NCBI GenBank assembly: GCA_015492645.1
Contig: WGER01000001.1
Location: forward strand, 15,926 to 79,925
DNA length: 64,000 bases
Direction: 5' to 3'
DNA from: Nitrospirota bacterium
GTDB taxonomy: Bacteria > Nitrospirota > Thermodesulfovibrionia > Thermodesulfovibrionales > JdFR-85
Numbering within the stretch: the stretch's first letter is position 1; each line of letters begins with the position of its first letter. The notes under the pieces are model-generated. The model saw only the letters and a list, made by a program, of their open reading frames with translations. It was not told the origin of the DNA and did no database searches. Made by a program: the position numbers and the translations under genes. This document shows positions 1 to 64,000 of this stretch, one piece after another.

Positions 1-746
<746 letters not shown>

Positions 747-767
747 GGAACTCTAAAGGAGGAGTTG

Positions 768-1988
768 ATGAATCCTGTGCCTATAAAGGATGTGTTGAAC
801 AAACTCACCATTGAGGACCTGGACCTCAGAGGTAAGAGGGTATTTATAAGGGTGGACTTCAATGTCCCGCTGGACGAACATCTCAACATCACTGATGACA
901 GAAGGGTAAGGGCCGCTCTGCCAACAATTAACTATGCCATTGATGAAGGTGCCATGGTCATTCTGGCATCCCATCTGGGCAGGCCAAAGGGCAAACCAGA
1001 CCCCCGCTACTCCCTGGAACCTGTAGCAAGGAGGCTCCGGAGGTTGCTGAACAAAGATGTCATATTTGTGCCTGACTGTATTGGACCACAGGTAAAAAAC
1101 GTGGTGGAAAAGATGAAACCAGGTGATGTGGTCCTCCTTGAGAACCTGAGGTTTCATCCAGGCGAGACAGAAAACGATGAGAATTTTTCCCGTCAACTCG
1201 CATCCCTGGCTGACTACTATGTAAACGATGCCTTTGGTACTGCCCACAGGGCTCATGCATCTATTGTGGGGGTGCCGAAGTTTCTGCCAGCAGCAGCGGG
1301 TTTCTTGCTGAAGAAAGAGATAGAGTATCTAAAGGGGGTGGTAAATAACCCTGTAAGGCCCTTTGTTGCAATACTCGGTGGTGCAAAGGTATCAGGTAAG
1401 ATAGGAGTGCTGGAGAATCTGGAGTCAAAGGTGGACAAGGTGCTGATCGGGGGTGGAATGGCCTTCACATTTATAAAGTCGATGGGTTACGAGGTTGGCA
1501 AATCCCTGGTTGAACTTGAAATGCTCGATACTGCCAGGAGGATAATGGACAAACTGAAAGAGCAGGGGGTGAGATTCTATCTCCCGGTGGATTGTGTTAT
1601 TGCCCAGAGCCTGGAGCCTGGAGCAGTTGTCAAGATAGTCCCCACTCAGGAGATACCACCTGGCTGGCAGGCGGTGGATATAGGTCCGGCTACGGTGAAA
1701 CTCTTTTCTGAGGCACTTCAGGATGCCAAGACGATACTCTGGAATGGACCAATGGGTATATTTGAGATCGATGCCTTTTCAAGAGGGACCTTCGCAATAG
1801 CAAGGGCGGTGGCTGATGCCTATGCACTTACCATAGTGGGTGGAGGTGATACAGATCTGGCAGTGCACAGGGCGGGTGTCTCTGATAGCATCTCTTTTAT
1901 CTCTACAGGAGGCGGGGCTACCCTCCAACTACTTGAAGGCAAGGAACTGCCAGGGATTGCTGTACTGACAGATAAAAAAACTGAATAA
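768..1988 (+). CDS. pgk: phosphoglycerate kinase
   Basis: [17 protein letters not shown] and GGGDT motifs. AAGGAGG RBS favours ATG 768 over the TTG at 765 used by the ORF track. Confidence 0.95.
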
Positions 1989-2323
1989 TGTATGGTTCAC
2001 AGTTAAGGAGGCAGGTAAGGGCCGAGAAGAAGAAGACAAGGGTGGTCATTTTCACCTTTCTCCTGCTGTTGATCCTCTATTTAATCACCTCGATGGTCTT
2101 CGGCGAAAATGGACTCCTTAAGTATCTCAAGTTGAAGCAGAAGAAGGCGGAGATGCTCTCCTATATCAAGACCCTGCAACAGGAGAATACCAAGTTGAAG
2201 GAAGAGGTTAGTCAGTTGAGGTCAGATCCCTTTTACATTGAAAAGAGGGCACGAGAGGAGTTGAACCTCTCAAGACCGGATGAATATATCTTCTTTTTTG
2301 ATGATGGATCCGGAAGGCCGTAG
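1988..2323 (+). CDS. ftsB: septum formation initiator family protein (FtsB/DivIC-like)
   Basis: Single N-terminal TM followed by a coiled coil and the ...DPFYIEKRAREELNL... motif. TAATG overlap with pgk. Confidence 0.7.
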   Translation: MYGSQLRRQVRAEKKKTRVVIFTFLLLLILYLITSMVFGENGLLKYLKLKQKKAEMLSYIKTLQQENTKLKEEVSQLRSDPFYIEKRAREELNLSRPDEYIFFFDDGSGRP

Positions 2324-2447
2324 TCCCCTTTAAAGGTATGGAGGGTTGACTTTTTTGTGCTATATATAAATAAAATTAACAAGACCTCCAGGTCCCGGGA
2401 GAAGGGAAATACTCTCCGGGGTCTAAAAAGAACGAAAGAGGTGTGTT

Positions 2448-3374
2448 ATGAGTAAGAAACTCTTTTTGGCAGATGATAGCGTAACCATCCAGAAGGTGGT
2501 TGAACTGATCCTTGCAGATGAGGGCTTTGATGTGAGGGTCTTCTCAAATGGTGAGGAAGCCTGGAATGCGATGAGACAGGAACGTCCTGATATTGTCCTT
2601 GCAGATATAGAGATGCCCGGCATGAATGGCTATCAACTCTGTGAAAGGATTAAGGCAGATACGGAGTTGAGTGATATACCTGTGGTACTCCTTGCCGGTG
2701 CCTTCGAACCCATTGATGAGGAACTGGCAAGGGATGTCAAGGCAGATGATTATATTGTGAAGCCTTTTGAGAGTGAGGAACTCATCAGCAAGATCAATGC
2801 ACTCCTCACAGAGAAGGGGGAGTTTGTTGAGGTGGCAGAGGCAGAGGAAGCAGAACCAGAAGTGGCAGTGGAGGCGGAAGAAGAGGCCCCAGAGGGAGTC
2901 TTTGCCTTTGAGGAGGAGAGCGAAGTGGAGGCCCTGGATATTACAGAAGAGGTACCAACAGCAGAAACAGGAATGGAAGAGGTTATGACCAGTGAAGAGG
3001 AGGCCCCTCCTGAAGAGGTTACCCCTGAGGTAAAAAGAACAGAGGCGCCTGAGACAGCCATGCCTTCTGTCTCGGAGGATGCCTTAATGCAGACCCTTTC
3101 GTCTCTGCTTGATGAAAAGGTAAAGGAACTGTTTAACAACATAGACGCAGAGACCCTGGTGAGCCAATCCCTCGACAGGGTGATCGGACCTCAACTTGAA
3201 AAGGTCTTTACAGAGAAGGTCTCTCCTGCGGTTGAGGAGTCAATAAAGAAGACAGTAGAGGAACTGACTGCTAATTTCAAAAAAGAGATAGAAAGGATAA
3301 TATGGGAGACTGTACCTGATCTGGCCGAGACAATAATTACCAAGGAGATTGAGAGGATAAAATCGACCTTTTAG
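2448..3374 (+). CDS. response regulator receiver protein with Glu-rich linker and uncharacterised C-terminal domain
   Basis: CheY-like REC (DD...D...KPF) in the first ~120 aa, then a ~80 aa acidic low-complexity stretch and a ~100 aa C-terminal domain with no recognisable output motif. Confidence 0.8.
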   Translation: MSKKLFLADDSVTIQKVVELILADEGFDVRVFSNGEEAWNAMRQERPDIVLADIEMPGMNGYQLCERIKADTELSDIPVVLLAGAFEPIDEELARDVKADDYIVKPFESEELISKINALLTEKGEFVEVAEAEEAEPEVAVEAEEEAPEGVFAFEEESEVEALDITEEVPTAETGMEEVMTSEEEAPPEEVTPEVKRTEAPETAMPSVSEDALMQTLSSLLDEKVKELFNNIDAETLVSQSLDRVIGPQLEKVFTEKVSPAVEESIKKTVEELTANFKKEIERIIWETVPDLAETIITKEIERIKSTF

Positions 3375-3466
3375 GTCTTCAACAGAGTCTTCTTGATTTA
3401 TGAGCCCTTCCCTGACAAACCATATTCGGTTTGTCTTTTGTAAAATAGTTTAGAGGAGCCTGAGTT

Positions 3467-6334
3467 ATGAGACAACTGCCCAGAAGTTACAATCACTCTG
3501 AAGAGATGAGATGGTACGAGATGTGGGAAAGGGAGGGGTATTTCAGGCCAGAAATCAATCCTGAAGGCAGACCATACTGCATTGTGATCCCCCCTCCTAA
3601 TGTGACAGGTTCTCTGCATATGGGGCATGCCCTGAATGTGACACTGCAGGATATACTCATCCGATGGAAGAGGATGCAGGGTTACAGGGCCCTGTGGCTT
3701 CCTGGAACTGACCATGCAGGAATTGCAACCCAGAATGTGGTGGAGAGGGAGATAGCAAAGGAGGGGCTTGATAGATACACCCTTGGCAGGGAAGAATTCA
3801 TCAGGAGGGTGTGGCAATGGAAGGAGGAGTATGGTAACAGGATCATAAACCAGTTGAAGAGAATCGGTGCCTCCTGTGACTGGCAGAGGCAGAGGTTCAC
3901 CTTAGATGAGGGTCTTTCAAGGGCGGTGAGGGAGGTCTTTGTGAGGCTCTTTGAGGAGGGCCTCATCTACCGTGACCTGAGGCTTATAAACTGGTGCCCG
4001 AGGTGTCATACCGCCCTGAGTGACCTTGAGGTGGAACATGAGGAAGTGGAGGGGAGACTCACCTTTATCAGATATCCCTTTAAAGATGGTGAAGGTTACG
4101 TGGTTGTGGCAACAACCAGACCAGAGACGATGCTTGGTGATGTGGCTGTTGCCGTTCATCCAGAGGACCCGAGATACCAGAGTATAATAGGAAGGGTCCT
4201 GACCCTCCCACTCACAGAGAGAGAGATACCGGTAATAGGCGATGAAGGAGTTGACCCTGAGTTTGGTACAGGGGCTGTCAAGGTTACCCCGGCCCATGAT
4301 TTTTCTGATGAGGCGATAGCAAAAAGACAGTCACCACCTCTGCCTTTTATAACAGTGATAGACGAAAATGGAAGGATGACAGAGGCAGCAGGTAAGAGGT
4401 ATGCAGGCCTTGATAGATACGAATGCAGAAAGAGGGTGGTACAGGACCTGAAGGAACTGGGTCTGATCGAGAAAGAACAGCGGTACACCCATTCAGTAGG
4501 CCATTGCTACAGGTGTAAGACAGTTATAGAGCCCTTGCTCACGATCCAGTGGTACCTGAATGTGAAGGGGATGGCAAAGGAGGCCATCAGGGCGGTCAGG
4601 GACGGGAGGATAAGGATAATCCCTGAGGGCTGGGCAAACAGTTTCTATGCCTGGATGGAGGATATAAGGGACTGGTGTATATCCCGTCAGATCTGGTGGG
4701 GGCATCAGATACCTGTCTGGTATTGTCCCTATTGCAAGACACCGGAAGGTGTGCATCAGGGTGACCTTATCCATATCACCTTTTACAGGCCGGTAGAGAT
4801 TGATGGAGAGAAGGTACAAGGAGGCAGTTACACCGAGTTGAGGTTAAGGGGCATCCCTGCAGCCGAGATTATGAAGTATGCCAACAGGGTGAGGGTGGAT
4901 CCTTCTGTGAGGCCCCTCTGCAGCAGGGAGGACCTCCAGAGGTGTCCGCACTGTGACAGCCCGGAACTCTTCAGAGATCCAGATGTGCTTGATACATGGT
5001 TTTCCTCAGCACTCTGGCCCTTTTCCACTCTTGGTTGGCCTGAACAGACTGAAGACCTCAGGACCTTTTACCCCACCGATGTCCTGGTTACCGGTTTTGA
5101 TATCCTCTTTTTCTGGGTCGCAAGAATGATTATGATGGGACTGAAGTTTATGAAGGATGTGCCCTTCAGGGATGTCTATATACACGCCCTGGTCAGGGAT
5201 GCAGAGGGGCAGAAGATGAGCAAATCGAGGGGGAATGTGATAGACCCCCTTGTAATGATCGACCGATATGGCACAGATGCCTTCAGGTTCACCCTTACGG
5301 CCTTTGCAGCCCAGGGCAGAGACATCAGGTTCTCTGAGGAGAGGGTGGAGGGGTATAAGAACTTCATAAATAAACTCTGGAACGCCTCTAAGTATATCCT
5401 GATGAATATCAAAGAGGGGGAGGAGACAGAGGTCCTGAATTACAGGGCCTGGAAAGAGTCGCTCGATCTACCCGGCAGGTGGATACTCAGCAGGCTCAAC
5501 AGGACAACCCAGAAGATGCACACAGCCCTAACAGAATATAAGTTCAATGAGGCGGCCAGTGCCATCTATCAGTTTATATGGCACGAATTCTGTGACTGGT
5601 ATATAGAGTTTTCCAAGCCTGTAATATACAGTTCTAAAAAAGGCCCATCTCCGAATAAGAGATTCTCTGAAGGACTGAGAAGGGCAACCCAGAGGTGCCT
5701 TCTCCATGTGCTGGATGTCTCACTGAGACTCCTGCATCCATTTATGCCATTTGTAACTGAAGAACTGTGGGGTTATCTGCCAGGTAGAAGGGAGAGCATA
5801 ATGCTTGCCGAGTACCCACTCTTTGAAGAGGTTGATCATGAGGCAGAAAGGAGGATGTCTGTCGTTATGGAGGCTGTTGGGGGGATAAGGAGTGTGCGTG
5901 GTGAGTTAAACATATCTCCTTCGGCACCACTCAATGCGATAATTAAACCCTATAACTCTGTCACAGAGGAGGTCCTGAGGGATAATATTGAGTATATCAA
6001 GAGGCTTGCTCATGTGGGGGACCTAACAATTGACCCGGATGCAGAGAGGTCAAGGGGGATGGCCCTCGAGGTGAGAGAATCCTTAGAGATATACATTCCT
6101 CTGGAGGGGCTACTCGATGTGGATACAGAGTTGAGGCGTCTTGAGAAGGACCTAAGAAAGGTGGAGGATACGCTATCCTTTCTGGACAGAAAACTGCTCA
6201 ATGAGGATTTTATAAGGAAGGCTCCCAAGGAGGTTGTAGAAAAGGAGCGGATGCGATATAATGAATTTATGCAGAAGAAACAGCGCCTCCTTGACAGCAT
6301 CAACAAACTCGAGGAGGTGAGAGGTGGTTCATGA
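3467..6334 (+). CDS. valS: valine--tRNA ligase
   Basis: 955 aa. HIGH-type (SLHMGHAL) and KMSKS motifs and a C-terminal coiled coil. GAGGAG RBS. Confidence 0.95.
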   Translation: MRQLPRSYNHSEEMRWYEMWEREGYFRPEINPEGRPYCIVIPPPNVTGSLHMGHALNVTLQDILIRWKRMQGYRALWLPGTDHAGIATQNVVEREIAKEGLDRYTLGREEFIRRVWQWKEEYGNRIINQLKRIGASCDWQRQRFTLDEGLSRAVREVFVRLFEEGLIYRDLRLINWCPRCHTALSDLEVEHEEVEGRLTFIRYPFKDGEGYVVVATTRPETMLGDVAVAVHPEDPRYQSIIGRVLTLPLTEREIPVIGDEGVDPEFGTGAVKVTPAHDFSDEAIAKRQSPPLPFITVIDENGRMTEAAGKRYAGLDRYECRKRVVQDLKELGLIEKEQRYTHSVGHCYRCKTVIEPLLTIQWYLNVKGMAKEAIRAVRDGRIRIIPEGWANSFYAWMEDIRDWCISRQIWWGHQIPVWYCPYCKTPEGVHQGDLIHITFYRPVEIDGEKVQGGSYTELRLRGIPAAEIMKYANRVRVDPSVRPLCSREDLQRCPHCDSPELFRDPDVLDTWFSSALWPFSTLGWPEQTEDLRTFYPTDVLVTGFDILFFWVARMIMMGLKFMKDVPFRDVYIHALVRDAEGQKMSKSRGNVIDPLVMIDRYGTDAFRFTLTAFAAQGRDIRFSEERVEGYKNFINKLWNASKYILMNIKEGEETEVLNYRAWKESLDLPGRWILSRLNRTTQKMHTALTEYKFNEAASAIYQFIWHEFCDWYIEFSKPVIYSSKKGPSPNKRFSEGLRRATQRCLLHVLDVSLRLLHPFMPFVTEELWGYLPGRRESIMLAEYPLFEEVDHEAERRMSVVMEAVGGIRSVRGELNISPSAPLNAIIKPYNSVTEEVLRDNIEYIKRLAHVGDLTIDPDAERSRGMALEVRESLEIYIPLEGLLDVDTELRRLEKDLRKVEDTLSFLDRKLLNEDFIRKAPKEVVEKERMRYNEFMQKKQRLLDSINKLEEVRGGS

Positions 6335-6801
6335 GTGAAGATGTGGAAAAGAAGGACCTTGGGTATGTGGATGCCGATTTTGTAAATGTCTCACAGAGCA
6401 CGATCCGATCAGTAGAGGGTGGACATGTCCAGTTGCAACAGGTAGGTGCCCTCAGTGTAGATGGTGAAAGGGTTGAGATGACACAGTCAGCCACATTTAT
6501 CAACCGGGCCAACCATGTGGAATCCAACCAGGGATTAACGGGAATCACAGTGGCAGAAAGCATCACACTCAATTCCTCCATGGCAGCAGGTGTATTCAGT
6601 TCTTCCAGGTCTGAGGTGAACAACAGTCTCAGCCTTATAATGGCCGCCAATAACCTCAAGTCTGAACAGACCAAGACCCTGTTCCTCCTGGCAAAACAGG
6701 TGGATGGAGAGATACAGACCCTGTTTGATTGGAAGTCTATACTATCCCTTGGTGCGATTCTGGGCGGTCTCTTCGGCCTCTTTTCACTCCTGAAGCGATG
6801 A
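6331..6801 (+). CDS. hypothetical protein, repetitive beta-rich region plus C-terminal TM anchor
   Basis: ATGA overlap with the valS stop. C-terminal hydrophobic helix (ILSLGAILGGLFGLFSLL). No family recognised. Confidence 0.5.
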   Translation: MSEDVEKKDLGYVDADFVNVSQSTIRSVEGGHVQLQQVGALSVDGERVEMTQSATFINRANHVESNQGLTGITVAESITLNSSMAAGVFSSSRSEVNNSLSLIMAANNLKSEQTKTLFLLAKQVDGEIQTLFDWKSILSLGAILGGLFGLFSLLKR

Positions 6802-6804
6802 ACA

Positions 6805-7644
6805 ATGAACCCCTTTGTAGTAAAGGAACTCATAAGGAGGGCCTTAGAGGAAGATATAGGGCCTGCAGATATCACCACCCTCTCCTGTGTTCCTGAAGGA
6901 CATCTGTCAAAGGCGATAATCCTTGCGAAGGAGTCTTTTGTACTGGCTGGTCTGGATGTGGCCAGGGAGGCATTCCTGCAGTTTGATTCCTCACTGGTAT
7001 TTAAAAAGGGATGTAAAGATGGTGAAGTGGTCTCAGAGGGACAGGCTATTGCATCAGTTGAGGGCAACACCCGCTCAATACTGACGGTAGAAAGGACCGC
7101 CCTGAACTTTCTGCAGAAACTATCAGGTATCGCCACTCTAACACGGCGGTTCGTGGAGCAGACCCAGGGGACGGGTGCTACGGTCCTGGACACGAGGAAG
7201 ACCACCCCCACCCTCAGGATACTCGAAAAGTATGCTGTCAGTGTAGGAGGAGGCAGCAACCACCGATTCGGACTCTATGACGGGATACTGATAAAGGACA
7301 ACCATATAAGGGCAGCAGGGGGTGTAAGGGAGGCGATAAGGAGGGTGAAGGCCCATGCATCAGGGATGCTGAAGATCGAGGTGGAGGTGAACAGCCTTGA
7401 GGAACTGAGGGAGGCATTAAAGGAGTCTCCTCACATAGTGATGCTGGACAACATGCCGATTGAAGATGTCCGTAAGGCGGTGGAGTTAGTAAGACAGATT
7501 GCCCCCCAAACAGAGATAGAGGTCTCTGGGGGGGTGAGTCTTGAAACCGTGGGGGAGATCGCCCGTGCGGGTGTGGACTACATCTCCATAGGTGCCTTGA
7601 CCCACTCCGCAAGGGCAGTGGACATCTCCCTTGAGATCTTATAA
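6805..7644 (+). CDS. nadC: nicotinate-nucleotide diphosphorylase (carboxylating)
   Basis: 279 aa. ERTALNFLQ..SGIAT and LDTRKTTP motifs typical of NadC. Confidence 0.9.
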   Translation: MNPFVVKELIRRALEEDIGPADITTLSCVPEGHLSKAIILAKESFVLAGLDVAREAFLQFDSSLVFKKGCKDGEVVSEGQAIASVEGNTRSILTVERTALNFLQKLSGIATLTRRFVEQTQGTGATVLDTRKTTPTLRILEKYAVSVGGGSNHRFGLYDGILIKDNHIRAAGGVREAIRRVKAHASGMLKIEVEVNSLEELREALKESPHIVMLDNMPIEDVRKAVELVRQIAPQTEIEVSGGVSLETVGEIARAGVDYISIGALTHSARAVDISLEIL

Positions 7645-7653
7645 GGAGGTCAT

Positions 7654-8502
7654 ATGGCTGAAGAGGGATATCCAGAGATACCACCAAACAGGGAGGATGA
7701 CCTTCATAATATCCAGTATATGGAGGATGCCCAACTTGTGCTGTTTATGGCCGGGAACCAGTTTATGGTGATGGAAGAACTCCTTGAGGCATTTCAGCGG
7801 AGACATCCAGAAGTGGAGAGGATATTTTACGAGACCCTACCACCCGGCCTGGAACTGAAACAGATACTGGCAGGTGGTGCACTCTTCCGAGGAAGACTGA
7901 TTACAGGGAGACCTGATGTGTATACCTCTGTCACTGAAGAGGCGATGATTGAACTCAAAAATCGTGGAATTATAAGGGAGTACTTTCCCTATCTGCATAA
8001 CAGGATTGTGTTACTTGTTCCGGAGGGGAATCCTGCAAATATAAGAGGTGTTCTGGACCTCGGAAGGGACGATGTGAGGGTATCGCAGCCCGGGGCAATG
8101 GAGAATATCACTCATTACATCCTGGACATGTATGAGAAGGCAGGGGGACAGAAGTTCGTCAGGAGGATAATGGAAGAAAAGAGGGCGGAGGGAACGACTG
8201 TGTTCACCATTGTTCATCACAGAGAGACACCATTGAGGTTAAAGAAGGGGACTGTGGATGTAGGGCCTGTGTGGGCCACAGAGGCCCAGTATGCGAGACA
8301 GAAGGGGTTGCCCGTGGAGGTGGTAGAACCGGGTGAGGACCTTGATCAGAGAGACAGGGTAACCTATTATATCGCATCACTTCTGGATGCCCCGAATCCT
8401 GAGAATGCCAGAAAGTTTGTTGAGTTCATACTATCCGGAGAGGCCCAGGAGATCTATAAGAGATACGGCTTTGTCCCCCATACAGGAAGAAGAGATGCCT
8501 GA
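7654..8502 (+). CDS. molybdate/tungstate-binding-protein-like (ModA/PBP2-fold) protein without signal peptide
   Basis: Periplasmic-binding-protein type 2 pattern (LVLFMAGNQF..., ...RVSQPG..., FILSGEAQEIYKRYGF). The N-terminus is hydrophilic with no export signal. Confidence 0.55.
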   Translation: MAEEGYPEIPPNREDDLHNIQYMEDAQLVLFMAGNQFMVMEELLEAFQRRHPEVERIFYETLPPGLELKQILAGGALFRGRLITGRPDVYTSVTEEAMIELKNRGIIREYFPYLHNRIVLLVPEGNPANIRGVLDLGRDDVRVSQPGAMENITHYILDMYEKAGGQKFVRRIMEEKRAEGTTVFTIVHHRETPLRLKKGTVDVGPVWATEAQYARQKGLPVEVVEPGEDLDQRDRVTYYIASLLDAPNPENARKFVEFILSGEAQEIYKRYGFVPHTGRRDA

Positions 8503-9667
8503 AAAGAATCTGATCCCGATCTGCTCCTGGTGCAAGAAGATAAGAACAGATACAGACTGCTGGGAGAGCATTGAGGTCTATCTCACAAAGGCTGGTTTCG
8601 GTGTCTTTACCCACGGTATGTGTCCTGCCTGCGCAGAGAGGATATTCAAAAAGAGGGTCTACTTGGAGAGCTACCAGGGTATATGCAAGGCGATAAGTTC
8701 CAGCATCTCCCTACAGGAGGTCCTGAATCTCATCGTCACCAATGTTGTTAAGGTGATGAATGTGAAGGCGAGCATGATCAGGCTCCTGAATAAAGAGACG
8801 AACCGGCTGGAGGTGGTTGCCCATTATGGGTTGAGTAGAGAGTATGTGAATAAGGGACCTGTGGAGTCTGATGCGAGTGTCGAGGATGCCCTGCAGGGGA
8901 AGGCGGTCTCTGTATATGATATCAGGAGGGATAAAAAGGCACGCTACAGACAGGAGGCGATAAGGGAAGGGATAAGGAGTATACTCTCTGTACCACTGAG
9001 GGTGAAAAACGAGGTGATAGGGATCCTCAGGATGTATACATCTGAGCCTGTAAATTACACTGAAGAGGATCTGAAGTTTATAACCGCCATAGCAGAACAG
9101 GCAGCAATTGCCATCAATAATGCCAGGATCTTTGAATCGAGAATAACACAGGAGAGGGAGTATCTCAGGATGTTTGAAGAAGTGACAAAGACAGTCAGTT
9201 CAACACTTGATCTGAGGGAGGTCCTCGACCTTATAGTTCGGAAACTGCCAGAGGTGATGGGGCTGAGGGCAGCCACCATAAGGCTTCTGGATGAGAGTGG
9301 AAAGCGGTTACACCTGGTTGCTGCACATGGCCTGAGCGATAGATACCTCAGCCGTGGACCGGTAGATGAGGAGGTGAATGTACAGGAGGCCCTCAGATTA
9401 AAACCCGTGGCGATATATGATGTGGCAAGGGACAGCAGGGTCCTCTACCAGAGACAGATGGAGGAAGAGGGGATAAAGAGTATGCTTACTCTGCCGATCC
9501 TTGCAAAGGGGAGACTGCTCGGGGTGCTGAGGCTCCTGTCCGGGGTACCGAGGCACTTCACCACAGATGAAGTCAACTTCGCAATGTCTCTGGCAGAGGT
9601 CTGTGGTATAGCAATAGAGAATGCAAGGATGTATGAGATGCTTAAATCGACAAGAAGGACTGCCTGA
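8495..9667 (+). CDS. zinc-ribbon (CxxC...CxxC) plus tandem GAF domain protein
   Basis: Start moved to the internal ATG 8495 (8-nt overlap with the upstream stop). N-terminal ICSWCKKIR...HGMCPAC motif followed by two GAF-like repeats. Confidence 0.7.
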   Translation: MPEKNLIPICSWCKKIRTDTDCWESIEVYLTKAGFGVFTHGMCPACAERIFKKRVYLESYQGICKAISSSISLQEVLNLIVTNVVKVMNVKASMIRLLNKETNRLEVVAHYGLSREYVNKGPVESDASVEDALQGKAVSVYDIRRDKKARYRQEAIREGIRSILSVPLRVKNEVIGILRMYTSEPVNYTEEDLKFITAIAEQAAIAINNARIFESRITQEREYLRMFEEVTKTVSSTLDLREVLDLIVRKLPEVMGLRAATIRLLDESGKRLHLVAAHGLSDRYLSRGPVDEEVNVQEALRLKPVAIYDVARDSRVLYQRQMEEEGIKSMLTLPILAKGRLLGVLRLLSGVPRHFTTDEVNFAMSLAEVCGIAIENARMYEMLKSTRRTA

Positions 9668-10053
9668 TGGGCACACCCCTGAAGATCCTCATCACTGTTA
9701 TCAATTACTCCCATGACATTGCAACGGCTATGCTCGGAATAACCTCCATCTGTATGTATTTCATCTATCGTTACTACAGGAATGCCGAGACACCGGAGTC
9801 AATAAGGTCCTTTCTACTTCTTTACTCCAGGCTGACAAGATTGGCCATTGTCTCACTTATATGGTTACTCTTGGCAGGTGTACCGAGGGTGATCTTTTAC
9901 AGAGAGATGGAATGGTCTGTACAGGCCGGTAGTGTCCAGATTTATGCAATAGGAATAAAGCATCTCTTCATGTTCTTTCTTGTGGGCACAGGAGTCCTCC
10001 ACTGGAGGAGACTCTCGAGTAAGGTGAGAGAATTGAAAAGGGGGTTACAGTAG
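9667..10053 (+). CDS. hypothetical integral membrane protein (about 4 TM)
   Basis: ATGA-type overlap with the upstream gene. Four hydrophobic segments. Confidence 0.5.
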   Translation: MGTPLKILITVINYSHDIATAMLGITSICMYFIYRYYRNAETPESIRSFLLLYSRLTRLAIVSLIWLLLAGVPRVIFYREMEWSVQAGSVQIYAIGIKHLFMFFLVGTGVLHWRRLSSKVRELKRGLQ

Positions 10054-10428
10054 ATGTTACCCTTCCATCCACCGGTCAGGAGGGAGAAGATAGAGGAACT
10101 TATCAGAAGGATGCAGGCCCTCGGTATAAAGGAAGAGGATCTCTTGGAGAGGTTTGTAAGGAGTTCTGGCCACGGGGGACAGAAGTTGAACAAGACCTCT
10201 ACCTGTGTATATCTGAAACACATTCCAACTTCTGTTGAGGTGAAGTGTCAGAAGACGAGGAGTCAGGTGATGAACAGGTTTCTTGCAAGGCGTATACTCG
10301 TTGAGAAGATAGAGGCCCTGAGGAACGGTCTTGAGAGTCCTGAAATGAAAAGGATAAGGAAGATCAGAAAGCAGAAATTAAAACGGAAGAAGAGGGCAAG
10401 GGCGAAGGTAGAATCGAGAGGTTCTTGA
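10054..10428 (+). CDS. RF-1 domain (GGQ) peptidyl-tRNA hydrolase-like protein with basic tail
   Basis: SGHGGQKLNKTST motif (class I release factor/ArfB-type GGQ) and a Lys/Arg-rich C-terminus. Confidence 0.7.
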   Translation: MLPFHPPVRREKIEELIRRMQALGIKEEDLLERFVRSSGHGGQKLNKTSTCVYLKHIPTSVEVKCQKTRSQVMNRFLARRILVEKIEALRNGLESPEMKRIRKIRKQKLKRKKRARAKVESRGS

Positions 10429-10445
10429 GTTTTGGTCTTCTCACC

Positions 10446-10454
10446 TGTTAAATT
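10446..10454 (+). promoter_or_regulatory. extended -10 box TGTTAAATT, 5 nt upstream of ATG 10460 (leaderless candidate)
   Basis: Read directly. No Shine-Dalgarno between box and ATG. Confidence 0.4.
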
Positions 10455-10459
10455 ATTGC

Positions 10460-10888
10460 ATGATAAGGATAGGTGTGGTTGATGGCCAGGGAGGCGGGGT
10501 TGGTAGCCTCATAGTGAAGAAACTGAGAGAGACCTTTGGGGATGATATAGAGATATATGCACTCGGTACAAACTCTGCTGCTACAGTGGCAATGATGAAG
10601 GCAAGGGCAAATAAGGGGGCAACTGGCGAGAATGCGATAATGCTAAATGCTGAGAGGATGGACGTCATAATCGGCCCTTTAAGTGTGGTCCTTGCCAATG
10701 CAATGCTCGGGGAATTGACCCCTGGGATGGCTGAGGCGATCGCCACCTCACCTGCGAGGAAGATCCTCTTGCCAATCAGTCAGGAAGAGGTGGAGGTAAT
10801 CGGAGTGGTCAGAGAGCCCCTGCCCCACCTTGTTGACAAATTGATAGAGAGGGTGAAGGAGGTTGTTGGTCAAAAGTTGAGAAGTTGA
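10460..10888 (+). CDS. DUF3842-family protein
   Basis: N-terminal MIRIGVVDGQGGGVG and GTNSAAT motifs as remembered for DUF3842. Confidence 0.55.
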   Translation: MIRIGVVDGQGGGVGSLIVKKLRETFGDDIEIYALGTNSAATVAMMKARANKGATGENAIMLNAERMDVIIGPLSVVLANAMLGELTPGMAEAIATSPARKILLPISQEEVEVIGVVREPLPHLVDKLIERVKEVVGQKLRS

Positions 10889-10913
10889 GTTATAATTGAA
10901 AGAGGAGACGGCC

Positions 10914-11105
10914 ATGTGTGAGGCAAACGCCTATATATATGAAAACGGTGAAGAAAGGCTCTATCTGGAGAGCGTTGACATCCTGAGGCCAGAGGGTGAC
11001 AGGATATACCTGAGGAACCTCTTTGGAGAACAAAAGGAACTGAAGGGGAGGATAAAGGAGATCTCTCTACTGAGCCACAAGATTGTACTGGAGAGAGTTG
11101 AATGA
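10914..11105 (+). CDS. CooT-family nickel-binding protein
   Basis: Starts MCEANAY (Cys2 signature) and is ~63 aa. AGGAG RBS before ATG 10914, so the ORF-track start at 10896 is probably too long. Confidence 0.65.
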   Translation: MCEANAYIYENGEERLYLESVDILRPEGDRIYLRNLFGEQKELKGRIKEISLLSHKIVLERVE

Positions 11106-11914
11106 TAAGGTCTTTTGTGGTCACCCTTTTCTCCTTTATTTTTATCATTCTCCTCTCTTCGGTTTCCTATCCCTTCGGTGGATGTGACTCTGAATGCCAG
11201 AGGTGTCATACCCTCAGCAAAGAAGAAGCCGAGGACCTCCTGAAGACCCTGGCCCCAGATATAAAGGTTATCGGAGTGAAGATGGCACCAGCAAAGGGAC
11301 TGTGGGAGATTGCTGTGGAAAGGAGTGGGAGAAAGGGGATAACCTATATTGATTTTGCCAAAGAAAACGTGATATCAGGTCAGATCTTCCATATAAAGAC
11401 GAAGGAGAATCTAACAAGAAAGAGTTTCGTGGAACTACAGCGGGTTGATTTTTCGAAGATTCCATTAGAGGACTCTCTTGTTATGGGCAATCCAGAGGCG
11501 CCCACGAAGATTGTGATCTTTGATGACCCTGATTGACCATTCTGTGCAAAACTTCACCAGGTGGTGAAGGAGATACTCCAGAGCAGATCAGATTTGGCCT
11601 TTTATATAAAACTCTATCCACTGAAGATCCACAAGGATGCATACAGAAAGGCAAAGGCGATTGTATGCAGTAACTCCCTTGAACTCCTTGAAAGGGCCTT
11701 TGAAAGAAAAGAGGTTCCAGATCCTGAATGTGAAACCGATGTGGTGGACAGGACGATCGCCCTCGCGAAGGAACTGGGCATCACAGGGACCCCGACCATA
11801 GTTCTTCCTGATGGGAGAGTGCTTTCAGGGGCGCTTACCAAAGAGGTGCTTCTTCAGTATATAGACTCCTTAGAAGCCCCCACTGAGGTCAAAGAGGAAT
11901 CGGACCCCAGTTAA
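11102..11914 (+). CDS. DsbC-like thiol:disulfide interchange selenoprotein, with in-frame TGA (11534-11536) read as selenocysteine
   Basis: ORFs 11102-11536 and 11561-11914 are in the same frame and separated only by TGA. Read-through gives FDDPD-U-PFCAKLH, aligning with the DsbC FTD..CxxCxKLH active site. Signal anchor and DsbC-type N-terminal dimerisation region present. Confidence 0.8.
11552..11569 (+). promoter_or_regulatory. SECIS-like hairpin downstream of UGA 11534
   Basis: CTTCACC-AGGT-GGTGAAG: 7-bp perfect stem with a G-containing apical loop. The stem starts 15 nt after the UGA. Confidence 0.65.
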
Positions 11915-11918
11915 CCCC

Positions 11919-12872
11919 TTGTCACTGGAGTACTTTTCAAAGGTCTATCGTGAGATAATACCCAATTTTGATGACTTCCTGGAGTCTATTCATAGGCCTC
12001 ACCCCTCTCACCTCAGGGTCAACACACTTAAAACCACTGACGATAGGGTGAGAGAGGCCCTGAGCAGATACGGTGCAAGCCTCGAACCACTGCCTTTGAG
12101 ACACTGTTATCTCTTCAGTGGGCTGGACAACCCGGGTGCTACATTAGAGTACTATCTCGGTTATTATCATATGCAGGGACTGAGTTCGGCCCTGCCACCC
12201 CTTGTGCTCGCCCCACAAGAAGGCGACAGGGTGTTAGACCTGTGTGCTGCTCCGGGCAGCAAGACCACACAGATGGCCGCCATGATGAACAACACCGGCC
12301 TCATTGTGGCAAACGAATTGAACAGGAGAAGGTTGAGTATCCTGAAGTTCCATTTAGAGAGACTTGGTGTGACCAACACAGTGGTTACCAGTTTTCAGGC
12401 CCAGAACTTTCCCATGAAGAGGGCTGACAGGAGCAATCTCTACTTTGACAGGGTGCTCCTTGATGCCCCATGTTCAGGAGAGGGAAGGTTCAGGACAGTT
12501 ATGCGAAAGGATGAACGGGAGAAGATGCAGCCTCACTCAGAGGAGTATAGTTTGAAGATGTCAGAATATCAGAAACAGATGATCCTCAGGGGATTCGACC
12601 TTCTCAAGGAGGGTGGCACCATGGTCTACTCCACCTGTACCTATTCTCCCCATGAAAATGAAACTGTAGTGGACTACCTGCTTCAGTGCAGGAGGGATGC
12701 AGTGGTGCTGCCTTTCGAAATCCAGGGGATCAGAACTGCACAGGGGCTTACCAGGTACAGATCTCAGAGGTTTAGTGAGGATCTGAAAAACACCGTTCGG
12801 ATATATCCTCATATGGTTGATTCCTGGGGCTTTTACATAGCATTGATAATGAAGGCCTCCAGACCACATTAA
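11919..12872 (+). CDS. NOL1/NOP2/Sun-family RNA cytosine-C5 methyltransferase
   Basis: LDLCAAPGSKT SAM-binding motif, DAPCSGEG and TCT catalytic Cys motifs. TTG start. Confidence 0.85.
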   Translation: MSLEYFSKVYREIIPNFDDFLESIHRPHPSHLRVNTLKTTDDRVREALSRYGASLEPLPLRHCYLFSGLDNPGATLEYYLGYYHMQGLSSALPPLVLAPQEGDRVLDLCAAPGSKTTQMAAMMNNTGLIVANELNRRRLSILKFHLERLGVTNTVVTSFQAQNFPMKRADRSNLYFDRVLLDAPCSGEGRFRTVMRKDEREKMQPHSEEYSLKMSEYQKQMILRGFDLLKEGGTMVYSTCTYSPHENETVVDYLLQCRRDAVVLPFEIQGIRTAQGLTRYRSQRFSEDLKNTVRIYPHMVDSWGFYIALIMKASRPH

Positions 12873-12915
12873 CATCTCCTGCCTCGTTAATCTCCAGGTT
12901 TGCTGACAGAAATGA

Positions 12916-12957
12916 TTCGGCAAAACAGGGTAACCGCTGAGCAGTCAATCGGGTGAT
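12916..12957 (+). repeat. copy of dispersed intergenic repeat (TTCGGCAA ... AGTCAAT-GGG block)
   Basis: Shares blocks with copies at 19885-19937(-), 28559-28626, 45695-45788 and 63227-63270. Confidence 0.35.
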
Positions 12958-12960
12958 TTT

Positions 12961-12969
12961 TGATATAAT
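12961..12969 (+). promoter_or_regulatory. extended -10 box TGATATAAT, 6 nt upstream of ATG 12976 (leaderless candidate)
   Basis: Read directly. No SD. Confidence 0.45.
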
Positions 12970-12975
12970 TTAAAA

Positions 12976-13665
12976 ATGGCTACCAGGATACTTGTCATAG
13001 AAGATGAGGAGAAGATCTCATCTATTGTTAAGGGGTATCTCCAGAAAGAGGGATTTATTGTAACAGTCGCCTCTACCGGTCAGGAGGGACTGAACCGGTT
13101 GGCGGAGGGGTATGACCTTGTTATCCTTGACCTTATGCTCCCTGATATGGAGGGCGAAGAGATCTGTAGGTTTATAAGGGAAGACTCCAATATACCCATC
13201 ATCATGTTAACAGCAAAGAGCGATGAAGAGGACAGGGTGAAGGGGCTGGGGATAGGCGCTGATGACTATGTGGTGAAGCCCTTCAGCCCTCGGGAACTGG
13301 TTGCCAGGGTAAAGGCCCTTTTAAGAAGGGTATCTCCCAGACAGAAGGTCTACAGTTTCAACAATGGTGACCTGGTGATCGATATGGAGAAGATGGAGGT
13401 AAGAAAGGGGGGCACCCCCATTGAACTTACTAATACCGAGTTCAAACTCCTGCAGTGTCTGGCAGACAGGCCCGGACAGGTCTTTACGCGTCTACAGTTG
13501 ATAAACCTCATACTCGGCTATGACTTCGAGGGATATGACAGGACCATAGATGCTCATATAAAAAACCTTCGCCATAAGATAGAGGACAACCCCCGTTCTC
13601 CCTCCTACATAAAGACGGTCTATGGTGTAGGATATAAATTCATCGGTTCCAGGGATGAGAACTAA
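12976..13665 (+). CDS. OmpR-family DNA-binding response regulator
   Basis: REC domain plus winged-helix C-terminus (...YIKTVYGVGYKF). Confidence 0.9.
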   Translation: MATRILVIEDEEKISSIVKGYLQKEGFIVTVASTGQEGLNRLAEGYDLVILDLMLPDMEGEEICRFIREDSNIPIIMLTAKSDEEDRVKGLGIGADDYVVKPFSPRELVARVKALLRRVSPRQKVYSFNNGDLVIDMEKMEVRKGGTPIELTNTEFKLLQCLADRPGQVFTRLQLINLILGYDFEGYDRTIDAHIKNLRHKIEDNPRSPSYIKTVYGVGYKFIGSRDEN

Positions 13666-15049
13666 GTTATTCTTCTCTTTCATTGTAATAATCTTACTGG
13701 CCCTCCTTTCTAACATCGTCTTTGAACACCTAATAATGAAAGACTTTCAGGAGTATGTACAGAGCACAAATGAGGACCACATCTACTGGCTTCTTGCCGC
13801 TGTGGAGGGGGCCTATCGTGGTAGAGAAGGACGAAATGAGTGGGATAGAGAACTCCTCAGTGAGGCCCTTCACTGGGGTATGATGCTCGGTTTTGAGAGT
13901 TATGTCACAGATGCTGAAGGCAGAATGATACTCTCTTCAGGCAGTGTCTATGCCTCTCTGTCAGAGACAATGCTCAAGAGGATGAACTCTATGTTTGTAT
14001 TGCCCCATGGAGAGGGGGAGTTTCAATGGTATCCACTCTTCGTTGCAGGACAGGAGGTTGGTGGACTCTACATAAGACCTCTCAAGAGGCTTGGCAATGT
14101 CCCGCTTAAGGAGTTGATTTTCAGGAAGAGGGGCAGGACCTTTCTGCTTATCTCCTTTCTGATAGCAGGTGGTGGGGCCCTCTGTCTCGCTGTCATATTT
14201 ACCGTCTTTCTCTCAAATCCCCTCCGGAGACTGACTGCAGCGGCAGAAAGGGTGGGCAAGGGGGACTTCTCTCTTAAGGTGATACCACAGCACAGGTTCA
14301 GCAGACTCTACCAGCGGCTCAGGTGCACAGATGAGATCGACAGACTCACAGAGTCCTTCAATTACATGGTTGAGGCCCTCAGAAAGGAAGACACCCTCCG
14401 GAGACATCTCACCTCCAATATCGCACATGAACTGAGGACCCCCCTCACCATCCTGAGGGGCAATTTAGAGGCGATAGAGGATGGAGTGATTGAGAGGCCT
14501 GAAGATGTCCTCAAATCCATGAAGGATGAGGTGATGAGACTCATCAATCTGGTGGAAGGGATTGAAGATATAACAAGGGCAGAGGCGAGTTTTTTCAAAA
14601 TGGGAGAAAAGGAAACTGTGGACCTCAAGGAATTTATTACTTCACTGGCAGAGGCCTTCAGGGGTCTATGTACTGACAGGGGTCTGTATCTAAGGCTCAA
14701 AGGGCCTTCTTTAATTGTGAAGACCTATCCCGACAAACTCCACATTATACTCAAAAACCTTCTGACGAACGGGATAAGGTTTACTGAAAGGGGTGGGATT
14801 GAGATTAGATGGGGAAAACTGAAGACGGGTGGGTTCTTCATCTCTGTCTCAGATACAGGCCCTGGGATACCGGAGGAGCAACAACAGAAGGTCTTTGAAA
14901 GGTTTTACAAGGGGGAGAGGTCTCAGGGCAGAGGCCTCGGACTCTCTATTGTCAAGGAACTGATTGAAACAATGGGAGGAAGGATCATCCTGAGGTCCCG
15001 ACCTGGTGAGGGTTCTGAGTTTACTGTGGAATTGCCTAATCCTCTATGA
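13655..15049 (+). CDS. sensor histidine kinase (2 TM, HAMP, HisKA, HATPase_c)
   Basis: H-box SNIAHELRTPL. N/G boxes (DTGPGIP, GLGLSIV). Overlaps the RR stop. Confidence 0.9.
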   Translation: MRTKLFFSFIVIILLALLSNIVFEHLIMKDFQEYVQSTNEDHIYWLLAAVEGAYRGREGRNEWDRELLSEALHWGMMLGFESYVTDAEGRMILSSGSVYASLSETMLKRMNSMFVLPHGEGEFQWYPLFVAGQEVGGLYIRPLKRLGNVPLKELIFRKRGRTFLLISFLIAGGGALCLAVIFTVFLSNPLRRLTAAAERVGKGDFSLKVIPQHRFSRLYQRLRCTDEIDRLTESFNYMVEALRKEDTLRRHLTSNIAHELRTPLTILRGNLEAIEDGVIERPEDVLKSMKDEVMRLINLVEGIEDITRAEASFFKMGEKETVDLKEFITSLAEAFRGLCTDRGLYLRLKGPSLIVKTYPDKLHIILKNLLTNGIRFTERGGIEIRWGKLKTGGFFISVSDTGPGIPEEQQQKVFERFYKGERSQGRGLGLSIVKELIETMGGRIILRSRPGEGSEFTVELPNPL

Positions 15050-16382
15050 ATGCCTTCAACCATTTACTCCTTGAGGGATGTCTCAGTTTCTTCATCGCCC
15101 TTGATTCGATCTGTCTTACCCTCTCACGTGTAATAGAAAGTAATCTTCCCACCTCCTCAAGTGTGTAAGGACCTTGGTCATCCAGTCCGTATCTCAGCCT
15201 GATCACCTCTGCCTCTTTAGGATTCAATGTCTTCAGTACCTCCTCTATCCTGCTCCTGAGGTCCTCCCTCATAGCCTCTTCCAGGGGTGATATGGCATGG
15301 GGGTCTTCTATAAAGTCAAGCAGTTGACTGTCTTCCTCGTCTCCAACAGGGGTCTCAAGAGACAGTACATCCTTGGATGATCCGAGCATCTGTTTCAGTT
15401 TCTCCTCCGGTATCCCCAACCTCCTTGCCACCTCATCCATCTGTGGTTCTCTGCCCAGTTCCTGTACCATCTGGCGACACAGTTTCTGATAATTCGTTAT
15501 GTGTTCTATCACATGCACAGGCAGTCTGACTGTCCTTGAGTGTTCAGCCAGTGCCCTTGTAATTGCCTGCCTTATCCACCATGTGGCATAGGTGCTGAAC
15601 TTATATCCCTTTCTGTAGTCGTATCTACAGGCAGCCCTCATCAGCCCCATGTTTCCTTCCTGGATAAGATCCTCTATACTCAGCCCCCTGCCCAAGTACC
15701 TCTTTGCCACGCTCACCACCAGTCTGAGGTTTGCCTCTATCAGCCTCTGTCTGGCATTGAAGATGATCTTCTCACATCTGTTTATCACCTTGAGGACCCT
15801 CTGAATCTCTCTTTCATCATCCCCCACAATGGCATTCTGCCTCGCCAGTCTCTTCACCTCATCCGAGAAGGTGAAAATGGCCGATTCCAGTAATCCCAGA
15901 GAAAGGACCTCCCTGCTGATCGCCTTTCTATTTCTCCTCAGTTCTGCTGTGGAGGCCCCCCTTGAGAGCATCTCCCTCCTTTCTACAAGCAGTTTCTGGA
16001 TCTCAGAGGTGCATTTGTAAAATTCCGTCTTCCTTTCCATAAGGTCATCGTCAGTGCCTATCTCAAATATCTCCTCCAAGGGTGCCTCTGCCCTGTTTAT
16101 GAGTTCACCAAGGGCCACTAACTTCTCAAGCATTCTGGGTAGTGAGAAGACCGCCATCATGATTGCGTTTCTCGCCCATTCTATCCTCCTGCCAATTATT
16201 ACCTCTTCCTCTCTGGTGAGGATAGGGACTGTCCCCATCTCTTTCAGGTATGCGGTAAATGCCTGATTATCAGGTTCGGAGACACCCTGCTGCATATCCC
16301 CCTGGGTCTCCTCCTCATACTCATTGATGCCACCCAGGTCCTGTTCCTCAGGAAGGTCGTCTAAATCCTCATAAGAATCCAT
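15036..16382 (-). CDS. rpoD: RNA polymerase sigma factor RpoD (sigma-70)
   Basis: Acidic N-terminus. Regions 2-4 (YATWWIRQAITRA, ...TLEEVG...VTRERVRQIE). Confidence 0.95.
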   Translation of the reverse strand: MDSYEDLDDLPEEQDLGGINEYEEETQGDMQQGVSEPDNQAFTAYLKEMGTVPILTREEEVIIGRRIEWARNAIMMAVFSLPRMLEKLVALGELINRAEAPLEEIFEIGTDDDLMERKTEFYKCTSEIQKLLVERREMLSRGASTAELRRNRKAISREVLSLGLLESAIFTFSDEVKRLARQNAIVGDDEREIQRVLKVINRCEKIIFNARQRLIEANLRLVVSVAKRYLGRGLSIEDLIQEGNMGLMRAACRYDYRKGYKFSTYATWWIRQAITRALAEHSRTVRLPVHVIEHITNYQKLCRQMVQELGREPQMDEVARRLGIPEEKLKQMLGSSKDVLSLETPVGDEEDSQLLDFIEDPHAISPLEEAMREDLRSRIEEVLKTLNPKEAEVIRLRYGLDDQGPYTLEEVGRLLSITRERVRQIESRAMKKLRHPSRSKWLKAFIED

Positions 16383-18078
16383 CCCTTTTACCCTCCTTTA
16401 AGAGGTTCATTAACTGTATCTGGAGTTCCTGAAGCCCTTTATGGTCATTGGTCACCTCTGCCTCCTTTATCGCCCTCTGCAGGGACTGCAATCTTCTCTG
16501 GAAGTGTCTCCTGTACAATTTCTGCACACAATCGTTTACTGTCTTTTCAACCTCATTCTTGTCTATATTCAAACTCATAACCACAGAGGAAACAAAGGAC
16601 ATCTCCTCACCATCAAGGACCTCATTCAGATTATCCTCCTGGTATATCTTCAGAAAGATCTCCCTCACCATCGGGTCTTCAAACATCTCAGGTCCAACCC
16701 TCTCCATAATAGAATCCTTCTGGTTCTGAAAGGATACAGCGATACCAAGGAGGGTCTTCTCTTCATCCGGCACCACCACAGGGACCTCCCTCTCTATCCT
16801 GTATCCCCTTGTCTTGTTGTTTACCCCGCCTTTCTGTCTCCTGAGGGCCTCTATTATGAAACCCTCCGAAAGTCCGGTCCTCTCAGACAGGGCCTTCACC
16901 ATTTCACCTTTCTTGATGGGGTCCTTCACAGATGAAGTAATCTCAACGAGTTCTCTTATGGTTGAATCCCTGTCCGTACCCACAGAGAAGTAGAAATCCA
17001 CAATCCCTTTTGCTTCAGATATTATGGCCTTTAGCCTCTCAATACCTGAGTTTCTGAGAAAGGAATCAGGGTCTTCTCCTTGAGGAAGTGTCACCGCCTT
17101 TGTGATGATACCCTCCCGACAGAGGAGTCCCATGGCCCTCTTCGTCGCCTTCACACCAGGTTCATCAGAATCAAACAACACCAGGACCTTGTCTGTTAAG
17201 GTCTTCATCCTCCTTACCTGGGCCTCTGTCAGGGCAGTACCAAGGGGGGCAATGGCATTCCTTATACCGTACTGATATGCCACAAGGACATCCATATACC
17301 CCTCAACCAGGACCGCATAGCCCCTCTTTTTTATCTCTTCCTTTGCCTGATAGAGCCCAAATATCTCGTGAGACTTCTTAAATATCAATGACTCCGCTGA
17401 GTTCAGATACTTTGGCCCCAATTGCTCCTCTGACAGGGTCCTCCCTCCAAAGGCTATCACTTCCCCCCTGATATTCTGTATGGGAAAGATGACCCTCCTC
17501 CTGAAGGTATCCATCACCCTGCCGCTGTCGGTCTTTTTACACAATCCTGACATCAGTATCTGCTCCTCTGTGAACCCCTCTGCCCTGAGGTGATGGTACA
17601 GGACGTCACCCCCGGAAGGGGCATATCCAAGATGGAAGTATCGGATGGTCTCTTCAGAGAGTCCTCTCCTCTTGAAATACCTCCTGCCCTCGTCTGATTC
17701 CCTCAACTGTTGAACAAAAAAGTCAGTTGCAATTCTGTGCATCCTGAGGAGGGCATCCTTCAGGCCAGAGGACCTCTTATTACCCCCTGTATCCTCTATC
17801 TCTATACCGATTGTCTCTCCGAGTTTCTTTACTGCAGAAGGGAAGTCAAGGTCTTCATACTTCATGACAAAGGTGATAACATCCCCACCCACCCCACAAC
17901 CGAAACAGTGAAAGAACTGTCTCTCCTGATTGACCACAAAGGATGGGGTCTTCTCCGAATGGAACGGACAGAGGGCCTTGTAGTGCCTTCCTGCCCTCCT
18001 GAGATCAATATATCTGGATATTGTCTCTACAATATCAACCCTTGCCTTTATTTCATCAACAGCATCTGAAAGTCTCAT
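16369..18078 (-). CDS. dnaG: DNA primase
   Basis: Zinc finger CPFHSEKTPSF...CFGCG and TOPRIM (EGYMDV). Overlaps the rpoD start. Confidence 0.95.
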   Translation of the reverse strand: MRLSDAVDEIKARVDIVETISRYIDLRRAGRHYKALCPFHSEKTPSFVVNQERQFFHCFGCGVGGDVITFVMKYEDLDFPSAVKKLGETIGIEIEDTGGNKRSSGLKDALLRMHRIATDFFVQQLRESDEGRRYFKRRGLSEETIRYFHLGYAPSGGDVLYHHLRAEGFTEEQILMSGLCKKTDSGRVMDTFRRRVIFPIQNIRGEVIAFGGRTLSEEQLGPKYLNSAESLIFKKSHEIFGLYQAKEEIKKRGYAVLVEGYMDVLVAYQYGIRNAIAPLGTALTEAQVRRMKTLTDKVLVLFDSDEPGVKATKRAMGLLCREGIITKAVTLPQGEDPDSFLRNSGIERLKAIISEAKGIVDFYFSVGTDRDSTIRELVEITSSVKDPIKKGEMVKALSERTGLSEGFIIEALRRQKGGVNNKTRGYRIEREVPVVVPDEEKTLLGIAVSFQNQKDSIMERVGPEMFEDPMVREIFLKIYQEDNLNEVLDGEEMSFVSSVVMSLNIDKNEVEKTVNDCVQKLYRRHFQRRLQSLQRAIKEAEVTNDHKGLQELQIQLMNLLKEGKRDGFL

Positions 18079-18079
18079 T

Positions 18080-19033
18080 TTAACTCCTCTTTATCCTCCT
18101 GAAGCCTGAGCACTCGAGAACCTCTACATCTTCATCAAGTATCGCATCCAGAAGGAGGTTGAGTCCCAGATTGTCACTGGCAATATGTCCTGCTATAACC
18201 ACATTGAGGTGATGCTTTTCCGCTTCCTTCCTGTGGTCCTCACTCAGGTGCATCGCCACGATCGTGTTTACCCCGCTCAAGGTGAGGGAATGGAATATCT
18301 CTTTAGCACCTTCTGTGCCCCCTGTCATATCCACAAATATCTTACCTGCCTTCCGGTTCTTGGAACCGAGGAGGACCTTGGGGCCTCCCCCGTTTCTGGC
18401 CGCCTCCTGGTATTCGGGCATCTCAAGCAGAAGATCTATTATATCTTCTATAGTGTAAGGCTTCTTCTCCTCGAAGAGCCTCTGGAGGTAGGTTGTGACC
18501 ATATTGTCTGAGGGGGTATGAAGACATATAAATGGAATCCCCAGGAGTTTTGCAGCATCAACCGCCCTCTGGTGATTTACGGGCATCAATCTTCTTTCCA
18601 CCTCCTTTATCCTGCCCTCCATCAGGTCTTCTGCAATATTTATAGGCACCCCAAACCGGCCCAGTATATCCGCCTGTATCTTCATCACCTCATAGAGGTT
18701 GGCATAGGCCATACCCTCCGGGTGATGGGCCAGAATAAGGTCTACCTGATGCCCCCTCTGCCGGAGGCCCTCTGCGAGCATCACCTCTGCCACTTCCATA
18801 TCTATCCCGGCAAGAATCGTCTTTATCTCCGCATCAGGTGAGCCGAAGAGTATCCTGGTGTCAGAATAGGGATTTCTCAGACTTTCTTCATCAAAGAACT
18901 TTCTCTCCTTTTCCGTCATCCTCTCATACTGCCTCTTTCTCTCCTCCAACTCCTTTCTGACAGCCTCCTCCCCCCTGGGGTCATTCCTGATCCCCTCACT
19001 CACCGCCCTTTCATACAGTTGTCCCAGTTTCAT
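18080..19033 (-). CDS. NIF3-family (dinuclear metal centre) protein
   Basis: ILAHHP motif and position in the rpsU-dnaG-rpoD operon. AAGGAGG RBS favours the second ATG (19033) over 19048. Confidence 0.65.
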   Translation of the reverse strand: MKLGQLYERAVSEGIRNDPRGEEAVRKELEERKRQYERMTEKERKFFDEESLRNPYSDTRILFGSPDAEIKTILAGIDMEVAEVMLAEGLRQRGHQVDLILAHHPEGMAYANLYEVMKIQADILGRFGVPINIAEDLMEGRIKEVERRLMPVNHQRAVDAAKLLGIPFICLHTPSDNMVTTYLQRLFEEKKPYTIEDIIDLLLEMPEYQEAARNGGGPKVLLGSKNRKAGKIFVDMTGGTEGAKEIFHSLTLSGVNTIVAMHLSEDHRKEAEKHHLNVVIAGHIASDNLGLNLLLDAILDEDVEVLECSGFRRIKRS

Positions 19034-19144
19034 ATAACCTCCTTTCATTATGTATCAACATTGTGGGATTAGAAGAGACCTCTCCAATTCCGCCTTATAC
19101 CCTCTCAACAGAACCCTGCTAAAGAGGGTGCATTGAAAGAGGTG

Positions 19145-19603
19145 TCATGAACCTCCGGGGGCCTCCAGTTCTGCCTTCACCATCTCGCTCACCTTCCTGC
19201 CGTCGGCCCTCCCCTTTACCTTTGGCATAAGTGCCTTCATCACCTTCCCCATCTCCCTTACTGAAACAGCCCCTGTCTCCTCAATGGTCTCTTTTATCAG
19301 TCTGGAGAGTTCTTCCTCACTGAGTTCCTCTGGCAGATAGGACTTTATTATTGCGAGTTCCCTCTCTTCCTTTTCCACAAGGTCAGCCCTGCCCCCTCTT
19401 CTGAACCCCTCGATAGATTCCCTTCTCTGTTTTACAAGGGTGGTGAGGACATCAATGACATCTTCATCTGTTAGAGGAGCCCCCTTACCAATCTCTCGGT
19501 TTTTCAGAACAGATTTTATAAACCTCAGGGTTGAAACCGCTATTTTATCTCCAGACTTCAGCGCAGTCTTCAGATCATCATCAATCCTCTGCAGAAGTGA
19601 CAT
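19145..19603 (-). CDS. yqeY: GatB/YqeY domain protein
   Basis: N-terminal L..I..DLK.A.K..D and ...SYLP motifs. Lies directly downstream of rpsU. Confidence 0.85.
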   Translation of the reverse strand: MSLLQRIDDDLKTALKSGDKIAVSTLRFIKSVLKNREIGKGAPLTDEDVIDVLTTLVKQRRESIEGFRRGGRADLVEKEERELAIIKSYLPEELSEEELSRLIKETIEETGAVSVREMGKVMKALMPKVKGRADGRKVSEMVKAELEAPGGS

Positions 19604-19605
19604 AA

Positions 19606-19806
19606 TTATCGGTTCTGCATCAGTTTCATCCTCCTGAGAGCCTTTTTCCTGGCCGCCAGGAGTTTCTTCTTTCTCTTCACACTCGGCTTTTCATAATGCT
19701 CTCTTTTTTTGATCTCGGAGAGGATACCCTCTTTTTCGCACTGTTTCTTAAACTTCTTCAGCGCTACCTCAAAGGACTCGCTCTCCTTTACACTTACCAT
19801 CGGCAT
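19606..19806 (-). CDS. rpsU: 30S ribosomal protein S21
   Basis: 66 aa and basic, with the ...[10 protein letters not shown]...[10 protein letters not shown] pattern. Confidence 0.9.
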
Positions 19807-19884
19807 CCTCTTTATACACCCCTCTTTCCTTTGAGAATTTATTAAAATCCAAAAATTTCAGTATTGACATTATAATTTATCAAT

Positions 19885-19937
19885 AATTGCTATTGACTGT
19901 CAAGCAGTCATATTGCCCCGAATTTGCCGAAAAAGCC
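19885..19937 (-). repeat. copy of dispersed intergenic repeat (minus orientation, upstream of rpsU)
   Basis: Minus-strand reading is TTTTTCGGCAA...TTGACAGTCAATAGCAATT. It shares three blocks with 45695-45788. Confidence 0.4.
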
Positions 19938-19995
19938 AGTTACCTTCAGTGTCTTTACATGGCAGCCTTAAAATACGGCGGGACAGATATATGAG

Positions 19996-20025
19996 TTGAT
20001 TAATAATAAGGAAAACACCTATCAT
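19996..20025 (+). promoter_or_regulatory. sigma-70-type promoter TTGATT-N18-TATCAT, with -10 ending 6 nt before ATG 20032
   Basis: Read directly. No SD before the ATG. Confidence 0.4.
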
Positions 20026-20031
20026 TAAATT

Positions 20032-20541
20032 ATGCCACGCTTATCAATCATGCTGCTGATTTTAGGACTTTCCCTTTCTGGCTGTGAGAGAGGGCCCGGT
20101 GAAATCCAGATTGTACAGATGGACAGTGAGGCACCTCTGTTCAGTCTAAAGGGTCTCGATGGTAAGACCTACAGCCTTGTGGACTTCCGGGGCAGGGTTG
20201 TTGTGATAGAGTTCTGGGCGACATGGTGTCATGCCTGTAAAGAGACAGCCCCTGTACTTGAGGCCCTATATGAGAGTTATAAAGACAGAGGGCTTATTGT
20301 GATAGGCATCACTATGGACAGTGGCTATGGGGCAGAGGAGAACGTGAGGGAATTTGTAAAGAGACACAATCAGACCTATCCTATCCTATGGGATGATGAT
20401 AGGGTAAGCAGGGCATACCAGGCGATACAGATCCCCCTCACCTATGTACTTGACAGGGATCTCATTGTACGAAAAAAGATTGTGGGTTATACTTCTGAGT
20501 ATCAGCAGATCTTGGAGGAGACGATAAAGGAGTTATTATGA
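20032..20541 (+). CDS. TlpA/ResA-family thiol-disulfide oxidoreductase lipoprotein
   Basis: Lipobox LSLSGC. Thioredoxin motif WATWCHAC. Confidence 0.85.
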   Translation: MPRLSIMLLILGLSLSGCERGPGEIQIVQMDSEAPLFSLKGLDGKTYSLVDFRGRVVVIEFWATWCHACKETAPVLEALYESYKDRGLIVIGITMDSGYGAEENVREFVKRHNQTYPILWDDDRVSRAYQAIQIPLTYVLDRDLIVRKKIVGYTSEYQQILEETIKELL

Positions 20542-20924
20542 GTGCAGAGGTCAGACAGAAGAGATTCAGGCAGGCGGAGGAGAGTCTTGAAGAGGCCAAA
20601 GTGGTGAGGGAGGCGAGGGTGAGCAATCTCGCGGTGCTTACAAAACTCTATCACGCAATGATCTATTCCCTGATGGCCCTCTATGAGATTGAGGAGATTG
20701 GAGGACTCACCCATGCTGACCTTATAGAGAGGTTCAAGAAGGAATATGTTGAAAGGGGACTGGTTGATAGCAGGTATCTTGAGGCCCTCATGAAAGGGTA
20801 TGAGTATACCCATGAATGCGACTGTATTCATATGAAGGAACCAGAAGACACGGAGATAGAGAACCTTCTTCCGCTTACAGAAGGATTGCTTAAGAAGACC
20901 AGGGATCTGACAGGAGGACAGTAG
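20538..20924 (+). CDS. HEPN-like domain protein
   Basis: Four-helix pattern (..AEESLEEAK...LYHAMIYSLMAL...). No clear Rx4-6H motif. ATGA overlap with tlpA. Confidence 0.45.
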   Translation: MSAEVRQKRFRQAEESLEEAKVVREARVSNLAVLTKLYHAMIYSLMALYEIEEIGGLTHADLIERFKKEYVERGLVDSRYLEALMKGYEYTHECDCIHMKEPEDTEIENLLPLTEGLLKKTRDLTGGQ

Positions 20925-20925
20925 A

Positions 20926-21690
20926 TTAATTCTCGGCCACGTGACCTGCCTGCTGTGCTGAGTTATGAAGATCCAGTATCCTTATACCATCTATATAGTT
21001 GGTAGTCCTGTAATGGGTTATATGTAACATCTTCTTGATAATGTCATCCATCTTGAGGCACTGCTGCCTGAGTGTTTCCAGATCGTGCTCCACAGGTTCG
21101 CCACTGTCGATCTGGATCTTCAGGAGTTCCGTGAGCCCTATTATAACGGACAGCGGCTGGCGCATCTCATGGGCAGTGGCACCTGCAAGTTCAATCAATG
21201 CACTCAATCTCTTCTCTTCTATCTCTCTGTTAAGCCTATGATGGACCTTCCTGGAAAGGTGCCAGGAGATAAAGAATACCGAGACAGTGGATAGGAGACC
21301 TATAGATAAAAAGGACAGGATATCTCTTTTTATCTTCTGCCTGTGTACTCTGTCAGATACGGTCATGGGAATTTCTATAGAATTCAGGTTGCTGTCTCTG
21401 CCTTGTTGATAGTAGAAGACCCTTGAGCCTTCTCTGTTCACAATCCTGTATCTTTCACCATCAGGAATAATATCTGAAGGCCTGATTTTCCTCTTTTCCC
21501 CCAGGGATGCGATATCTCTGTTGGTAACATATATGGAGAGCATCCTTCCAGTCTCTATCAGTTCCTCAATCTGTTCCTGTCTGTGCTTCCTTATTGACCA
21601 GAGGCTGAGAGCAACAACCAGAAAAACAATGACCGCAGTAAATGGCAGTGTGTAATACAGCGTTAGATTTAAAGGTCTCCTGTAACTCAT
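20926..21690 (-). CDS. membrane protein with HisKA-like dimerisation/phosphoacceptor domain but no ATPase domain
   Basis: Two TM segments. H-box ATAHEMRQPLSVI. The ORF ends ~60 aa later with no HATPase_c. AGGAGG RBS supports the start at 21690. Confidence 0.65.
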   Translation of the reverse strand: MSYRRPLNLTLYYTLPFTAVIVFLVVALSLWSIRKHRQEQIEELIETGRMLSIYVTNRDIASLGEKRKIRPSDIIPDGERYRIVNREGSRVFYYQQGRDSNLNSIEIPMTVSDRVHRQKIKRDILSFLSIGLLSTVSVFFISWHLSRKVHHRLNREIEEKRLSALIELAGATAHEMRQPLSVIIGLTELLKIQIDSGEPVEHDLETLRQQCLKMDDIIKKMLHITHYRTTNYIDGIRILDLHNSAQQAGHVAEN

Positions 21691-21744
21691 TGTCACCTCC
21701 TGAGAATTAAGAGGCAGCCAGGACTCTGGCTGCCTCTCAGTCAA

Positions 21745-22143
21745 TTAATACCAGCAGGGAGAACCGAATACTCCACCTCTCTGGGCTGTCCTCGGTGTCT
21801 TCTGATAGATCTTCTGCTGTAGTTCTGTGATCTCCTTCTGGAGTCCTGTTAAGACCTCAGGGCTGGTCTTGGGGTCTCTCAGGGCCTCAAAATACTCGAA
21901 CTGTTTCTCCTGCAACTGTCTTCTAAGGTCCTTGGTTTCATCAAGGAACCTCTGGTCATAGCCATATCCACCGGCCCAGCCCATCATCCCAGGGCCCATG
22001 CCATAACCACCCATCATGCCTCGTCCCATCATTCCATAGCCACCACCCATCATGCCTCCAAACCAGCCTGGACCAAAGGCAAAGGCACCTGCACCAAGGG
22101 CCAGTACTGCTGTGACTGTCAATACTACGAGTAACCTCTTCAT
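21745..22143 (-). CDS. periplasmic Spy/CpxP/ZraP-like protein with Gly/Met-rich region
   Basis: Signal peptide, then GMMGGGYGMMGRGMMGGYGMGPGMMG, then a helical LxxxQ-type region. GAGGAGG RBS. Confidence 0.6.
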   Translation of the reverse strand: MKRLLVVLTVTAVLALGAGAFAFGPGWFGGMMGGGYGMMGRGMMGGYGMGPGMMGWAGGYGYDQRFLDETKDLRRQLQEKQFEYFEALRDPKTSPEVLTGLQKEITELQQKIYQKTPRTAQRGGVFGSPCWY

Positions 22144-22269
22144 TTAAAACCTCCTCTGGTTGATTTTGGCTGCCAAGCAACCCATATCTTGGTTTCTATA
22201 ATACATCCAGGTTTTGAATTTAAGATGAAAATAAAATGAAAGAAATGTGAAGATCATCGCAAGGCGGAA

Positions 22270-22464
22270 GTGAGGACTCATCTATTCAGGATCAATACCT
22301 CTCCTGATGCATCTATGTTCTATACAGAGGAGGTAAAGGGGAAAAAGAAGACCTTTGCGAGGGGTTTTATTACAGTGGACTTTGCCTGTCTGGGTTGTCA
22401 TAAAAACAGGGATAAGAAATGGGCCTCTCAGATGGCAAAGGGGGTTCATACCAGAGGGAAATAG
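22270..22464 (+). pseudogene. possible C-terminal remnant of a c-type (multi)heme cytochrome
   Basis: 64-aa GTG ORF with a single CLGCH motif near the C-terminus. There is no signal peptide and no upstream continuation in frame. Confidence 0.3.
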
Positions 22465-22474
22465 TCAAAAGAAA

Positions 22475-22496
22475 GGGGCAGCCTTGAGGCTGCCCC
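22475..22496 (-). terminator. intrinsic terminator hairpin between convergent genes
   Basis: GGGGCAGCC-TTGA-GGCTGCCCC (9 bp). On the minus strand it is followed by CTTTCTTTT. Confidence 0.7.
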
Positions 22497-22523
22497 TGAA
22501 GGGAGGTACGAGGCGGTTCAGCC

Positions 22524-23714
22524 TCAGATAAGACAACTCCTGTAAAGCGGGTCTCTCACATCCTGGACTCTACCATGTGCCAACTGGATGGTGTCTCTCA
22601 ACATAGCCTTTATTTCCGCCGTAAACCCAATATGCTGAATCACGTCTAACAGGACTCTGTTAGACAGATCACTCAGTTGATAGAAATCGGTGTCAGTTAT
22701 GGTGTGTACATTATTTCTGAGCATGTATACCACCCTTTCTATGGTTCTTCCTGCCTCATGGCCGTAAACATTTCTTCCGAACCAGGACAGGTCGTCCTTT
22801 GTCAGAGGCATGTAACTATGTACTGGAAGTGCTATGTACAGCATCTTCAGAGTTACATTTAAGAACCTCTCAACAGGGCCATGCCCCTGACAAACTCCCT
22901 TTCTTTTACATTCTCCTGATAAACTGTGGGAGTCTCTTATCTGCCGGGCCAGGTCTCTTATAGATCCGTAGTACTGTGTAAGGATTCCATTATAAAGAGC
23001 CTTAAGGATATATCTTCTGGTTGGCATACGAGGTGGATAGAGGTTTTCCACCCTCTCCATAAAACCATCAGAACGGATCTTTACTCCATGCCTGAGAGAA
23101 TATGAGAATGGAGAAGAATTACGAAATTCCTCTCTTACCATCTCCTCTGTCAGGACCGTGTACTCAATGTCTGTCTTCTGTCCGTGGGACTGTTCATCGA
23201 TCTCCCTCTGAAACACCAGATCGCACACCTTTTCAAAACTGCCATCTTTACATATCAGCACCACATCAATATCCGATCCTGATGTATTTCTCTTAAAGGC
23301 CATGCTACCAACAAGTACAACCGCACTGATTTCATCTAATACCGGTCTCAGGAAACCTAACTTCTCTTCCACCTCCTTTAACTGTTCTCCAGAAATCCTC
23401 TCATGCCTTCTGGTATGTGGTGTAGCAGGAGTCTTCTTTTTAAATGATAGGGACTCCAGGAGCCATAGAGAAATGAATCTTCCACCTATTGCCAAAAATA
23501 CTGCATATAGGAGCCCAAGGAAAATCCCGGTCAGGATCACTGTCTTTTCCAGGAGACAGGGCTCTTTTACAGGGAAAGTGAACCTTGACAGGAGGACCAT
23601 TGGACCATAACTCCCAATAAACAGTCCCAGGGGTAGCCCTATTAATAAGAATAAAGCCGGGATACCCCATTTGATTAAGACCTTCCAGACCTTTCTGCTC
23701 TCTGTCCTTTCCAT
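22524..23714 (-). CDS. membrane-anchored nucleotidyltransferase-domain protein with helical C-terminal domain
   Basis: TM helices, then the NTase motif GSMAFKRNTSGSDIDVVLI, then ~230 aa of helical region. Start set at the internal ATG 23714 (TATCAT box 6 nt upstream); the ORF track starts at 23786. Confidence 0.6.
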   Translation of the reverse strand: MERTESRKVWKVLIKWGIPALFLLIGLPLGLFIGSYGPMVLLSRFTFPVKEPCLLEKTVILTGIFLGLLYAVFLAIGGRFISLWLLESLSFKKKTPATPHTRRHERISGEQLKEVEEKLGFLRPVLDEISAVVLVGSMAFKRNTSGSDIDVVLICKDGSFEKVCDLVFQREIDEQSHGQKTDIEYTVLTEEMVREEFRNSSPFSYSLRHGVKIRSDGFMERVENLYPPRMPTRRYILKALYNGILTQYYGSIRDLARQIRDSHSLSGECKRKGVCQGHGPVERFLNVTLKMLYIALPVHSYMPLTKDDLSWFGRNVYGHEAGRTIERVVYMLRNNVHTITDTDFYQLSDLSNRVLLDVIQHIGFTAEIKAMLRDTIQLAHGRVQDVRDPLYRSCLI

Positions 23715-23720
23715 GCTGAC

Positions 23721-23726
23721 ATGATA
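23721..23726 (-). promoter_or_regulatory. -10 box TATCAT, 6 nt upstream of ATG 23714 (leaderless candidate)
   Basis: The minus strand reads CTGTATCAT-GTCAGC-ATG. Confidence 0.3.
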
Positions 23727-24134
23727 CAGGGGATTTTTGAACAAAAGATGAAAGAGATATGAAGAAAATGTGAACTGGATCTTCATATCTCTGGTATCTT
23801 AATTGCAGGTATGGCATAAAGGCATTTTAGAGACATCGAATCTGGAGAGACTACAGTGAAAGAGGTGTCGTTAATGATTTTTCAGAGACTGTTAGATTGG
23901 CAACGGCGATGGAGTGTAGTTGAAATCCGTAATTCTTTCAGAGGTCGCCCTGCCCCGATATTTTCATAGATACCACTGTGGTCTTGCCAGGGGGTAATTC
24001 ATTAGATCGGTCGCCTCTTTGTCCCTTCCGAAGAAACAATACATATTACATCTGACCAATAAGCAGTCCCTTTCAGCAGGACATGCCGGACAATGTCAGT
24101 CCAGAGGCAATAAGTGGAATCCGATGGGCGGTTC

Positions 24135-24143
24135 TGATATAAT
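24135..24143 (+). promoter_or_regulatory. extended -10 box TGATATAAT, 7 nt upstream of ATG 24151 (leaderless candidate)
   Basis: Read directly. No SD. Confidence 0.45.
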
Positions 24144-24150
24144 ACATTTG

Positions 24151-24864
24151 ATGGTCAAAACGGAAAGAGCGAGTCTCATTGAAAGAATCTCTGAGGTCTA
24201 CAAGAGGGTATCCCATGCAGCAATGAGGGCTGGCAGGGACCCCTCAGAGGTGAAGGTAATTGCTGTCACAAAGACCATACCAGCAGAACAGATCATGGAG
24301 GCGGTGGAAGCAGGGATAAGGATTATCGGAGAGAACAGGGTCCAGGAGGCAAGGCAGAAGATTCTGGCCCTGAAGGATACCATTCCACCAACCGTGCAAT
24401 GGCATATGATAGGCCATCTCCAGAAGAACAAGGTGAGGCCCGCCCTACAGATGTTTGAACTGATCCATTCCCTTGACAGTATGGAACTGGCTGAAAGGAT
24501 AAACAGGATCGCTGCGGAGTATGGGAAGGTCCAGAGGTGTCTCATACAGGTGAAACTCTCTGATGAAGAGACCAAATACGGTATCAGACCAGAATACCTC
24601 GAGGCAATGCTCAACAGGGTCTCGGAGATGCAGAACATAAGGGTTGAAGGACTCATGACAATCCCTCCATACCTTGAAGACCCGGAGATGGTGAGACCCT
24701 ATTTCAGGAGACTGAGACGGTTGAGGGACGAACTCCAGGAACGTGGATATCAACTGCCTGAACTGTCGATGGGGATGTCAGGGGACTATGAGGTGGCTGT
24801 TGAGGAAGGGGCAACGATTGTGAGAATAGGTACGGCCATATTTGGGCCAAGGAGGTATGGATGA
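24151..24864 (+). CDS. yggS: YggS-family pyridoxal-phosphate homeostasis protein
   Basis: VTKT PLP-lysine motif and HMIGHLQ.NK. Start moved from 24019 to 24151 to match family length (~237 aa). Confidence 0.85.
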   Translation: MVKTERASLIERISEVYKRVSHAAMRAGRDPSEVKVIAVTKTIPAEQIMEAVEAGIRIIGENRVQEARQKILALKDTIPPTVQWHMIGHLQKNKVRPALQMFELIHSLDSMELAERINRIAAEYGKVQRCLIQVKLSDEETKYGIRPEYLEAMLNRVSEMQNIRVEGLMTIPPYLEDPEMVRPYFRRLRRLRDELQERGYQLPELSMGMSGDYEVAVEEGATIVRIGTAIFGPRRYG

Positions 24865-25646
24865 TCGGGTTCATTGGTGGTGGTAACATGGCAGAGGCGA
24901 TAATAAGGGGTCTTGTAGAGAAAGAGACGGGGATCATAGTGTCTGACAGGAGGCAGGAAAGGCTTGCCTTTCTGAGAGACAACTACGGGGTGCAGACCAC
25001 ACCTGATAACTTAGAGGTCTGTCAGAGGGCCTCTCTCATAGTCCTTGCAGTGAAACCTCAGAATATGAAGGAGGTCCTAGAAGAGATAAGGCCGGCTATA
25101 GAGGAAGGACATCTTATTGTCTCGATTGCTGCCGGCATAAGGCTTCTGTGGATATCTGAGATGCTCAATACGGACAGGGTTATAAGGGTAATGCCCAACT
25201 GTGCTGCCCTCTTTGGGGAATCCATGACTGTATTGTCTCCACACAAAGGGGTTACAGAGTCTGACCTTAAGAGGGTGGAGGAGGTCTTCAGGTCAGTGGG
25301 TGATGTTATGGTAATGGAGGAGGAGAAGATGGATACAGTTACGGCCCTCAGCGGCAGTGGGCCTGCCTATGTGGCAGAGTTCGTCGAGTCCCTTGTAGAG
25401 GCTGCGGTGAGGGAGGGTATTACCCATGAGGATGCCCTCAACCTTGTGCTCCAGACCCTGAGGGGGGCTCTAAGGCTCCTTTCAGAGGGGATAGGCACTC
25501 AGGAACTGAAGAGGATGGTCACCTCTCCAGGAGGAACGACTGCGGAGGCACTGTACAGCCTTGACAGGGGTGGTTTCAGGGCAACTGTAAAGGAGGCCCT
25601 CAGGGCGGCAAAAAGGCGTTCAGAAGAATTGAGTAAAGGGAGGTAG
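24861..25646 (+). CDS. proC: pyrroline-5-carboxylate reductase
   Basis: IGFIGGGNMA Rossmann motif and ...SPGGTT... C-terminal motif. Confidence 0.9.
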   Translation: MIGFIGGGNMAEAIIRGLVEKETGIIVSDRRQERLAFLRDNYGVQTTPDNLEVCQRASLIVLAVKPQNMKEVLEEIRPAIEEGHLIVSIAAGIRLLWISEMLNTDRVIRVMPNCAALFGESMTVLSPHKGVTESDLKRVEEVFRSVGDVMVMEEEKMDTVTALSGSGPAYVAEFVESLVEAAVREGITHEDALNLVLQTLRGALRLLSEGIGTQELKRMVTSPGGTTAEALYSLDRGGFRATVKEALRAAKRRSEELSKGR

Positions 25647-25648
25647 AA

Positions 25649-25945
25649 ATGTTTGTTATTGGTAACCTCTTTATAGCAGTGGGTAATGTCCTGGATATCC
25701 TCCTCACCATCTACATGTGGATAATCATCATAGCAGCCCTTGTTAGTTGGGTCAACCCTGACCCCTATAACCCGATAGTGAGATTTCTCTATGGGGTAAC
25801 AGATCCTGTATTGAGACCTATAAGGAGAAGGATCGGTATATTTGGTGGTATAGATATCTCACCCATGATAGCAATACTGATAATACTGTTTCTGAAGTAC
25901 TTCCTGGTCAGAAGCCTTATAGATCTCGGCTACAGGATTAGATAG
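25649..25945 (+). CDS. yggT: YggT-family membrane protein
   Basis: 98 aa and 2 TM, in the conserved yggS-proC-yggT-divIVA context. Confidence 0.8.
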   Translation: MFVIGNLFIAVGNVLDILLTIYMWIIIIAALVSWVNPDPYNPIVRFLYGVTDPVLRPIRRRIGIFGGIDISPMIAILIILFLKYFLVRSLIDLGYRIR

Positions 25946-25953
25946 GAGGAGTT

Positions 25954-26511
25954 ATGAGGATAACACCATTGGATATCCAGCAAAAGCAGTTCCCCGTGAG
26001 GTTCAGGGGATTTGACATGGAGGAGGTTCTCGCCTTTCTGGAGGTGATAAGGGAAGAGATGGAAGACCTCCTCAGAGAAAACGCCTCTCTGAAGGAGCAA
26101 CTGCACAGGGCAGAGGCCCAGTTAGAGGAGTACAGAGAGATGGAGCAGACATTGAGAGAGACCCTGATGACCGCTCAGCAGATGGTGGAGGAATACAAAA
26201 ACAATGCAAGGAAGGAGGCTGAATTGATAATAAGGGAGGCGGAACTGAAGGCAGAGGCGATGATCAAAGACGCTCAACAGAAGGTGATCAAGATCCATGA
26301 GGATATAGTCGATCTTAAGGGGATAAGGAGACATTTTAAGGAGGAGATCAGACGTCTCATAGAGAGCCACCTCAGGATGCTGGAGTTTGATGAGGACAGG
26401 GAACAGGATATGAGGGAGGAGATGCCGGTAAAGGAGACGGAGGAGGCTGAAAGGGTATTTTCAGACCGAGAGAGTGAGGAAGGACAAGAGGGTGAAGTAC
26501 AGGACACCTAA
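25954..26511 (+). CDS. DivIVA domain protein
   Basis: N-terminal ITPLDIQQKQFPVRFRGFDMEEV signature plus coiled coil. Confidence 0.85.
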   Translation: MRITPLDIQQKQFPVRFRGFDMEEVLAFLEVIREEMEDLLRENASLKEQLHRAEAQLEEYREMEQTLRETLMTAQQMVEEYKNNARKEAELIIREAELKAEAMIKDAQQKVIKIHEDIVDLKGIRRHFKEEIRRLIESHLRMLEFDEDREQDMREEMPVKETEEAERVFSDRESEEGQEGEVQDT

Positions 26512-27760
26512 GGGTGTACAGGACATTCTGCCGCCGGAGGTCTCTGTCTGGCAGAAGATTGAAAATGTAGCAAGGAGGGTATTTTCTGTATACGGGTATC
26601 AGGAGATCAGGCCTCCCATTATTGAGTTTACGGAACTCTTTGTGCGCGGGATAGGAGAGGAGACGGATATTGTGGAAAAGGAGATGTACACCTTTCAGGA
26701 CAGGGCAGGCCGGAGCATCACCCTGAGGCCTGAGGGGACCGCCTCAGTTGTGAGGGCATATATCCAGCACCACCTGTACAACCTTCCATCGCCCCAGAGG
26801 TTCTATTACATGGGTCCCATGTTCAGGTACGAGAGACCACAGAAGGGCAGGTACAGACAGTTTCATCAGATAGGAGTGGAGTGCTTCGGTGAGGATACAC
26901 CAAGAGTCGATGCCGAGTTGATGCATATGCTATTCAGATACCTGGAGGCGATAGGTCTAAGGGACCTCAGTTTTGAGATTAACTCCATTGGTTGCAGGCA
27001 GTGTCGGCCTCGGTACAGGGAGAAACTTCTTCAGTTTCTCTCTTCAAAGAGAGAGCAACTCTGTACAGACTGCCTGAGGAGGTACAGCAGGAATCCTCTC
27101 AGAGTGCTGGACTGCAAGGTGCCTGAGTGTATAGAGGCAACAAAGGGGGCACCCGCTGTGACTGAGTATCTCTGTGCCAACTGTCAGGAACACTTCGGGA
27201 GTTTGAAGAGATATCTTGAACAGTTAGGGCTCACCTTCAGGGTTAATCCGAGGATGGTCAGGGGCCTTGACTACTACACGAGGACGACCTTTGAGGTCCT
27301 GTCATCTGAACTGGGTGCCCAGAACGCAGTTGCCGCCGGGGGGAGATACGATGATCTGGTGGAAGAGTTTGGGGGGCCTCCCACCCCTGCGATAGGATTT
27401 GCTGTAGGTGTGGAAAGACTGGCCACCCTCATTATGGAGAGGGCAGATACAGAAGGCCCAAGGTTGTTTGGCTATTTTGCCACCCTTGGTGAAAGGGCGA
27501 CGGAGGAGGCCATGGGCCTTGCCTCAAGACTCCGTGACAGGGGGCTGTGGGTTGAGATGAACTATCGCCCTGAGGCATCATTGAAGAGTCAGTTGAGGAA
27601 GGCCAACAGGATGAAGGCGATGTATGTATTTATACTCGGTGAAGAGGAGATACAGAAGGGTGTAATAAGATACAAGAGGATGGATGACGGTTTTCAGTCA
27701 GAGGTGAAACTGTCTGATTTCGTGGCCTTCATTACCGGTTCAATGGTTCAGGAGTCCTGA
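26474..27760 (+). CDS. hisS: histidine--tRNA ligase
   Basis: Class II motifs (RYERPQKGRYRQFHQ, GGGRYD). The start is uncertain: GTG 26474 or GTG 26492. Confidence 0.9.
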   Translation: MRKDKRVKYRTPKGVQDILPPEVSVWQKIENVARRVFSVYGYQEIRPPIIEFTELFVRGIGEETDIVEKEMYTFQDRAGRSITLRPEGTASVVRAYIQHHLYNLPSPQRFYYMGPMFRYERPQKGRYRQFHQIGVECFGEDTPRVDAELMHMLFRYLEAIGLRDLSFEINSIGCRQCRPRYREKLLQFLSSKREQLCTDCLRRYSRNPLRVLDCKVPECIEATKGAPAVTEYLCANCQEHFGSLKRYLEQLGLTFRVNPRMVRGLDYYTRTTFEVLSSELGAQNAVAAGGRYDDLVEEFGGPPTPAIGFAVGVERLATLIMERADTEGPRLFGYFATLGERATEEAMGLASRLRDRGLWVEMNYRPEASLKSQLRKANRMKAMYVFILGEEEIQKGVIRYKRMDDGFQSEVKLSDFVAFITGSMVQES

Positions 27761-28466
27761 AGATGCTTAAAGAGCAGAGGTCAGTATCCAGGCTCCATCT
27801 ACCCCTTCTGGTGGGTGCCCTGAGGGCCTTTCTGAGCATCCTGAGAAACTGAGCCCTCTTCACCTCCTTCGCCCCAAACCTGAGCATATGTTCGGTCTTC
27901 ACCTGGCAGTCTATAAAATGGAAGTTCCATCTCTTTAATTGAAAGACAAGGCCTACAAATGCGACCTTTGATGCATTACTCACCCTTGTGAACATGCTCT
28001 CTCCAAAGAAGGCCGCCCCAAGACTGACCCCATACAGTCCACCGACCAGTCTGTCTTCCACCCAGGTCTCAACAGAGTGAGCATATCCCTCGTGATGAAG
28101 GTTGATATATGCCTCTACCATCTCATCTGTTAGCCAGGTGCCACCTGACTTCTCTGTATGTACCTGTCTGCAGGAGGTGATCACTTCTTCAAAGGAGGAG
28201 TCCATGGTCAACCTGAAGATCCCCTTTTTTATGACCTGCCTCAGTGATCTGCTGAGTTTCAATTCATGGGGCAGTAGCACAGGTCTCGGATCAGGTGACC
28301 ACCATAGGATGGGTGAGCCTTCGGAGTACCAGGGGAATATACCCATCTCGTAGGCCTTCAGGAGCCTCTCAAGGGACAAATCGCCTCCAATCGCCAGGAG
28401 CCCATCCTCTTCTGCGAACTCCGGCGGTGGAAACAGTGGCTCTTCCGTAAGAAGAAAAAGGGCCAT
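27732..28466 (-). CDS. aat: leucyl/phenylalanyl-tRNA--protein transferase
   Basis: GIFPWY..., WWSPDPR and GESMF motifs. Start moved to ATG 28466. The 3' end overlaps hisS convergently by 29 nt. Confidence 0.9.
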   Translation of the reverse strand: MALFLLTEEPLFPPPEFAEEDGLLAIGGDLSLERLLKAYEMGIFPWYSEGSPILWWSPDPRPVLLPHELKLSRSLRQVIKKGIFRLTMDSSFEEVITSCRQVHTEKSGGTWLTDEMVEAYINLHHEGYAHSVETWVEDRLVGGLYGVSLGAAFFGESMFTRVSNASKVAFVGLVFQLKRWNFHFIDCQVKTEHMLRFGAKEVKRAQFLRMLRKALRAPTRRGRWSLDTDLCSLSIFRTPEPLNR

Positions 28467-28472
28467 ATTTTT

Positions 28473-28478
28473 ATTATA
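28473..28478 (-). promoter_or_regulatory. -10 box TATAAT, 6 nt upstream of ATG 28466 (leaderless candidate)
   Basis: The minus strand reads TTTTATAAT-AAAAAT-ATG. Confidence 0.4.
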
Positions 28479-28558
28479 AAACTGGGTACCCCGAGAGGTC
28501 ATCACCTGGGCGTAATTCTCCCAAATTTATACCCTGAATTGGCATTATATAGGCAATA

Positions 28559-28626
28559 GGCAAAGGACATCGGCCTCCCTTGCCCCTTCTTTGATTTTTG
28601 ACTGAAGTCAATGGGCAATCTACGGG
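28559..28626 (+). repeat. copy of dispersed intergenic repeat
   Basis: GGCAAAGGACATCGGCC..CCCTTGCCCC..TTTGATTTTTGACTGAAGTCAATGGGCAATCTAC. By eye it is ~80% identical to the core of 45745-45788. Confidence 0.45.
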
Positions 28627-28649
28627 AGCCCATTTAAGATGAAAATATA

Positions 28650-28658
28650 TGTTAAAAT
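28650..28658 (+). promoter_or_regulatory. extended -10 box TGTTAAAAT, 6 nt upstream of ATG 28665 (leaderless candidate)
   Basis: Read directly. Confidence 0.4.
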
Positions 28659-28664
28659 ATGTCA

Positions 28665-29063
28665 ATGTTGAAAGAGATTACCGTGAAGACAAGGAGCAGG
28701 ATGGAGATGGTGGATATAACCTCTCAGGTGCAGGAGGTGGTGAGGGAGTCTGGGGTGAAGGAAGGTATCTGTTACCTCTATGTACCTCACACCACTGCCG
28801 GGATAACCATAAATGAGGGTGCCGATCCATCAGTGGTAAGGGATATAAACAACACCCTAAGAAAACTGGTTCCACCAGACGCGGGTTATGCCCACCTTGA
28901 GGGCAATGCAGACTCACATGTAAAGACGACAATTGTTGGTCCCAACACATTCGCCTTTGTAGAAGGTGGAAGACTCAGGCTGGGTACATGGCAGTCCATT
29001 TTTCTCTGTGAGTTTGACGGTCCAAGGACGCGGAGGGTCCTTGTAAAGGTATTTTCAGGATGA
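28665..29063 (+). CDS. YjbQ/UPF0047-family protein (secondary thiamine-phosphate synthase family)
   Basis: ...VDIT..V...V..SG...[16 protein letters not shown]... signature. Start at 28665 or 28659. Confidence 0.8.
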
Positions 29064-29299
29064 GAGGCAGGGTGGAAGTAGACAGGGAACTCTGTAAGGG
29101 CTGTGGCTATTGTGTGGTCACCTGTCCAAAGAAGGTGCTGGTTATAGATGAGGACTTCAATTCACAGGGCTATTATCCTGTAAAGGTGGCTCTGCCAGAG
29201 GAATGCACAGGTTGTTCTCTATGTGCAGAGATCTGTCCAGATATTGCGATAACCGTGTGGAAGCAGGTAAGCCCCCTGGTCAGGGAGACCTCAGGATGA
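29060..29299 (+). CDS. 2x[4Fe-4S] ferredoxin-domain protein
   Basis: [12 protein letters not shown] and [12 protein letters not shown] motifs. Confidence 0.85.
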
Positions 29300-29802
29300 A
29301 AGGGCTGAGTCTGGTCTTTTTACTTTTATTTGTGAGTTTGAGTAATGGAGCAGTGGCTCCCTGGGAGATTGAAGAGATCATGAACAAACCTGCCCCTCAG
29401 TTTACCCTTTCAGATATGGATGGCAGGGAGATATCGCTTTCGTCCTTTAACGGAAAGGTGATAATTATCAATTTCTGGGCTACCTGGTGCCCTCCCTGCA
29501 AGGCAGAGATGCCCTCACTGGACAGTCTTTACAGAGAGTTCAGGAATTCAGGTCTTGAGGTGATTGCCGTATCAGTCGATCGTTCTAAAGATGACATAAA
29601 AGACTTCCTGAGATCGAGGTCGCTCGAGTTTATCATACTCCATGATAAAGAACTGAGGGTCTCAAGGGACTATAAGGTGTATGCCTATCCGACCAGTTTT
29701 ATTATTGACAGGAAAGGGATTCTCAGGGAGAAGTTTATAGGGGAGGTTGACTGGCTGTCAGAAGAGATGAAGAGGACCGTCAAGGGATACCTCTCTCAAT
29801 GA
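29296..29802 (+). CDS. TlpA-family periplasmic thiol-disulfide oxidoreductase
   Basis: Signal peptide and WATWCPPC motif. Start moved to ATG 29296 (ATGA overlap with the ferredoxin stop). Confidence 0.85.
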   Translation: MKGLSLVFLLLFVSLSNGAVAPWEIEEIMNKPAPQFTLSDMDGREISLSSFNGKVIIINFWATWCPPCKAEMPSLDSLYREFRNSGLEVIAVSVDRSKDDIKDFLRSRSLEFIILHDKELRVSRDYKVYAYPTSFIIDRKGILREKFIGEVDWLSEEMKRTVKGYLSQ

Positions 29803-30335
29803 ATACAGGAAGGATACTACCAAGGATCGTGATCTTCATCGCCGTCCTTGTAACGGGGGTCCTTGTATTGTCGTTTTTTTCCATCAGAAAGGAGCCGATA
29901 AGGGAGGGAGAGGTGGGTGTAGTAGAGAAGCGGGACGGAAGTTTCCGATTCTATCAGCCTGGGGACAGGCCCTTCCTGATACCCTTTCTCCAGAAGTTGA
30001 CAGTGATCTCCACCAGACCGCAGACCGTTATATTTAAGGAGGAAGAGGGTTTTAAAATAAAAAGGCCCGAAGGAGAGATGCAGATTGATGTGAGGGTCGT
30101 CTATTTTATCAAAGACCTCGAAAGTGCTCTCACCTCCTTTGGCGTGATGGAACCCCATAGAGAGATCAGGGAACTGCTCAGGAAGACCTTGACTGAACTG
30201 CTGAATGAGAGATTCTCTGAGGAGGCATACGAAGGGCGGAAGAGGCACCTTTTAATTGCAGAGTTACATCTGACCCTGAATGAGATATTCAGTAACAAAG
30301 GAGTGGCGATAACCAGTTTTGAGGTGAGGTTCTGA
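29799..30335 (+). CDS. membrane-anchored SPFH/band-7-like protein (tentative)
   Basis: N-terminal TM, then I.EGE.GVV.. and a beta/alpha pattern reminiscent of the SPFH fold. Weak call. Confidence 0.35.
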   Translation: MNTGRILPRIVIFIAVLVTGVLVLSFFSIRKEPIREGEVGVVEKRDGSFRFYQPGDRPFLIPFLQKLTVISTRPQTVIFKEEEGFKIKRPEGEMQIDVRVVYFIKDLESALTSFGVMEPHREIRELLRKTLTELLNERFSEEAYEGRKRHLLIAELHLTLNEIFSNKGVAITSFEVRF

Positions 30336-30337
30336 AG

Positions 30338-31297
30338 ATGGTGAGGTTATTGTTCTCTGCGCTGATAATTGTCTTTGCTGTCCTTGGCTGTTCAAGGGAG
30401 GAATCTGTAAGGGAGTACAGGCCACCGGAGTTCAAGGGGAGGGCCTATGTGCTGCCAGAAGGTGCTGACCATATTGCTGTTGTCTCGCTCAAGGATGGTA
30501 GCCTTAATTCAATAAAGATCTCCTCTCCTGCAAACCAGGTAATCAAGACAGACGAGGGTACATTATATATCCTCGGTAAGGACGGCATTCTCAGTGTCTT
30601 TGATATAAACAACCACAGGATGGTAAAGACCTACAGGGTTGGAGTAAACCTGTGTGGCGGGGCATTAGATGACAGGGGCAGGGTGTGGGTAACGGATGTG
30701 GGAACACAGCGGCTCCTGTTGTTTGATCCTTCACAGCAGAAGGTGCTTGATGGAGTGGAGATTCCAGAGGGGCTCTGCGGGGTTATTTTTGACAGGAACA
30801 GGGGAAGCCTCTACCTGATTGACAGGAGGCAATCCGCTCTACTTGTTTTTGATCTGAAGTCCAAGAAGGTTGTTGACAGGATTCCCTCTATTGGAAACTC
30901 TGTCCACCTGGGAGCACTTTCTCCTGCCGGGGACAGCCTCTGGATTGCCGAAGGTAATGAATACAGGGATGGCAGGCCCTACGGGGTGGGTTTTGCCAGG
31001 ACAGAGGCTATGCCAGGTGGTATAAATATAGTGGACCTTAAACTGAAACAGATGGTTGATTTCATATTGGTGGGTGGTAACACAGTGGACATAGGGTTCT
31101 CACCAGACGGTGGGCTTGCCTATGCCGTCTCCAGCCAGATGGCAGAATACGATGATGCTTCTCTTGCTGTAATAGATGTCAGGACCAGAAGGGTTATAAA
31201 GACTTACTCACTCTGTAAGCCCTGTCATGTAAAGACATCTCCAGGTGTCAAACTTGAGAGGGCGTTCGTAAGGTCTGTAGCCCTCGAATTGGAGTGA
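30338..31297 (+). CDS. YVTN-type beta-propeller lipoprotein with C-terminal CxxCH motif (paralogue of 39855-40919)
   Basis: Lipobox VLGC. Repeated ...G..YV.D blades. The C-terminal half aligns with 39855-40919, including EGNE..G.PYGVG and YS.CK.CH. Confidence 0.7.
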   Translation: MVRLLFSALIIVFAVLGCSREESVREYRPPEFKGRAYVLPEGADHIAVVSLKDGSLNSIKISSPANQVIKTDEGTLYILGKDGILSVFDINNHRMVKTYRVGVNLCGGALDDRGRVWVTDVGTQRLLLFDPSQQKVLDGVEIPEGLCGVIFDRNRGSLYLIDRRQSALLVFDLKSKKVVDRIPSIGNSVHLGALSPAGDSLWIAEGNEYRDGRPYGVGFARTEAMPGGINIVDLKLKQMVDFILVGGNTVDIGFSPDGGLAYAVSSQMAEYDDASLAVIDVRTRRVIKTYSLCKPCHVKTSPGVKLERAFVRSVALELE

Positions 31298-31300
31298 TTC

Positions 31301-32998
31301 CTATCTCTCCCCCTGCCTGATAGCAAGGTAAGGCTCCATCCTGGAGGCCCGGAGGGCAGGATAAAACCCTGAGACAAGACCCACTAACAGGGATATAAGC
31401 ACTGTCGATAGGGCCACCACCATCACCACTGAAGGCGGTGGCCATATATAAAGGAGATTCAGGGCACTCATTATCCTGTTCTTAAATACCAGTAATAATA
31501 CAGTTCCCCAGAGGATTCCAATAATTCCGCCTATGGTGGTAAGGACAATTGCTTCACCAAGGACCATCCTGAACACATGGACCCTTCTGGCCCCTACCGC
31601 TCTGAGGAGTCCTATCTCTCTCAGTCTTTCAGTAACGCTCATACTGAAGACGACTGCAAGTATAAGGGTCCCCATTCCGAGTAAGAGGAGTATCGGTAGA
31701 AAGAGGCTCTTTATCATGGAGATAAGGTGTCTCTTCACCGTTATAGTGGATTCCTTCACCTTGACCACATCCACCTCCGGAAAGGCATCCTTTATCCTCC
31801 TGACAAAGGCATCCACATCCACCCCATCCTTTGTCTTGATAAAGATTGCAGATATCCCCTCAGGGTCTATCTCCTCTGGAGAGGGGATATTTTCAGGGCC
31901 AAAAAGGTGAGTAAAGGAGTCATCCCTGATCTGTTTCCTCTTTTCCACCTCTCCCGCCTCTACCCTGGACTTCACATCTCTCAGTGCGATTCTTATACCG
32001 GTGTAGGGCACAAAGATGGAGTTATCGAAGTAGCCGACCCCTGTAGGGTCAAGACTGGCCACCACATTGAAACTCCTTCCAAAGAGATCTATCTTCTGTC
32101 CAGGATAGAACTTCACTCCTCTGCCCACAACAAGGTCATATGGCCCCTGCCTTCTCTTCAGTTTATAGTTTATCCATGGGGCCACTGTAAAGTCGGTTTC
32201 AGGATCATAGGCTATTATCAGTACATTCTCCACTATACAACACACCAGATAGGAAAAGGGCTGGACAAATAACTGGGAGGTGATCCTGTCCACCTCAGGA
32301 AACCTGCTCAAGCCATCGAATATCCCCTTTTTCAGATAAAATGTGGTTGGACCCCCGCTCAGAAGGACGGTCTTTGCCTCCACCTGTCTGCCCTTGGGTA
32401 CAACCATGAGGTCTGCACCCAGCCTGCCCGCCCCTATCTCAAGGGCATTCTCAACACTCTCCGTCAGAAGCATGTCCATGAAGAGTGCACCAAGGACTAT
32501 AACCAGACTGAGAACTACAGTGGTGGTCCTGAATCTCCGCATCCCGAGATTCGCCTTTATCAGTAAGGGGAGGGTGATCCTCCTTGCCTGTCTCCTTCTG
32601 AACAGGTAGTGGGCCAGGAATACAAAGAGGACAAGAAGTGCCAGTATCAGGAGGGACTCCCTGAGGTGAGTATGTGCCCTTATAGAGTTGGTCTGAGCAA
32701 GGATAACAATCGGTTCCTCCGTGCCCAGATAGAAACTCACAGGCCTCAATGCCAGGGCCTGGATGACGGTAAGCAGGGAAAGGGGAATGAGCAAAAGAAT
32801 GATTCCCCTCTTTTTCAGGTACAATAACCCCACAATTCCGATTGCCACTCCAAGGTATATCTCTGGATGGTACCATACAGAACATTCTGTAAGAAGAAGC
32901 GCCCCTGTTCCACCTTTAAACAATCCAAGGGGCAGGAGAAAGTGGGGCAGGATTATGTAAAGTGTCCCTATGACCAGCAGTACAAGGCTTATAAGCAT
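31301..32998 (-). CDS. MacB/FtsX-family ABC permease with ~140 aa N-terminal 4-TM extension
   Basis: The FtsX C-terminal 3-TM bundle and periplasmic domain (RLGADLMVVPKG...DPETDF) are paralogous to 38266-39477. An extra N-terminal hydrophobic region is present. Start at 32998 or 33001. Confidence 0.8.
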   Translation of the reverse strand: MLISLVLLVIGTLYIILPHFLLPLGLFKGGTGALLLTECSVWYHPEIYLGVAIGIVGLLYLKKRGIILLLIPLSLLTVIQALALRPVSFYLGTEEPIVILAQTNSIRAHTHLRESLLILALLVLFVFLAHYLFRRRQARRITLPLLIKANLGMRRFRTTTVVLSLVIVLGALFMDMLLTESVENALEIGAGRLGADLMVVPKGRQVEAKTVLLSGGPTTFYLKKGIFDGLSRFPEVDRITSQLFVQPFSYLVCCIVENVLIIAYDPETDFTVAPWINYKLKRRQGPYDLVVGRGVKFYPGQKIDLFGRSFNVVASLDPTGVGYFDNSIFVPYTGIRIALRDVKSRVEAGEVEKRKQIRDDSFTHLFGPENIPSPEEIDPEGISAIFIKTKDGVDVDAFVRRIKDAFPEVDVVKVKESTITVKRHLISMIKSLFLPILLLLGMGTLILAVVFSMSVTERLREIGLLRAVGARRVHVFRMVLGEAIVLTTIGGIIGILWGTVLLLVFKNRIMSALNLLYIWPPPSVVMVVALSTVLISLLVGLVSGFYPALRASRMEPYLAIRQGER

Positions 32999-33005
32999 CA
33001 TTTTT

Positions 33006-33014
33006 ATTATAACA
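33006..33014 (-). promoter_or_regulatory. extended -10 box TGTTATAAT (minus strand), 4/7 nt upstream of the tandem ATGs at 33001/32998
   Basis: The minus strand reads TGTTATAAT-AAAA-ATGATG. Suggests an internal promoter for the distal permease. Confidence 0.4.
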
Positions 33015-33066
33015 TATAACCAGCATTAGAGACTCCAATCAGTTTTTTCGGCTGGATTTGTCAGGC

Positions 33067-33142
33067 GGGCAGTGCTGGTTCGGACACAAAGAGACAAAAG
33101 ACGATAGGCAATGAGACGATAGGCAATGGCAGCACTGCACCC
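33067..33142. repeat. tandem 14-nt direct repeat (GACGATAGGCAATG x2, 33100-33113 and 33115-33128) enclosed by a 9-bp inverted repeat (GCAGTGCTG 33069-33077 / CAGCACTGC 33130-33138)
   Basis: Read directly in the 156-nt gap between two minus-strand genes. Confidence 0.6.
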
Positions 33143-33157
33143 TTATTTGATCTAACA

Positions 33158-34156
33158 CTATCCTTCAAGGACAAAGGAGGAAAAGAGCATGGGATAGACT
33201 GAGATGGCCGTAAATACCATCACCGAGATACCGCCAGCAGTTGTCCAGAGCCTCTGCCACCTCCTCAGTGGTAGTTCACTTCTGCCCTTAAAGAACTCTG
33301 ATAGGGATGGGAAGAGCCCAAAAAGGGTCCCCAGAAGAAGACTGATGTAGAGGGGATACCCGACATACCCATAGAGGCCCTGCAGGAGATCAAAGGGGCA
33401 GTGGTGGGTGGGTAGTTCATAGAAGTAGGGGGATATAAAACTGATTATTGATGCTATGCTGACTGGCAGAAAGACCAGTGCCAGTCCCCCCAGCAGATAC
33501 TTTAAGAAGTCCATCTGAAAAACAATGAAGCACAGGGCCACTATGAGGTAAAGGAATACCACAGTAAAGAAGAGATACTCCATCGGTCTGACAGGTGCTC
33601 CAGCAATTGAACTGGCAATTCCACCGGAGTTCTCACTGAAGAGGGCACCACAGCATGAGGTGATGATATTTGGTCTCAGCCCTAAGAAGAATCTCAACTG
33701 AAGGAGTGCCTCTGTTACAAACAGCGGGGTCATGACCAGCAGCAGGGCGTATCTCTTCTTCACAAATGGGACATCCTCTGTCCTCTGGTCCAGGTAATTA
33801 AGGAATATCCAGACTGCTGAGAAAAGGAAGAGGACCAATTTCATGCCAAGGACCCACCACCCAATGGGATTGGCATTGAGTGTGCCTGTGGCACACATGG
33901 CACCCACAAACTGGGTATGAAGATCATCTGCTGTGTATATAAAGAGAAACAGCCCCAGGAGGTTTACCCCGAGGACGAATGAGAGGATAGAGGAGAGCAG
34001 ATAGGTCCTTCTTTCGAGGCTTAATTGGAGGGCTGAACTGCTCTTACTATCCCAGTACCGTATTATCCTCAACCCTGCAAAGGCGCTATAAAGCATCATC
34101 ATATTTACTATTGCAGAACTGCCCAGCAGTGCCACTATCCCTGGATGCAGTATCAC
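33158..34156 (-). CDS. hypothetical polytopic membrane protein (~8-9 TM) with conserved-looking Cys/His motifs
   Basis: 332 aa and highly hydrophobic. Motifs MCATG, SCCGA and THHCPF. Overlaps the stop of the upstream ABC ATPase by 4 nt. Confidence 0.6.
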   Translation of the reverse strand: MILHPGIVALLGSSAIVNMMMLYSAFAGLRIIRYWDSKSSSALQLSLERRTYLLSSILSFVLGVNLLGLFLFIYTADDLHTQFVGAMCATGTLNANPIGWWVLGMKLVLFLFSAVWIFLNYLDQRTEDVPFVKKRYALLLVMTPLFVTEALLQLRFFLGLRPNIITSCCGALFSENSGGIASSIAGAPVRPMEYLFFTVVFLYLIVALCFIVFQMDFLKYLLGGLALVFLPVSIASIISFISPYFYELPTHHCPFDLLQGLYGYVGYPLYISLLLGTLFGLFPSLSEFFKGRSELPLRRWQRLWTTAGGISVMVFTAISVYPMLFSSFVLEG

Positions 34157-34836
34157 TGCCCTTCCTCAAGGATTATACCATCACGCATATGGATCACCCT
34201 GTCAACCAGAGACGATTCGTACACCAGGGGATCATGGGTGGCTATTACCACTGTCTTTCCTGCCCCCTTTATTTCTGAGATCATCCTCAGAAATTCCTCG
34301 GAGAGGTGGGTGTCCAGATGGGCTGTGGGTTCATCCGCAAGGACAATCTCAGGATCATTCACCAGTGCCCTCGCAATCGCCACCCTCTGCTGTTCACCCC
34401 CTGAGAGTTGCTCTACCCTGAAATTGGCCCTATGCGATATCTGTAGGAGGTCCATGACCTCCTCTGTCCTCCTTTTTATCTCTCCCAGTGATACCCCGGC
34501 AGGATAAAGTGGCAGCATTATATTCTCCTTCACCGTTATTCCTCTCAACAGATTGAACTGCTGGAAGATGAATCCACATCTCTGGCGTCTTATCTCCGTG
34601 AGAAACCTCTCGGGCAGTTTTGCAACATCTCTGCCATTGACCAGCACCCTGCCTGATGTGGGTCGACTCATACATCCGATAATGCTCAACAGAGAGGTCT
34701 TTCCTGATCCACTTGGCCCTTTCAGGATAACCACCTCATTTTTACCTATCCTGAGGGAGACACCCTTTACCGCGTGGACTTCATTCGGCTGACCCGGGTT
34801 GTATATCTTTGTTACATCCTCTAAGACGATGGCCAT
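34153..34836 (-). CDS. ABC transporter ATP-binding protein (MacB/LolD-type)
   Basis: Walker A GPSGSGKTS, signature LSGGEQQR and Walker B ILADEP. Confidence 0.9.
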   Translation of the reverse strand: MAIVLEDVTKIYNPGQPNEVHAVKGVSLRIGKNEVVILKGPSGSGKTSLLSIIGCMSRPTSGRVLVNGRDVAKLPERFLTEIRRQRCGFIFQQFNLLRGITVKENIMLPLYPAGVSLGEIKRRTEEVMDLLQISHRANFRVEQLSGGEQQRVAIARALVNDPEIVLADEPTAHLDTHLSEEFLRMISEIKGAGKTVVIATHDPLVYESSLVDRVIHMRDGIILEEGQ

Positions 34837-34837
34837 C

Positions 34838-35986
34838 TCAGGACCTTATCACCTCCTCAGGGTCTGTCATGGCAGCCTTCCAGGATGGTGCTATAGTGGC
34901 AGCCATATAGGGGACAACAGTGAGAAACAAGAGGACCATTAATTGGTATACCTCAATTACAGGCCTCAGTTTCAATGATGGAAAGAGCACCGACCATCCC
35001 TTAAGGGCTGACTCCAGCAGGGGGGCACCCAGCATGAACACATGGACAAAACCTGTTATGGTGCCAGTAAGGTAGGCCAGGGAAGAAAGGACAAGCCCTT
35101 CCCAGAACTTCATCTCCATTATATCAGAGGAGTCCCATCCTATCGCCTTCAGAACCCCTATCTCCCTTCTCTCCTCTGCAGAAAGTCCCGTTGCCTTGTC
35201 CCATGCAAAGATGAAGAAGGCGAGCAGTGCTCCTATGAACATACTCAGGACCATACCACTACGCCAGTCAAAAAGCGATTCATATGTCCTGAGGATCTCT
35301 GTACGTGTGATGGGCCTTGAAGAGGGTATCTTCTCCTTTATCTTCTTTGCTATGGTATCTATCTCAGAGGGATTTGCAACCCTCACCACAAGATCAACCG
35401 CATATCCCTCAGGAATCTGGAAGAACCTCTTTATCGTTTCCTCTTTGAGGACCACAAGGTCATTGGTGAGAATGGATGAGGATGTACTGAAGACTCCTGC
35501 CACCCTGAAGGGTCTTGCAATCCCCTCTGGGTCCACCATTACGAGACTGTCTCCTGTCCTGAGTAAGCCCGTTTCAGAGACACCACTTCCGATGAGACAG
35601 TCTTCAGGATCAAGATCTTCTCTACCCTTCAGAGGGAATTCGGAAGACCTTACCCCAAGGACTGTGAAGTTGGCTCCGGTGAAGGGGTCGTAATAGTATC
35701 CCCAGTATCTGGGGCTGGCATCAATAACCCCTGGAATAGAGACGATAGTATCCACCCAGTCAACTGGCACTAAGGCATGTCTGCCTGCCATGAGCCTCTG
35801 GACTGTTATCTCCGGGGATGACTGTAGCAGTAGTTCTGCCTCCCTTTTAAGGGCATGGGTCAAAAAGAGGATGGAGGAGATTATAAAGATGAGAAGAGAG
35901 TAGGCGACCAGAAGGGCCAGGTTCTTGTAACGTCTCCTGCAGAGCCCGGAGAGTGCAAACTCCAGTATAAACAGGTGACGTCTCAT
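34838..35986 (-). CDS. FtsX-family ABC transporter permease
   Basis: 4 TM with a large periplasmic loop and a C-terminal FtsX bundle. Start moved to ATG 35986 (ATGA overlap with the upstream small ORF). Confidence 0.8.
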   Translation of the reverse strand: MRRHLFILEFALSGLCRRRYKNLALLVAYSLLIFIISSILFLTHALKREAELLLQSSPEITVQRLMAGRHALVPVDWVDTIVSIPGVIDASPRYWGYYYDPFTGANFTVLGVRSSEFPLKGREDLDPEDCLIGSGVSETGLLRTGDSLVMVDPEGIARPFRVAGVFSTSSSILTNDLVVLKEETIKRFFQIPEGYAVDLVVRVANPSEIDTIAKKIKEKIPSSRPITRTEILRTYESLFDWRSGMVLSMFIGALLAFFIFAWDKATGLSAEERREIGVLKAIGWDSSDIMEMKFWEGLVLSSLAYLTGTITGFVHVFMLGAPLLESALKGWSVLFPSLKLRPVIEVYQLMVLLFLTVVPYMAATIAPSWKAAMTDPEEVIRS

Positions 35987-36285
35987 GGTATCTCCTCGGG
36001 TCTCCTTAGATGGGGAGGTACAGAGACTATAGAGCCTGATGGAAAGTGCTCCAGACAGCCTGGACAGTCTTGGAAGGCACTGAAAAGATCTGTCTGTGAT
36101 GGGTGTCGTGTGTACCTCGCCTCTGTCCATATTGAAAGGTCAGTGAGCATCAGGGAGGTCACCAGATCCTTCAATCCCGTAAGACGGACGAACTCCGTTT
36201 GTCCCCTGTAATGACCCCACAACAGGAGTCCCAGCAGTATCAGGCTCTCCGTAATGAGTAATATCAGAAATCTCCTGTATTTCAT
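35983..36285 (-). CDS. hypothetical small membrane-anchored protein
   Basis: 100 aa with an N-terminal TM. Translationally coupled (ATGA) to the downstream permease. AGAGGAAA RBS. Confidence 0.45.
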   Translation of the reverse strand: MKYRRFLILLITESLILLGLLLWGHYRGQTEFVRLTGLKDLVTSLMLTDLSIWTEARYTRHPSQTDLFSAFQDCPGCLEHFPSGSIVSVPPHLRRPEEIP

Positions 36286-36307
36286 TTATTTCCTCTGGGG
36301 TATATAT

Positions 36308-36329
36308 CGGGGCAGGCAGACCTGCCCCG
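36308..36329 (-). terminator. GC-rich hairpin between nosL-like gene and the next ABC module (terminator/attenuator or processing site)
   Basis: CGGGGCAGG-CAGA-CCTGCCCCG (9 bp), 6 nt after the NosL stop. No clear U-tract. Confidence 0.4.
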
Positions 36330-36334
36330 ACAGT

Positions 36335-36841
36335 TTACATCCCCTTCATCCCTTTCATCTTGTGGTGCTTCATCACCGGCAGGTCCGCCGGGGTCACCTC
36401 AGAGAACCTGATCATCTTTCTGCCCTTGTGGTCCTTCATGAAGGTCTCGGCATTTGCCTTCCCCTTAACAGGGATCAGTTCTGCACCCATCGGGCCCATC
36501 ACATCGCTGCCAACAATGAAGTACAGGTCCTCCTCATCAGCCCTTATTAACTTCGTGGTGTAGTACTCTGTCACATACAGTGCCTTTATCTGGGATTTGT
36601 CCTTACCGTATTTAGAGAGGTTGAAGTAGTACCTGAACATGTCCTTTGGTCCGTCAAAGAAGGCGTAACTGCCATCTGTGAACTCGATCTCTGCCACCCA
36701 GTTGGGGTATGGCTTGACCGCCATACCACAGACAGGACATTTGTCTTTATCACCTGGATGCTTTGGTCCCTCTGCAAGCCCATAACCAGCAGAGGTCATT
36801 ATTAAGAAACAAATAGACAGAACACACAGGACCTTCTTCAT
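36335..36841 (-). CDS. nosL: NosL-family copper chaperone-like lipoprotein/periplasmic protein
   Basis: Signal peptide, CPVCGM motif and a His/Met-rich tail (HHKMKGMKGM). Confidence 0.8.
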   Translation of the reverse strand: MKKVLCVLSICFLIMTSAGYGLAEGPKHPGDKDKCPVCGMAVKPYPNWVAEIEFTDGSYAFFDGPKDMFRYYFNLSKYGKDKSQIKALYVTEYYTTKLIRADEEDLYFIVGSDVMGPMGAELIPVKGKANAETFMKDHKGRKMIRFSEVTPADLPVMKHHKMKGMKGM

Positions 36842-36895
36842 AACAGACCTCCTTTTCAGTAAAGATTTCTGGATCGGATATGAAATGTCTGTGGG

Positions 36896-37186
36896 TTATG
36901 CCTCTGGTGGTTTAAAGACCTTTGAGGGGATCAACAGTTTATAAAGTGAGTCAGCGGAATACTGGAGAACCTCGCTGATATCATAAGAGAATGCTATCTC
37001 CGTCTGGGGTTCAAAAATCGTGCTTGAGAGGTCTGCAATGAGCCCTCTCGTCTTCTTTGAACATGTATCCAGAGAAAGGGCAACCTTCTGGCCTTTTCCA
37101 TTTATAGAATAGACCGGGGTAAGGACAGCAAAGAATATACTGGCAACAAAGATAAAAAGAATACATACGAGTAAAGGTTTTCTCAT
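36896..37186 (-). CDS. hypothetical small exported/membrane-anchored protein
   Basis: 96 aa with an N-terminal hydrophobic helix. ATGA overlap with the upstream PCuAC-like gene. Confidence 0.4.
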   Translation of the reverse strand: MRKPLLVCILFIFVASIFFAVLTPVYSINGKGQKVALSLDTCSKKTRGLIADLSSTIFEPQTEIAFSYDISEVLQYSADSLYKLLIPSKVFKPPEA

Positions 37187-37599
37187 AGTCTCTTCACCCC
37201 TGCGGTTATCTCAATCTCACCGCTTCTTTGAAACTGAAGTACAATGGTTACCTTCTCAGGCAGGTCATCAGGCAGTCCAAAGAGCATCAGGTGTTTGCTG
37301 CCCGGTTTTAGTTCCAGTTCAGAGTTAGACCTTATCACCATTTTCTGAACCTTTTTCATTCTTCCACCCTGGATATCATGGAGTTCACAGACGACACCAG
37401 GGTATCCCTTGAGGCCACATCCCACAAGTATATCCTCTCCACTGCCATCGTTCAGGATAAGCATAAATACCGAACCAACAGACCTCTTTGTGGAGACCAG
37501 TTGAGGCCATTTTATCGAAAGGAGGGGCTCCCCCTTTTCGCAGGCCAACAGCATCAGGGGCAGAATTAACCAGGTGATCATCTTTTTAACCGTTTTCAA
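37183..37599 (-). CDS. PCu(A)C-like (DUF461) periplasmic copper chaperone lipoprotein
   Basis: Lipobox LLAC. ELH...M...M...PGSKHLML pattern (H/M ... HxM) typical of PCuAC. Confidence 0.6.
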   Translation of the reverse strand: MKTVKKMITWLILPLMLLACEKGEPLLSIKWPQLVSTKRSVGSVFMLILNDGSGEDILVGCGLKGYPGVVCELHDIQGGRMKKVQKMVIRSNSELELKPGSKHLMLFGLPDDLPEKVTIVLQFQRSGEIEITAGVKRL

Positions 37600-38269
37600 T
37601 CTGAAGCCTCCCGCGAGCCATCCTGTACACCCTATTGGTCAGTTTTGCCAGGGCCGAGTTGTGAGTGACCATAATGAACGTTATCTGATTCTCACGATTC
37701 ATCTTCTGGAAAAACTCCATCACCTCAGCCTCTGTCTCCTCATCAAGGTCACCTGTGGGTTCATCAGCCAGGATTATCTGTGGTCTGTTTATAAAGGCCC
37801 TTGCAATGGCAACCCTCCTCTGCTGTCCACCACTCAACTGCGCTGGATAGGAGTTTACCTTGTCGTCTATCTTTAGCATCTTCAACAGTTCAATCGCATA
37901 CTCATAGGGATCTGTCTTTTCCCTGCTGAAGGCTGTGGGCAGGAGGACATTCTCAATCACGTTCAGGGTGGGCACCAGACTGGCAAACTGGTATATAAAA
38001 TTTATCTTTCTGTTTCTCAACTCACTCAGTTCATCGTCACTTATTGCCCAGATATCCGTACCATCAATGATGACAGTGCCAGAGTCGGGCTTGGTGAGAC
38101 CACCTATAAGGCTCAAGAGCGTGGTCTTACCACTGCCAGAATGGCCGAGTATAGACAGAAAATCCCCCCTCTGGACGGTGAATGAGACATTGTCCACCGC
38201 CTTGATTACATCTGACCCCACCCTGTATGTCTTCGTGAGGTCTTTCACTTCAATTATCGCATCCATCAT
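37586..38269 (-). CDS. ABC transporter ATP-binding protein (MacB/LolD-type)
   Basis: Walker A GHSGSGKTT, signature LSGGQQRR and Walker B ILADEP. Confidence 0.9.
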   Translation of the reverse strand: MMDAIIEVKDLTKTYRVGSDVIKAVDNVSFTVQRGDFLSILGHSGSGKTTLLSLIGGLTKPDSGTVIIDGTDIWAISDDELSELRNRKINFIYQFASLVPTLNVIENVLLPTAFSREKTDPYEYAIELLKMLKIDDKVNSYPAQLSGGQQRRVAIARAFINRPQIILADEPTGDLDEETEAEVMEFFQKMNRENQITFIMVTHNSALAKLTNRVYRMARGRLQIENG

Positions 38270-39477
38270 TCACCTCTCCTTATCGCATTATAGGGTTCCA
38301 TGATCATGGATCTTATTGCTGGATATAGAGCAGCTCCCACCCCTGTAATAAGAGACAGTGTTATACAGAGTACTATAAGTACCAGATACTCCCCTACGGA
38401 AGGCCATAGATAGGGGATGTTTAGTGCCTCTCTGATATGGCCCCTGAAGATATACAGAAAGGCACCTCCACCGATGATACCAAGGATACCGCCTATTAAA
38501 GACAGCATCGTCGCTTCTGTCATGATCAATTGAAAGATGTTTCGTCTCTTTGCCCCCATTGCCCTGAGGAGTCCAATCTCTCTCTGGCGTTCATTTACTA
38601 TCATGGAAAAGACGACACCTATCAACAGGAGGGCCATTATCCAGAGTATAAGGCTTACAGAGAGGATACTCCTGAGGAGGATGAAGAGTTGTCTCCTCAC
38701 AGAGGCTATCACCTGTTCAGCCTCTATAGCCTTTACTCCATCAACATCATGTTCAATAAATATGGCCACCCTCCTGGCACTTATTTCAGGGTCTACCTGG
38801 ACAAGGACGGTTGATATCTTGTTCACTGGGAGGTTTGCAGGGACAACACCCTTTTTTTTCTTTGATTCTTCTGCCAGTTTCTTCAGAGCATCATAGGGCA
38901 TGAACACAGAGTTATCTATAAAGTCCATCCCTGTCTCCTCAAGTATACCAACCACCTCAAATTCCTTACCGTAGAACCTTATCTTTGAGCCAACTGTATA
39001 GGCGGTGATCCCTCTACCGATAATCACCTCTTCGGTGCCGAGCGGTCTTGTGAGTTCCTTCGAAAGCCAGGGCATGATAGTAAAATCTGTCTCTGGGTCG
39101 AACCCTATAAGGAGCATGTTGGCCAGGTCACAGCACTGGTATGAGGCACTCTGAAGAAAGACCTGAGATGATGCCCTCTTTACACCCCGCACCCTTCTTA
39201 CCTTCTCCTCGACCTCTCTGTCCATATAAAAGATAGAGGGTTCTCCTGCAAGGAGGGCCGTTTTTGCCTTCGCCTCTGCCTCTGCAGGCACCACCATGAT
39301 GTCGGCACCGAGTCTGGCTGTCCCCCTTTTCAGGCTCCTCTCCACAGACTCTATCACAGTGGTTACAGCAAACAGTGTCCCCGCAACCACCATCACAGAG
39401 GCCACAATAGCGGTGCTTCTGAAGAGTTTCCTTCTGAGGTTTTTTCTTGCTATATGGAAAAGGCTTATACGTGCCAC
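38266..39477 (-). CDS. MacB/FtsX-family ABC transporter permease
   Basis: 403 aa. RLGADIMVVP...DPETDF periplasmic domain and a C-terminal FtsX bundle. Paralogue of 31301-32998. Confidence 0.85.
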   Translation of the reverse strand: MARISLFHIARKNLRRKLFRSTAIVASVMVVAGTLFAVTTVIESVERSLKRGTARLGADIMVVPAEAEAKAKTALLAGEPSIFYMDREVEEKVRRVRGVKRASSQVFLQSASYQCCDLANMLLIGFDPETDFTIMPWLSKELTRPLGTEEVIIGRGITAYTVGSKIRFYGKEFEVVGILEETGMDFIDNSVFMPYDALKKLAEESKKKKGVVPANLPVNKISTVLVQVDPEISARRVAIFIEHDVDGVKAIEAEQVIASVRRQLFILLRSILSVSLILWIMALLLIGVVFSMIVNERQREIGLLRAMGAKRRNIFQLIMTEATMLSLIGGILGIIGGGAFLYIFRGHIREALNIPYLWPSVGEYLVLIVLCITLSLITGVGAALYPAIRSMIMEPYNAIRRGE

Positions 39478-39535
39478 TTTGGTCTCCTTTTTTTATATAT
39501 TGGGTTTTAATTATTTGCTATAGACCTCTGAGAAG

Positions 39536-39805
39536 TCAAGTTAAAGGTGGTCTGTCAATCCTGTGAATGGGAGGAAAGGGTATATACAGGAATACACTGA
39601 AAGAGCCCTGAATGGGCCTGCAGTGGTAGAACCAGATGTATGAGACCGGTACAATAACAAGTATTGGATAAAAGATGTGATGTGTCTTATGTTTACACAC
39701 ATCTATGACAAGCCCATGAGACTCTGAAATGGGACCGGCAAGATAGAATGCACCGATAGAGTAGAAGACAAGTAATAGAACTATGATGAAGAGAATCTTC
39801 TTCAT
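39536..39805 (-). CDS. hypothetical small membrane protein
   Basis: 89 aa with 2-3 hydrophobic segments and His/Cys residues (CKHKTHH, YHC). Confidence 0.4.
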   Translation of the reverse strand: MKKILFIIVLLLVFYSIGAFYLAGPISESHGLVIDVCKHKTHHIFYPILVIVPVSYIWFYHCRPIQGSFSVFLYIPFPPIHRIDRPPLT

Positions 39806-39854
39806 AACTTAAGAATGCCTGGAGGAGAAATACCCTCCTCCAGGCACCATTTCC

Positions 39855-40919
39855 TTACTGTTCCAGGTCTATTGCCTTCTTCGGGAAGCCCTTTCTGTTC
39901 CAGTCAATGTCGATTCCGCAGAGGAATGGTCTTCCTCCGTCTTTTTCCTCTGGAATCACCACACCAAGGGCACCGTGGCACTTCTTACAGGCAGAGTAGA
40001 CCTTCACGACCCTCTTTGTCTTGGTGTCAATCACCACGATACCGCTGTCGTCCTGCTCAGGGACCTGTCTCACGGCAGCGAGGGCGAACCTTCCGTCAGG
40101 GGTGAAGTCTACATCATGGGGGTTACCACCTGTGATGATAAAGTCCTTCACCTTGCCAGTCTTGGCATCAACGACGACAACACCACCAGGGGCACCACCT
40201 GCCTCGGCATAGCCCACGCCATAGGGCTTGCCACCTTTCAGTTCATTACCCTCGGACTGCCATATTTCTGTCCCCTGGGGATTGAGTCTTGCACGGTGAA
40301 TGAAGTTACCGACACCCTCAATCTTACCAATAACCTTTTTGGTTTTTACATCCACAATGCTTATAAACCCACCGGGCATGTCACTGATATAGGCCTTTTT
40401 GCCATCCTTTGAGAAGGTGATGCCACATATGGACTTGCTGACAGGGAAACTGTCCAGGAGTTTGTGGGTCTTCGGGTCATAGACATAGACATGGCCATCA
40501 GCCATATCAGAGACCCATACAGTACCATCAGGGGCGATATTGGACCCACAGTGTTTTTTACCCAACTTGATCCAGTCGGTCTGTTTGCCCGTCTCCAGGT
40601 CGATCTCCTTTGCATAGCCATCCAGGCTGAATACATAAAGGGTCTTACCGTCCTTTGAGAGTGTGAGGGCGTCTGAATCCTTGCCGTGGGGTATCCTTGC
40701 AACCTTTCCTGTTACAAGGTCAACAAGGGCAACGTGACCGCCGTGAGTCTGGATGTAGGCAACGCCTTTTGTGAACTTAACACCTGCCCTTTCAACACCG
40801 GCTGCCGGACTCTGAGGCACTTCATAGCACTCACCCTTGCCGATTGCAGCATAAACGGAGGGAATAACAAGAACCATAATTAACATTGATAGACCAAGTA
40901 CCATCAATACCTTCTTCAT
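39855..40919 (-). CDS. secreted YVTN-type beta-propeller protein with C-terminal CxxCH motif
   Basis: Signal peptide. Repeated PDG/KDG..YV.D blades. SACKKCHG near the C-terminus. GGGAGGAAG RBS. Confidence 0.75.
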   Translation of the reverse strand: MKKVLMVLGLSMLIMVLVIPSVYAAIGKGECYEVPQSPAAGVERAGVKFTKGVAYIQTHGGHVALVDLVTGKVARIPHGKDSDALTLSKDGKTLYVFSLDGYAKEIDLETGKQTDWIKLGKKHCGSNIAPDGTVWVSDMADGHVYVYDPKTHKLLDSFPVSKSICGITFSKDGKKAYISDMPGGFISIVDVKTKKVIGKIEGVGNFIHRARLNPQGTEIWQSEGNELKGGKPYGVGYAEAGGAPGGVVVVDAKTGKVKDFIITGGNPHDVDFTPDGRFALAAVRQVPEQDDSGIVVIDTKTKRVVKVYSACKKCHGALGVVIPEEKDGGRPFLCGIDIDWNRKGFPKKAIDLEQ

Positions 40920-41106
40920 ACTTCCTCCCCTTTCTTTTGGAGTTTTTTGTTTCTCCTAATTAGTATCCCTCAGAACACCTACATTACCTTCTCTGGCTAC
41001 CACCCCCTTTCCTGAGTCTTTCCTGCAATTATAGTGTAAAAATTTTTTTTGCGGCTGTCAACTTCAATTTCAAATTTTAGAGCATCTGTTAATGTCAATT
41101 TGGAGT

Positions 41107-41126
41107 CCGGGGGGTATACCCCCCGG
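41107..41126 (-). terminator. perfect 8-bp GC hairpin just downstream of the extended YeeE stop
   Basis: CCGGGGGG-TATA-CCCCCCGG, 6 nt after the TAA at 41133-41135 (minus strand). Confidence 0.55.
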
Positions 41127-41132
41127 ATCCCC

Positions 41133-42185
41133 TTAGATATCCAAGTCCTTCATCGGCTTTATAAACAGGAAATAGACCATCGTCCAGTTACCGAGGACAA
41201 TAAAAATTGTGGCCACTATGCTTGAGATAGCCAAGGTTGACACGCCTGTCAACCCGTGTCCAACGTTTCAACCTCCGCCCACAGTGGCTCCGAATCCCAT
41301 TATGAGACCACCCACAAAGACCCTCAGTAGTTCCTCTGCACCAGGGGCCTTCAGTTTGAACTCCTTCAGTCCTATTGCACTTAGGGCCGCCCCGAGCGGG
41401 GTGCCGAGCACGAGCATGGCGCTCCAGGTAGGCTCCTTTCCCTTAAGAATAAAATTAAAGAGTTCTCTCGTTGGCCCGGTGTAGGAGACACCCCTTGCGC
41501 CACCACCCCATTTCTCTGAGGCGAACCAAGCGAGTACTATCACAACACCGATCAGTAAGCCGGCCACAGGCCACGGGTAACCCTTCTGTGGTTTCTGGTA
41601 TTTGCCCTTCAGCAGGATCGGGATCACTATCACAACAATGGCTGCAATAACTATCCATTTATTCACACCTATGATATTGTAAAGGGTAGGAACCTGTGTT
41701 TCGAGAGTGGTTTCTTCGAGCTGGGCATCGGTCATCAACTTCAGTCCCTGCTCAGTCTGCCAGATGTGTATGCTGGTCAGAAAGTTGTAAACCGGCTTGA
41801 GTATTCCATCCCTTGTTGTGAATATCCCTATCATGAAGCCCAGGACTGCAACCCAGGCAGCAAACAACCCCTCACCCACACGGTACCAGATACCGCTTCC
41901 ACAGCCACCTGCCAGCACTATCCCGAGACCGAAGATATAGCCCCCGATTATATTTGCCAGGGGAAAGAATGCCTGTCTCCTGAGTTCTTCGATCACTCCA
42001 ACATCTTCCAGGAGGTTCGCACCAATAATGGATACCACCAATGCAACCAGATAGGCCTTGAAGAGAGTAAAGTCATTGATGAAGATCAAGTCTCTGAAGG
42101 CAGTATTCATGCAGTAACGACCTCTCTGCAGGACCCACCCCGTGATTATACCCACCAGAAGGCCTGTGATGACAAGCGCTACCAT
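41133..42185 (-). CDS. YeeE/YedE-family sulfur (thiosulfate/selenium?) transporter, with in-frame TGA (41268-41270) read as selenocysteine
   Basis: The ORF track stops at GFGATVGGG-TGA. Read-through gives U-NVGHGLTGVSTLAISSIVATIFIVLG..., aligning residue for residue with the paralogue 60663-61892 (GFGAVVAKG-C-NIGQGMSGFSTLSAGSLVTVLFIILG). The 350-aa product matches family length. Confidence 0.8.
41234..41255 (-). promoter_or_regulatory. SECIS-like hairpin downstream of UGA 41270-41268
   Basis: The minus strand reads GGGTTGACA-GGCG-TGTCAACCT: 8 Watson-Crick pairs plus 1 GU, with a G-rich loop. It starts 12 nt after the UGA. Confidence 0.65.
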
Positions 42186-42264
42186 AAAGCCCTCCCTCTT
42201 CCCTTTCTTTTTAAGGGCTACGCCCCTCTTTTTATGAGAAAAATATTAGAGGATAACAGGGTGG

Positions 42265-43290
42265 TCAGTCAATAGGGGAATGATTAAAAATGCTTATAGA
42301 ATCTTTTATTTTATTAATCACTTCTTCTGGTCTGACCCCATTCATGCAACTGGTGTGCTCGCAGGTCCTTTTGAAACAGGGCCTGCATGGAAGGTCTGTC
42401 TTCAGGACATTCTGGATCTGTCCATAAGGGCCGGTTAGTTCTTCACTGGTGGGACCGAATATAGCAAACACAGGGGTGTCCATTGCCGCAGCAAGGTGCA
42501 TTGGACCAGAGTCATTGGTGAGCATAAACCTTGCCCCCTTGAGTACTGACGCAAGTGTTTTCAGGTCTGTCCTGCCTGTAAGGTCAATACATTCCACACC
42601 ACTCATCTCCGATATCTCCTTCGCCAGTTCGGTGTCAGAGGCGCCTCCGACAATCACTGGTGTGAGTGAGGGGAGCATGTGCTTTAAAAGGCCTATCGTC
42701 TCAGAGAAGTGTCCTGTAGGCCATATCTTTGTCTTCCACCTTGCACCGGGGGCCACCACATAGTAGGGGGTTCTAACAGGCGTTGGTGGTAGATGTGGTA
42801 ATGGAAACTCAACCCCGCCAGGGACAATCCCTATCAAAGGCAGGAGTTTCAAATATCTCTCAACAGCATGGGTCTTTCCACCTGCAGTGCTTCTGTTGTA
42901 AAACAAAGGGCTCCCTTCCCTTGCATCACTGAATCCCACCCTTAGAGGTGCACCGGAGACAAACGTGAGTATTCCACTCCTGAAGAGCCCCTGAATATCA
43001 AGGACCACATCATAGGCCTCTCTCCTGAAAGACATTTTTAGAAGGATTACATCCCTGAAAAACCTGATCACCCCCATTGGTCCCCTCCAACGGTCCTTGC
43101 TTACTACCCAGAGCCTGTTCAACATGGGATGTCCTCTCAGCAGACCATCAAACCCAGAGGCAACCAACCAGTCTATGTAGAACTCACCTGACCTGTAGAT
43201 CTGACTGAGTACCGGGAGGGTATGCACTATATCGCCGAGTGAACTCGGTTTTATAATTAATAGTCTCTTCTTGTCTCTGGACTCAGACAT
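42265..43290 (-). CDS. glycosyltransferase family 9 (heptosyltransferase-like)
   Basis: LLIIKPSSLGDIVHTLPVL N-terminus and ...NDSGPMHLAAA... motif. Confidence 0.85.
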   Translation of the reverse strand: MSESRDKKRLLIIKPSSLGDIVHTLPVLSQIYRSGEFYIDWLVASGFDGLLRGHPMLNRLWVVSKDRWRGPMGVIRFFRDVILLKMSFRREAYDVVLDIQGLFRSGILTFVSGAPLRVGFSDAREGSPLFYNRSTAGGKTHAVERYLKLLPLIGIVPGGVEFPLPHLPPTPVRTPYYVVAPGARWKTKIWPTGHFSETIGLLKHMLPSLTPVIVGGASDTELAKEISEMSGVECIDLTGRTDLKTLASVLKGARFMLTNDSGPMHLAAAMDTPVFAIFGPTSEELTGPYGQIQNVLKTDLPCRPCFKRTCEHTSCMNGVRPEEVINKIKDSISIFNHSPID

Positions 43291-44101
43291 TTAAGGGACG
43301 CGAGTCTACAATGTTTCTGTATCTGTCCAACCACCTTTCTCTCTGCATCTGCCTCCAATCCGGATCGGTCATTTTCACTACAACCCCGGAATTCAGTATC
43401 CTCTCTATAATCACCTCAAAGGCATTGGGCTGCTTGAGAAAGAGGGGATGGATCTCTGAAAGGACCTTGTGCAGAAGGGCCTCAGCAAGGCTACCACCTA
43501 TTGCCTTTGAAAGGTCCTCCTTTATCACCCTCCTGAGCAGATCTTCAAATCCCTCCACTGAAGTCATAGGCCTGGGTATGCCAGCAAGCCACTTCTTGAC
43601 AAGGGACTTGTATCTCTCTCTGTCGACCCTCTCCTGAAGAAGATTATAGACCGTTTTAAACAGTGCAAGAAACCCCTCTCTCGTGTCCTCTACAGAAGGC
43701 AGAGAACTCGCTATCCTTCTTATATCCGGTTCTGACAACTCAACCCTGAATACCCTTTTGAGGTCGGGAAGCATCACTTCTGTCAAAAAGTCCATTAAGG
43801 GGCCGGTCCCTTTTGCCCTCCTGGTCTCTTTAAATCTGAGTTCTTTTATCCTCTCATCATAGAGCCCCATTAAGAGTTCATCCTTCACCTTTTTATGGAG
43901 TTTCTCCAGTACAAGATTGAGCCTCTCTCTCTTTATCCCCCTCTTTATTATCTCGGAATAATTTACCTCCTTCCTGTAGACCACCATCCCGCCCAGAAAG
44001 ACAGTGGATACCATAGTACATTTTTCCCCTCCCATATCCTCCGTCTGGATATGGAATACCGCCCCCTGATAATTTACATTCTCATTAAACCCCTGAACCA
44101 T
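43283..44101 (-). CDS. hypothetical protein
   Basis: 272 aa with the N-terminal motif ...AVFHIQTEDMG.... Overlaps the GT9 start by 8 nt. No family recognised. Confidence 0.5.
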   Translation of the reverse strand: MVQGFNENVNYQGAVFHIQTEDMGGEKCTMVSTVFLGGMVVYRKEVNYSEIIKRGIKRERLNLVLEKLHKKVKDELLMGLYDERIKELRFKETRRAKGTGPLMDFLTEVMLPDLKRVFRVELSEPDIRRIASSLPSVEDTREGFLALFKTVYNLLQERVDRERYKSLVKKWLAGIPRPMTSVEGFEDLLRRVIKEDLSKAIGGSLAEALLHKVLSEIHPLFLKQPNAFEVIIERILNSGVVVKMTDPDWRQMQRERWLDRYRNIVDSRPLNV

Positions 44102-44245
44102 CTGAATTTATTTTAACATAGGCTACAGAGGTGAGACGTAAAATGCCCCTGAAGGCACGCCCCCTGTTAACCTGACATCTAATTAAATAACATATGCTTT
44201 CTGCAAAAGTATAAACCAATATATTATGTTATTAGAATTAACATC

Positions 44246-44274
44246 TTGATTAATAATACATTTTTTGTTATAAT
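44246..44274 (+). promoter_or_regulatory. sigma-70 promoter TTGATT-N17-TATAAT (with TGn), with -10 ending 7 nt before ATG 44282
   Basis: Read directly. This is the best-formed leaderless promoter in the window. Confidence 0.55.
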
Positions 44275-44281
44275 AAAAGCC

Positions 44282-44506
44282 ATGCTGGAGAGTAAGACCT
44301 TTCAGATGGCGCTGGAGATGGTAAGAAAGGGGCTCCAACAGGAGGGAGGTGATCTTGAGGTGGTGGAGTTTAAGGAGGGGGTTCTTTATGTGAGGCTTAA
44401 AGGCAGATGTAAGGGCTGTCTGATGGCCGGAATGACGATGAAGACCTGGGTTGAAAAGATCTTCCGGGAGGCGGTATCAGAGATCAGGGAGGTGAGGGAA
44501 TTGTGA
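44282..44506 (+). CDS. NifU C-terminal (Nfu-like) Fe-S cluster domain protein
   Basis: ...QQEGGDLEVVEF..GVLYVRLKGRCKGC... CxxC motif. Start moved from TTG 44246 to ATG 44282. Confidence 0.8.
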   Translation: MLESKTFQMALEMVRKGLQQEGGDLEVVEFKEGVLYVRLKGRCKGCLMAGMTMKTWVEKIFREAVSEIREVREL

Positions 44507-45615
44507 AGAGATTGGCCTTCTGTCTCATCTTCCTGCTCATTGCTGTTGATACCTTCTCAGCAGAACTTAAAGAGGTCAGATATAGCCATTCAGAGGAAAA
44601 GACCAGAGTGGTGTTTGAACTGGATCGCTCAGTTCAATATGTATCAGGGTTTCTCAGAGAACCTGCAAGGATATACTTTGATCTTAAGGATGTCAGGAAT
44701 GGCACCAGAAGGGATCAGGTGGAGATATCACGTGGACCGGTGAAGAGGATAAGGATTGGTAGATTCAAGAGGGATGTCCTAAGGATAGTTGTAGACCTTA
44801 AGAGCGAGGAGAGATACAGGACATTCTTTCTCAACTCCCCTCCGCGAATAGTCCTTGACATCATTCATGAGGCCGATCCATTCTTCAGGCCAAGGAGAGT
44901 GGTGGTGATTGACCCAGGACATGGCGGGGAAGACCCGGGTGCTATAGGGCCTGGAGGCTTGAAAGAAAAGGATGTTACCCTTGACATAGCGAAGAGGCTG
45001 AAGAAGATTCTGGAGAATAGATATAAACTGAAGGTGTATCTCACGCGTGATAACGACAGATTTGTGAGTCTCAAAGACAGGACCCTTTTAGCAAACCGTT
45101 ATAATGCCGATGTCTTTGTCTCTATTCATATCAATGCGAGCAGGAGAAAGACCCTGAGAGGGGTTGAGACCTATCTGCTGAACTGGACCAATGATGAAGA
45201 GGCCCTGAAGGTAGCAGCCAGAGAGAATGCCATATCAGTAGAGAAGATGAAAAAGAGCCAGACTGAACTGGGGATGATTCTTGCCTCCTTGGAAAGGGAG
45301 AGTAAGAGGGATGAGTCTCTAAGACTGGCCTATCATGTTCATAACAGCCTTGTTGGAAGACTCAGCAGATACTACAGAGAGATAGAAGACCTTGGTGTTA
45401 AACAGGCCCTCTTTTATGTCCTTGTAGGTGCAGAGATGCCCTCTGTGCTTGTTGAAGTGGGATTTATCAGCAATCCTAAAGAGGAGAGACTACTTAGGAA
45501 GGCCTCTTTCAGACAGAGGACTGCCGAGGCCCTTGGAAGGGGGATCTACAGATATATCCTCACACTACCCGGTTCACCCAAACTTGCAATGGCAGGTGAG
45601 GATGATACGGGTTAA
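44503..45615 (+). CDS. N-acetylmuramoyl-L-alanine amidase (AMIN + Amidase_3 domains)
   Basis: IDPGHGGEDPGA, ...SIHINA... and ...VEVGFISN... motifs with an N-terminal AMIN-like domain. Confidence 0.9.
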   Translation: MKRLAFCLIFLLIAVDTFSAELKEVRYSHSEEKTRVVFELDRSVQYVSGFLREPARIYFDLKDVRNGTRRDQVEISRGPVKRIRIGRFKRDVLRIVVDLKSEERYRTFFLNSPPRIVLDIIHEADPFFRPRRVVVIDPGHGGEDPGAIGPGGLKEKDVTLDIAKRLKKILENRYKLKVYLTRDNDRFVSLKDRTLLANRYNADVFVSIHINASRRKTLRGVETYLLNWTNDEEALKVAARENAISVEKMKKSQTELGMILASLERESKRDESLRLAYHVHNSLVGRLSRYYREIEDLGVKQALFYVLVGAEMPSVLVEVGFISNPKEERLLRKASFRQRTAEALGRGIYRYILTLPGSPKLAMAGEDDTG

Positions 45616-45694
45616 AAGGGTCCAATAGTTTTGACCGAAATTAATTAATACAGTTCTGAACCTTGTTCACCTTCCGGGTAAAGGTGGTTACTTT

Positions 45695-45788
45695 GGCAAA
45701 GGCACTGTCGGTGTCGCTGAAATTCAGATTTTTCGGCAACCCTCGCCCTTTATTTGATTTTGACCAGAGTCAAACGGCAATTTACAGA
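45695..45788 (+). repeat. copy of dispersed intergenic repeat (longest copy)
   Basis: GGCAAAGGCAC...TTTTTCGGCAACCCTCGCCC...TTTGATTTTGACCAGAGTCAAACGGCAATTTAC. Confidence 0.45.
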
Positions 45789-45872
45789 GTGGATGTCTCT
45801 GTTGCATTGGTCACCTCAAATCTGACAGAATACCAGATGAGATCTGAAAGTTGATATCTGGAGGGTTAAGGA

Positions 45873-46460
45873 ATGGTTGGGATATATCTGAGGATCTTTT
45901 CTTTTCTCCTTCTCCTTTTAATTGTATTTCTGAATCAGGACCCCTTTTTTGCCCTCCTGGGTATAGCGGTATCTTCGATGATTATGCTATTCTGGCCTGA
46001 CAGCAGGATGCGGAAGGGGCTTTTCTTTATAGTTCTACTTACAGGAGGCACCTTTGTGGGCAATCTCTTCTCGTTGCCAGGAAGGGTTCTGGTCCATAAT
46101 GGGCTCTTTACAATAACTGAGGAGTCATTGAAGGCGGCCCTTGTGAGGGCATCAAGAGTTGCAGTTCTGATGGTAGGGGCAAAGGTTCTCTTTCTGGGCC
46201 CATTAAAGGGAGGACCTCTTGCTGGAATGGAGAGGTTTCTTTTTGCCCTGAGGAGGCTCCTTGGTCCACTTGAGAGACTCCGGATACCTGTTAATGATTT
46301 CTTTGAAATAACAGGACAGACCCTCAGGATGGTCCCCCTGTTGACTGAGTCAATAAAGAAGGAGACAGAGGGAGTGAAGAGGCCCTGGAGACTCACTAAA
46401 TACATCTATAGGTTATTCATAACCGAGTTAAAGGCGGATCGAAAGGTGAGACAGAGGTGA
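45873..46460 (+). CDS. small membrane protein, CbiQ/EcfT-like (tentative)
   Basis: 4-5 TM and an Arg-rich cytoplasmic helix. Weak resemblance to ECF T components. GGAGGG RBS. Confidence 0.35.
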   Translation: MVGIYLRIFSFLLLLLIVFLNQDPFFALLGIAVSSMIMLFWPDSRMRKGLFFIVLLTGGTFVGNLFSLPGRVLVHNGLFTITEESLKAALVRASRVAVLMVGAKVLFLGPLKGGPLAGMERFLFALRRLLGPLERLRIPVNDFFEITGQTLRMVPLLTESIKKETEGVKRPWRLTKYIYRLFITELKADRKVRQR

Positions 46461-47512
46461 GCACGGGAAGGTTCTATCTCTTCATGCTCATAGGGATAAC
46501 CGGGATCCTTGCATATCTGTCCTTTCAGATAATAAGACCCTTTCTGACACCTATAGCATGGGCAATAGTTATGACAGTGGTCTTCTATCCCCTCTATGCA
46601 TATATTACGAGGTTCATAAGGTGGAAAGGCCTGGCTTCAGGACTAACCCTGGTGGTTGTTGCACTGATTATTATAGGACCATTCACATATCTTCTGGTAA
46701 ACCTTGCAGTGGAGATCAGGGACTTTCTCCATTATCTAAATACCAAGGGTATACCACAGATTGATGGATGGATGAAGACTGAAAGGGTAATCCTTTTGCA
46801 GGAACGCCTGAAAGAGGCATTGAACTTGAAGGAACTTGACCTGTCCTCCATGGTCTCCACTGCGGTCACCCGCTTGGGCAGGTCTGTACTGAGCAATGTC
46901 ACCACAGGGGTGGCCAATGTGGCATCTGTAGTTATAAACTTTGTATTTATGCTGTTTGCCATGTTCTTCATGCTGAAGGACGGCCCCGGATTCGTAGCAA
47001 GAATAGGTGACTACCTACCCTTTTCAGACCGACAGAAGGACAGACTCGCCACACAGATGAAGGATATGGTGATATCCACCATTTATGGAGGGGTTGTGGT
47101 CTCAGTTATACAGGGAATTCTTGGTGGCATAACCTTTCTGTTGCTCGGTCTTGGCGCACCAGTGCTTCTGGGTACTGCCACCGCAATAATGTCATTCATC
47201 CCTGCCCTCGGGGCCTTTGGAGTATGGGGCCCGGTCCTCGTCTATCTCATTGTGAAGAAACTCTACCTGAAGGCAATTATACTTTTTTTTGTAGGAACCT
47301 TTATAATAAGTATGGTGGACAATTTCCTGAAGCCCGTTATTATCAGCGGGCGTACCAGAATGCCCACGCTCCTGATATTTTTTAGTGTCCTCGGTGGATT
47401 GAGGTTCTTTGGCCTGATAGGTCTCGTCCTGGGGCCTCTTGTGATAGCAATGTTTATATCGGTTATTGAGATATTCAGAAATCTGGAAGGAGGTAGGTAT
47501 GGTAAGCCGTGA
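46457..47512 (+). CDS. AI-2E (PerM/UPF0118) family transporter
   Basis: 351 aa, ~8 TM, with ...DNFLKP.I... and GLIGLVLGP motifs. Confidence 0.8.
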   Translation: MSTGRFYLFMLIGITGILAYLSFQIIRPFLTPIAWAIVMTVVFYPLYAYITRFIRWKGLASGLTLVVVALIIIGPFTYLLVNLAVEIRDFLHYLNTKGIPQIDGWMKTERVILLQERLKEALNLKELDLSSMVSTAVTRLGRSVLSNVTTGVANVASVVINFVFMLFAMFFMLKDGPGFVARIGDYLPFSDRQKDRLATQMKDMVISTIYGGVVVSVIQGILGGITFLLLGLGAPVLLGTATAIMSFIPALGAFGVWGPVLVYLIVKKLYLKAIILFFVGTFIISMVDNFLKPVIISGRTRMPTLLIFFSVLGGLRFFGLIGLVLGPLVIAMFISVIEIFRNLEGGRYGKP

Positions 47513-48623
47513 AGAGTTGAGAGAACTGGAAGAGATCACAGCAGGTGAACACTATTATGTGAGCCTCTATCTTAATGTTGATCCAATTACAAATCCGAAG
47601 GGGGAATACATCACCCACCTGAAGAATCTCATAAAGGAGGCTGAAGAGAATACGCCCAAGGAGATATATAAGTCAATAAAGGGTGACATTGAAAGGATTG
47701 AATCTTATATAGTTACCAATAAGAGGGAGTTCAAAAGGGCGCTGGTGATATTTTCTTCTGGAATGACCGGCCTCTGGAGGATCTATCATCTGTCAGTGCC
47801 GGTAAAGAATCAACTCGTAATCGACATGACCCCCTGCATTGAACCACTGCTGGACCTGATAGATAATTACCCGAGATATCTTGTGCTTATTATAGACAAG
47901 GAACATGGGAGGGTTTTTATAGTACAGCAGTCAGAGATCATGGAGTATGCCATGGTACACACCCCTGATGTGCCGGGCAAACACAAAAAAGGGGGATGGT
48001 TTGCACTTGCAGAAAAAAACTATCAGCGACATATAGACTACCATGTAGGAATACATTTAAAGGAGGTTGAAAAGACCCTTGAGGACCTTCTACATAATGA
48101 GAGGATCGATATCATCTTTGTTGGGGGGCACGAAGAGGCGAGGACAAGATTTCTCCAGATATTGCCCCAGCATATCAGGGAGAAGGTGAAGGGGGAATTC
48201 AATGCGGAGATCCTTATAAGACCGGATGACGTCCTTCAGAAGGTCAGTCCATTAATACAGGAATATGAGAGGCAGAAGGAGAGGGGGTTGCTGGAGAGGC
48301 TCATAACCAAGGCACTGAAAGGTGATGCTGCAGTGCTTGGAGTGGATGATACAATCACAGCCCTCTGGGAGGGGAAGGTGCATATACTTGTTATTGATAG
48401 GGACCTTGCCATGAGTGGATTCAGATGTAAGGGATGCGGGTTTCTTACTGTCAACCATATGGATATCTGTCCTTACTGTGCTAATAATATGGAAGAGGTA
48501 GAGCATATAGGTGATTACATGTCTCAGAAGGCCCTTGAACAGGGTGCTACAGTTGAGGTTATTGCCTATGAAAAGGATCTGCTGAGAGAAAGGGGTGGTG
48601 TTGGGGCGATACTCCGGTACTGA
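47499..48623 (+). CDS. bacterial eRF1-like (baeRF/VLRF1-type) protein with C-terminal zinc ribbon
   Basis: C-terminal ...VLGVDDT..AL..G.V..L........CxxC...CPYC....E...........GA.VE.I.......GGVGAILRY. Start at ATG 47499 behind GGAGG. Confidence 0.6.
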   Translation: MVSREELRELEEITAGEHYYVSLYLNVDPITNPKGEYITHLKNLIKEAEENTPKEIYKSIKGDIERIESYIVTNKREFKRALVIFSSGMTGLWRIYHLSVPVKNQLVIDMTPCIEPLLDLIDNYPRYLVLIIDKEHGRVFIVQQSEIMEYAMVHTPDVPGKHKKGGWFALAEKNYQRHIDYHVGIHLKEVEKTLEDLLHNERIDIIFVGGHEEARTRFLQILPQHIREKVKGEFNAEILIRPDDVLQKVSPLIQEYERQKERGLLERLITKALKGDAAVLGVDDTITALWEGKVHILVIDRDLAMSGFRCKGCGFLTVNHMDICPYCANNMEEVEHIGDYMSQKALEQGATVEVIAYEKDLLRERGGVGAILRY

Positions 48624-48697
48624 TGTAATACCCATTACATTAACGAGTCGTTGGTTTAGGATAAAATAAAAAAGATCTTTAAGAAAGGAGGTCAAAG

Positions 48698-49057
48698 ATG
48701 AAAATCACATCATTAATGCTGTCCGTTTTAGGGGTTCTGCTCGTTGCAGGACTGGTCTTTGCGGGAGGTGATATACAGAGGGGCAAGGCCCTCTTTGATG
48801 ACCCCTCCCTCGGTACAAATGGTAAGAGTTGTTCCAGTTGTCATCCAGAAGGGAGAGGGATTAATGGACAGAAAGAGAGTTTCACAATTATGGGTAAAAA
48901 GCAGGCAACAATTGAAGATGCAATTAACTTCTGCATCCAGAATGCCCTGAAGGGTCAGGCACTCTCAAAGGACTCACCAAAGATGAAGGATCTGGCAGCC
49001 TATCTAAAGACACTGAAGGGAGAAAAGAGAAAGAGGAAGAGAATAAAAGGTTGTTAA
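48698..49057 (+). CDS. periplasmic monoheme c-type cytochrome
   Basis: Signal peptide, a single CSSCH and a Lys/Arg-rich tail. AAGGAGG RBS. Confidence 0.75.
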   Translation: MKITSLMLSVLGVLLVAGLVFAGGDIQRGKALFDDPSLGTNGKSCSSCHPEGRGINGQKESFTIMGKKQATIEDAINFCIQNALKGQALSKDSPKMKDLAAYLKTLKGEKRKRKRIKGC

Positions 49058-49065
49058 CCGCTGAG

Positions 49066-49407
49066 ATGTCAAAAGAGATCAGGGTCTTTAAGGTTTCTGA
49101 GTTGTTGAAGGGGTCCGGAGAGTACATACTCGGTGCAGAACAGACGGGTTCTCATGGTTGCTACCTCATCTATGGTGTAATGGGGCCGGGTGAGAAGGGG
49201 AGATTGCTCAAACCTGGCAGAGGTCATGAGGAGATAGTGTTTGCTGTGAGGGGAGAATTCGGCATATCCGGGGAGTACACTGGAAGACTGAGAGAGGGTG
49301 AGGCAATCCATCTGCGTGGTGAGGAGACCTGTTTGATGGACAACCTCGGCCCCTCAGAGGCTGTGTATATAATAGCAGGTGGACACTCTGAGGGTGGGCA
49401 TCATTGA
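49066..49407 (+). CDS. cupin-fold small protein (tentative)
   Basis: ~113 aa with a G.HEE....V.G pattern resembling cupin motif 1. His-rich C-terminus. Confidence 0.35.
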   Translation: MSKEIRVFKVSELLKGSGEYILGAEQTGSHGCYLIYGVMGPGEKGRLLKPGRGHEEIVFAVRGEFGISGEYTGRLREGEAIHLRGEETCLMDNLGPSEAVYIIAGGHSEGGHH

Positions 49408-49997
49408 AGCCCGAGCAGACCCTGTAAGCCGAGTCTTATCATCATTACTGCTATTGATGCGAGCAGTATGGCCATCAACTTCGAGATTGCAAGGACCCCT
49501 TCTTTCCCTATGATTCTCACCACTCTGGTGGCATTCTTACACAGAAGCCATACTATAAATAGGTTGAGCAACAGAGAAAAAAGGGTTATAATTACACCAT
49601 AGTGGTCCACAAGCACAAGCAGGGTGGTGAGAAGGGCTGGCCCAACAATCATCGGTACACCAAGAGGAACAACACCAATGGTTGTTGTAACTGACTTCTT
49701 CCTGTGCCTTCCCTCTTCCTTAACGAGTTCAAGCACCGCGATAACCAGCAGTACCAGACCTCCTGCCACCTTAAAGTCATCCACAGTGATGCCCAGAATC
49801 CTGAATATACCCTCTCCTATTGCAACAAACCCTATGCTCACACCAAGGGCTGTCATTATAGACTGATTTATTACCCTCCGTACAGCATCGGGAGGTAACC
49901 CCCTTGTGTAACTGATAAAGAAGGGTAGAAGGGCAAAGACATCAATCGCCACGAATACTGGTATAAATACTTCTGGGAACTCTTTTATGTCTGGCAT
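49401..49997 (-). CDS. MarC (UPF0056) family membrane protein
   Basis: 198 aa and 6 TM, with ...FVAIDVF...P.F and GE.I...LGI motifs. Confidence 0.8.
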   Translation of the reverse strand: MPDIKEFPEVFIPVFVAIDVFALLPFFISYTRGLPPDAVRRVINQSIMTALGVSIGFVAIGEGIFRILGITVDDFKVAGGLVLLVIAVLELVKEEGRHRKKSVTTTIGVVPLGVPMIVGPALLTTLLVLVDHYGVIITLFSLLLNLFIVWLLCKNATRVVRIIGKEGVLAISKLMAILLASIAVMMIRLGLQGLLGLQ

Positions 49998-50025
49998 ACC
50001 TCACCAGGTCCTCAATGGTGTCTAT

Positions 50026-50103
50026 CTAACCATCAACCCTGGAGAGGGTCTCCTCCAGAACCGCCTCCTCGTTCAATACTGGCATTACAATAGGGATTCT
50101 CAT
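50026..50103 (-). pseudogene. 25-codon remnant resembling the N-terminus of a family-2 glycosyltransferase
   Basis: The minus strand encodes [25 protein letters not shown]. This matches the IPV(L/Y)NEE...L N-terminal signature of GT2 enzymes and ends at TAG. The ATG overlaps the macro-domain stop (TGATG). Confidence 0.3.
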
Positions 50104-50642
50104 CAGAGTTTATCGAATTCAGCAACAAAGTGTTTCAGGGTTTCGTTATCAAAGATGCAGAATTCCACCACTTCCAGGGATGTATCAGGATTTTCCTTTA
50201 AAAAACTCCTGGACTCTCCCACCAGTATCTGGGCACATCTGTCCTTCGGAAACCCGAAGATTCCTGAACTTATCGCAGGCATAGAAATGCTTTTAAACCC
50301 CTTTTCTGTAGCAAGCCGGAGTGCACTCCGTACAGCACTGCGGAGTTTGTTGTCCTCATCTCCTTCACCCATCCTGGGACCCACAGCATGTATCACAGCC
50401 TTACAGGGGAGGCTTCCGGCTGTAGTTATGGCCGCAGAGCCAACAGGTACATAACCTATCCTGTCGCTCTCCTGCTGGATCACCTGTCCACCCTTTCTGA
50501 CTATTGCACCTGCTACCCCTCCTCCATGTTTCAGATGGGAGTTTGCAGCATTCACGATCGCATCAACATCCCTTTCAGTGATATCCCCCTTGACAAGTCT
50601 GAGGACCTTCCCGTTCACCCTTTTTTCACTGATAACCTCCAT
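50103..50642 (-). CDS. macro domain protein (ADP-ribose/O-acetyl-ADP-ribose hydrolase family)
   Basis: GDIT...[18 protein letters not shown] and ...[13 protein letters not shown]... motifs. Confidence 0.9.
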
Positions 50643-50705
50643 AACAGCCCTCCTTAGTTCAGTTTTTTAATATTTTACAAAAATTGGGACTGGGTTTTTC
50701 AGAAA

Positions 50706-50723
50706 GTTTAGAAGTTTCTAAAC
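50706..50723. promoter_or_regulatory. perfect 8-bp inverted repeat GTTTAGAA-GT-TTCTAAAC, candidate operator
   Basis: Read directly. It lies 3 nt upstream of the -35 box of the dsrE-like gene promoter. Confidence 0.45.
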
Positions 50724-50726
50724 ATA

Positions 50727-50756
50727 TTGACAAATTATCAACACTCCGTTTATAAT
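50727..50756 (+). promoter_or_regulatory. sigma-70 promoter TTGACA-N18-TATAAT
   Basis: Consensus hexamers ~30 nt upstream of ATG 50787, which has a GAAGGAGGAG RBS. Confidence 0.6.
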
Positions 50757-50786
50757 TGAATAAATCCATTAAAGAAGGAGGAGAAG

Positions 50787-51185
50787 ATGGCGGCAAAGAA
50801 GATGGCGATTGTGGCCAGCAAGGCCACCCTTGACATGGCTTATGCCCCACTTGTAATTGGAGCAACTGCTGCCACACTTGATGCAGATGTGAGGATATTC
50901 TTTGCCTTTGGTGGTCTTAATATCCTCCACAGGGAGAAGAACAGGAATCTGCCACCTCCACAGGGAATGGAGGAACTCCCTCAACTGGCTAACAATGTCG
51001 GTTGGGCAGGCATACCAGAGATGCTCCAGATGTGTAAGGATGCCGGCGTTAAACTGATCGCCTGTTCCGCAACAATGAAGATGCTTGGTTACAAGGAAGA
51101 AGACCTGATCGAGGGTGTCGAGGTAGCCGATGCCGACAGATTTGTAGAGTTCGCACTCGAGGCAGACTCTACCCTATTTATTTAG
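50787..51185 (+). CDS. DsrE/DsrF/DsrH-like family protein (cytoplasmic)
   Basis: 132 aa. MAIVASKATLD... and ...KLIACSATM... conserved-Cys pattern. Confidence 0.7.
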   Translation: MAAKKMAIVASKATLDMAYAPLVIGATAATLDADVRIFFAFGGLNILHREKNRNLPPPQGMEELPQLANNVGWAGIPEMLQMCKDAGVKLIACSATMKMLGYKEEDLIEGVEVADADRFVEFALEADSTLFI

Positions 51186-51213
51186 CCCCTTCTGCTCAGA
51201 ACCCCTTTCTCAT

Positions 51214-51237
51214 AGGCCCTGCCTGATGGCAGGGCCT
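51214..51237 (+). terminator. terminator-like hairpin after dsrE-like gene
   Basis: AGGCCCTGCC-TGAT-GGCAGGGCCT (10 bp). No strong U-tract. Confidence 0.5.
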
Positions 51238-51428
51238 CTATCTCCCTACAAGATAATGTAAACCCTGTTCAGTTAGGCAAAAAGGGTGTAACTCTGGCAT
51301 CGGCACTCAAGGTATCACTGGATTTAATGCCTCACTTTAACCCTTATTCACCTATGAATCTATTACAGGCCACGCCTATGGCGGTGTAATTCTGAGCAGA
51401 TGACAAGATGAATTTTTGTCCCCATAAG

Positions 51429-51437
51429 TGCTATATT
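51429..51437 (+). promoter_or_regulatory. extended -10 box TGCTATATT, 5 nt upstream of ATG 51443 (leaderless candidate)
   Basis: Read directly. Confidence 0.4.
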
Positions 51438-51442
51438 TTTAT

Positions 51443-52387
51443 ATGCCCGCTAATCTACCTCCTGAGTACTTTGAGGTTGAGAAACGGTTTAGAGAAGCCC
51501 AGAGTATTCAGGAAAAGATTGCCCTTCTTGAAGAGTTAATTTCCACTGTTCCAAAACACAAGGGAACGGATAAACTCAGGGCAGAACTGAGAAGAAGACT
51601 CTCAAAACTCCGTCAGGAATCCGAAAAGAGGAAGAAGTCAGGCAGAGGCGACCTCTACAGTGTAGAGAAAGAGGGGGCTGCACAGATTGTGCTCGTAGGC
51701 CTTCCAAATTCTGGCAAGTCCTCCCTCCTGGCAACCCTTACCAATGCACGTCCTGTTATTGCATCTTATCCTATGAGTACTGTAATGCCCATGCCAGGGA
51801 TGATGCCCTTTGAAGACATACAATTTCAGATTGTGGATCTGCCACCTATAGGGAACTCATCTACAGATGGATGGGTCTCATCAATTATAAGAGGGAGCAA
51901 TCTTATGCTGGTTGTGATTGATCTGTCTGATGCACCTGAGATACAGGCTGAACTCATACTGGAACAACTCCAGAAATGGAAGATCATCCCAGGTAAGCCA
52001 CTGATTCTGGTAGCAAATAAGGCAGATCTTGATCCTGAGGAAGGCGGGTTGAAGGCTCTCAGAGAGGCATTTAAAGATAGGTATCCAGTAGTGTCTGTTT
52101 CAACCACAAAAAAGACAGGGCTTGAAGAACTGAAAAGAATGGTATTTGAGCACTCAGGGATCATCCGTGTTTATACAAAGGAGCCTGGTAACAAACCCGA
52201 TCTTACCGTCCCCTTTATCCTTCCAAAAGGAGCCACTGTGCTTGACCTTGCCTCCTTAATCCATAAGGATTTTGTAAGAAACCTCAAATACGCCTGTATC
52301 TGGGGGTCATCAAAGTTTCCAGGTCAGAGGGTTCAAAAGGACTATCCTCTTCAGGACAGAGACATAGTTGAGTTACACGTAAGATGA
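51443..52387 (+). CDS. DRG/Obg-superfamily GTPase with C-terminal TGS domain
   Basis: G1 GLPNSGKSS and NKAD motifs and a C-terminal TGS-like ...G..V.D.A..IH.DF. Start moved to MPANLPPEY (51443). Confidence 0.8.
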   Translation: MPANLPPEYFEVEKRFREAQSIQEKIALLEELISTVPKHKGTDKLRAELRRRLSKLRQESEKRKKSGRGDLYSVEKEGAAQIVLVGLPNSGKSSLLATLTNARPVIASYPMSTVMPMPGMMPFEDIQFQIVDLPPIGNSSTDGWVSSIIRGSNLMLVVIDLSDAPEIQAELILEQLQKWKIIPGKPLILVANKADLDPEEGGLKALREAFKDRYPVVSVSTTKKTGLEELKRMVFEHSGIIRVYTKEPGNKPDLTVPFILPKGATVLDLASLIHKDFVRNLKYACIWGSSKFPGQRVQKDYPLQDRDIVELHVR

Positions 52388-52484
52388 CGGTATTCATTTT
52401 TGGAAGAATATTCCTGCTGCAAAATTGACTTATATCATGAAAAAATATTATTCTAAAAATCTAAGGTTAATTTGTTTTGCTGAT

Positions 52485-52560
52485 GGGCCGCTAGCTCAGT
52501 CGGCAGAGCACCGCCCTTTTAAGGCGGGTGTGCGGGGTTCGAATCCCCGGCGGCTCACCA
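52485..52560 (+). tRNA. tRNA-Lys (anticodon UUU)
   Basis: Cloverleaf read by eye: acceptor GGGCCGC/GCGGCTC, anticodon arm CCGCC-CTTTTAA-GGCGG, T-loop GGTTCGAATCC, encoded CCA. Confidence 0.9.
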
Positions 52561-52570
52561 GAAGGGAAGA

Positions 52571-52629
52571 CAGAGTCAGAAGTCGGATCTCTGAATATCT
52601 GATTTCTGACTTCCGATTTCTGACTTCTG
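52571..52629 (+). other. long imperfect hairpin in the tRNA-Lys/tRNA-Glu spacer, containing a 13-nt direct repeat (GATTTCTGACTTC x2)
   Basis: CAGAGTCAGAAGTCGG (52571-52586) pairs with CCGATTTCTGACTTCTG (52613-52629) over ~16 bp with one bulge. Followed by TTTTG. Confidence 0.5.
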
Positions 52630-52635
52630 TTTTGC

Positions 52636-52713
52636 GTCCCCATCGTCTAGCCAGGCCTAGGACACCGCCCTTTCAAGGCGGTAACACGGGTTCGAATCCC
52701 GTTGGGGACGCCA
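52636..52713 (+). tRNA. tRNA-Glu (anticodon UUC)
   Basis: GTCCCCATCGTCTAG...CCGCC-CTTTCAA-GGCGG...GGTTCGAATCC...GGGGACGCCA. Close to the canonical bacterial tRNA-Glu. Confidence 0.9.
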
Positions 52714-52752
52714 TTTTTTCTGAACATTTTGGTCTATCTCCTTTATCCCCTC

Positions 52753-52768
52753 TGTACAAAAATGTACA
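52753..52768. promoter_or_regulatory. TGTACA-N4-TGTACA repeat, candidate enhancer (UAS) for the sigma-54 activator
   Basis: Two self-palindromic TGTACA hexamers one helical turn apart, ~45-55 nt upstream of the -24 element. Confidence 0.3.
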
Positions 52769-52808
52769 TTATGATGTCAAAGTTCCTCTGTGAATTAAGC
52801 ATGTAAAC

Positions 52809-52824
52809 TGGCACATCTTTTGCT
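52809..52824 (+). promoter_or_regulatory. sigma-54 (-24/-12) promoter TGGCAC-N5-TTGCT
   Basis: Exact match to the TGGCAC-N5-TTGCW consensus. A TATAAT box (52826-52831) overlaps just downstream. The first ATG of the following gene is at 52838. Confidence 0.7.
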
Positions 52825-52837
52825 ATATAATGTTGTC

Positions 52838-53215
52838 ATGAGACAGATGATGATACACTGGGCTGTGTTTCTTATCCTTATTACTTCAGTTTATGCAGGT
52901 CCCTCTAAGAGACTTCTGTTTTTTTATGATGAAAGTTGTAAATGGTGTGAATATATGCAGAAGGTCCTGGAGGATAGGGATGTGAAGAGAATGTTGCATG
53001 AAATAGAGGTTATAAAGATAGATACGCAGAATAACAGAAAAATCGGTCCATGGGGCAAAACCGCAAGGGAATTAACAGACCTCTACATGATCAGGAGTGT
53101 ACCTACGCTCATTTTTGAGGAAGAGGGTGGCAAGGAACTGCTCAGGATACCAGGCGCTATAGAAAAGAAGGACTTGGTTGATTTGCTCTGTGAGTATATC
53201 CTTAGTAAGTGTTAG
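52838..53215 (+). CDS. exported thioredoxin-fold protein (CxxC)
   Basis: Signal peptide and CKWC motif in a thioredoxin-like context (...FFYDESCKWCEYM...SVPTLIF). Start moved from TTG 52820, which lies inside the promoter, to ATG 52838. Confidence 0.7.
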   Translation: MRQMMIHWAVFLILITSVYAGPSKRLLFFYDESCKWCEYMQKVLEDRDVKRMLHEIEVIKIDTQNNRKIGPWGKTARELTDLYMIRSVPTLIFEEEGGKELLRIPGAIEKKDLVDLLCEYILSKC

Positions 53216-53280
53216 TCCCCCTCAAAGGCCGGATTCTGGCAGAGGTGGGTAGTATAAATTAATCTTTCAAGGAGGTCACA

Positions 53281-53760
53281 ATGAGGAGTTTGGCAACTCT
53301 GATGTTAGGGATTTCTCTTGTCGTTGGTTCTCTTACGGTGGCCAATGCAGATGAAAAGGTGAGAAAAGCAGTATATCACTGTGACTTCGGTGATGCAAAG
53401 AGGTTTGATGCAATGTTGAGAAATATTTATAATTTGGTTAACTACTACACCACAAATGGCATCTTCTATGATGTCAGGATGGTGGCAAACTCCGCCTGTG
53501 TCCAGTTTTTACTCAAGGACAAAGCGGGAACCAAGTTTGCCAAGAAGCAGATCCCTCCAAAACTGGCAAAGGCCATAAATGACAGAATGAAGACACTGGT
53601 GGATGCCTATGGTGTGAAGTTTGAACAGTGCAGTATAACCCTCCAGAGATTAAACATTGACAAGAAAAAATTGGAGCACTTTGTGGCTACTGTACCCTCT
53701 GCACAGGTAAGAGTTGTGGAATTACAGGATGAGGGATTCGCATATATAAAGGTTAAATGA
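53281..53760 (+). CDS. periplasmic DsrE-family (COG1416-like) protein
   Basis: Signal peptide, ...KAVYHCDFGD... and ...MVANSACVQFL pattern. AAGGAGG RBS. Confidence 0.55.
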   Translation: MRSLATLMLGISLVVGSLTVANADEKVRKAVYHCDFGDAKRFDAMLRNIYNLVNYYTTNGIFYDVRMVANSACVQFLLKDKAGTKFAKKQIPPKLAKAINDRMKTLVDAYGVKFEQCSITLQRLNIDKKKLEHFVATVPSAQVRVVELQDEGFAYIKVK

Positions 53761-54239
53761 AAGGGAGAGTTCGTCATATGGAGAGAAGAGAATTCTTGAA
53801 ACTCTGTCTTGCGGTGTGGGGTGCTACATTATTATGTGAACCATTTGTGGAAACAGAGGCTGCAGAGGATGATGAGGCAAGGTTGAAGAGGGTCTTAAAG
53901 GAGAAATTTGGCGGTAGAGAGATTAGACCCTCCTCCAAGATTAATCTGAGTGTGCCGATAATAGCCGAAAATGGTGCTGTGGTCCCAGTAAAAGTGAGTG
54001 CAGATATGCCTATGAAGGTCTCTTTATATGTAAAAAAGATCTATATATTTGTGGATGGGAATATGAACCCTTATGTGGGCAGTGTAGAACTTTCCCCAAA
54101 GAATGGTAGGGCAGAGGTTGCAATGAGAATCAAGATGAGGAAGACTTCTCCTGTCAGGGCAGTAATAGAAATGAGCGACGGTTCTCTGTATACCACAATG
54201 AAGGAAGTGAAGGTTACCAGGGGGGGTTGTGGCGGATGA
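53757..54239 (+). CDS. soxY: sulfur-compound carrier protein SoxY
   Basis: Tat signal (RREFLK) and the diagnostic C-terminal GGCGG swinging-arm motif. Alternative start at ATG 53778. Confidence 0.9.
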   Translation: MKGRVRHMERREFLKLCLAVWGATLLCEPFVETEAAEDDEARLKRVLKEKFGGREIRPSSKINLSVPIIAENGAVVPVKVSADMPMKVSLYVKKIYIFVDGNMNPYVGSVELSPKNGRAEVAMRIKMRKTSPVRAVIEMSDGSLYTTMKEVKVTRGGCGG

Positions 54240-54256
54240 ACTCAGGAGGACAGGGG

Positions 54257-54589
54257 ATGAGTGAAATAGGTAAGATCAGATTCAGGATACCGAAAAATAT
54301 AAAAAGGGGGCAGATAATACCAGTAAAGGTCCTTATTAGACATCCCATGGAGACGGGGTTCAGAAAAGATAAAGCCACGGGTGAGACAATCCCAGCATAC
54401 TATATTAACCGGGTAGAGATATATTACTCAGGAGAGTTGATAACCCTCTTTGACTGGACAAGGGCTATAAGTGCAAATCCATTGATTACCTTTTATCTAA
54501 GGGCGGATAAGAAGGCACCACTCCGAATAGTATGGAAAGACAACAAAGGTGGCGTTTACGAAAAGTCAGTGATGATAAATCCTCAATAG
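54257..54589 (+). CDS. soxZ: SoxZ
   Basis: ~110 aa with ...IRFRIP....G.I..VK.LI.HPMETG... typical of SoxZ. AGGAGG RBS before ATG 54257. Confidence 0.85.
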   Translation: MSEIGKIRFRIPKNIKRGQIIPVKVLIRHPMETGFRKDKATGETIPAYYINRVEIYYSGELITLFDWTRAISANPLITFYLRADKKAPLRIVWKDNKGGVYEKSVMINPQ

Positions 54590-54598
54590 GGGAAGATC

Positions 54599-56260
54599 AT
54601 GATCAGCAGAAGGGAGTTTCTATACTGTCTGGCGATTGCAATGGGTGGATCTGCAATAAATCTAAAGGGATTGTCTGCAGAAGAACCCACTTTTGAGTCT
54701 GTTGTTAGTTTTCGGTCAATCGGAAATGTGACCATACTGCATACCACTGATACCCATGCCCAGCTCCTTCCAACCTATTACAGGGAGCCTGATACCAACA
54801 TCGGTATAGGTGCAATGAAGGGCACCCCACCGCATTTAACAGGTATGGAGTTCCTAAAGTACTATGGAATAAGGCACGGTAGCCCATTGGCTTATGCCTT
54901 TACTTATTTAGATTTTCAGACACTTGCCAGAGAATATGGCAAGATGGGGGGATTTTCCCATCTTGCCACTCTTATTAAACAGGTGAGACAGGAAAGAGAG
55001 GGCAAGGTTGTGTATGTAGATACAGGAGACACCCTTCAAGGCTCTGCATTGAGCCTCTGGTCCAGAGGAGAGGATATGGTAGAGGTACTGAATCTTCTTA
55101 AATGTGATGCTATGACCGGTCACTGGGAATTCACATATGGCCAGCAGAGGCTTATGGAACTGATAAAGAAGATGAAATTTCCATTTATTGCACATAATGT
55201 GCATGATGCAATCTGGGAAGATCCTGTGTTTGAGCCTTATGTGATAAAGTCATTAAAGGATGTCTCTGTTGCCCTTATAGGTCAGGCATTCCCATATACC
55301 CCCATAGCCAATCCGAAAAGGTTTATTCCTGACTGGTCCTTTGGGATCAAAGAGGAAAACCTTCAAAGAGTTGTAGATGAGGTGAGGGCAAAGAAGGTAG
55401 ATTTAGTAATCCTATTATCCCACAGTGGCTTTGATGTGGACAGAAAAATAGCATCAAGGGTAAAGGGAATAGACGTGATCTTAGGTGGGCATACCCATGA
55501 TGCTATACCGAGACCCTTTGTAGTGGGGAAAACCCTTGTCATTGGATCAGGCTGTTATGGAAAGTTTTTAGCAAGATTGGATCTGAAGGTGAGGTCAAAA
55601 AGGATTGAAGACTTTTCCTTTAAACTCATACCTGTCTTCTCCAGAGTTATCAAACCTGACCATGAAATGGAAACACTTATAAAGAGATTAAGGACTCCAT
55701 ATCTCAAGCAGTTGAGCGAGGTGATTGGAGAGACGGAGGTCCTGCTCTTCAGAAGAGGCAATTTTGACGGTACCTTTGACGATCTTATATGTGATGCACT
55801 AATGGAATACTATGATGTGGATTTCACCTTGTCTCCAGGATTCAGATGGGGAGCAACGATTCTTCCAGGTAAAATAACCAGTGAGGATGTCTATTCTCAC
55901 ACTGCAATCACATATCCAAACACCTACAGAGGTAAGATAAAAGGTTCACAACTAAAAGAGATCCTTGAGGATATAGCCGATAACCTCTTTAATCCAGACC
56001 CCTACAGACAACAGGGTGGTGACATGGTACGTTCAAGAGGCATCCACTATATACTCTATCCTGAACAGAAGATGGGCAACAGGATAGCAGATCTCCGTGT
56101 AAGGGGAAAGCCTGTTGACCCTGACAGGGAATACACCTTTGCCGGATGGGCCTCTATGCAACTACAGGAGGGTCCCCCTGTATATGAGATTGTGTTAGAC
56201 TATATCAGGAAGAAAAAAAGAATTAATGTTGAGGTGGACCGACCGAGGGTTATAATCTGA
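54599..56260 (+). CDS. soxB: thiosulfohydrolase SoxB (5'-nucleotidase/metallophosphatase family)
   Basis: Tat signal SRREFL, metallophosphatase motifs (HTTDTHAQ, GDT.QGS, GHWEF, GGHTHD) and a C-terminal 5'-nucleotidase domain. Confidence 0.85.
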   Translation: MISRREFLYCLAIAMGGSAINLKGLSAEEPTFESVVSFRSIGNVTILHTTDTHAQLLPTYYREPDTNIGIGAMKGTPPHLTGMEFLKYYGIRHGSPLAYAFTYLDFQTLAREYGKMGGFSHLATLIKQVRQEREGKVVYVDTGDTLQGSALSLWSRGEDMVEVLNLLKCDAMTGHWEFTYGQQRLMELIKKMKFPFIAHNVHDAIWEDPVFEPYVIKSLKDVSVALIGQAFPYTPIANPKRFIPDWSFGIKEENLQRVVDEVRAKKVDLVILLSHSGFDVDRKIASRVKGIDVILGGHTHDAIPRPFVVGKTLVIGSGCYGKFLARLDLKVRSKRIEDFSFKLIPVFSRVIKPDHEMETLIKRLRTPYLKQLSEVIGETEVLLFRRGNFDGTFDDLICDALMEYYDVDFTLSPGFRWGATILPGKITSEDVYSHTAITYPNTYRGKIKGSQLKEILEDIADNLFNPDPYRQQGGDMVRSRGIHYILYPEQKMGNRIADLRVRGKPVDPDREYTFAGWASMQLQEGPPVYEIVLDYIRKKKRINVEVDRPRVII

Positions 56261-56267
56261 TCATTAA

Positions 56268-57722
56268 GTGACAAAGAGATTCTTTATAATCTCACTGATA
56301 TGGATACTCTGGACAGGTAGTGTTCAGTCAATAGAAGAGTTGAGATTTGTGCTCATACCCCTTGAGTCTCCCACTACCATGTACAAAAGGTTTCTCCCTC
56401 TTAAGAGATATCTGCAGGAGAGACTTTCATTAAGGATCACCTTGCGGGTTGCCACTGATGGAGAGGACATCCTGAAACAATTAAGAGAAGGAAAGGCTGA
56501 TCTGGCCTTCCTCTGTCCAACCCTTTACTGCAGGGCCGCGGCAGAGAGCCCTTTGCTGCCCCTCATCAAACTCAGTGTTCGTGGTGCTTCAAAATACAGG
56601 AGTGCAATTGTTGTCCGGCAAGATTCTGATATAAAGAAGACGATTGACCTGAGAGACAGAAGTTTCGTCTATGGCCGATATCAGTGTCCGGGCTCAGGGC
56701 TTCTACCCACTGTTATGTTGAAGAGGGTTGGTATTACTGAAGAGGGACTCTTTGAGGTTGTCAAGTTAGGCTCTGATAAGAGCGCAGTGGTTTCTGTACT
56801 GGCAAAGGTATTTGATGCCACAGGTGTGCCCGAGTCAGTAGCAGAGAAATATGCTGACAAAGGGCTCAGGACTGTCAGATATTCCTATTCTATCCCTCAG
56901 TATCTCATCGCTGCTCGTAAGGATTTAGGTGTTGACCTTTTGGCCAACCTCAGGGAGACCTTTCTTGAGGTAAACAGCAGTCCTTCAGGATCTCATATAT
57001 TTGAGAGTATAGGTGAGGGAGTTGATTCCTTCAGACCTGCCTCAGACAGTGAATATGACATTGTAAGGGCACTGATGAATATTCCTGTTCCAAAAGGTAC
57101 AGATCCGATTTCGGTAATAGTAGAACCGGTACTCTCTAAGGTGGAGATTTTAAGTAGAGTAGGAGAGATGATGAACTATCTGACTAAAGAGACAGGCCTC
57201 AGGTTCAGAATAATTGTTCCTGCTGATGAGAGATTATTCATCGAGCGGATGAAGGAAGGTGATGGTGTATTATTTCTGTATTCAGCCCTGTTTGAAAACG
57301 ACAGTGAGACCTCACTCACCAGATTAGCAAAGGTGTGGATATTCGGTAGAGATGCCCGTTTTTTCCTCATAAGAGGCGAGAATAAAGGGGGGGAGATAGC
57401 AGTGGCTTCTCTGATGCATAATATTTCTGGCATAAGCAAGAAGAGATTGACTCCGGTGGGCACCTATGAGAAAGTACTGCTCAGTGTGTACAATGGAAAT
57501 ATCTCCATGGGGTTAATAAATTCTGCAGTGTATGAGGCATTTATTGATGACCTCCATGTACAGAAACTATCCATTCTGAGAACTGTTCCACTGCCGACAT
57601 ATTGGACCTTGGAGGCAGGATATGGTGTTGATCAAAAGATAATTGATAAAATAAAAAAAGCATTAAATAATTATAAAGGATTCCCTGCTGTTGAATTATA
57701 CAATGAGATGGTATCTTCTTAA
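56268..57722 (+). CDS. periplasmic PhnD/SsuA-like substrate-binding protein (apparently duplicated PBP domain)
   Basis: Signal peptide. ...LRFVLIPLESP..., ...ADLAFL... and ...YRSAIVVR... (PhnD-like), with a second PBP-like half. Confidence 0.6.
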   Translation: MTKRFFIISLIWILWTGSVQSIEELRFVLIPLESPTTMYKRFLPLKRYLQERLSLRITLRVATDGEDILKQLREGKADLAFLCPTLYCRAAAESPLLPLIKLSVRGASKYRSAIVVRQDSDIKKTIDLRDRSFVYGRYQCPGSGLLPTVMLKRVGITEEGLFEVVKLGSDKSAVVSVLAKVFDATGVPESVAEKYADKGLRTVRYSYSIPQYLIAARKDLGVDLLANLRETFLEVNSSPSGSHIFESIGEGVDSFRPASDSEYDIVRALMNIPVPKGTDPISVIVEPVLSKVEILSRVGEMMNYLTKETGLRFRIIVPADERLFIERMKEGDGVLFLYSALFENDSETSLTRLAKVWIFGRDARFFLIRGENKGGEIAVASLMHNISGISKKRLTPVGTYEKVLLSVYNGNISMGLINSAVYEAFIDDLHVQKLSILRTVPLPTYWTLEAGYGVDQKIIDKIKKALNNYKGFPAVELYNEMVSS

Positions 57723-59172
57723 ATGGATATATGATCGGACCAGTTTTAAGACAAAAGGAATATTTTATGTGGTCATCCTTATAATGGTCATCTTTCTGTC
57801 GGTAAGCCTCCTGGTGCTCTCATCTGCAAAAAAGAATCTTAAGAATCAATTACAGACCTTCCATGAAGGGATCGCAGCCCGTCTCGCTATTGATGCCTCT
57901 GATGCCTTTATAAGTAAGGACTTTGGTAGTTTACTCACGAGAATTGAACAACTACGAAAGGCTTCACAGATAAAAGGGGCAACAGTTATTGACCTAAATG
58001 GTGTTGTTGTCTCTTCAGAGGATCTCCGAAAACTTGGTACAATCGATGATGAACTTTTAAGGTTGCTTGAGTCATATAAAAAAAAGCATTTTATAACAAA
58101 ATTAGATGGAAAGATTTTCATGCCTGTTGAGGTAGATGGTGATCTCTTCGGGTTTATGGAAGTAGTCTTTGATTGGGAGAAGGAACAACAGAACCTGAAT
58201 AAAGAGTTCAAGAACACGGTGAGACATCTCATCTATCTTGCCATTGTGATTACCGCACTCGGTATATGTGGTGCCTTTGTGGTTTCATCTCTGTTAACAA
58301 AACCTGTTGTAGACCTTACTAAAGAGATAGAGAATTTTGAGAGAGAACTCATTTCATCCACAAAGGGAGAGATTTCATCGCCCCTGAGAGACGAGACCAT
58401 TTACCTCAGGGAAGCATTCCATCGGATGATTCAGAGTCTTAAAAAATATCTGAGTGAATACAAAAGGATTTCAGAAGAGAGGCAGAGACTGTCCTGTCTT
58501 GCGACGGTGGGTGAGGTATCAGCGCAAATCGCTCATGAAATAAGGAATAGTATGCATGCAATAAAGGCTGCCATTGGAGGTATAGAAGAAACTGGGTATA
58601 ACGGCAATATAAAGGAGTACATAGAGATAATCAAGGAAGAGGCAGCGGATATGTCTGCCACTATGGAGGAATTCCTGAGATTCTCAAAGATGCCATCGCC
58701 AGTACTGAAGGAATGCAGGATTGAGGAGGTGATTGACCGTGTGATTGAATTACTTGAACCTGATCTGGAAGAAGCAGGGGTCAAGGTGATAAAGAAGAAA
58801 GATATACAATTACCTTTGTTGAAGGGTGATCCGGCCCTTCTAAAACAGGCCTTTATGAATTTATTTATGAACTCCATACAGGCAATGCCCACTGGTGGTA
58901 AGATAATCATAGACTTCAGGATCAACGAGCACTGGCTTGATGTCTCTTTTAAGGATACAGGTCCGGGGATCCCACAGGAGTTGAAGGATAAAATTTTTCA
59001 GCCTTTCTTTACAACTAAAACAGACGGGATTGGGTTGGGACTCACTACTGTCTACAAGATTGTAATAGCCCATTATGGTCAGATTTATCTGCTGGACTCT
59101 GAAGTGGGTGCAAACTTTCTGATAAGGCTTCCCTTAGGAGAACAGAGGCTGACCTTTATGGAGGATATCTGA
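57691..59172 (+). CDS. sensor histidine kinase (NtrB/AtoS-like: TM, HisKA, HATPase_c)
   Basis: H-box SAQIAHEIRNSM and N/G boxes (DTGPGIP, GIGLGL). The 5' end overlaps the PBP gene. Confidence 0.85.
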   Translation: MNYTMRWYLLKWIYDRTSFKTKGIFYVVILIMVIFLSVSLLVLSSAKKNLKNQLQTFHEGIAARLAIDASDAFISKDFGSLLTRIEQLRKASQIKGATVIDLNGVVVSSEDLRKLGTIDDELLRLLESYKKKHFITKLDGKIFMPVEVDGDLFGFMEVVFDWEKEQQNLNKEFKNTVRHLIYLAIVITALGICGAFVVSSLLTKPVVDLTKEIENFERELISSTKGEISSPLRDETIYLREAFHRMIQSLKKYLSEYKRISEERQRLSCLATVGEVSAQIAHEIRNSMHAIKAAIGGIEETGYNGNIKEYIEIIKEEAADMSATMEEFLRFSKMPSPVLKECRIEEVIDRVIELLEPDLEEAGVKVIKKKDIQLPLLKGDPALLKQAFMNLFMNSIQAMPTGGKIIIDFRINEHWLDVSFKDTGPGIPQELKDKIFQPFFTTKTDGIGLGLTTVYKIVIAHYGQIYLLDSEVGANFLIRLPLGEQRLTFMEDI

Positions 59173-59173
59173 A

Positions 59174-60514
59174 ATGCCGGAAGGCTGTTACAGGCTTCTT
59201 GTGGTGGATGATGAAAGGAATATAAGAAGGGCTCTTGAGAAGTTCTTCAAACAGAAAGGATTTTATGTGGAGACAGCAAGGAGTTATGAAGAGGCCGTTT
59301 CAAGACTCCAGCAGAACAACTTTGATCTGGTACTCACTGACATGCGTCTGCCCGGCAGATCAGGCTTAGAACTCCTCAAATGGATCAAACACCACTCTGC
59401 TGATGTGCCGGTTGTTGTGATTACCGCTTATGGCAGTATTGAAAACGCTGTAGAGGCGATGAAGGCTGGTGCATCTAATTATATTACAAAGCCGGTTGAT
59501 CTCACAGAGATATTTGCCATCGTTAGACATACACTGATACACAGTGGGCATATAGGTGTTGCTGAGACAGCAGAAAAACCCAATTATGGAATAATCGGGC
59601 AGAGTCGTGCAATAAAAGAAATTATGGCCATAATTGAAGCGGTGAGCACAAGCCGGTCTACTATATTGATTACCGGAGAATCAGGTACAGGCAAGGAGTT
59701 AGTTGCAAGGGCGATACATAGTGCCTCAGCAAGAAAAGGTCCTTTTGTTCCTATTAATTGTGCTGCTATACCTTCAGAGTTAATAGAGAATGAACTCTTT
59801 GGCCACGAGGCGGGTGCATACACAGGAGCAACAACCACAAAAAGGGGTAAGGTTGAGATTGCAAATGGGGGAACCCTCTTCCTTGATGAGATTGCCGAAA
59901 TGCCCATCCAGATGCAGGTGAAGTTACTGAGGTTCATTCAGGATAGAGAGTTTTATAGAGTGGGTGGAACCCTTCCCCTGAGTTCAGACTGTCGGATTAT
60001 AGCGGCCACCAATAAAGATATTGAGGAGGAGGTCACAGGAGGAAGATTCAGAGAAGACCTATACTGGAGATTGAATGTGATCCATATTCACGTCCCTCCA
60101 TTGAGGGAGCGGATGGAGGATATCCCCAAACTTGCTATGTCATTTTTGAGAAGATTTGCAGAAGAAAATCATAAACTCGTTACAGGTATTGAAGAAACAG
60201 CTATGGAAGCCTTAATGAGGTATAAATGGCCGGGAAATGTCAGGGAACTGGAGAATGTGATAGAAAGAGCGGTGGTGCTCACCAAGGGCCAAACCATTAC
60301 ACTCAGTGACCTGCCTCACAGGATAAGCAAAGTTGACAACACCTACTACACTGATCTTGCCCTGTTGTCAAGTATGAAACTCTCGGAAATTGAAAAGGCT
60401 GCTGTTATTAGAGCCCTGCAAGAGGAGAACTGGAACCAGACACGTGCAGCAAAAAGACTCGGGATAACACGAAGACAATTGAGAACAAAGATGCTCAAGT
60501 ACGGGCTTCTTTAA
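59174..60514 (+). CDS. sigma-54-dependent response regulator (NtrC family: REC-AAA+-HTH)
   Basis: REC domain, Walker A GESGTGKE, GAYTGA (GAFTGA-type) loop, ESELFGHE-like motif and a C-terminal Fis-type HTH. Confidence 0.9.
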   Translation: MPEGCYRLLVVDDERNIRRALEKFFKQKGFYVETARSYEEAVSRLQQNNFDLVLTDMRLPGRSGLELLKWIKHHSADVPVVVITAYGSIENAVEAMKAGASNYITKPVDLTEIFAIVRHTLIHSGHIGVAETAEKPNYGIIGQSRAIKEIMAIIEAVSTSRSTILITGESGTGKELVARAIHSASARKGPFVPINCAAIPSELIENELFGHEAGAYTGATTTKRGKVEIANGGTLFLDEIAEMPIQMQVKLLRFIQDREFYRVGGTLPLSSDCRIIAATNKDIEEEVTGGRFREDLYWRLNVIHIHVPPLRERMEDIPKLAMSFLRRFAEENHKLVTGIEETAMEALMRYKWPGNVRELENVIERAVVLTKGQTITLSDLPHRISKVDNTYYTDLALLSSMKLSEIEKAAVIRALQEENWNQTRAAKRLGITRRQLRTKMLKYGLL

Positions 60515-60605
60515 ATCTGTTCATTTTAGTACACCATAGGACTCATCTCAGGGGCATTTTTGTCCAGACGTCCTTGGAAGTTGTCTAAAAATCAGGATTT
60601 GACAC

Positions 60606-60621
60606 TGGCACGAAATATGAA
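60606..60621 (+). promoter_or_regulatory. possible sigma-54 promoter (TGGCAC-N5-ATGAA; weak -12)
   Basis: Perfect -24 element, but the -12 region matches only 2/4 of TTGC. Lies ~40 nt upstream of the yeeE-like ATG 60663. Confidence 0.35.
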
Positions 60622-60662
60622 ATCTCTTTCTGAATAAGAATCCCGTTAAAAAGGAGGCCTGA

Positions 60663-61892
60663 ATGAGAAAGAAGGAGATTCTCTGGTACATTTTCTTCAC
60701 AGGCTCGTTTCTGGGGCTCCTGGTCCTGATACTCAAACTCAAATCTCTTGGGGGTATTAACACGGATATGCTTACAGAAGAGGAAGTCTCTGCATTAAAG
60801 GAGTCTGTGAGAATGTGTGTCTTACTTGGTGGGCTACTGATTGGATTGATGCTGGGAGCCGTATTACAGAGGTCCATGCTCTGTCTTGTTATAGCATGCC
60901 ATGATGTAATAACCTTTAGAGACCTGACACAGATGAGGGCATTTGCTATCGCTGTATTTGTGGCAATATTGGGGACCCAGGTGCTGTACAGGATCGGAGA
61001 GGTGAATATAGAATACAGCATTTATCTTTCCACACCTTTTACCCCTGTCAGTTATATGGTGGGAGGGTTACTCTTTGGCTTTGGTATAGTCTTGGCTGGT
61101 GGATGTGCGGGCAGAATTTTGGTTTCCGCTGCTGAAGGTAATCTCTCGGGCCTCTTGAGTCTCATGGCCTTTGTATTTTCTTCTGGAGCCACCCTCTGGG
61201 GAGTTACAGCATGGATAAGGACAGACCTGCTTGATCGTTTCGTGCTCAGGATCTCGAGTCAGTATATACCAGAATTGATGAAAATGTTTCCGTGGTGGAT
61301 GAGCATTTTTCTGATAGGAGGTCCCTTGCTCCTATTTGTACTGAGGGCACCAAGAACCTCAAACTGGTGGTCATGGAAGTGGTTATTTACAGGCATCTCT
61401 GTGGGGCTTATAATAGTGCTTGCATGGTGGATAAATGGGATCAGTCACAGATTGATGCCACAACTTGATCCATTTACCTATACAGGTGTCGATGACCAGA
61501 CATTACTTCAGTACTGGAGGCCAAAGAGCCTCACCTTTGCACTGGCAAATGCCCAAACATTCAGATATCTCTTTATCTGGACAGCGGAGCAAATGAACTT
61601 CGCCATAGCTTCTGTATTTGGTGTCCTCATGGGAGCATTCCTGAGTTCCCTAATCACCAAAACATTCAGGGTGGTGGCACCTGATCTCAGACAATTTAAG
61701 GATAGCCTCATTGGTGGTTCACTAATGGGATTTGGTGCAGTGGTGGCGAAGGGATGTAACATTGGTCAGGGTATGAGTGGCTTTTCCACCCTTTCCGCTG
61801 GAAGCCTCGTTACCGTTCTGTTTATAATATTAGGAGCCTTTGCTGGCTCTTACTACATGAACTGGAGGATCAGCAGAGAGGTGAAATTTTGA
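60663..61892 (+). CDS. YeeE/YedE-family sulfur transporter (all-Cys form, with N-terminal extension)
   Basis: LAGGCAG and AKGCNIGQG motifs. 409 aa and ~10 TM. AAGGAGG RBS. Confidence 0.85.
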   Translation: MRKKEILWYIFFTGSFLGLLVLILKLKSLGGINTDMLTEEEVSALKESVRMCVLLGGLLIGLMLGAVLQRSMLCLVIACHDVITFRDLTQMRAFAIAVFVAILGTQVLYRIGEVNIEYSIYLSTPFTPVSYMVGGLLFGFGIVLAGGCAGRILVSAAEGNLSGLLSLMAFVFSSGATLWGVTAWIRTDLLDRFVLRISSQYIPELMKMFPWWMSIFLIGGPLLLFVLRAPRTSNWWSWKWLFTGISVGLIIVLAWWINGISHRLMPQLDPFTYTGVDDQTLLQYWRPKSLTFALANAQTFRYLFIWTAEQMNFAIASVFGVLMGAFLSSLITKTFRVVAPDLRQFKDSLIGGSLMGFGAVVAKGCNIGQGMSGFSTLSAGSLVTVLFIILGAFAGSYYMNWRISREVKF

Positions 61893-62368
61893 GAGGCATT
61901 CAGGTTCTTCTGATATCCCTGCTGGCGGGATGTTCTTTGCTAATAAAACCAGATACCCAGAATTGTTCCTATGTAAGGTTTTCTGTTGATGGTGATTTTC
62001 AGGATGTGATGGAAACACTAAATATGGTTATAACAGACAGAGGGCTTGTAGTTTCACATACCTTTGATATTGCTGGTATGCTAAAAAGGACAGAGGAGGT
62101 TACAGGTATAAAAACCTCTTTCAACAATGCTGAGGTGATAGAATTTTGCAGTGCTGGACTCAGTAGCAAGATGCTATCTGAGAACCCTCATAGGATAATA
62201 TTCTGTCCTTACAGAATAGCAGTTTACACATTGTATGAGGAGCCTTCCAAGGTCTTTCTTTCATATAGACCACTGGCATGTTCAGGGTCCTCACCAATCC
62301 TCTTTCAGATTGACAGTCTTGTTGAATCTCTCATAAGAGAAACTATTAAATTTCAAGATCAATATTAG
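61889..62368 (+). CDS. DUF302-domain lipoprotein
   Basis: Lipobox LLAGCS and a ...VVSHTFDI...EFC... pattern typical of DUF302. ATGA-type overlap with yeeE. Confidence 0.6.
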   Translation: MRGIQVLLISLLAGCSLLIKPDTQNCSYVRFSVDGDFQDVMETLNMVITDRGLVVSHTFDIAGMLKRTEEVTGIKTSFNNAEVIEFCSAGLSSKMLSENPHRIIFCPYRIAVYTLYEEPSKVFLSYRPLACSGSSPILFQIDSLVESLIRETIKFQDQY

Positions 62369-62369
62369 T

Positions 62370-63113
62370 TCAGAACAGCACCTCACATGGGATATGGGCA
62401 TCATCAAATGCCTTCTTTAGTTGACTTGCCATTCTTGAAAAGAATTCATCCTTCATCGCCCATTGCAATCCATGTCTTCTGTACACCCAGTCAGCGTACC
62501 GGTAGTTCATCCGGTCTATCAGGACATAATCCACTCTGTCTTTCAGCACAATCACAAGACCCTCTGCTCCTGGCAGCATAGGTGCTATCATCGCTTGAGT
62601 CTTTATCCCCTCTGAACGGAGGATTGAAAGTGTCTCGAGCCGTTGTTCGATGGATGGTGCCTTCGGTTCAAATATTCTTTTTATCTCATTATCTGCTGTG
62701 GTAATTGTTATACAAACCACTATATTCTTTGATTTCTTGAGTACATCTATATCTCTCGTTACAAGTGGTGATTTTGTCTGCACTGTAACAGGCCAGTTAT
62801 TTTCGACCAGGATTTCAAGGCATCTCCTTGTGAGTCTGTATCTTCTCTCCACTGGCTGGTATGGATCGCATACACCACTTATCCATACCCTGCCAGGCCG
62901 CTTTTTTTCCACCTCTCTCTCCAGCAGATCGGTGGCATTTGTTTTTACATCGACGAAGTAGCCCCATGGTTCACGGTGGAGGGTAAACCTCCTCATAAAC
63001 CTCGCATAACAATATGTACAGCCAAAGGCACATCCCACATAAGGGTTAAGTGCATACTCAAAGACACGAGATTTTGAGAGGATGCCTTTCGCCTTGCTCT
63101 CTCTAATTCTCAT
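62370..63113 (-). CDS. radical SAM protein (SplB/COG1533-like)
   Basis: CAFGCTYCYA CxxxCxxC motif near the N-terminus. 247 aa. Confidence 0.8.
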   Translation of the reverse strand: MRIRESKAKGILSKSRVFEYALNPYVGCAFGCTYCYARFMRRFTLHREPWGYFVDVKTNATDLLEREVEKKRPGRVWISGVCDPYQPVERRYRLTRRCLEILVENNWPVTVQTKSPLVTRDIDVLKKSKNIVVCITITTADNEIKRIFEPKAPSIEQRLETLSILRSEGIKTQAMIAPMLPGAEGLVIVLKDRVDYVLIDRMNYRYADWVYRRHGLQWAMKDEFFSRMASQLKKAFDDAHIPCEVLF

Positions 63114-63226
63114 TGAAAATTAATTTATTAAGTCTATTCCTCCACTCATTATATCACTAATCGGTATTTTAAACCCATGGTGTATATCCCAGATCTACCG
63201 TTAGAATCTTTGATCTTGTGGGGAGC

Positions 63227-63270
63227 CCCTACCGCGTGTTTTTGACCAAAAGTCTAACGGCAATTCGGAT
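63227..63270 (+). repeat. copy of dispersed intergenic repeat
   Basis: CCCCTACCGCGTGTTTTTGACCAAAAGTCTAACGGCAATTCGG. Shares the TTTTGACC..AGTC.AACGGCAATT core with 45760-45785. Confidence 0.4.
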
Positions 63271-63349
63271 GCAGACCGGGTTTTTGTATAGATGATAAGG
63301 ATTGTTTTATAATTATTGTTCAACAGTCTATTTTTCTGGGAGGCGTGCA

Positions 63350-64000
63350 TTGGAAGAGACGACTGAATTGATCCTGCAGAGGAAGAGGAAACTCAAGGAA
63401 CTCCGTGAGATGGGTATAGACCCTTACGGGGGCCCCTATGAATGTACCCACTCGGCCGCTGAACTACTTGGGCAGTACCAGGACTATGATGGACAGGACC
63501 TGGAGCAGTTGTCAGTCAGGTGTTCGGTGGCCGGCAGACTGATGGCATGGAGGTCCTTTGGCAAGGCAGTATTCTCCCATCTGCAGGACGCCACAGGCCG
63601 GATTCAGGTCTACTTCAGGAAAGACATACTCGGTGAAAGGTTCTCTCTTCTCAAAAAACTGGATATAGGCGATATCATTGGTGTGAAGGGATACCTATTC
63701 AAGACAAAGACAGGTGAACTCACCATAATGGTTGAGGAGTTCGTCCTCCTCTCAAAGTGTCTGAGACCACTGCCTGAGAAGTGGCATGGTCTGAGGGACA
63801 TAGAGTTAAGATACAGACAGCGGTATCTCGATCTTATAGTGAACCCCCAGGTGAGAGAGACCTTCCTGAAGAGGGCAAGGATTATAAGATTTATAAGGCA
63901 GTTCCTTGAAAACGAAGGGTTTATAGAAGTGGAGACCCCGATGATGCAGCCAATCCCCGGGGGTGCCACTGCGAGGCCCTTCAAGACCCACCATAATGCA
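63350..64000 (+). CDS. lysS: lysine--tRNA ligase (class II), N-terminal 217 aa (3' end outside window)
   Basis: Not in the ORF track. TTG start behind GGGAGG. Translation is LEETTELILQRKRKL...OB-fold...RYRQRYLDLI...GFIEVETPMMQPIPGGATARPF. Confidence 0.9.
   Translation, partial: MEETTELILQRKRKLKELREMGIDPYGGPYECTHSAAELLGQYQDYDGQDLEQLSVRCSVAGRLMAWRSFGKAVFSHLQDATGRIQVYFRKDILGERFSLLKKLDIGDIIGVKGYLFKTKTGELTIMVEEFVLLSKCLRPLPEKWHGLRDIELRYRQRYLDLIVNPQVRETFLKRARIIRFIRQFLENEGFIEVETPMMQPIPGGATARPFKTHHNA

Follow-up and report, generated by a model that had tools for sequence, protein, structure and literature searches.

Among the 25 selenoprotein families counted in bacteria, the "thiol:disulfide interchange protein" has three members, for which Syntrophus aciditrophicus, Geobacter metallireducens and G. 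uraniireducens, all of them delta-proteobacteria, are listed (Zhang et al., 2006). In reviews from 2022 and 2026 this selenoprotein is assigned to PF13098 with a UxxC motif, where U is selenocysteine (Sec), and is described as "predicted with high confidence"; YeeE/YedE is also a selenoprotein family listed in a review. The SECIS/SelB route by which bacteria insert Sec is established knowledge (summarized in PMC13188914). The bacterial element (bSECIS) is constrained to a loop of 3-9 nt with G in loop positions 1-2, a stem of 4-16 bp, a spacing of 16-37 nt, and an MFE of -7.5 kcal/mol or lower (PMC13188914). Genes for selB and selC have been described for Nitrospirae (PMC8124441, PMC5389517), and complete selABCD sets have been reported in the selC-containing genomes of a survey that included Thermodesulfovibrio (PMC5389517).

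The window analysed here is the whole 64-kb stretch of Nitrospirota DNA. On its forward strand, two neighboring open reading frames (ORFs) very probably represent one periplasmic disulfide-isomerase gene in which UGA encodes Sec at the catalytic site. The upstream ORF (11102-11536) encodes 144 aa and ends in TGA, and the downstream ORF (11561-11914) encodes 117 aa from a GTG start in the identical frame. An initial annotation of this DNA held that the two ORFs are parted only by the TGA at 11534-11536, and its coordinates are right: translation of 11102-11914 yields 270 codons with that TGA as the sole internal stop, flanked by KIVIFDDPD on one side and PFCAKLHQVV on the other. The feature at 11102..11914 (+) is thus described as a DsbC-family thiol:disulfide oxidoreductase gene of 270 aa with Sec145, and its ATG overlaps the stop of a CooT-like upstream gene (ATGA, 11102-11105). 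The same TGA-bearing sequence is found in five public records that stem from separate assemblies and samples (ENA ERZ23495063, ERZ23495399, GCA_027053865.1, GCA_027049255.1 and SRR10312498). In all five, it is annotated as two ORFs, one with DsbC_N and one with Thioredoxin_2, which is the mis-annotation hazard that had been foreseen for a selenoprotein family already listed in surveys.

Relatives of the read-through product are encoded as single genes. The best 120 of 366 database homologues are single proteins, and nearly all are 250-280 aa long. Most belong to Nitrospirota and Thermodesulfovibrionales, and identities reach 64%; among these best 120 there are CxxC variants only, and Sec forms annotated with "U" are absent. 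One Cys-containing relative (P0004, 55% identity) is a 278-aa gene in conserved synteny, in the order DUF3842-CooT-DsbC-RsmB/F methyltransferase. This gene order is confined to close relatives and is lost in the contig of another relative (P0039). Homologues showing two independent genes, which the initial annotation had named as grounds for dropping the selenoprotein reading, did not appear. In a comparison of neighborhoods, neither DsbD/CcdA nor any other conserved redox partner was found adjoining the gene. Elsewhere in the window, two other loci were tried as cases of TGA read-through and rejected: the pair 6331-6801/6805-7644 consists of a small membrane ORF with NadC behind it in the same frame and is no selenoprotein, and 36334-34838 (−) is a non-coding leader ahead of an FtsX-type permease.

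The read-through product, with the stop recoded, was searched against Pfam and carries the two domains of a DsbC-type protein. The DsbC-type N-terminal dimerisation domain (DsbC_N, PF10411, E=1.3e-7) spans residues 41-105 (11222..11416, +), scores 31.6 bits against a cut-off of 25, and aligns with E. coli DsbC from residue 13 on. The thioredoxin-fold catalytic domain (Thioredoxin_2, PF13098, E=1.4e-19) spans residues 136-253 (11507..11860, +). Alignment to E. coli DsbC (1EEJ) covers residues 53-259 and places the active-site motif U-P-F-C, residues 145-148 (11534..11545, +), on CGYC (C98-C101). The same alignment places the invariant structural Cys pair, C189 (11666-11668, +) and C210 (11729-11731, +), on C141/C163. 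The cis-Pro loop T230-P231 (11789-11794, +) is also invariant, in a conserved GTP loop. An AF2 model has a mean pLDDT of 90.5; its top structural matches in the PDB are DsbC, DsbP and DsbG, and its catalytic domain superposes on 3GV1 with 2.5 A rmsd. Across a 30-sequence alignment, P146 and C148 of the motif are invariant, and the invariant family residues past the TGA (C148, H152, H177, C189, C210, T230 and P231) are all kept here. Because the NCBIfam scores are far under the equivalog cut-offs for both DsbC (NF008129, 60.3 vs 215 bits) and DsbG (NF008657, 34.2 vs 124 bits), the protein is placed on sequence grounds in a distinct subfamily inside the DsbC family, orthologous to neither E. coli DsbC nor DsbG.

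The N-terminus may be that of an exported protein, with a predicted signal peptide or membrane anchor at residues 1-22 (MIRSFVVTLFSFIFIILLSSVS; 11102..11167, +) that is recognized by its hydrophobic N-terminal helix. In the AF2 model this helix covers residues 2-19, and the consensus of the family there, AxA-FGGCE, looks like a site for signal peptidase I. Reading "FGGC" as a lipobox was ruled out because Cys28 varies across the family.

The claim that this is a DsbC/DsbG-like active site with its first Cys replaced is borne out by the Pfam, 1EEJ and AF2 results above and by the family alignment, where the TGA column holds the first Cys of CPxC in 29 of 29 homologues. The UGA at 11534..11536 (+) would accordingly be read as Sec145, the N-terminal nucleophile of UPFC, and the same exchange recurs among related loci. 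In 80 of these, collected by a scan of one genome per species, the active-site codon is TGA in 24 and TGT or TGC in 55; one locus has no motif match, and TAA and TAG are absent. Since a Cys codon was demanded by one of the two patterns used in the scan, the fraction of Sec forms is, if anything, underestimated. The frames of the orthologues are open on both sides of the TGA, which identifies, by sequence, a Sec form in 24 other species. Sec-form loci are mostly from Nitrospirota/Thermodesulfovibrionales and are also found in Syntrophaceae (L024) and Thermodesulfobacteriota (L021). They share 41-77% pairwise identity and are scattered on a rough NJ tree, on which parsimony counts approximately 16 switches between Sec and Cys. 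The nearest relatives of the gene in the window, at approximately 59% identity, are all Cys forms.

A bacterial SECIS element is predicted just past the UGA. The hairpin CUUCACC-AGGU-GGUGAAG (11552..11569, +), which had been noticed at the outset as a 7-bp stem with an AGGU loop of 4 nt beginning 15 nt past the UGA, is present exactly as described, with 22 nt from UGA to loop; it is included in the MFE fold and has an energy of -8.9 kcal/mol alone. The assignment draws on the fold, comparative conservation and the bSECIS constraints, and the element lies within all of these constraints (4 nt, 7 bp, AGGU, 22 nt, -8.9 kcal/mol). Most orthologue hairpins alone, counted as the upper stem only, have -6.4 to -6.9 kcal/mol and are slightly short of -7.5. 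A hairpin in one sequence alone is weak evidence, because a loosely defined hairpin follows 78 of the 2808 TGA trinucleotides of the window (~2.8%) and the z-score of the 67-nt fold is only -0.96. The argument for a SECIS element therefore rests on comparative conservation and not on the single-sequence fold. At the gathering threshold, an Rfam search of the window returned two tRNAs only and no SECIS model match; a permissive scan of 11450-11650 found no SECIS family and is uninformative, because only chance snoRNA and miRNA matches were returned.

Comparison among the relatives separates Sec forms from Cys forms sharply. The perfect 7-bp hairpin is kept in 25 of 25 Sec forms, the window's copy among them, and occurs in 3 of 57 Cys forms (Fisher p=4e-18). 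Its register is fixed from +19 to +36, counted from the U of UGA, in all 25 Sec forms, and stem pairing is 100% as against 31-82% in slid controls. The stem reads CUUCAUC/GAUGAAG in 24 Sec sequences and CUUCACC/GGUGAAG in the window's copy, a compensatory change from U-A to C-G that turns M into V in the protein. Loops of the 25 Sec forms are AGGA (14), UGGA (4), AGGU (3) and AGGC, CGGA, GGGA and AGUC (1 each), with G at loop position 2 in every one. Codon choice within the stem follows the same division: the Leu codon is CTT in 25 of 25 Sec forms vs 15 of 49 Cys forms, and the Lys codon is AAG in 25 of 25 vs 25 of 52, whereas all synonymous alternatives occur at the Pro and Cys codons just 5' of the stem. 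These patterns indicate that the hairpin stem is under selection and that its synonymous sites are frozen in Sec forms. Covariation is thin in a stem that is nearly invariant: there are two compensatory pairs, and one of the two is contributed by a Cys form. The three Cys forms that bear the hairpin (L023, L034 and L055) are apparently recent Sec-to-Cys conversions in which the hairpin is a fossil.

Decoding of UGA as Sec in this organism is also suggested by a second candidate selenoprotein, a YeeE/TsuA-type transporter gene at 41133..42185 (−) with a UGA at 41270-41268 followed by a hairpin. This YeeE case, which the initial annotation had invoked as showing that the organism decodes UGA as Sec, proved real and gives independent support. 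Read-through gives GATVGGG-U-NVGHGLTG, in which the UGA falls on the Cys of "KGCNIGQGMSG" in a paralogue at 60663-61892, and homology to this paralogue runs for 33 residues past the UGA. The gene matches NCBIfam TsuA with 286 bits. Its hairpin (41255-41234) has 9 bp, a GGCG loop, an energy of -12.3 kcal/mol and 21 nt from UGA to loop. This case lends indirect support to Sec decoding in the organism. The 64-kb window and approximately 10 kb beyond each end yielded no tRNA-Sec, selA, selB or selD, and ARAGORN found no tRNA-Sec in the window or 29 fetched loci.

Several other explanations of the in-frame TGA can be weighed against this evidence. A sequencing or assembly error, or a genome-wide reassignment of TGA (e.g. 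to Trp or Gly), has nothing in its favor besides the in-frame TGA itself and is extremely improbable. Error is excluded because five records, from separate assemblies and samples, carry the identical TGA. In the window, TGA is the commonest stop, ending 22 of 39 long ORFs in the ordinary way, and only two genes in 64 kb have it internally; this points to site-specific recoding and no codon reassignment. The stop of the gene callers at TGA in five of five public records, and the fact that the closest relatives (~59% identity) are all Cys forms, would also suit a pseudogene, i.e. a CPFC-type DsbC gene struck by a nonsense mutation with a decaying downstream ORF. However, 24 other species also have TGA at this codon and TAA or TAG never occurs there, the downstream half has an open frame with every invariant family residue, and a selected hairpin follows the TGA, which makes decay very improbable. 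The ORF caller output, taken at face value, describes two genes translated separately, one for a 144-aa protein with DsbC_N only and one, from GTG 11561 on, for a thioredoxin-like protein of 117 aa, and some 144-aa product would probably arise from termination at UGA under scarce selenium. Two separate genes are nonetheless hardly credible: the 117-aa ORF excludes Sec145, Cys148 and the preceding beta-strand, the homologues are all single genes, one of them in conserved synteny, and the sole purine-rich run before GTG 11561 abuts the GTG and, as read from the sequence, is too close to be a ribosome-binding site.

The UGA might instead be decoded by the SECIS/SelB route as Cys, wholly or partly, via a selC* tRNA-Cys (a mimic of tRNA-Sec charged with Cys, which may read such UGAs in some anaerobes) working with SelB or a paralogue, so that CPFC would be made at least under some conditions. 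Genes for selC* tRNA-Cys occur in Thermodesulfovibrio, Nitrospirae-like contigs and delta-proteobacteria, and some selC*, with an opal anticodon and selB* next to them, are proposed to be opal suppressors (PMC5389517). The easy exchange of Sec and Cys in the family, with approximately 16 switches, also speaks for this reading. On the other hand, opal-anticodon selC* is tied to cysS*-bearing Desulfobacterales and not to Nitrospirota (PMC5389517), the window and the fetched loci contained neither selC* nor another Sec-like tRNA, and Cys decoding by selC* would add to Sec decoding and not replace it. Decoding as Cys is improbable, and it is highly likely that 11102-11914 is a single Sec-decoded DsbC-type gene.

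In such a gene, the hairpin at 11552-11569 would act as the SECIS element and recruit SelB·GTP·Sec-tRNA(Sec) while the ribosome pauses at the UGA, so that 11534-11536 would be translated as Sec145 instead of a stop. The mature protein would be exported to the periplasm and would dimerise via DsbC_N. A selenolate is more nucleophilic than Cys and is ionised at neutral pH. By analogy with E. coli DsbC, on which the dimerisation, redox and recycling steps are modelled, the Sec145 selenolate would attack the disulfides of its presumed substrates to give a mixed selenenylsulfide intermediate. Isomerisation would result if a substrate thiol resolves this intermediate and reduction if Cys148 does so, and a membrane reductase of DsbD/CcdA type would be the expected partner that re-reduces the enzyme.

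The product also carries a CxxCH motif, C32-Q-R-C35-H36 (11195..11209, +), a candidate covalent heme c site on the basis of motif conservation. Its position at residues 32-36, past the hydrophobic N-terminal helix, agrees with the initial annotation, in which CQRCH was placed immediately after the signal anchor. A check of its conservation gave a divided answer: the motif is invariant in 30 of 30 aligned sequences, and 71 of 82 family loci have it, as do 116 of the best 120 of 366 database matches, but it is not universal. As a unit it is absent in 11 loci (7 Sec and 4 Cys forms), and it is dispensable for the core function of the family. Phe85 is the sole column that tracks the motif, being found in 85% of motif-bearing vs 18% of motif-less members; among the family columns, no Met or His co-varies with CxxCH as a distal ligand. 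The read-through product has no match to a cytochrome c domain in Pfam or NCBIfam, and full-text literature searches found no paper on a heme-bearing DsbC.

Covalent attachment of heme to the CxxCH of an unfolded, Sec-exported protein is plausible in organisms rich in c-type cytochromes. On a tentative reading of the sequences that is probably wrong, the CxxCH directly behind the signal peptide does bind heme c covalently, and this Nitrospirota/Desulfobacterota DsbC subfamily consists of disulfide isomerases that carry heme and occur in Sec or Cys forms. If that reading were true, the heme would be packed on the dimerisation domain near Phe85 and could supply the selenenylsulfide/disulfide centre with electrons drawn from the cytochromes of the periplasm, or could instead act as a redox sensor; in both cases it would offer another way than DsbD-dependent recycling. 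Only the CxxCH could open new ground.

The case is mainly an annotation correction, as the gene is a previously unannotated member of a known selenoprotein family, and knowledge of Sec decoding and Dsb chemistry is unchanged by it. Because records split the gene and the best 120 database matches come without Sec forms, inventories of the selenoproteome and of the Dsb pathway in Nitrospirota/Thermodesulfovibrionia undercount the family, in which approximately 30% of species-representative subfamily members use Sec. With its many switches, the subfamily lends itself as a clean natural system to the study of Sec/Cys exchange and of the constraint that a SECIS element places on coding sequence.

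The protein shares with the listed thiol:disulfide interchange selenoproteins the same PF13098 domain and Sec in the same UxxC position (U-P-F-C), a likeness drawn from the description of that family and not from the sequence of its reference, WP_011366075.1 of G. metallireducens. Lineages of that listed family recur among the Sec-form loci here, Syntrophaceae (L024) and Thermodesulfobacteriota (L021) being examples. Where the listed family has three delta-proteobacterial members, the Sec form is found here in 24 of 80 species-representative loci, mostly in Nitrospirota/Thermodesulfovibrionales. With E. coli DsbC (1EEJ) and DsbG (1V57) the protein has in common the dimerisation domain, the thioredoxin fold with a helical insert, the position of the dyad, the structural disulfide and the cis-Pro loop. 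It differs from them in its low identity (~20-22%), in Sec for the nucleophilic Cys, in PF and not GY within the motif, and in the extra N-terminal CxxCH. The second case in the window belongs to the same family as the YeeE/YedE (TsuA) selenoproteins (PF04143). The review motif for these is GUxSG, whereas the UGA in the window is within GGG-U-NVG, in the place of the conserved Cys near the C-terminus, and GGCGSG keeps its Cys, so that the YeeE/TsuA-type UGA may mark a different Sec position, as judged from the motifs. Like bSECIS elements of the E. coli fdhF type, the predicted element is a stem-loop within the coding sequence just past the UGA, having a small loop with G at position 2 and then another G; unlike the E. 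coli elements, it is unrelated in sequence and has no evident bulged U. The elements of this subfamily are unusually invariant across proteins that are only approximately 50% identical. What is added to the known systems is a Sec form that is common in a Nitrospirota/Thermodesulfovibrionales subfamily, a near-invariant SECIS element, and three Cys forms that bear the hairpin.

The SECIS-type hairpin of DsbC(U), the DsbC-type gene at 11102-11914 on the forward strand whose in-frame UGA (11534-11536) is predicted to encode Sec, is retained as a 7-bp stem in the same register in three orthologues with a Cys codon at the first active-site position (L023:3379-3420, L034:3463-3504 and L055:2028-2069). 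Two changes mark the L034 hairpin, a compensatory one of its own (U-A to C-G) and one from C-G to U-G, and in the tree the Cys form L023 adjoins the Sec forms L021 and L024. The hairpins of these Cys forms look like fossil SECIS elements left by recent Sec-to-Cys conversions. Both forms also occur side by side, as tandem DsbC-family paralogues approximately 1 kb apart in two genomes (L049, at 3334 and 4358; L071, at 3421 and 4439), and in each pair a Sec form without CxxCH precedes a Cys form with CxxCH.

The CxxCH motif that follows the predicted signal peptide (11195-11209 in DsbC(U)) is kept in 71 of the 82 DsbC family members and is absent as one whole unit in the other 11. Phe85 in the dimerisation domain (approximately 11354-11356) co-varies with it, occurring in 85% of motif-bearing versus 18% of motif-less members. 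A search for a Met or His ligand specific to CxxCH-bearing family members found none, and full-text literature searches returned nothing on a heme-bearing DsbC.

DsbC(U) lies in the order DUF3842, CooT-like, DsbC(U) and RsmB/F-type methyltransferase (10460-12872), which recurs in L086, the locus of a relative with 55% identity. The CooT stop and the DsbC(U) start overlap (ATGA, 11102-11105), which points to translational coupling of the two genes. How a nickel chaperone-like protein would be functionally connected with a disulfide isomerase is not obvious. Elsewhere, the TGA ending a 156-aa membrane ORF is in frame with the next gene, NadC (6805-7644); this read-through candidate (6331-7644, forward strand) was rejected as two adjacent genes.

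The window also holds a sulfur-metabolism neighbourhood (50787-56260 and 60663-62368) comprising two DsrE-like proteins, SoxY with a C-terminal GGCGG, SoxZ, a SoxB-like 5'-nucleotidase/metallophosphatase, a small Thioredoxin_2 protein (52820-53215) and a second YeeE-type transporter (60663-61892) with a DUF302 protein beside it. A beta-propeller protein with weak Cytochrome D1 and YNCE-like matches (39855-40919, reverse strand) has a CKKCH motif close to its C-terminus, and directly upstream on the same strand lies YeeE(U), a YeeE/TsuA-type selenoprotein candidate (41133-42185). Its UGA (41270-41268) falls within GGG-U-NVGHG, the C-terminal conserved Cys position. The Sec motif of YeeE/YedE proteins is given as GUxSG (PMC13188914), whereas the matching site of YeeE(U), GGCGSG at residue 94, still has Cys; the UGA may mark a different Sec position inside a known selenoprotein family.

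Follow-up and report, generated by a model that had tools for sequence, protein, structure and literature searches.

The nitrous-oxide reductase NosZ is a periplasmic propeller in which each blade contributes one conserved ligand, placed where its innermost strand begins, to a central metal site, with a separate electron-entry site, and it is accompanied by an ABC transporter and NosL. In cytochrome cd1 nitrite reductase, NirN and the quinohemoprotein dehydrogenases, heme c is carried by a separate cytochrome c domain of ~100 aa, and an eight-bladed propeller binds heme d1 or PQQ. YncE, PedA2 (TIGR03866) and AztD are periplasmic YVTN-type propellers with a link to metal acquisition, and their genes lie next to those of ABC transporters; typical YVTN/YncE propellers have seven blades. 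In Campylobacter jejuni, FetABCDEF assists the FetMP (P19/Ftr1) system of iron uptake as an accessory module, and its biochemical role there is still unknown (PMC10783030). Here, we analysed two propeller genes, W1 and W2, in a 64,000-nucleotide stretch of Nitrospirota DNA, hereafter the window. Their products look like members of an apparently new, uncharacterised family of cofactor-bearing propellers. The reading that we favour, and to which we would give about an even chance, is that W1 and W2 are periplasmic six-bladed propellers with a heme c site and a separate metal ring, serviced by a co-encoded transporter and chaperones.

W1 (39855..40919, minus strand) encodes a Sec-exported six-bladed propeller of 354 aa that carries a CxxCH motif and a Cys/His ring, and W2 (30338..31297, plus strand) encodes a six-bladed lipoprotein paralogue of 319 aa. 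Both reading frames lie exactly where an initial annotation of this DNA had placed them, and all the peptides quoted there were found in the translations. The paralogy proposed for the two proteins was borne out by BLASTP (36% identity across 266 aa, E 2e-66). The alignment had been described as running through the C-terminal halves; the similarity is real but is not confined to those halves, and the match between W1 residues 51-315 and W2 residues 33-297 covers nearly the entire mature protein. The N-termini, read directly from the sequence, agree with the assignment of a Sec signal to one paralogue and a lipobox to the other: W1 starts with a Sec-type signal, MKKVLMVLGLSMLIMVLVIPSVYA↓A, and W2 with the lipobox ...FAVLG↓C, and the twin arginine is absent from both. 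A lipobox, read in the same way, is present in most members of the W2 subfamily. Sec and lipoprotein signals of this kind, without twin arginine, fit cofactor insertion in the periplasm. W1 has 97 relatives with E<1e-48. Members of the family were found in at least 213 species-level genomes, which belong to Nitrospirota, magnetotactic lineages among them, to Desulfobulbia and to a few further phyla, with every member known from metagenome-assembled genomes.

The AlphaFold models of W1 and W2 reached pLDDT values of 90.8 and 91.7. Both proteins had earlier been described as YVTN propellers, which typically have seven blades; each model contains 24 strands arranged in six blades. In W1, ~40 aa follow the last blade. 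W1 exceeded the cut-off of the YVTN repeat model TIGR02276 (47.9 versus 27.85 bits), whereas W2 reached just 14.8 bits on it. The Pfam cut-off of the cytochrome D1 propeller family was also passed (32.8 versus 25.5 bits). A sequence profile search of the PDB and a Foldseek search returned generic YVTN, WD40 and designed propellers only, of which 1l0q was the best (TM 0.59), and NirN (6rtd) and NirF (6tv2) were among the PDB matches. Neither search gave a cofactor-bearing analogue or a solved precedent for a lone CxxCH within a propeller linker. A profile search of 1.84 billion representatives was dominated by giant multi-propeller YVTN proteins, leaving ~15 usable single-domain relatives. Membership of three described propeller families was rejected: YncE (NF052280, 42 versus 400 bits, with six blades and not seven), the PedA2 type (TIGR03866, 77 versus 287 bits) and the zinc metallochaperone AztD (NF038015, 17.2 versus 400 bits).

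The putative heme c attachment motif of W1 is C311-K-K-C314-H315 (39975..39989, minus strand), and its counterpart in W2 is C293-K-P-C296-H297 (31214..31228, plus strand). Both models place the motif at the start of a helix, which spans residues 312-318 in W1, immediately past strand D of blade 5, and residues 293-300 in W2. Conservation among homologues had been set beforehand as a test, and CxxCH was invariant in the full-length aligned homologues of both the W1 type (99/99) and the W2 type (16/16). It was also kept in 10 additional, more diverged representatives, and the chance expectation is 8e-4 CxxCH motifs per 350 aa at the amino-acid composition of the window. Because the motif is invariant in the aligned homologues and in these ten representatives, a conserved cofactor site at this position appears well supported. 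One distant relative has C-x3-C-H in place of C-x-x-C-H, a known heme-motif variant that retains the Cys-His pair. Pfam and NCBIfam scans detected no cytochrome c family around the motif, which is part of a propeller linker helix. Elsewhere, the window encodes another c-type cytochrome domain, of the SoxA/TsdA type, and one relative has an inserted cytochrome c domain (PF13442, 31.4 bits versus a cut-off of 27). The initial annotation had suggested that the motif could attach a c-type heme; its conservation stands, and we infer that covalent heme c would be its most economical reading.

A further histidine follows the motif through the family. H62, within H59-G-G-H62 of the blade 6 B-C loop (40734..40745, minus strand), does not vary within either the W1-type or the W2-type subfamily, and a clade without CxxCH has Ala in its place, the two features being gained or lost jointly across clades. 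H62 is a likely candidate for the distal heme ligand. Such co-variation of CxxCH and H62 is also expected of a Cys2His2 zinc or copper site.

An alternative reading dispenses with heme and takes C311, C314, H315 and H62 as a Cys2His2-type zinc/copper site with a structural or metal-transfer role; the propellers would then be periplasmic metallochaperones that exchange metal with the MacB-type transporter, in the manner of AztD/PedA2. The joint gain and loss of CxxCH and H62 is what joint ligands should show, copper chaperone genes are co-encoded, and in 64-65/80 related loci the genes for propeller and permease are tightly adjacent. The weak matches to AztD and to the PedA2-type family of ABC-associated propellers also count for it; however, they fall far under the cut-offs (17 versus 400 bits and 77 versus 287 bits). 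Moreover, the His after the second Cys is invariant and is kept even in CX3CH, which is the heme c signature, and an adjacent Cys-His pair has an awkward geometry for chelating one metal ion. The fused cytochrome c domain of one relative also argues for heme, and bacteria that produce c-type cytochromes normally attach heme to a CxxCH that reaches the periplasm. We consider the heme-free site rather unlikely.

The second conserved feature of W1 is a ring of six positions, one per blade, at the start of the innermost strand: D/H83 in blade 1 (40671..40673; Asp in W1, replaced by His in the clade that has only the ring and in members further removed from W1), C124 in blade 2 (40548..40550), C165 in blade 3 (40425..40427), H208 in blade 4 (40296..40298), H268 in blade 5 (40116..40118) and C334 in blade 6, where the C-terminal strand closes the propeller (39918..39920), all on the minus strand. 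In the AlphaFold model, the ring keeps one register throughout, each blade contributing the second or third residue of its strand A (the second for C124). The ring residues are near-invariant in the W1-type subfamily, with C334 present in 96/99 members, and two loop methionines, M139 and M181, are conserved alongside; distant members have Met-rich inserts. The Cys-Gly pairs that the initial annotation had seen in two blades of both paralogues are present (C124 and C165 in W1, C106 and C147 in W2), but their conservation extends to the W1-type subfamily (95/99 and 99/99) and not to the W2-type (3/16). Judged from the alignments, the blade cysteines are not a feature common to both subfamilies, and W2 is a rare retainer in its own.

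Three clades differ in which of these features they keep. W1-type proteins have both CxxCH and the ring. The W2-type lipoproteins have kept CxxCH and H62 and have lost the ring, the blade cysteines remaining in only 3/16, W2 included; W2 itself retains CxxCH, H45 (equivalent to H62), H190 (equivalent to H208), W202 and E208, and is without equivalents of H59, H268 and C334. The third clade (P0277, P0281-P0292) is without CxxCH, has Ala in place of H62 and retains the ring together with M139 and M181; its genes adjoin a gene for a NapH/NosR-type Fer4_5 membrane protein. H208 is the sole ring residue common to all three. Since clades retain one feature without the other, CxxCH with H62 and the Cys/His ring are, by this distribution, independent sites. 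The earlier proposal that CxxCH and the blade cysteines join in one composite Cys/His metal site is disfavoured by the same pattern. In the model, the conserved Cys and His residues, located in D-to-A linkers, in B-C loops and at the beginning of strand A, would share one propeller face, and all of them are co-conserved in the 97-member W1-type subfamily; however, 13/16 W2-type proteins have CxxCH without the blade cysteines, and 12 ring-only proteins have C124, C165 and C334 without CxxCH. Propeller topology also suggests that CxxCH, which comes after the outermost strand of blade 5, would start at the rim and not at the axis. A composite site seems to us very unlikely. Most likely, one site holds a c-type heme and the other a thiophilic metal, probably copper.

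With one residue per blade, the ring could also be viewed as CuZ-like, making W1 a divergent clade III lactonase-type nitrous-oxide reductase (L-NosZ). Counting for this, L-NosZ has been found in Nitrospirota without the canonical nos accessory genes (PMC13477213), a NosL gene is near W1, and the L-NosZ model NF052460 is among the matches of W1 (50.7 bits). The scores of W1 (50.7 bits) and W2 (18.3 bits) compare with a cut-off of 700, and membership was rejected. Because unrelated YVTN propellers, including propeller-cupredoxin fusions, reach 82-130 bits on NF052460, the match reflects generic repeat similarity. Moreover, no cupredoxin (CuA) domain was found in the Pfam scan, there are six blades in each model, and the ring mixes Cys with His and is not all His. 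We attach next to no weight to an L-NosZ identity for W1.

The genes around W1 and W2 point to membrane transport, copper handling and thiol chemistry. Downstream of W1 on the minus strand are a small membrane protein of 89 aa with a DVCKHKTHH Cys/His motif (39536..39805), similar small ORFs being found at the equivalent place in four related loci (cluster c21), then a MacB/FtsX-type ABC permease of 403 aa (38266..39477; PF12704, PF02687), whose homologue is the one adjoining the propeller gene in 64-65/80 related loci, and an ABC ATPase of 227 aa (37586..38269; PF00005; 56-62/80 loci). These are followed by a PCuAC-type Cu(I) chaperone lipoprotein of 138 aa (37183..37599; PF04314, 53.7 bits) and a NosL-type Cu(I) chaperone of 168 aa (36335..36841; PF05573, 101 bits) whose sequence contains CPVCGM and ends in a tail rich in Met and His. 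NosL is encoded in 20/80 loci and PCuAC in 5-7/80, and the link to copper is not universal. Domain scans then placed a second MacB/FtsX permease of 430 aa (34838..36130), a second ABC ATPase of 227 aa (34153..34836) and, beyond a polytopic membrane protein of 332 aa with the conserved Cys motifs AMCATG, SCCG and HHCPFD (33158..34156), a long FtsX permease of 566 aa (31301..33001), which is the second permease of the canonical operon; all of them are on the minus strand. The 332-aa protein accompanies the second permease/ATPase pair in 7-8 loci, and the long permease gene is between both propeller genes in the related loci L005, L007 and L008.

On the plus strand, W2 is preceded by genes for a membrane-anchored ResA/TlpA-like thiol:disulfide oxidoreductase with WCPPC (29203..29802; 13-18/80 loci) and for an SPFH/Band 7 protein of 178 aa (29799..30335), which also follows the thioredoxin gene in L007 and L008. 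Directly upstream of W1 is a gene for a YeeE/TsuA-type thiosulfate transporter (41268..42185, minus strand), equally placed in 12-14/80 loci, including those of members just 35% identical to W1. DUF2318/FtrD-like proteins (PF10080) are encoded in 13/80 related loci and are absent from the window. By the FtrD-like genes and the FetABCDEF-like layout, iron is equally indicated. The 332-aa membrane protein and the ORFs of 89, 96 and 100 aa had no Pfam or NCBIfam match. A fused DUF4418 was considered for the N-terminal extension of the 566-aa FtsX protein and dropped, as there is no similarity. An Rfam scan of 28000-45000 gave nothing credible as a riboswitch upstream of W1, promoter and terminator counts showed no excess over the shuffled expectation, and a literature search on the combination of NosL, FtsX and propeller and on DUF4418 found nothing relevant.

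The thioredoxin-like gene within the operon also bears on a cofactor-free reading, in which the cysteines form redox-active or structural disulfides, CxxC acts as a thioredoxin-like dithiol in a periplasmic thiol-redox relay, and the propellers are substrates or partners of the co-encoded ResA/TlpA-like oxidoreductase, as proposed for FetA and FetEF. Further Cys-rich membrane proteins in the cluster fit such a relay, as does the FetABCDEF-like layout, CXXC disulfide chemistry having been proposed for that module (PMC10783030). However, the ring has an odd number of Cys residues (three), always with conserved His and Met, a disulfide switch would have no use for H62 or for the His that follows CxxC, both invariant, and the fold is not that of thioredoxin. 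A relay of this sort is, in our view, improbable.

Returning to the heme-and-ring reading, site 1 would be a covalent c-type heme on the linker helix between blades 5 and 6, serving electron transfer; H315 would be its proximal ligand and H62, contributed by the adjacent loop of blade 6, probably the distal one. Site 2 would combine the ring with M139 and M181 in a thiophilic-metal centre, most probably of copper, at the point where the central channel opens. W1, with both sites, would be a cofactor-bearing redox protein; W2, a lipoprotein anchored in the membrane that has the heme site alone, would therefore be an electron or docking partner. The ABC transporter, the ResA/TlpA-like thioredoxin, NosL and PCuAC would keep the cysteines reduced and load or service the metal site, a support logic like that of NosDFYL in maturing the nitrous-oxide reductase propeller or of FetABCDEF in aiding FetMP. 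In this scheme we infer heme attachment, the identity of the metal, the roles of the ligands and the direction of transfer. The ABC transporter could also export a compound that has no link to maturation.

A more specific proposal, which we put forward tentatively, is that the W1 type constitutes a new class of periplasmic redox enzymes. The central channel would hold a copper or copper-sulfur centre, with three Cys, two to three His and two Met as ligands, wired to the single linker heme, and assembly would fall to a dedicated MacB-type ABC system together with NosL, PCuAC and a TlpA-like reductase. In the ring-only clade, the same catalytic module would be fed by the NapH/NosR-type membrane protein and not by heme. 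As its substrate, such an enzyme could take a small compound of sulfur or nitrogen, or else Cu(I), in which case the protein would be an oxygen-independent cuprous oxidase for anaerobes. If heme and metal were both confirmed, W1 would represent an undescribed, compact cofactor arrangement, a heme c without a cytochrome domain beside a Cys/His/Met ring in the channel of a six-bladed propeller. It would also provide a concrete periplasmic client for the widespread but obscure combination of MacB-type ABC transporter, thioredoxin, FtrD-like protein and NosL. The three natural variants, with both sites, the heme site only or the ring only, offer a ready design for dissecting the sites.

Compared with the described systems, W1 and W2 differ from YncE, PedA2 and AztD, which have seven or eight blades, neither CxxCH nor a Cys ring, and transporters that are not of the MacB type. 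With the proteins that combine heme c and a propeller they share a periplasmic location and, if the putative heme is present, covalent heme c with a beta-propeller; in W1 and W2, however, the motif is within an inter-blade linker of a six-bladed protein without a cytochrome c domain. The domain architecture of the window and of L005, L007 and L008 resembles FetABCDEF in having two FtsX-type permeases, one ATPase and membrane-associated periplasmic thioredoxin(s), to which 13 related loci add a DUF2318/FtrD-like Cys-rich protein, but the propellers replace FetM/Ftr1 and P19, neither of which was found in the cluster. As to NosZ and NosDFYL, the score of W1 is far under the cut-offs of both the NosZ and L-NosZ models, and NosZ has seven blades, seven His and a cupredoxin CuA, whereas W1 has six blades, Cys3His2-3 and CxxCH. 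The Nos system uses NosFY (ABC-2) and NosD, while the transporter of the W1 cluster is of the MacB/FtsX type, and the cluster contains no NosD beta-helix protein or NosY. W1 resembles this system in the placing of one conserved residue per blade where the innermost strand begins, in a putative electron-entry site, here the CxxCH, set apart from the ring, and in the co-encoded ABC transporter and NosL.

The two propeller genes lie at 39855-40919 on the minus strand (W1, 354 aa) and at 30338-31297 on the plus strand (W2, 319 aa), and both ORFs, with every peptide quoted in the initial annotation, were recovered in the translations. That annotation had confined the similarity of the two paralogues to their C-terminal halves; BLASTP bore out the similarity (36% identity over 266 residues, E 2e-66) but not the restriction, since the match spans nearly the whole mature protein. 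The CxxCH motif was found in both, at residues 311-315 of W1 (39975-39989) and 293-297 of W2 (31214-31228), where 8e-4 motifs would be expected by chance in a protein of this size from the amino-acid composition of the window. Cys-Gly pairs are likewise present in two blades, at C124 and C165 of W1 and at C106 and C147 of W2. Read from sequence only, W1 begins with a Sec-type signal (…VIPSVYA-A) and W2 with a lipobox (…AVLG-C), as described before, and a twin arginine is absent from both N-termini.

Pfam and NCBIfam scans of W1 and W2 returned generic propeller matches only. W1 matched the YVTN repeat model (47.9 bits, cut-off 27.85), and every family-level model stayed far under its cut-off (YncE 42/400, TIGR03866 77/287, AztD 17/400). 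Membership of W1 in L-NosZ was also rejected, at 51 bits versus a cut-off of 700. The AlphaFold2 models of W1 (68-sequence alignment, pLDDT 90.8, pTM 0.84) and W2 (28-sequence alignment, pLDDT 91.7, pTM 0.86) both had six four-stranded blades, 24 strands in all, with the last blade closed where the C-terminal strand (W1 333-339) pairs with the three N-terminal strands. A PDB profile search and Foldseek yielded only generic seven-bladed YVTN/WD40 propellers (best 1l0q, TM 0.59) and no specific relative among solved structures; neither a specific Pfam or NCBIfam model nor literature on the family was found.

A search with W1 gave 97 homologues at E<1e-48; beyond these the E-values jump to about 1e-18, where generic YVTN proteins begin. 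In the 99-sequence W1 alignment, C311, C314, H315, C165 and H208 were each present in 99/99 and H62 in 94/94 of the non-gap sequences, followed by H268 (97), C334 (96), C124 (95) and H59 (93); M139, M181, W220 and E226 were near-invariant too. In the AlphaFold2 model, D83, C124, C165, H208, H268 and C334 are the second or third residue of the innermost strand (A) of blades 1-6, and this equal register would arrange them as a single ring at one opening of the central channel. Position 83 is His in more distant members, so the ring would be Cys3His3 there. Further conserved residues would lie on the ring face too, given that the D-A linkers and B-C loops of a propeller point to a common side. 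In the model H59-G-G-H62 makes up the B-C loop of blade 6, M139 and M181 belong to the B-C loops of blade 2 and blade 3, and CxxCH starts a short helix in the linker between blades 5 and 6, where it directly follows the outermost strand of the former and leads to the innermost strand of the latter.

Natural variants separate these residues into two sets. The W2 subfamily comprises 16 lipoproteins (32-41% identity), in which only H62, H208, W220, E226 and CxxCH are invariant; H59, H268 and C334 are lost, and C124 and C165 are each kept in only 3/16, W2 being atypical in retaining both. Conservation, suggested earlier as a check, holds for CxxCH in both the W1 alignment and the W2 subfamily, and for the blade cysteines in the W1 alignment but not in the W2 subfamily. 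A ring-only clade (P0277 and P0281-P0292, about 293 aa, one annotated Methylomirabilales) retains H83, C124, C165, H208, H268, C334, M139, M181 and E226, and lacks the CxxCH segment altogether, with Ala/Gly at position 59 and Ala at position 62. Across these sequences CxxCH co-travels with H62 and the ring with the two Met, and each set is found without the other. This modular distribution argues for two putative sites and against the single composite site of CxxCH plus blade Cys that had been raised at the outset, which is therefore disfavoured. A CX3CH variant (C-R-K-A-C-H) occurs in one relative. In a magnetotactic Nitrospirae MAG (L040, JADFXO010000004.1, about 1-9000), three to four family paralogues form a tandem array (ORFs of 235, 199, 420 and 369 aa); in one of these, P0078, the N-terminus is extended by about 110 aa, and C124 and C334 have been lost.

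The most economical reading of the CxxCH site is a c-type heme, because Cys-x-x-Cys-His is invariant with the His never displaced, the motif is at a helix start, the proteins carry Sec or lipoprotein export signals, a ResA/TlpA-type reductase is in the operon, the window holds another c-type cytochrome domain (a 119-aa protein, 48698-49057, plus strand, with one CxxCH and a SoxA/TsdA-type match to PF21342 at 34 bits), and a cytochrome c domain (PF13442, 31.4 bits, cut-off 27) interrupts the propeller of the 479-aa relative P0153. Because H62 is missing exactly where CxxCH is, it is the obvious sixth-ligand candidate. CxxCH and H62 could instead form a heme-free Cys2His2 metal site, with the propellers as metallochaperones, which we consider unlikely. 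Window ORFs hold 6 CxxCH motifs versus about 0.05 expected from composition, one of them in a 144-aa protein with a DsbC N-terminal domain match (11102-11536, plus strand). The 119-aa cytochrome gene adjoins a bacterial eRF1-like gene (baeRF family 10, 47466-48623).

The minus-strand cluster reads YeeE/TsuA, W1, an 89-aa Cys/His membrane ORF, an FtsX/MacB permease, an ABC ATPase, PCuAC, a 96-aa ORF, NosL, a 100-aa ORF, a second FtsX permease, a second ATPase, a 332-aa Cys-rich membrane protein and a 566-aa FtsX permease; convergent with it on the plus strand are a ResA/TlpA-like thioredoxin (WCPPC), an SPFH protein and W2. Directly 3' of the W1 stop codon, between the stop (39855) and the next ORF start (39805), lies a perfect 12-bp-stem hairpin (TGCCTGGAGGAG-loop-CTCCTCCAGGCA, 39816-39846), followed on the minus strand by TTCTTAAGTT. 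This hairpin may be an attenuator or stabiliser raising W1 expression above the downstream ABC genes; periplasmic partners of ABC systems are commonly expressed above the ABC genes. The small ORF between propeller and permease (39536-39805, minus strand; Cys/His patch DVCKHKTHH, YHC) was assigned to no known family, and 4 related loci have similar ORFs at this position (cluster c21); one such ORF is at L009 1840-2142. The polytopic 332-aa protein (33158-34156, minus strand; conserved motifs AMCATG, SCCG and HHCPFD) matched no family in Pfam or NCBIfam, and 7-8 related loci have it too (cluster c12), together with NosL and the second FtsX/ATPase pair. The NosL homologue (36335-36841, minus strand) has a Met/His-rich C-terminal tail (MKHHKMKGMKGM), and Met-rich inserts (e.g. 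AGMDIGEMTGEGMP) were seen in the distant propeller relatives P0139 and P0150; features of both kinds are typical of Cu(I)-binding sequences.

Propeller relatives were present in 213 genomes (one genome per species scanned), mostly Nitrospirota (Thermodesulfovibrionia, magnetotactic lineages) and Desulfobulbia, with single Acidobacteria, Chloroflexota and archaeal MAGs. Among the best 80 related loci, neighbours were FtsX/MacB permeases (64-65), ABC ATPases (56-62), TPR proteins (about 35), NosL (20), thioredoxin-like proteins (13-18), FtrD-like/DUF2318 proteins (PF10080, 13), YeeE directly upstream of the propeller gene (12-14), DUF4418 (10) and PCuAC (5-7). Desulfobulbia and Thermodesulfobacteriota MAGs carry a single operon of W1-type, FtsX(400), ATPase, FtsX(566), W2-type, thioredoxin and SPFH genes. 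At one Desulfobacterota-type locus (L008, 12365-14666), ccoN and ccoO of a cbb3-type oxidase, a copper- and heme-dependent enzyme, directly follow the seven-gene propeller/ABC operon on the same strand. Loci of the ring-only clade have no ABC transporter nearby. There (L089 5444-8885; L090 2932-6341) the propeller follows a 655-664-aa NapH/NosR-type Fer4_5 membrane protein and a small PCYCGC-motif protein, with CMD and radical SAM genes downstream; this conserved operon differs from the propeller/ABC one but encodes the same Cys/His ring.

Together with two Met, the Cys3His2-3 ring is most economically read as the predicted ligands of a Cu(I)/Cu-thiolate centre. In the window the ring protein is accompanied by NosL and PCuAC, both Cu(I) chaperones, and NosL is found in a quarter of related loci. 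Pure disulfide chemistry at the conserved Cys would leave the invariant His and Met, and the odd number of ring Cys, unexplained. The pairing of the ring-only clade with a NapH/NosR-type electron-donating membrane protein suggests that the ring is a redox-active, probably catalytic, electron-requiring site. In W1-type proteins the putative heme would supply electrons to the ring, and the MacB-type transporter, thioredoxin and chaperones would be the servicing or assembly machinery; the substrate, which metal is bound and which way transfer runs are all inferred. The natural variants of the family offer a clean experimental design.

The presumed servicing machinery of the W1 cluster parallels NosDFYL, the assembly machinery of NosZ. 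In gene layout the propeller/ABC cluster also parallels C. jejuni FetABCDEF. FetMP-dependent growth in iron-limited conditions requires every component of that module (a DUF2318 protein, a pair of permeases, an ATPase and two thioredoxins), and what these components do biochemically is unknown (PMC10783030). The sequence evidence for the putative cofactor sites is strong and internally consistent, and the W1/W2 family is best placed among the cofactor-bearing periplasmic propellers; that it constitutes a new heme-copper propeller enzyme class is a realistic possibility, though less likely than not. To our knowledge, heme c and propellers are joined in known systems through separate cytochrome domains, and known metallo-propellers, such as NosZ, have all-His rings.

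Follow-up and report, generated by a model that had tools for sequence, protein, structure and literature searches.

A gene on the minus strand of a 64,000-nucleotide stretch of Nitrospirota DNA (hereafter the window) very likely encodes a full-length sulfur-compound transporter of the YeeE/TsuA type in which a UGA codon at 41268-41270 specifies selenocysteine (Sec) at a conserved pore cysteine. The decoding of this UGA as Sec, not as a stop, is strongly supported by a TGA that recurs at the same alignment column in relatives, by selection on the tail that follows it, by a SECIS-type hairpin confined to the TGA forms, by the use of TGA as a normal stop elsewhere and by a second gene with TGA in place of a Cys codon. 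The original prediction, made from the DNA of the window, had already proposed a Sec-containing YeeE-type transporter, and the comparative evidence of recurrence, tail, hairpin and second gene now bears it out. That the YeeE/YedE family contains selenoproteins was known; what appears to be new here is the Sec site.

The transporter gene and its third pore cysteine

The coding sequence is complete (41133..42185, minus strand), starts with an ATG at 42185 and is translated into 350 residues, with the predicted Sec at position 306 (U306) and a TAA stop at 41133-41135. The in-frame TGA (41268-41270, minus strand) comes directly after ...GFGATVGGG, and reading through it gives U-NVGHGLTGVSTLAISSIVATIFIVLGNWTMVYFLFIKPMKDLDI, i.e., 44 sense codons followed by the TAA. 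The coordinates and sequence statements originally made for this gene all hold on re-examination; the TAA at 41133 was correctly placed, and the "45 more codons" announced after the TGA amount to 44 sense codons plus the stop. This tail (41136..41267, minus strand) completes loop LD and adds the final transmembrane helix (...GNWTMVYFLFIKPMKDLDI). The Pfam profile Sulf_transp (PF04143) is covered in its entirety by residues 21-335 of the read-through product (positions 1-310 of 310 in the profile; 246.7 bits for a cut-off of 27), and the whole domain is matched only when the TGA is read through. Together with the same TGA, tail and hairpin in 17 other loci, this end-to-end match puts the TGA observation beyond chance.

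The YeeE/TsuA proteins of Spirochaeta thermophila (StYeeE; PDB 6LEO, 6LEP, 8J4C) and E. coli are thiosulfate uptake proteins with the same Pfam domain, and share with the window protein the motifs RGRxC, GGCxSG and GGxNxGH as well as an Arg-containing loop LC. The window protein aligns to residues 2-330 of PDB 6LEO (E = 1.2e-58) with few gaps, an extent that requires the read-through product and from which a nine-helix hourglass fold can be inferred. In this alignment the TGA stands opposite the GGCNIGH cysteine, the third of the conserved pore cysteines (Cys293 type). Among the three pore-loop positions, in loops LA, LB and LD, the first two have Cys codons: Cys25 (TGC, 42111..42113, minus strand) corresponds to Cys22 of StYeeE, at the pore's cytoplasmic side, and Cys95 (TGT, 41901..41903, minus strand), within a GGCGSG motif, to Cys91, the central pore cysteine. 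The LD position, U306, aligns with Cys293 of StYeeE and Cys302 of E. coli YeeE; unlike in these two proteins, the third, periplasm-facing cysteine is here encoded by UGA. The outermost of the three pore cysteines would thus be a selenocysteine, its location following from the solved homologue. In StYeeE, Cys293 lies in the periplasmic indentation and contacts thiosulfate in the crystal, and the C293A variant is inactive; in E. coli YeeE, replacement of the equivalents by Ser is not tolerated (PMC7449682).

The window also contains a Cys-containing YeeE-family paralogue (60663..61892, plus strand), which aligns with the Sec protein over its whole length (27% identity, E = 6e-33) and, as had been claimed, places a conserved Cys (Cys365, TGT at 61755) opposite the TGA. 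The best-matching NCBIfam subfamily of the window protein is TsuA, although it is not an equivalog by the NCBI criterion, since the TsuA equivalog cut-offs are missed (NF052577, 285.8 vs. 400; NF041049, 182.9 vs. 645). The YedE/FdhT selenium-metabolism protein belongs to the same superfamily, and its models give weak, partial matches to the N-terminal half, below cut-off (NF033796, 88.2 vs. 350; TIGR04112, 50.2 vs. 200). Because the window protein is not a YedE/FdhT member, the comparative-genomic link between YedE and selenium is not transferable to it, and the connection to YedE selenium-utilisation genes drawn in the original prediction is a weak one for a TsuA-like protein scoring so far under the YedE/FdhT cut-offs.

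Predicted selenocysteine forms and cysteine forms among relatives

The original prediction had left to an orthologue alignment the question of whether relatives carry Cys or TGA at this column and whether the tail is conserved. TGA was found at the same column in 17 further loci (14 of 80 species-level Nitrospirota genome loci and three loci from metagenomes or other assemblies), which with the window makes 18 TGA loci and 16 distinct Sec forms, spread over several clades; 67 distinct Cys forms have TGT or TGC at this column. Genomes with a Sec form include GCA_002897815.1 and GCA_015492515.1. The Nitrospirota genome set was scanned without the window's own genome, the best match there being 76% identical. 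The tail after the TGA (41-44 codons) is conserved in every TGA locus, where it ends in ...FIKPM.D, and the 44-codon tail is conserved in the Cys relatives as well. Codon differences in the tail among the Sec forms are 2136 synonymous vs. 946 non-synonymous, and differences at the first, second and third codon positions number 789, 292 and 2667, with third-position changes predominating; judging from these substitutions, the tail 3′ of the UGA is under purifying selection. In a neighbour-joining tree, Sec and Cys forms are interleaved, with at least four Sec groups, and this topology shows that the predicted Sec versions and the Cys versions have been interchanged repeatedly within the clade. 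A near-identical SECIS sequence occurs in clades that are just ~52% identical. In a 50%-identity representative search, Sec and Cys forms share clusters, and a single fragment (P0293) stops immediately ahead of the Cys column.

The bacterial SECIS-type hairpin lies inside the coding sequence (41229..41261, minus strand; -13.3 kcal/mol). Its core, GGGUUGACA-GGCG-UGUCAACCU (41255-41234; -12.3 kcal/mol), begins 12 nt 3′ of the UGA, exactly where a stem-loop had been predicted; the upper stem pairs 41255-41247 with 41242-41234 (minus strand) around the apical loop GGCG (41246-41243), and a short lower stem is located outside. Published criteria for bacterial SECIS (bSECIS) elements call for a loop of 3-9 nt with a G in its first two positions, an upper stem of 4-16 bp, a distance of 16-37 nt from the UGA to the loop and a free energy of -7.5 kcal/mol or lower. 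With a 4-nt loop that begins with GG, a 9-bp upper stem, a UGA-loop spacing of 21 nt and a free energy of -12.3 kcal/mol, the window hairpin conforms to the published bacterial SECIS model on all four counts.

The hairpin distinguishes the two kinds of relatives. Of 14 stem pairs, 10-14 (mean 12.3) are kept in the 16 distinct Sec forms and 3-11 (mean 7.4) in the 67 distinct Cys forms (Mann-Whitney p = 6e-10, computed on related Sec loci that are not phylogenetically independent). Cys forms with the identical peptide GHGLTGVSTLA have just 8-10 pairs. In the stem alignment 88% of cells are paired, a share that drops to 27-47% once the partner columns are shifted. Across the 16 distinct Sec forms, compensatory changes occur at three stem pairs (e.g., in loci L072 and L083), a modest covariation given that most positions are invariant and under coding constraint as well.

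Decoding of the UGA and alternative explanations

A bacterial SECIS element recruits the SelB·GTP·Sec-tRNA(Sec) complex to the ribosome. In the proposed mechanism, the stem-loop whose GG-starting loop lies 21 nt downstream would act as such an element, Sec would be inserted at UGA 41268-41270, and translation would continue for 44 codons to the TAA. TGA is the commonest stop in the window, where it ends 43 of 74 ORFs, and a genome-wide reassignment of TGA was rejected on this ground. A second selenoprotein candidate, a DsbC-family thiol:disulfide isomerase gene (11102..11917, plus strand), has a UGA (11534-11536) where DPD-C-PFC has its first Cys; its Thioredoxin_2 domain spans the TGA, the corresponding column is Cys in all nine aligned homologues, and a hairpin (11552-11569; -8.9 kcal/mol, loop AGGU) is found 22 nt after the UGA. 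The presence of this UGA-for-Cys gene in the same window is evidence that UGA is translated as Sec in this organism. Scanning the window for TGA read-through with a nearby Cys returned the DsbC gene alone, the other hits being in non-coding frames. ARAGORN and Rfam detected just tRNA-Lys and tRNA-Glu in the window, and no tRNA-Sec, which ARAGORN did not find in the fetched relative loci either; Pfam scans of ~50 window ORFs gave no SelA, SelB or SelD, and the fetched loci likewise yielded no selA, selB or selD. Three to four selenoproteins are reported for Thermodesulfovibrio species (Peng 2016, Table S2).

The ORF is closed at the TGA by gene callers and in GenBank records (P0001, P0014, P0018, P0020, P0024), and this genome ordinarily stops at TGA, as would be expected if the codon were a true stop closing a truncated or decaying YeeE, deprived of its last helix and third pore cysteine, with the downstream frame a relic. 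Yet a relic would gather frameshifts and stops, and the tail stays in frame in 18 loci from several clades with mostly synonymous change; the hairpin is maintained in TGA forms only; and the truncated protein, probably non-functional given that StYeeE without C293 is inactive, is nevertheless conserved, all of which makes a true stop highly improbable. One record has a spurious 32-residue ORF called inside the tail (L004, 5804-5902), and half-size members of the family exist, such as PmpA/PmpB, short halves proposed to assemble in the membrane (PMC11582611); by analogy, a protein of 305 residues and a tail peptide of ~35-44 residues with its own start could come together there. Such a split gene is hard to credit, as neither a start codon nor a ribosome-binding site is conserved in the tail, exactly the essential cysteine would be deleted, and neither the TGA-only hairpin nor the invariable position of the break on the Cys codon would be explained. 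TGA is also one base away from a Cys codon, and an assembly or sequencing error for TGT or TGC would be conceivable for a single contig; its probability is negligible here, since three contigs of independent origin (from NCBI, from Logan and one of 110 kb) carry the identical protein, which effectively refutes it, and TGA recurs in 17 other loci from different studies. An identical copy of the gene is present in GCA_027053865.1.

Stem-loops located 3′ of stop codons are known to stimulate read-through in some systems. The UGA might therefore be read through without selenium, either by near-cognate Trp or Cys insertion or as Cys via the Sec machinery, with a hairpin that merely slows the ribosome, and the window and fetched loci, in which no Sec machinery was seen, would be compatible with this. 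Read-through of this kind is nonetheless unlikely: every homologue that lacks the TGA has Cys at this column, as is typical of Sec/Cys pairs; the hairpin agrees with the bSECIS model on each of its four constraints, loop G and spacing among them; the DsbC-family gene of the window provides another UGA opposite Cys, again with a hairpin of similar kind; and genus-level relatives are known Sec users.

Genomic context, function and comparison with known systems

The Sec gene is flanked on one side by a family-9 glycosyltransferase gene and on the other, downstream, by a cluster for a beta-propeller protein, an ABC transporter, PCuAC and NosL. A functional operon link with this cluster was rejected, the arrangement being found in loci L001, L004 and L007 and absent from L005 and L006, and is also disfavoured by the strong hairpin that lies between the two. 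Directly 3′ of the TAA, a 13-bp G+C-rich hairpin (41102..41132, minus strand; -27.1 kcal/mol), already described in the original prediction, is possibly a terminator or a transcript-stabilising element; as it has no T-tract, it was not flagged by the terminator scan. On the other side, a weak promoter-like site from a consensus scan only (TTGACT, 18-nt spacer, TAATAT; 42243..42272, minus strand; 9 of 12 matches) lies ~58 nt upstream of the start codon. The Cys paralogue (60663-61892) sits after DsrE-like, SoxY, SoxZ and SoxB-like genes and a two-component system. No TusA-like CPxP ORF, the YeeD/TsuB partner, is found in the 64-kb window, and none is adjacent or fused to the Sec gene.

For the substrate and for what selenium does in the protein, only proposals can be made: the transporter may import thiosulfate or related sulfane-sulfur species. 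Selenolates have low pKa values, act as strong nucleophiles and resist irreversible over-oxidation; with Sec, the capture site exposed to the periplasm could thus gain in reactivity or robustness. Sec/Cys pairs are, besides, a classical sign of catalytic, redox-active cysteines. The published YeeE transport model invokes S-H...S hydrogen bonds, to which a deprotonated selenolate is poorly suited, so the functional rationale for Sec is speculative. Tentatively, and with the odds rather against it, the natural replacement by Sec of the periplasm-facing capture cysteine in the window protein, and of the central GxSG cysteine in the catalogued proteins, could mark the YeeE/TsuA pore cysteines as nucleophilic and redox-active, transport then proceeding via covalent S-S/Se-S intermediates (group translocation of sulfane sulfur or thiosulfonate), unlike the hydrogen-bond relay based on the crystal structure; in a weaker variant, the Sec clade would handle selenium species. 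A Sec at the thiosulfate-contacting residue offers a natural experiment on whether the YeeE pore relay works by hydrogen bonds or by covalent chalcogen chemistry, while the interleaved Sec and Cys forms with their near-identical SECIS make a compact case for repeated exchange and for decay of the RNA element after Sec loss. In terms of annotation, the transporter is cut short by ~13% at at least 18 loci, including 14 of 80 in Nitrospirota, with loss of the essential residue and the last helix, and these truncated records would be mended by an annotation rule that recognises Sec at GG-U-[NT]-x-G-H.

The original prediction did not count YeeE among the classical bacterial selenoprotein families and overstated the novelty, since a "YeeE/YedE family" has already been catalogued (Peng 2016; Zhang 2022, 2026). 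It was listed in five organisms (Peng et al. 2016, Table S3), and the reviews give PF04143, the motif GUxSG and the representative WP_012471001.1 (Zhang et al. 2022, 2026); the main texts and supplements of GOS 2008 and Peng 2016 contain neither sequence nor motif for a YeeE/YedE selenoprotein. The catalogued proteins and the window protein belong to the same Pfam family and have one Sec each, replacing a pore-loop cysteine, all by bioinformatic prediction only. However, GUxSG fits the GGCxSG loop (Cys91 type, the middle cysteine), whereas the window protein keeps Cys in its GGCGSG loop and has its Sec in GGG-U-NVG-H, the motif across the Sec forms being GGU-N-[IVF]-GH or GGU-T-V-GH (Cys293 type). 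Given the catalogued motif GUxSG vs. GGU-N-[IVF]-GH here, the Cys293-type site is probably a second, unannotated Sec site in the YeeE/YedE family, set apart from WP_012471001.1 by motif alone.

Compared with the solved transporters, the host differs as well: a Thermodesulfovibrionia bacterium with Sox and DsrE genes here, assimilatory models for StYeeE and E. coli YeeE. SoxT1A and SoxT1B of Hyphomicrobium denitrificans, a sulfur importer and a signal transducer, are full-length YeeE-like proteins with three conserved cysteines, along which the passage of sulfane sulfur has been discussed (PMC11582611). Like soxT, the Cys paralogue (60663-61892) lies beside sox-type genes; unlike soxT, the Sec gene is not next to sox. 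As to the "unusual location for Sec" put forward in the original prediction, Sec is indeed rare in membrane transporters but is precedented by other transporter-associated selenoproteins, namely a MerT-like mercuric transport protein, an E1-E2 cation ATPase, the SaoP permease and the SO_0444 Cu/Zn efflux transporter, in which Sec is predicted at a substrate-contacting Cys position (PMC13188914). These proteins have unrelated folds and deal mostly with metals or metalloids, whereas the likely substrate of the window protein is a sulfur oxyanion or sulfane sulfur.

Position of the UGA codon in the reading frame and the pore

On the minus strand, the YeeE/TsuA-like gene begins with an ATG codon at 42185 and was closed by the gene caller at a TGA codon (41268-41270), its last residues being ...GFGATVGGG. 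Translation past this codon yields 44 more sense codons (NVGHGLTGVSTLAISSIVATIFIVLGNWTMVYFLFIKPMKDLDI) before a TAA codon at 41133-41135, right after which lies a 13-bp G+C-rich hairpin (41102-41132, minus strand; -27.1 kcal/mol) that has no T-tract and was not called by the terminator scan. The end of the ORF at TGA, its extension to TAA, the stem-loop between them, the hairpin after the stop and the alignment with an in-window paralogue were all present where the original prediction had placed them.

Read with Cys or selenocysteine (Sec) in place of the TGA, the protein has 350 residues and covers all 310 positions of the Pfam profile Sulf_transp (PF04143; 246.7 bits), of which the 305-residue truncated version would miss the final stretch. 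The top NCBIfam models are two TsuA (thiosulfate transporter) models, both scoring below their equivalog cut-offs, and the YedE/FdhT selenium-metabolism models give weak, partial matches only. The nearest solved structure is that of Spirochaeta thermophila YeeE/TsuA (StYeeE; PDB 6LEO; E = 1.2e-58, residues 2-330). In the alignment with 6LEO, the TGA falls on the Cys of GGCNIGH, i.e., Cys293, so that C25, C95, and U306 are the three pore positions of the window protein. In StYeeE, Cys293 is located in a periplasmic indentation and contacts the thiosulfate bound at “position I”; the C293A mutant is inactive, and the equivalent cysteines of E. coli YeeE are not replaceable even by Ser (PMC7449682).

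Recurrence among relatives and the SECIS-type hairpin

In the protein database, the window protein is entered in truncated form (P0001), as are four relatives with 68-75% identity (P0014, P0018, P0020, and P0024); all five end after the same ...GG and are interspersed with many full-length Cys relatives (67-77% identity). The contigs of the truncated relatives all have TGA at the same column, followed by in-frame tails of 41-43 codons with a shared C-terminus (...FIKPMKD/E..). When one genome was scanned for each species, 80 related loci came up, and every one belongs to Nitrospirota (the class Thermodesulfovibrionia and relatives); TGA occupies the column in 14 of them, including two from a subgroup with the motif GGU-TVGHA. 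Both states envisaged by the original prediction, Cys and TGA, are found at this column among YeeE/YedE relatives. In a neighbour-joining tree, Sec and Cys forms are interleaved, with at least four Sec groups. In the MAG JALUSH01, the Sec-form transporter occurs twice (loci L015 and L018), and in the MAG CAYMRS01 it occurs once, together with a Cys version (L045 and L083); hence, the two versions coexist as paralogues in some genomes.

Public records present Sec forms as shortened proteins, e.g., P0024 (GCA_002897815.1), which is 308 residues long and named ‘putative inner membrane protein’, and in one locus (L004) the tail is annotated as a separate 32-residue ORF (5804-5902). Since the GenBank records of Sec forms are truncated, current pipelines are blind to this Sec site. 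Within Nitrospirota, the Sec form is fairly widespread and systematically mis-annotated.

Judged from its sequence, the tail after the UGA is coding. Its frame is kept across relatives, as the Sec reading had implied, and codon differences among Sec forms are mostly synonymous (2136 vs. 946 non-synonymous), with 789, 292, and 2667 differences at the three successive codon positions.

Bacterial SECIS hairpins bind SelB, leading to the delivery of Sec-tRNA(Sec) to the UGA codon. The stem-loop GGGUUGACA-GGCG-UGUCAACCU (41255-41234, minus strand) begins 12 nt after the UGA and folds at -12.3 kcal/mol. The published bacterial SECIS model asks for a 3-9-nt loop with G in its first two positions, a 4-16-bp upper stem, a spacing of 16-37 nt after the UGA and a free energy <= -7.5 kcal/mol; this stem-loop agrees with every one of these constraints. 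One fixed register of 14 pairs was used for scoring: 10-14 of them form in the 16 distinct Sec forms (mean 12.3), compared with 3-11 in the 67 distinct Cys forms (mean 7.4). The Mann-Whitney p for this difference, 6e-10, is not phylogenetically independent as the sequences are related. Cys forms with the identical peptide GHGLTGVSTLA reach just 8-10 pairs, which attributes the pairing of Sec forms to codon choice rather than to protein sequence. In the Sec alignment, 88% of cells are paired vs. 27-47% when the partners are slid, and three pairs show compensatory changes, such as GCGCUGACA/UGUCAGC in locus L072 and GCC-CUGACA/UGUCAGGC in L083. By these comparative measures, the hairpin has the properties of a SECIS element. 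A few Cys forms (e.g., L022 and L037) retain 6-7 of 9 upper-stem pairs and may carry decaying SECIS remnants after Sec-to-Cys replacement.

The reading in which a SECIS-type hairpin follows a UGA at a conserved Cys position and the ribosome continues to a conserved C-terminus is strongly supported, and the recurrent TGA, the coding tail and the hairpin uphold the core of the original prediction, a Sec-containing YeeE-type membrane transporter. Two other explanations of the TGA were rejected. A sequencing error is excluded because the same gene occurs on independent contigs, including GCA_027053865.1, and a variant genetic code is ruled out because TGA closes 43 of the 74 ORFs in the window and is their commonest stop, which argues for site-specific recoding.

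Probable selenocysteine use and genomic context

Sec use by the organism is backed indirectly by this stop usage, by a second UGA-containing gene and by the selenoproteomes of relatives: Table S2 of Peng et al. (2016) assigns 3-4 selenoproteins to cultured Thermodesulfovibrio species. A search of the 64-kb window found no Sec machinery. The second gene encodes a DsbC-family thiol:disulfide isomerase (11102-11917, plus strand) that gene callers split into two ORFs. Its in-frame TGA (11534-11536) replaces the first Cys of the active site DPD-C-PFC, a column occupied by Cys in 9/9 aligned homologues, and a SECIS-like hairpin (11552-11569; 7 bp, loop AGGU) lies 22 nt downstream. This gene is a probable second selenoprotein (UxxC) of the window; UxxC Dsb-like proteins are an already known type. 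The window also encodes a protein with a bacterial archaeo-eukaryotic release-factor family 10 domain (baeRF; 47466-48623, plus strand) and a small RF-1 domain protein of ~124 residues (10054-10428, plus strand), both related to translation termination or ribosome rescue, with no obvious tie to UGA recoding.

The Sec gene appears monocistronic, and the 64-kb window holds no YeeD/TusA-like partner gene. The Sec gene has as neighbours a family-9 glycosyltransferase gene and a cluster whose products are a beta-propeller protein, an ABC transporter, PCuAC, and NosL, an arrangement common to some but not all Sec loci (it recurs beside the Sec forms L001, L004, and L007). That cluster, directly downstream (36335-40919), is one of two similar adjacent clusters, mostly on the minus strand, with beta-propeller (cytochrome-D1/YncE-like), MacB/FtsX permease and ABC ATPase genes; the other spans 29203-36130, and the PCuAC and NosL copper chaperones are additional in the former. 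The Cys paralogue (60663-61892) aligns over its full length with the Sec protein (E = 6e-33), with Cys365 opposite the TGA. It belongs to a sulfur-oxidation-type cluster (53281-62368, plus strand) encoding DsrE-like, SoxY, SoxZ, and SoxB-like phosphoesterase/5'-nucleotidase proteins, a periplasmic binding protein, a histidine kinase and a sigma-54 response regulator, followed by the paralogue and a DUF302 protein; a similar arrangement is seen with SoxT importers and signal transducers. Dispersed in the vicinity are more genes with sulfur or redox functions, for a SoxA/TsdA-type cytochrome c domain protein (48698-49057), a DsrE/DsrF/DsrH-like protein (50787-51185) and a thioredoxin-like protein (52820-53215).

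Transport chemistry and known selenoproteins

The Sec protein would import thiosulfate or related sulfane-sulfur species in the manner of YeeE/TsuA, with Sec placed at the periplasmic entrance of a three-residue relay. A selenolate, a strong nucleophile that would lack its proton at neutral pH and withstand irreversible over-oxidation, could be advantageous at the single pore residue facing outside. It would fit a pure S-H...S hydrogen-bond relay poorly and transient covalent chemistry better; covalent chemistry has been discussed for SoxT proteins and for the “fourth cysteine” of YeeD. The Sec/Cys pair offers a natural means of probing how YeeE transports its substrate, which is debated.

The original prediction did not place YeeE with the classical bacterial selenoproteins and considered a membrane transporter an unusual location for Sec. 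The Sec transporter reading stands; the supposed lack of precedent does not. A “YeeE/YedE family” selenoprotein is catalogued in five organisms (Peng et al., 2016, Table S3), in a 2022 review (PMC9312934) and in a 2026 review (PMC13188914), which gives PF04143, the motif GUxSG and the representative WP_012471001.1, and sets the family beside other transporter-associated selenoproteins. Because of these entries, Sec in the YeeE/YedE family and in membrane transporters is known as a bioinformatic prediction. However, the catalogued GUxSG corresponds to the central GGCxSG loop (Cys91 type), which keeps its Cys here, whereas the Sec of the window gene lies in GGU-[NT]-x-G-H (Cys293 type). By this comparison of motifs, the two sites probably differ, and the Cys293-type Sec site appears to be undescribed. 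The gene is best classed as a second Sec site within a known, rare selenoprotein family rather than as a new kind of system.
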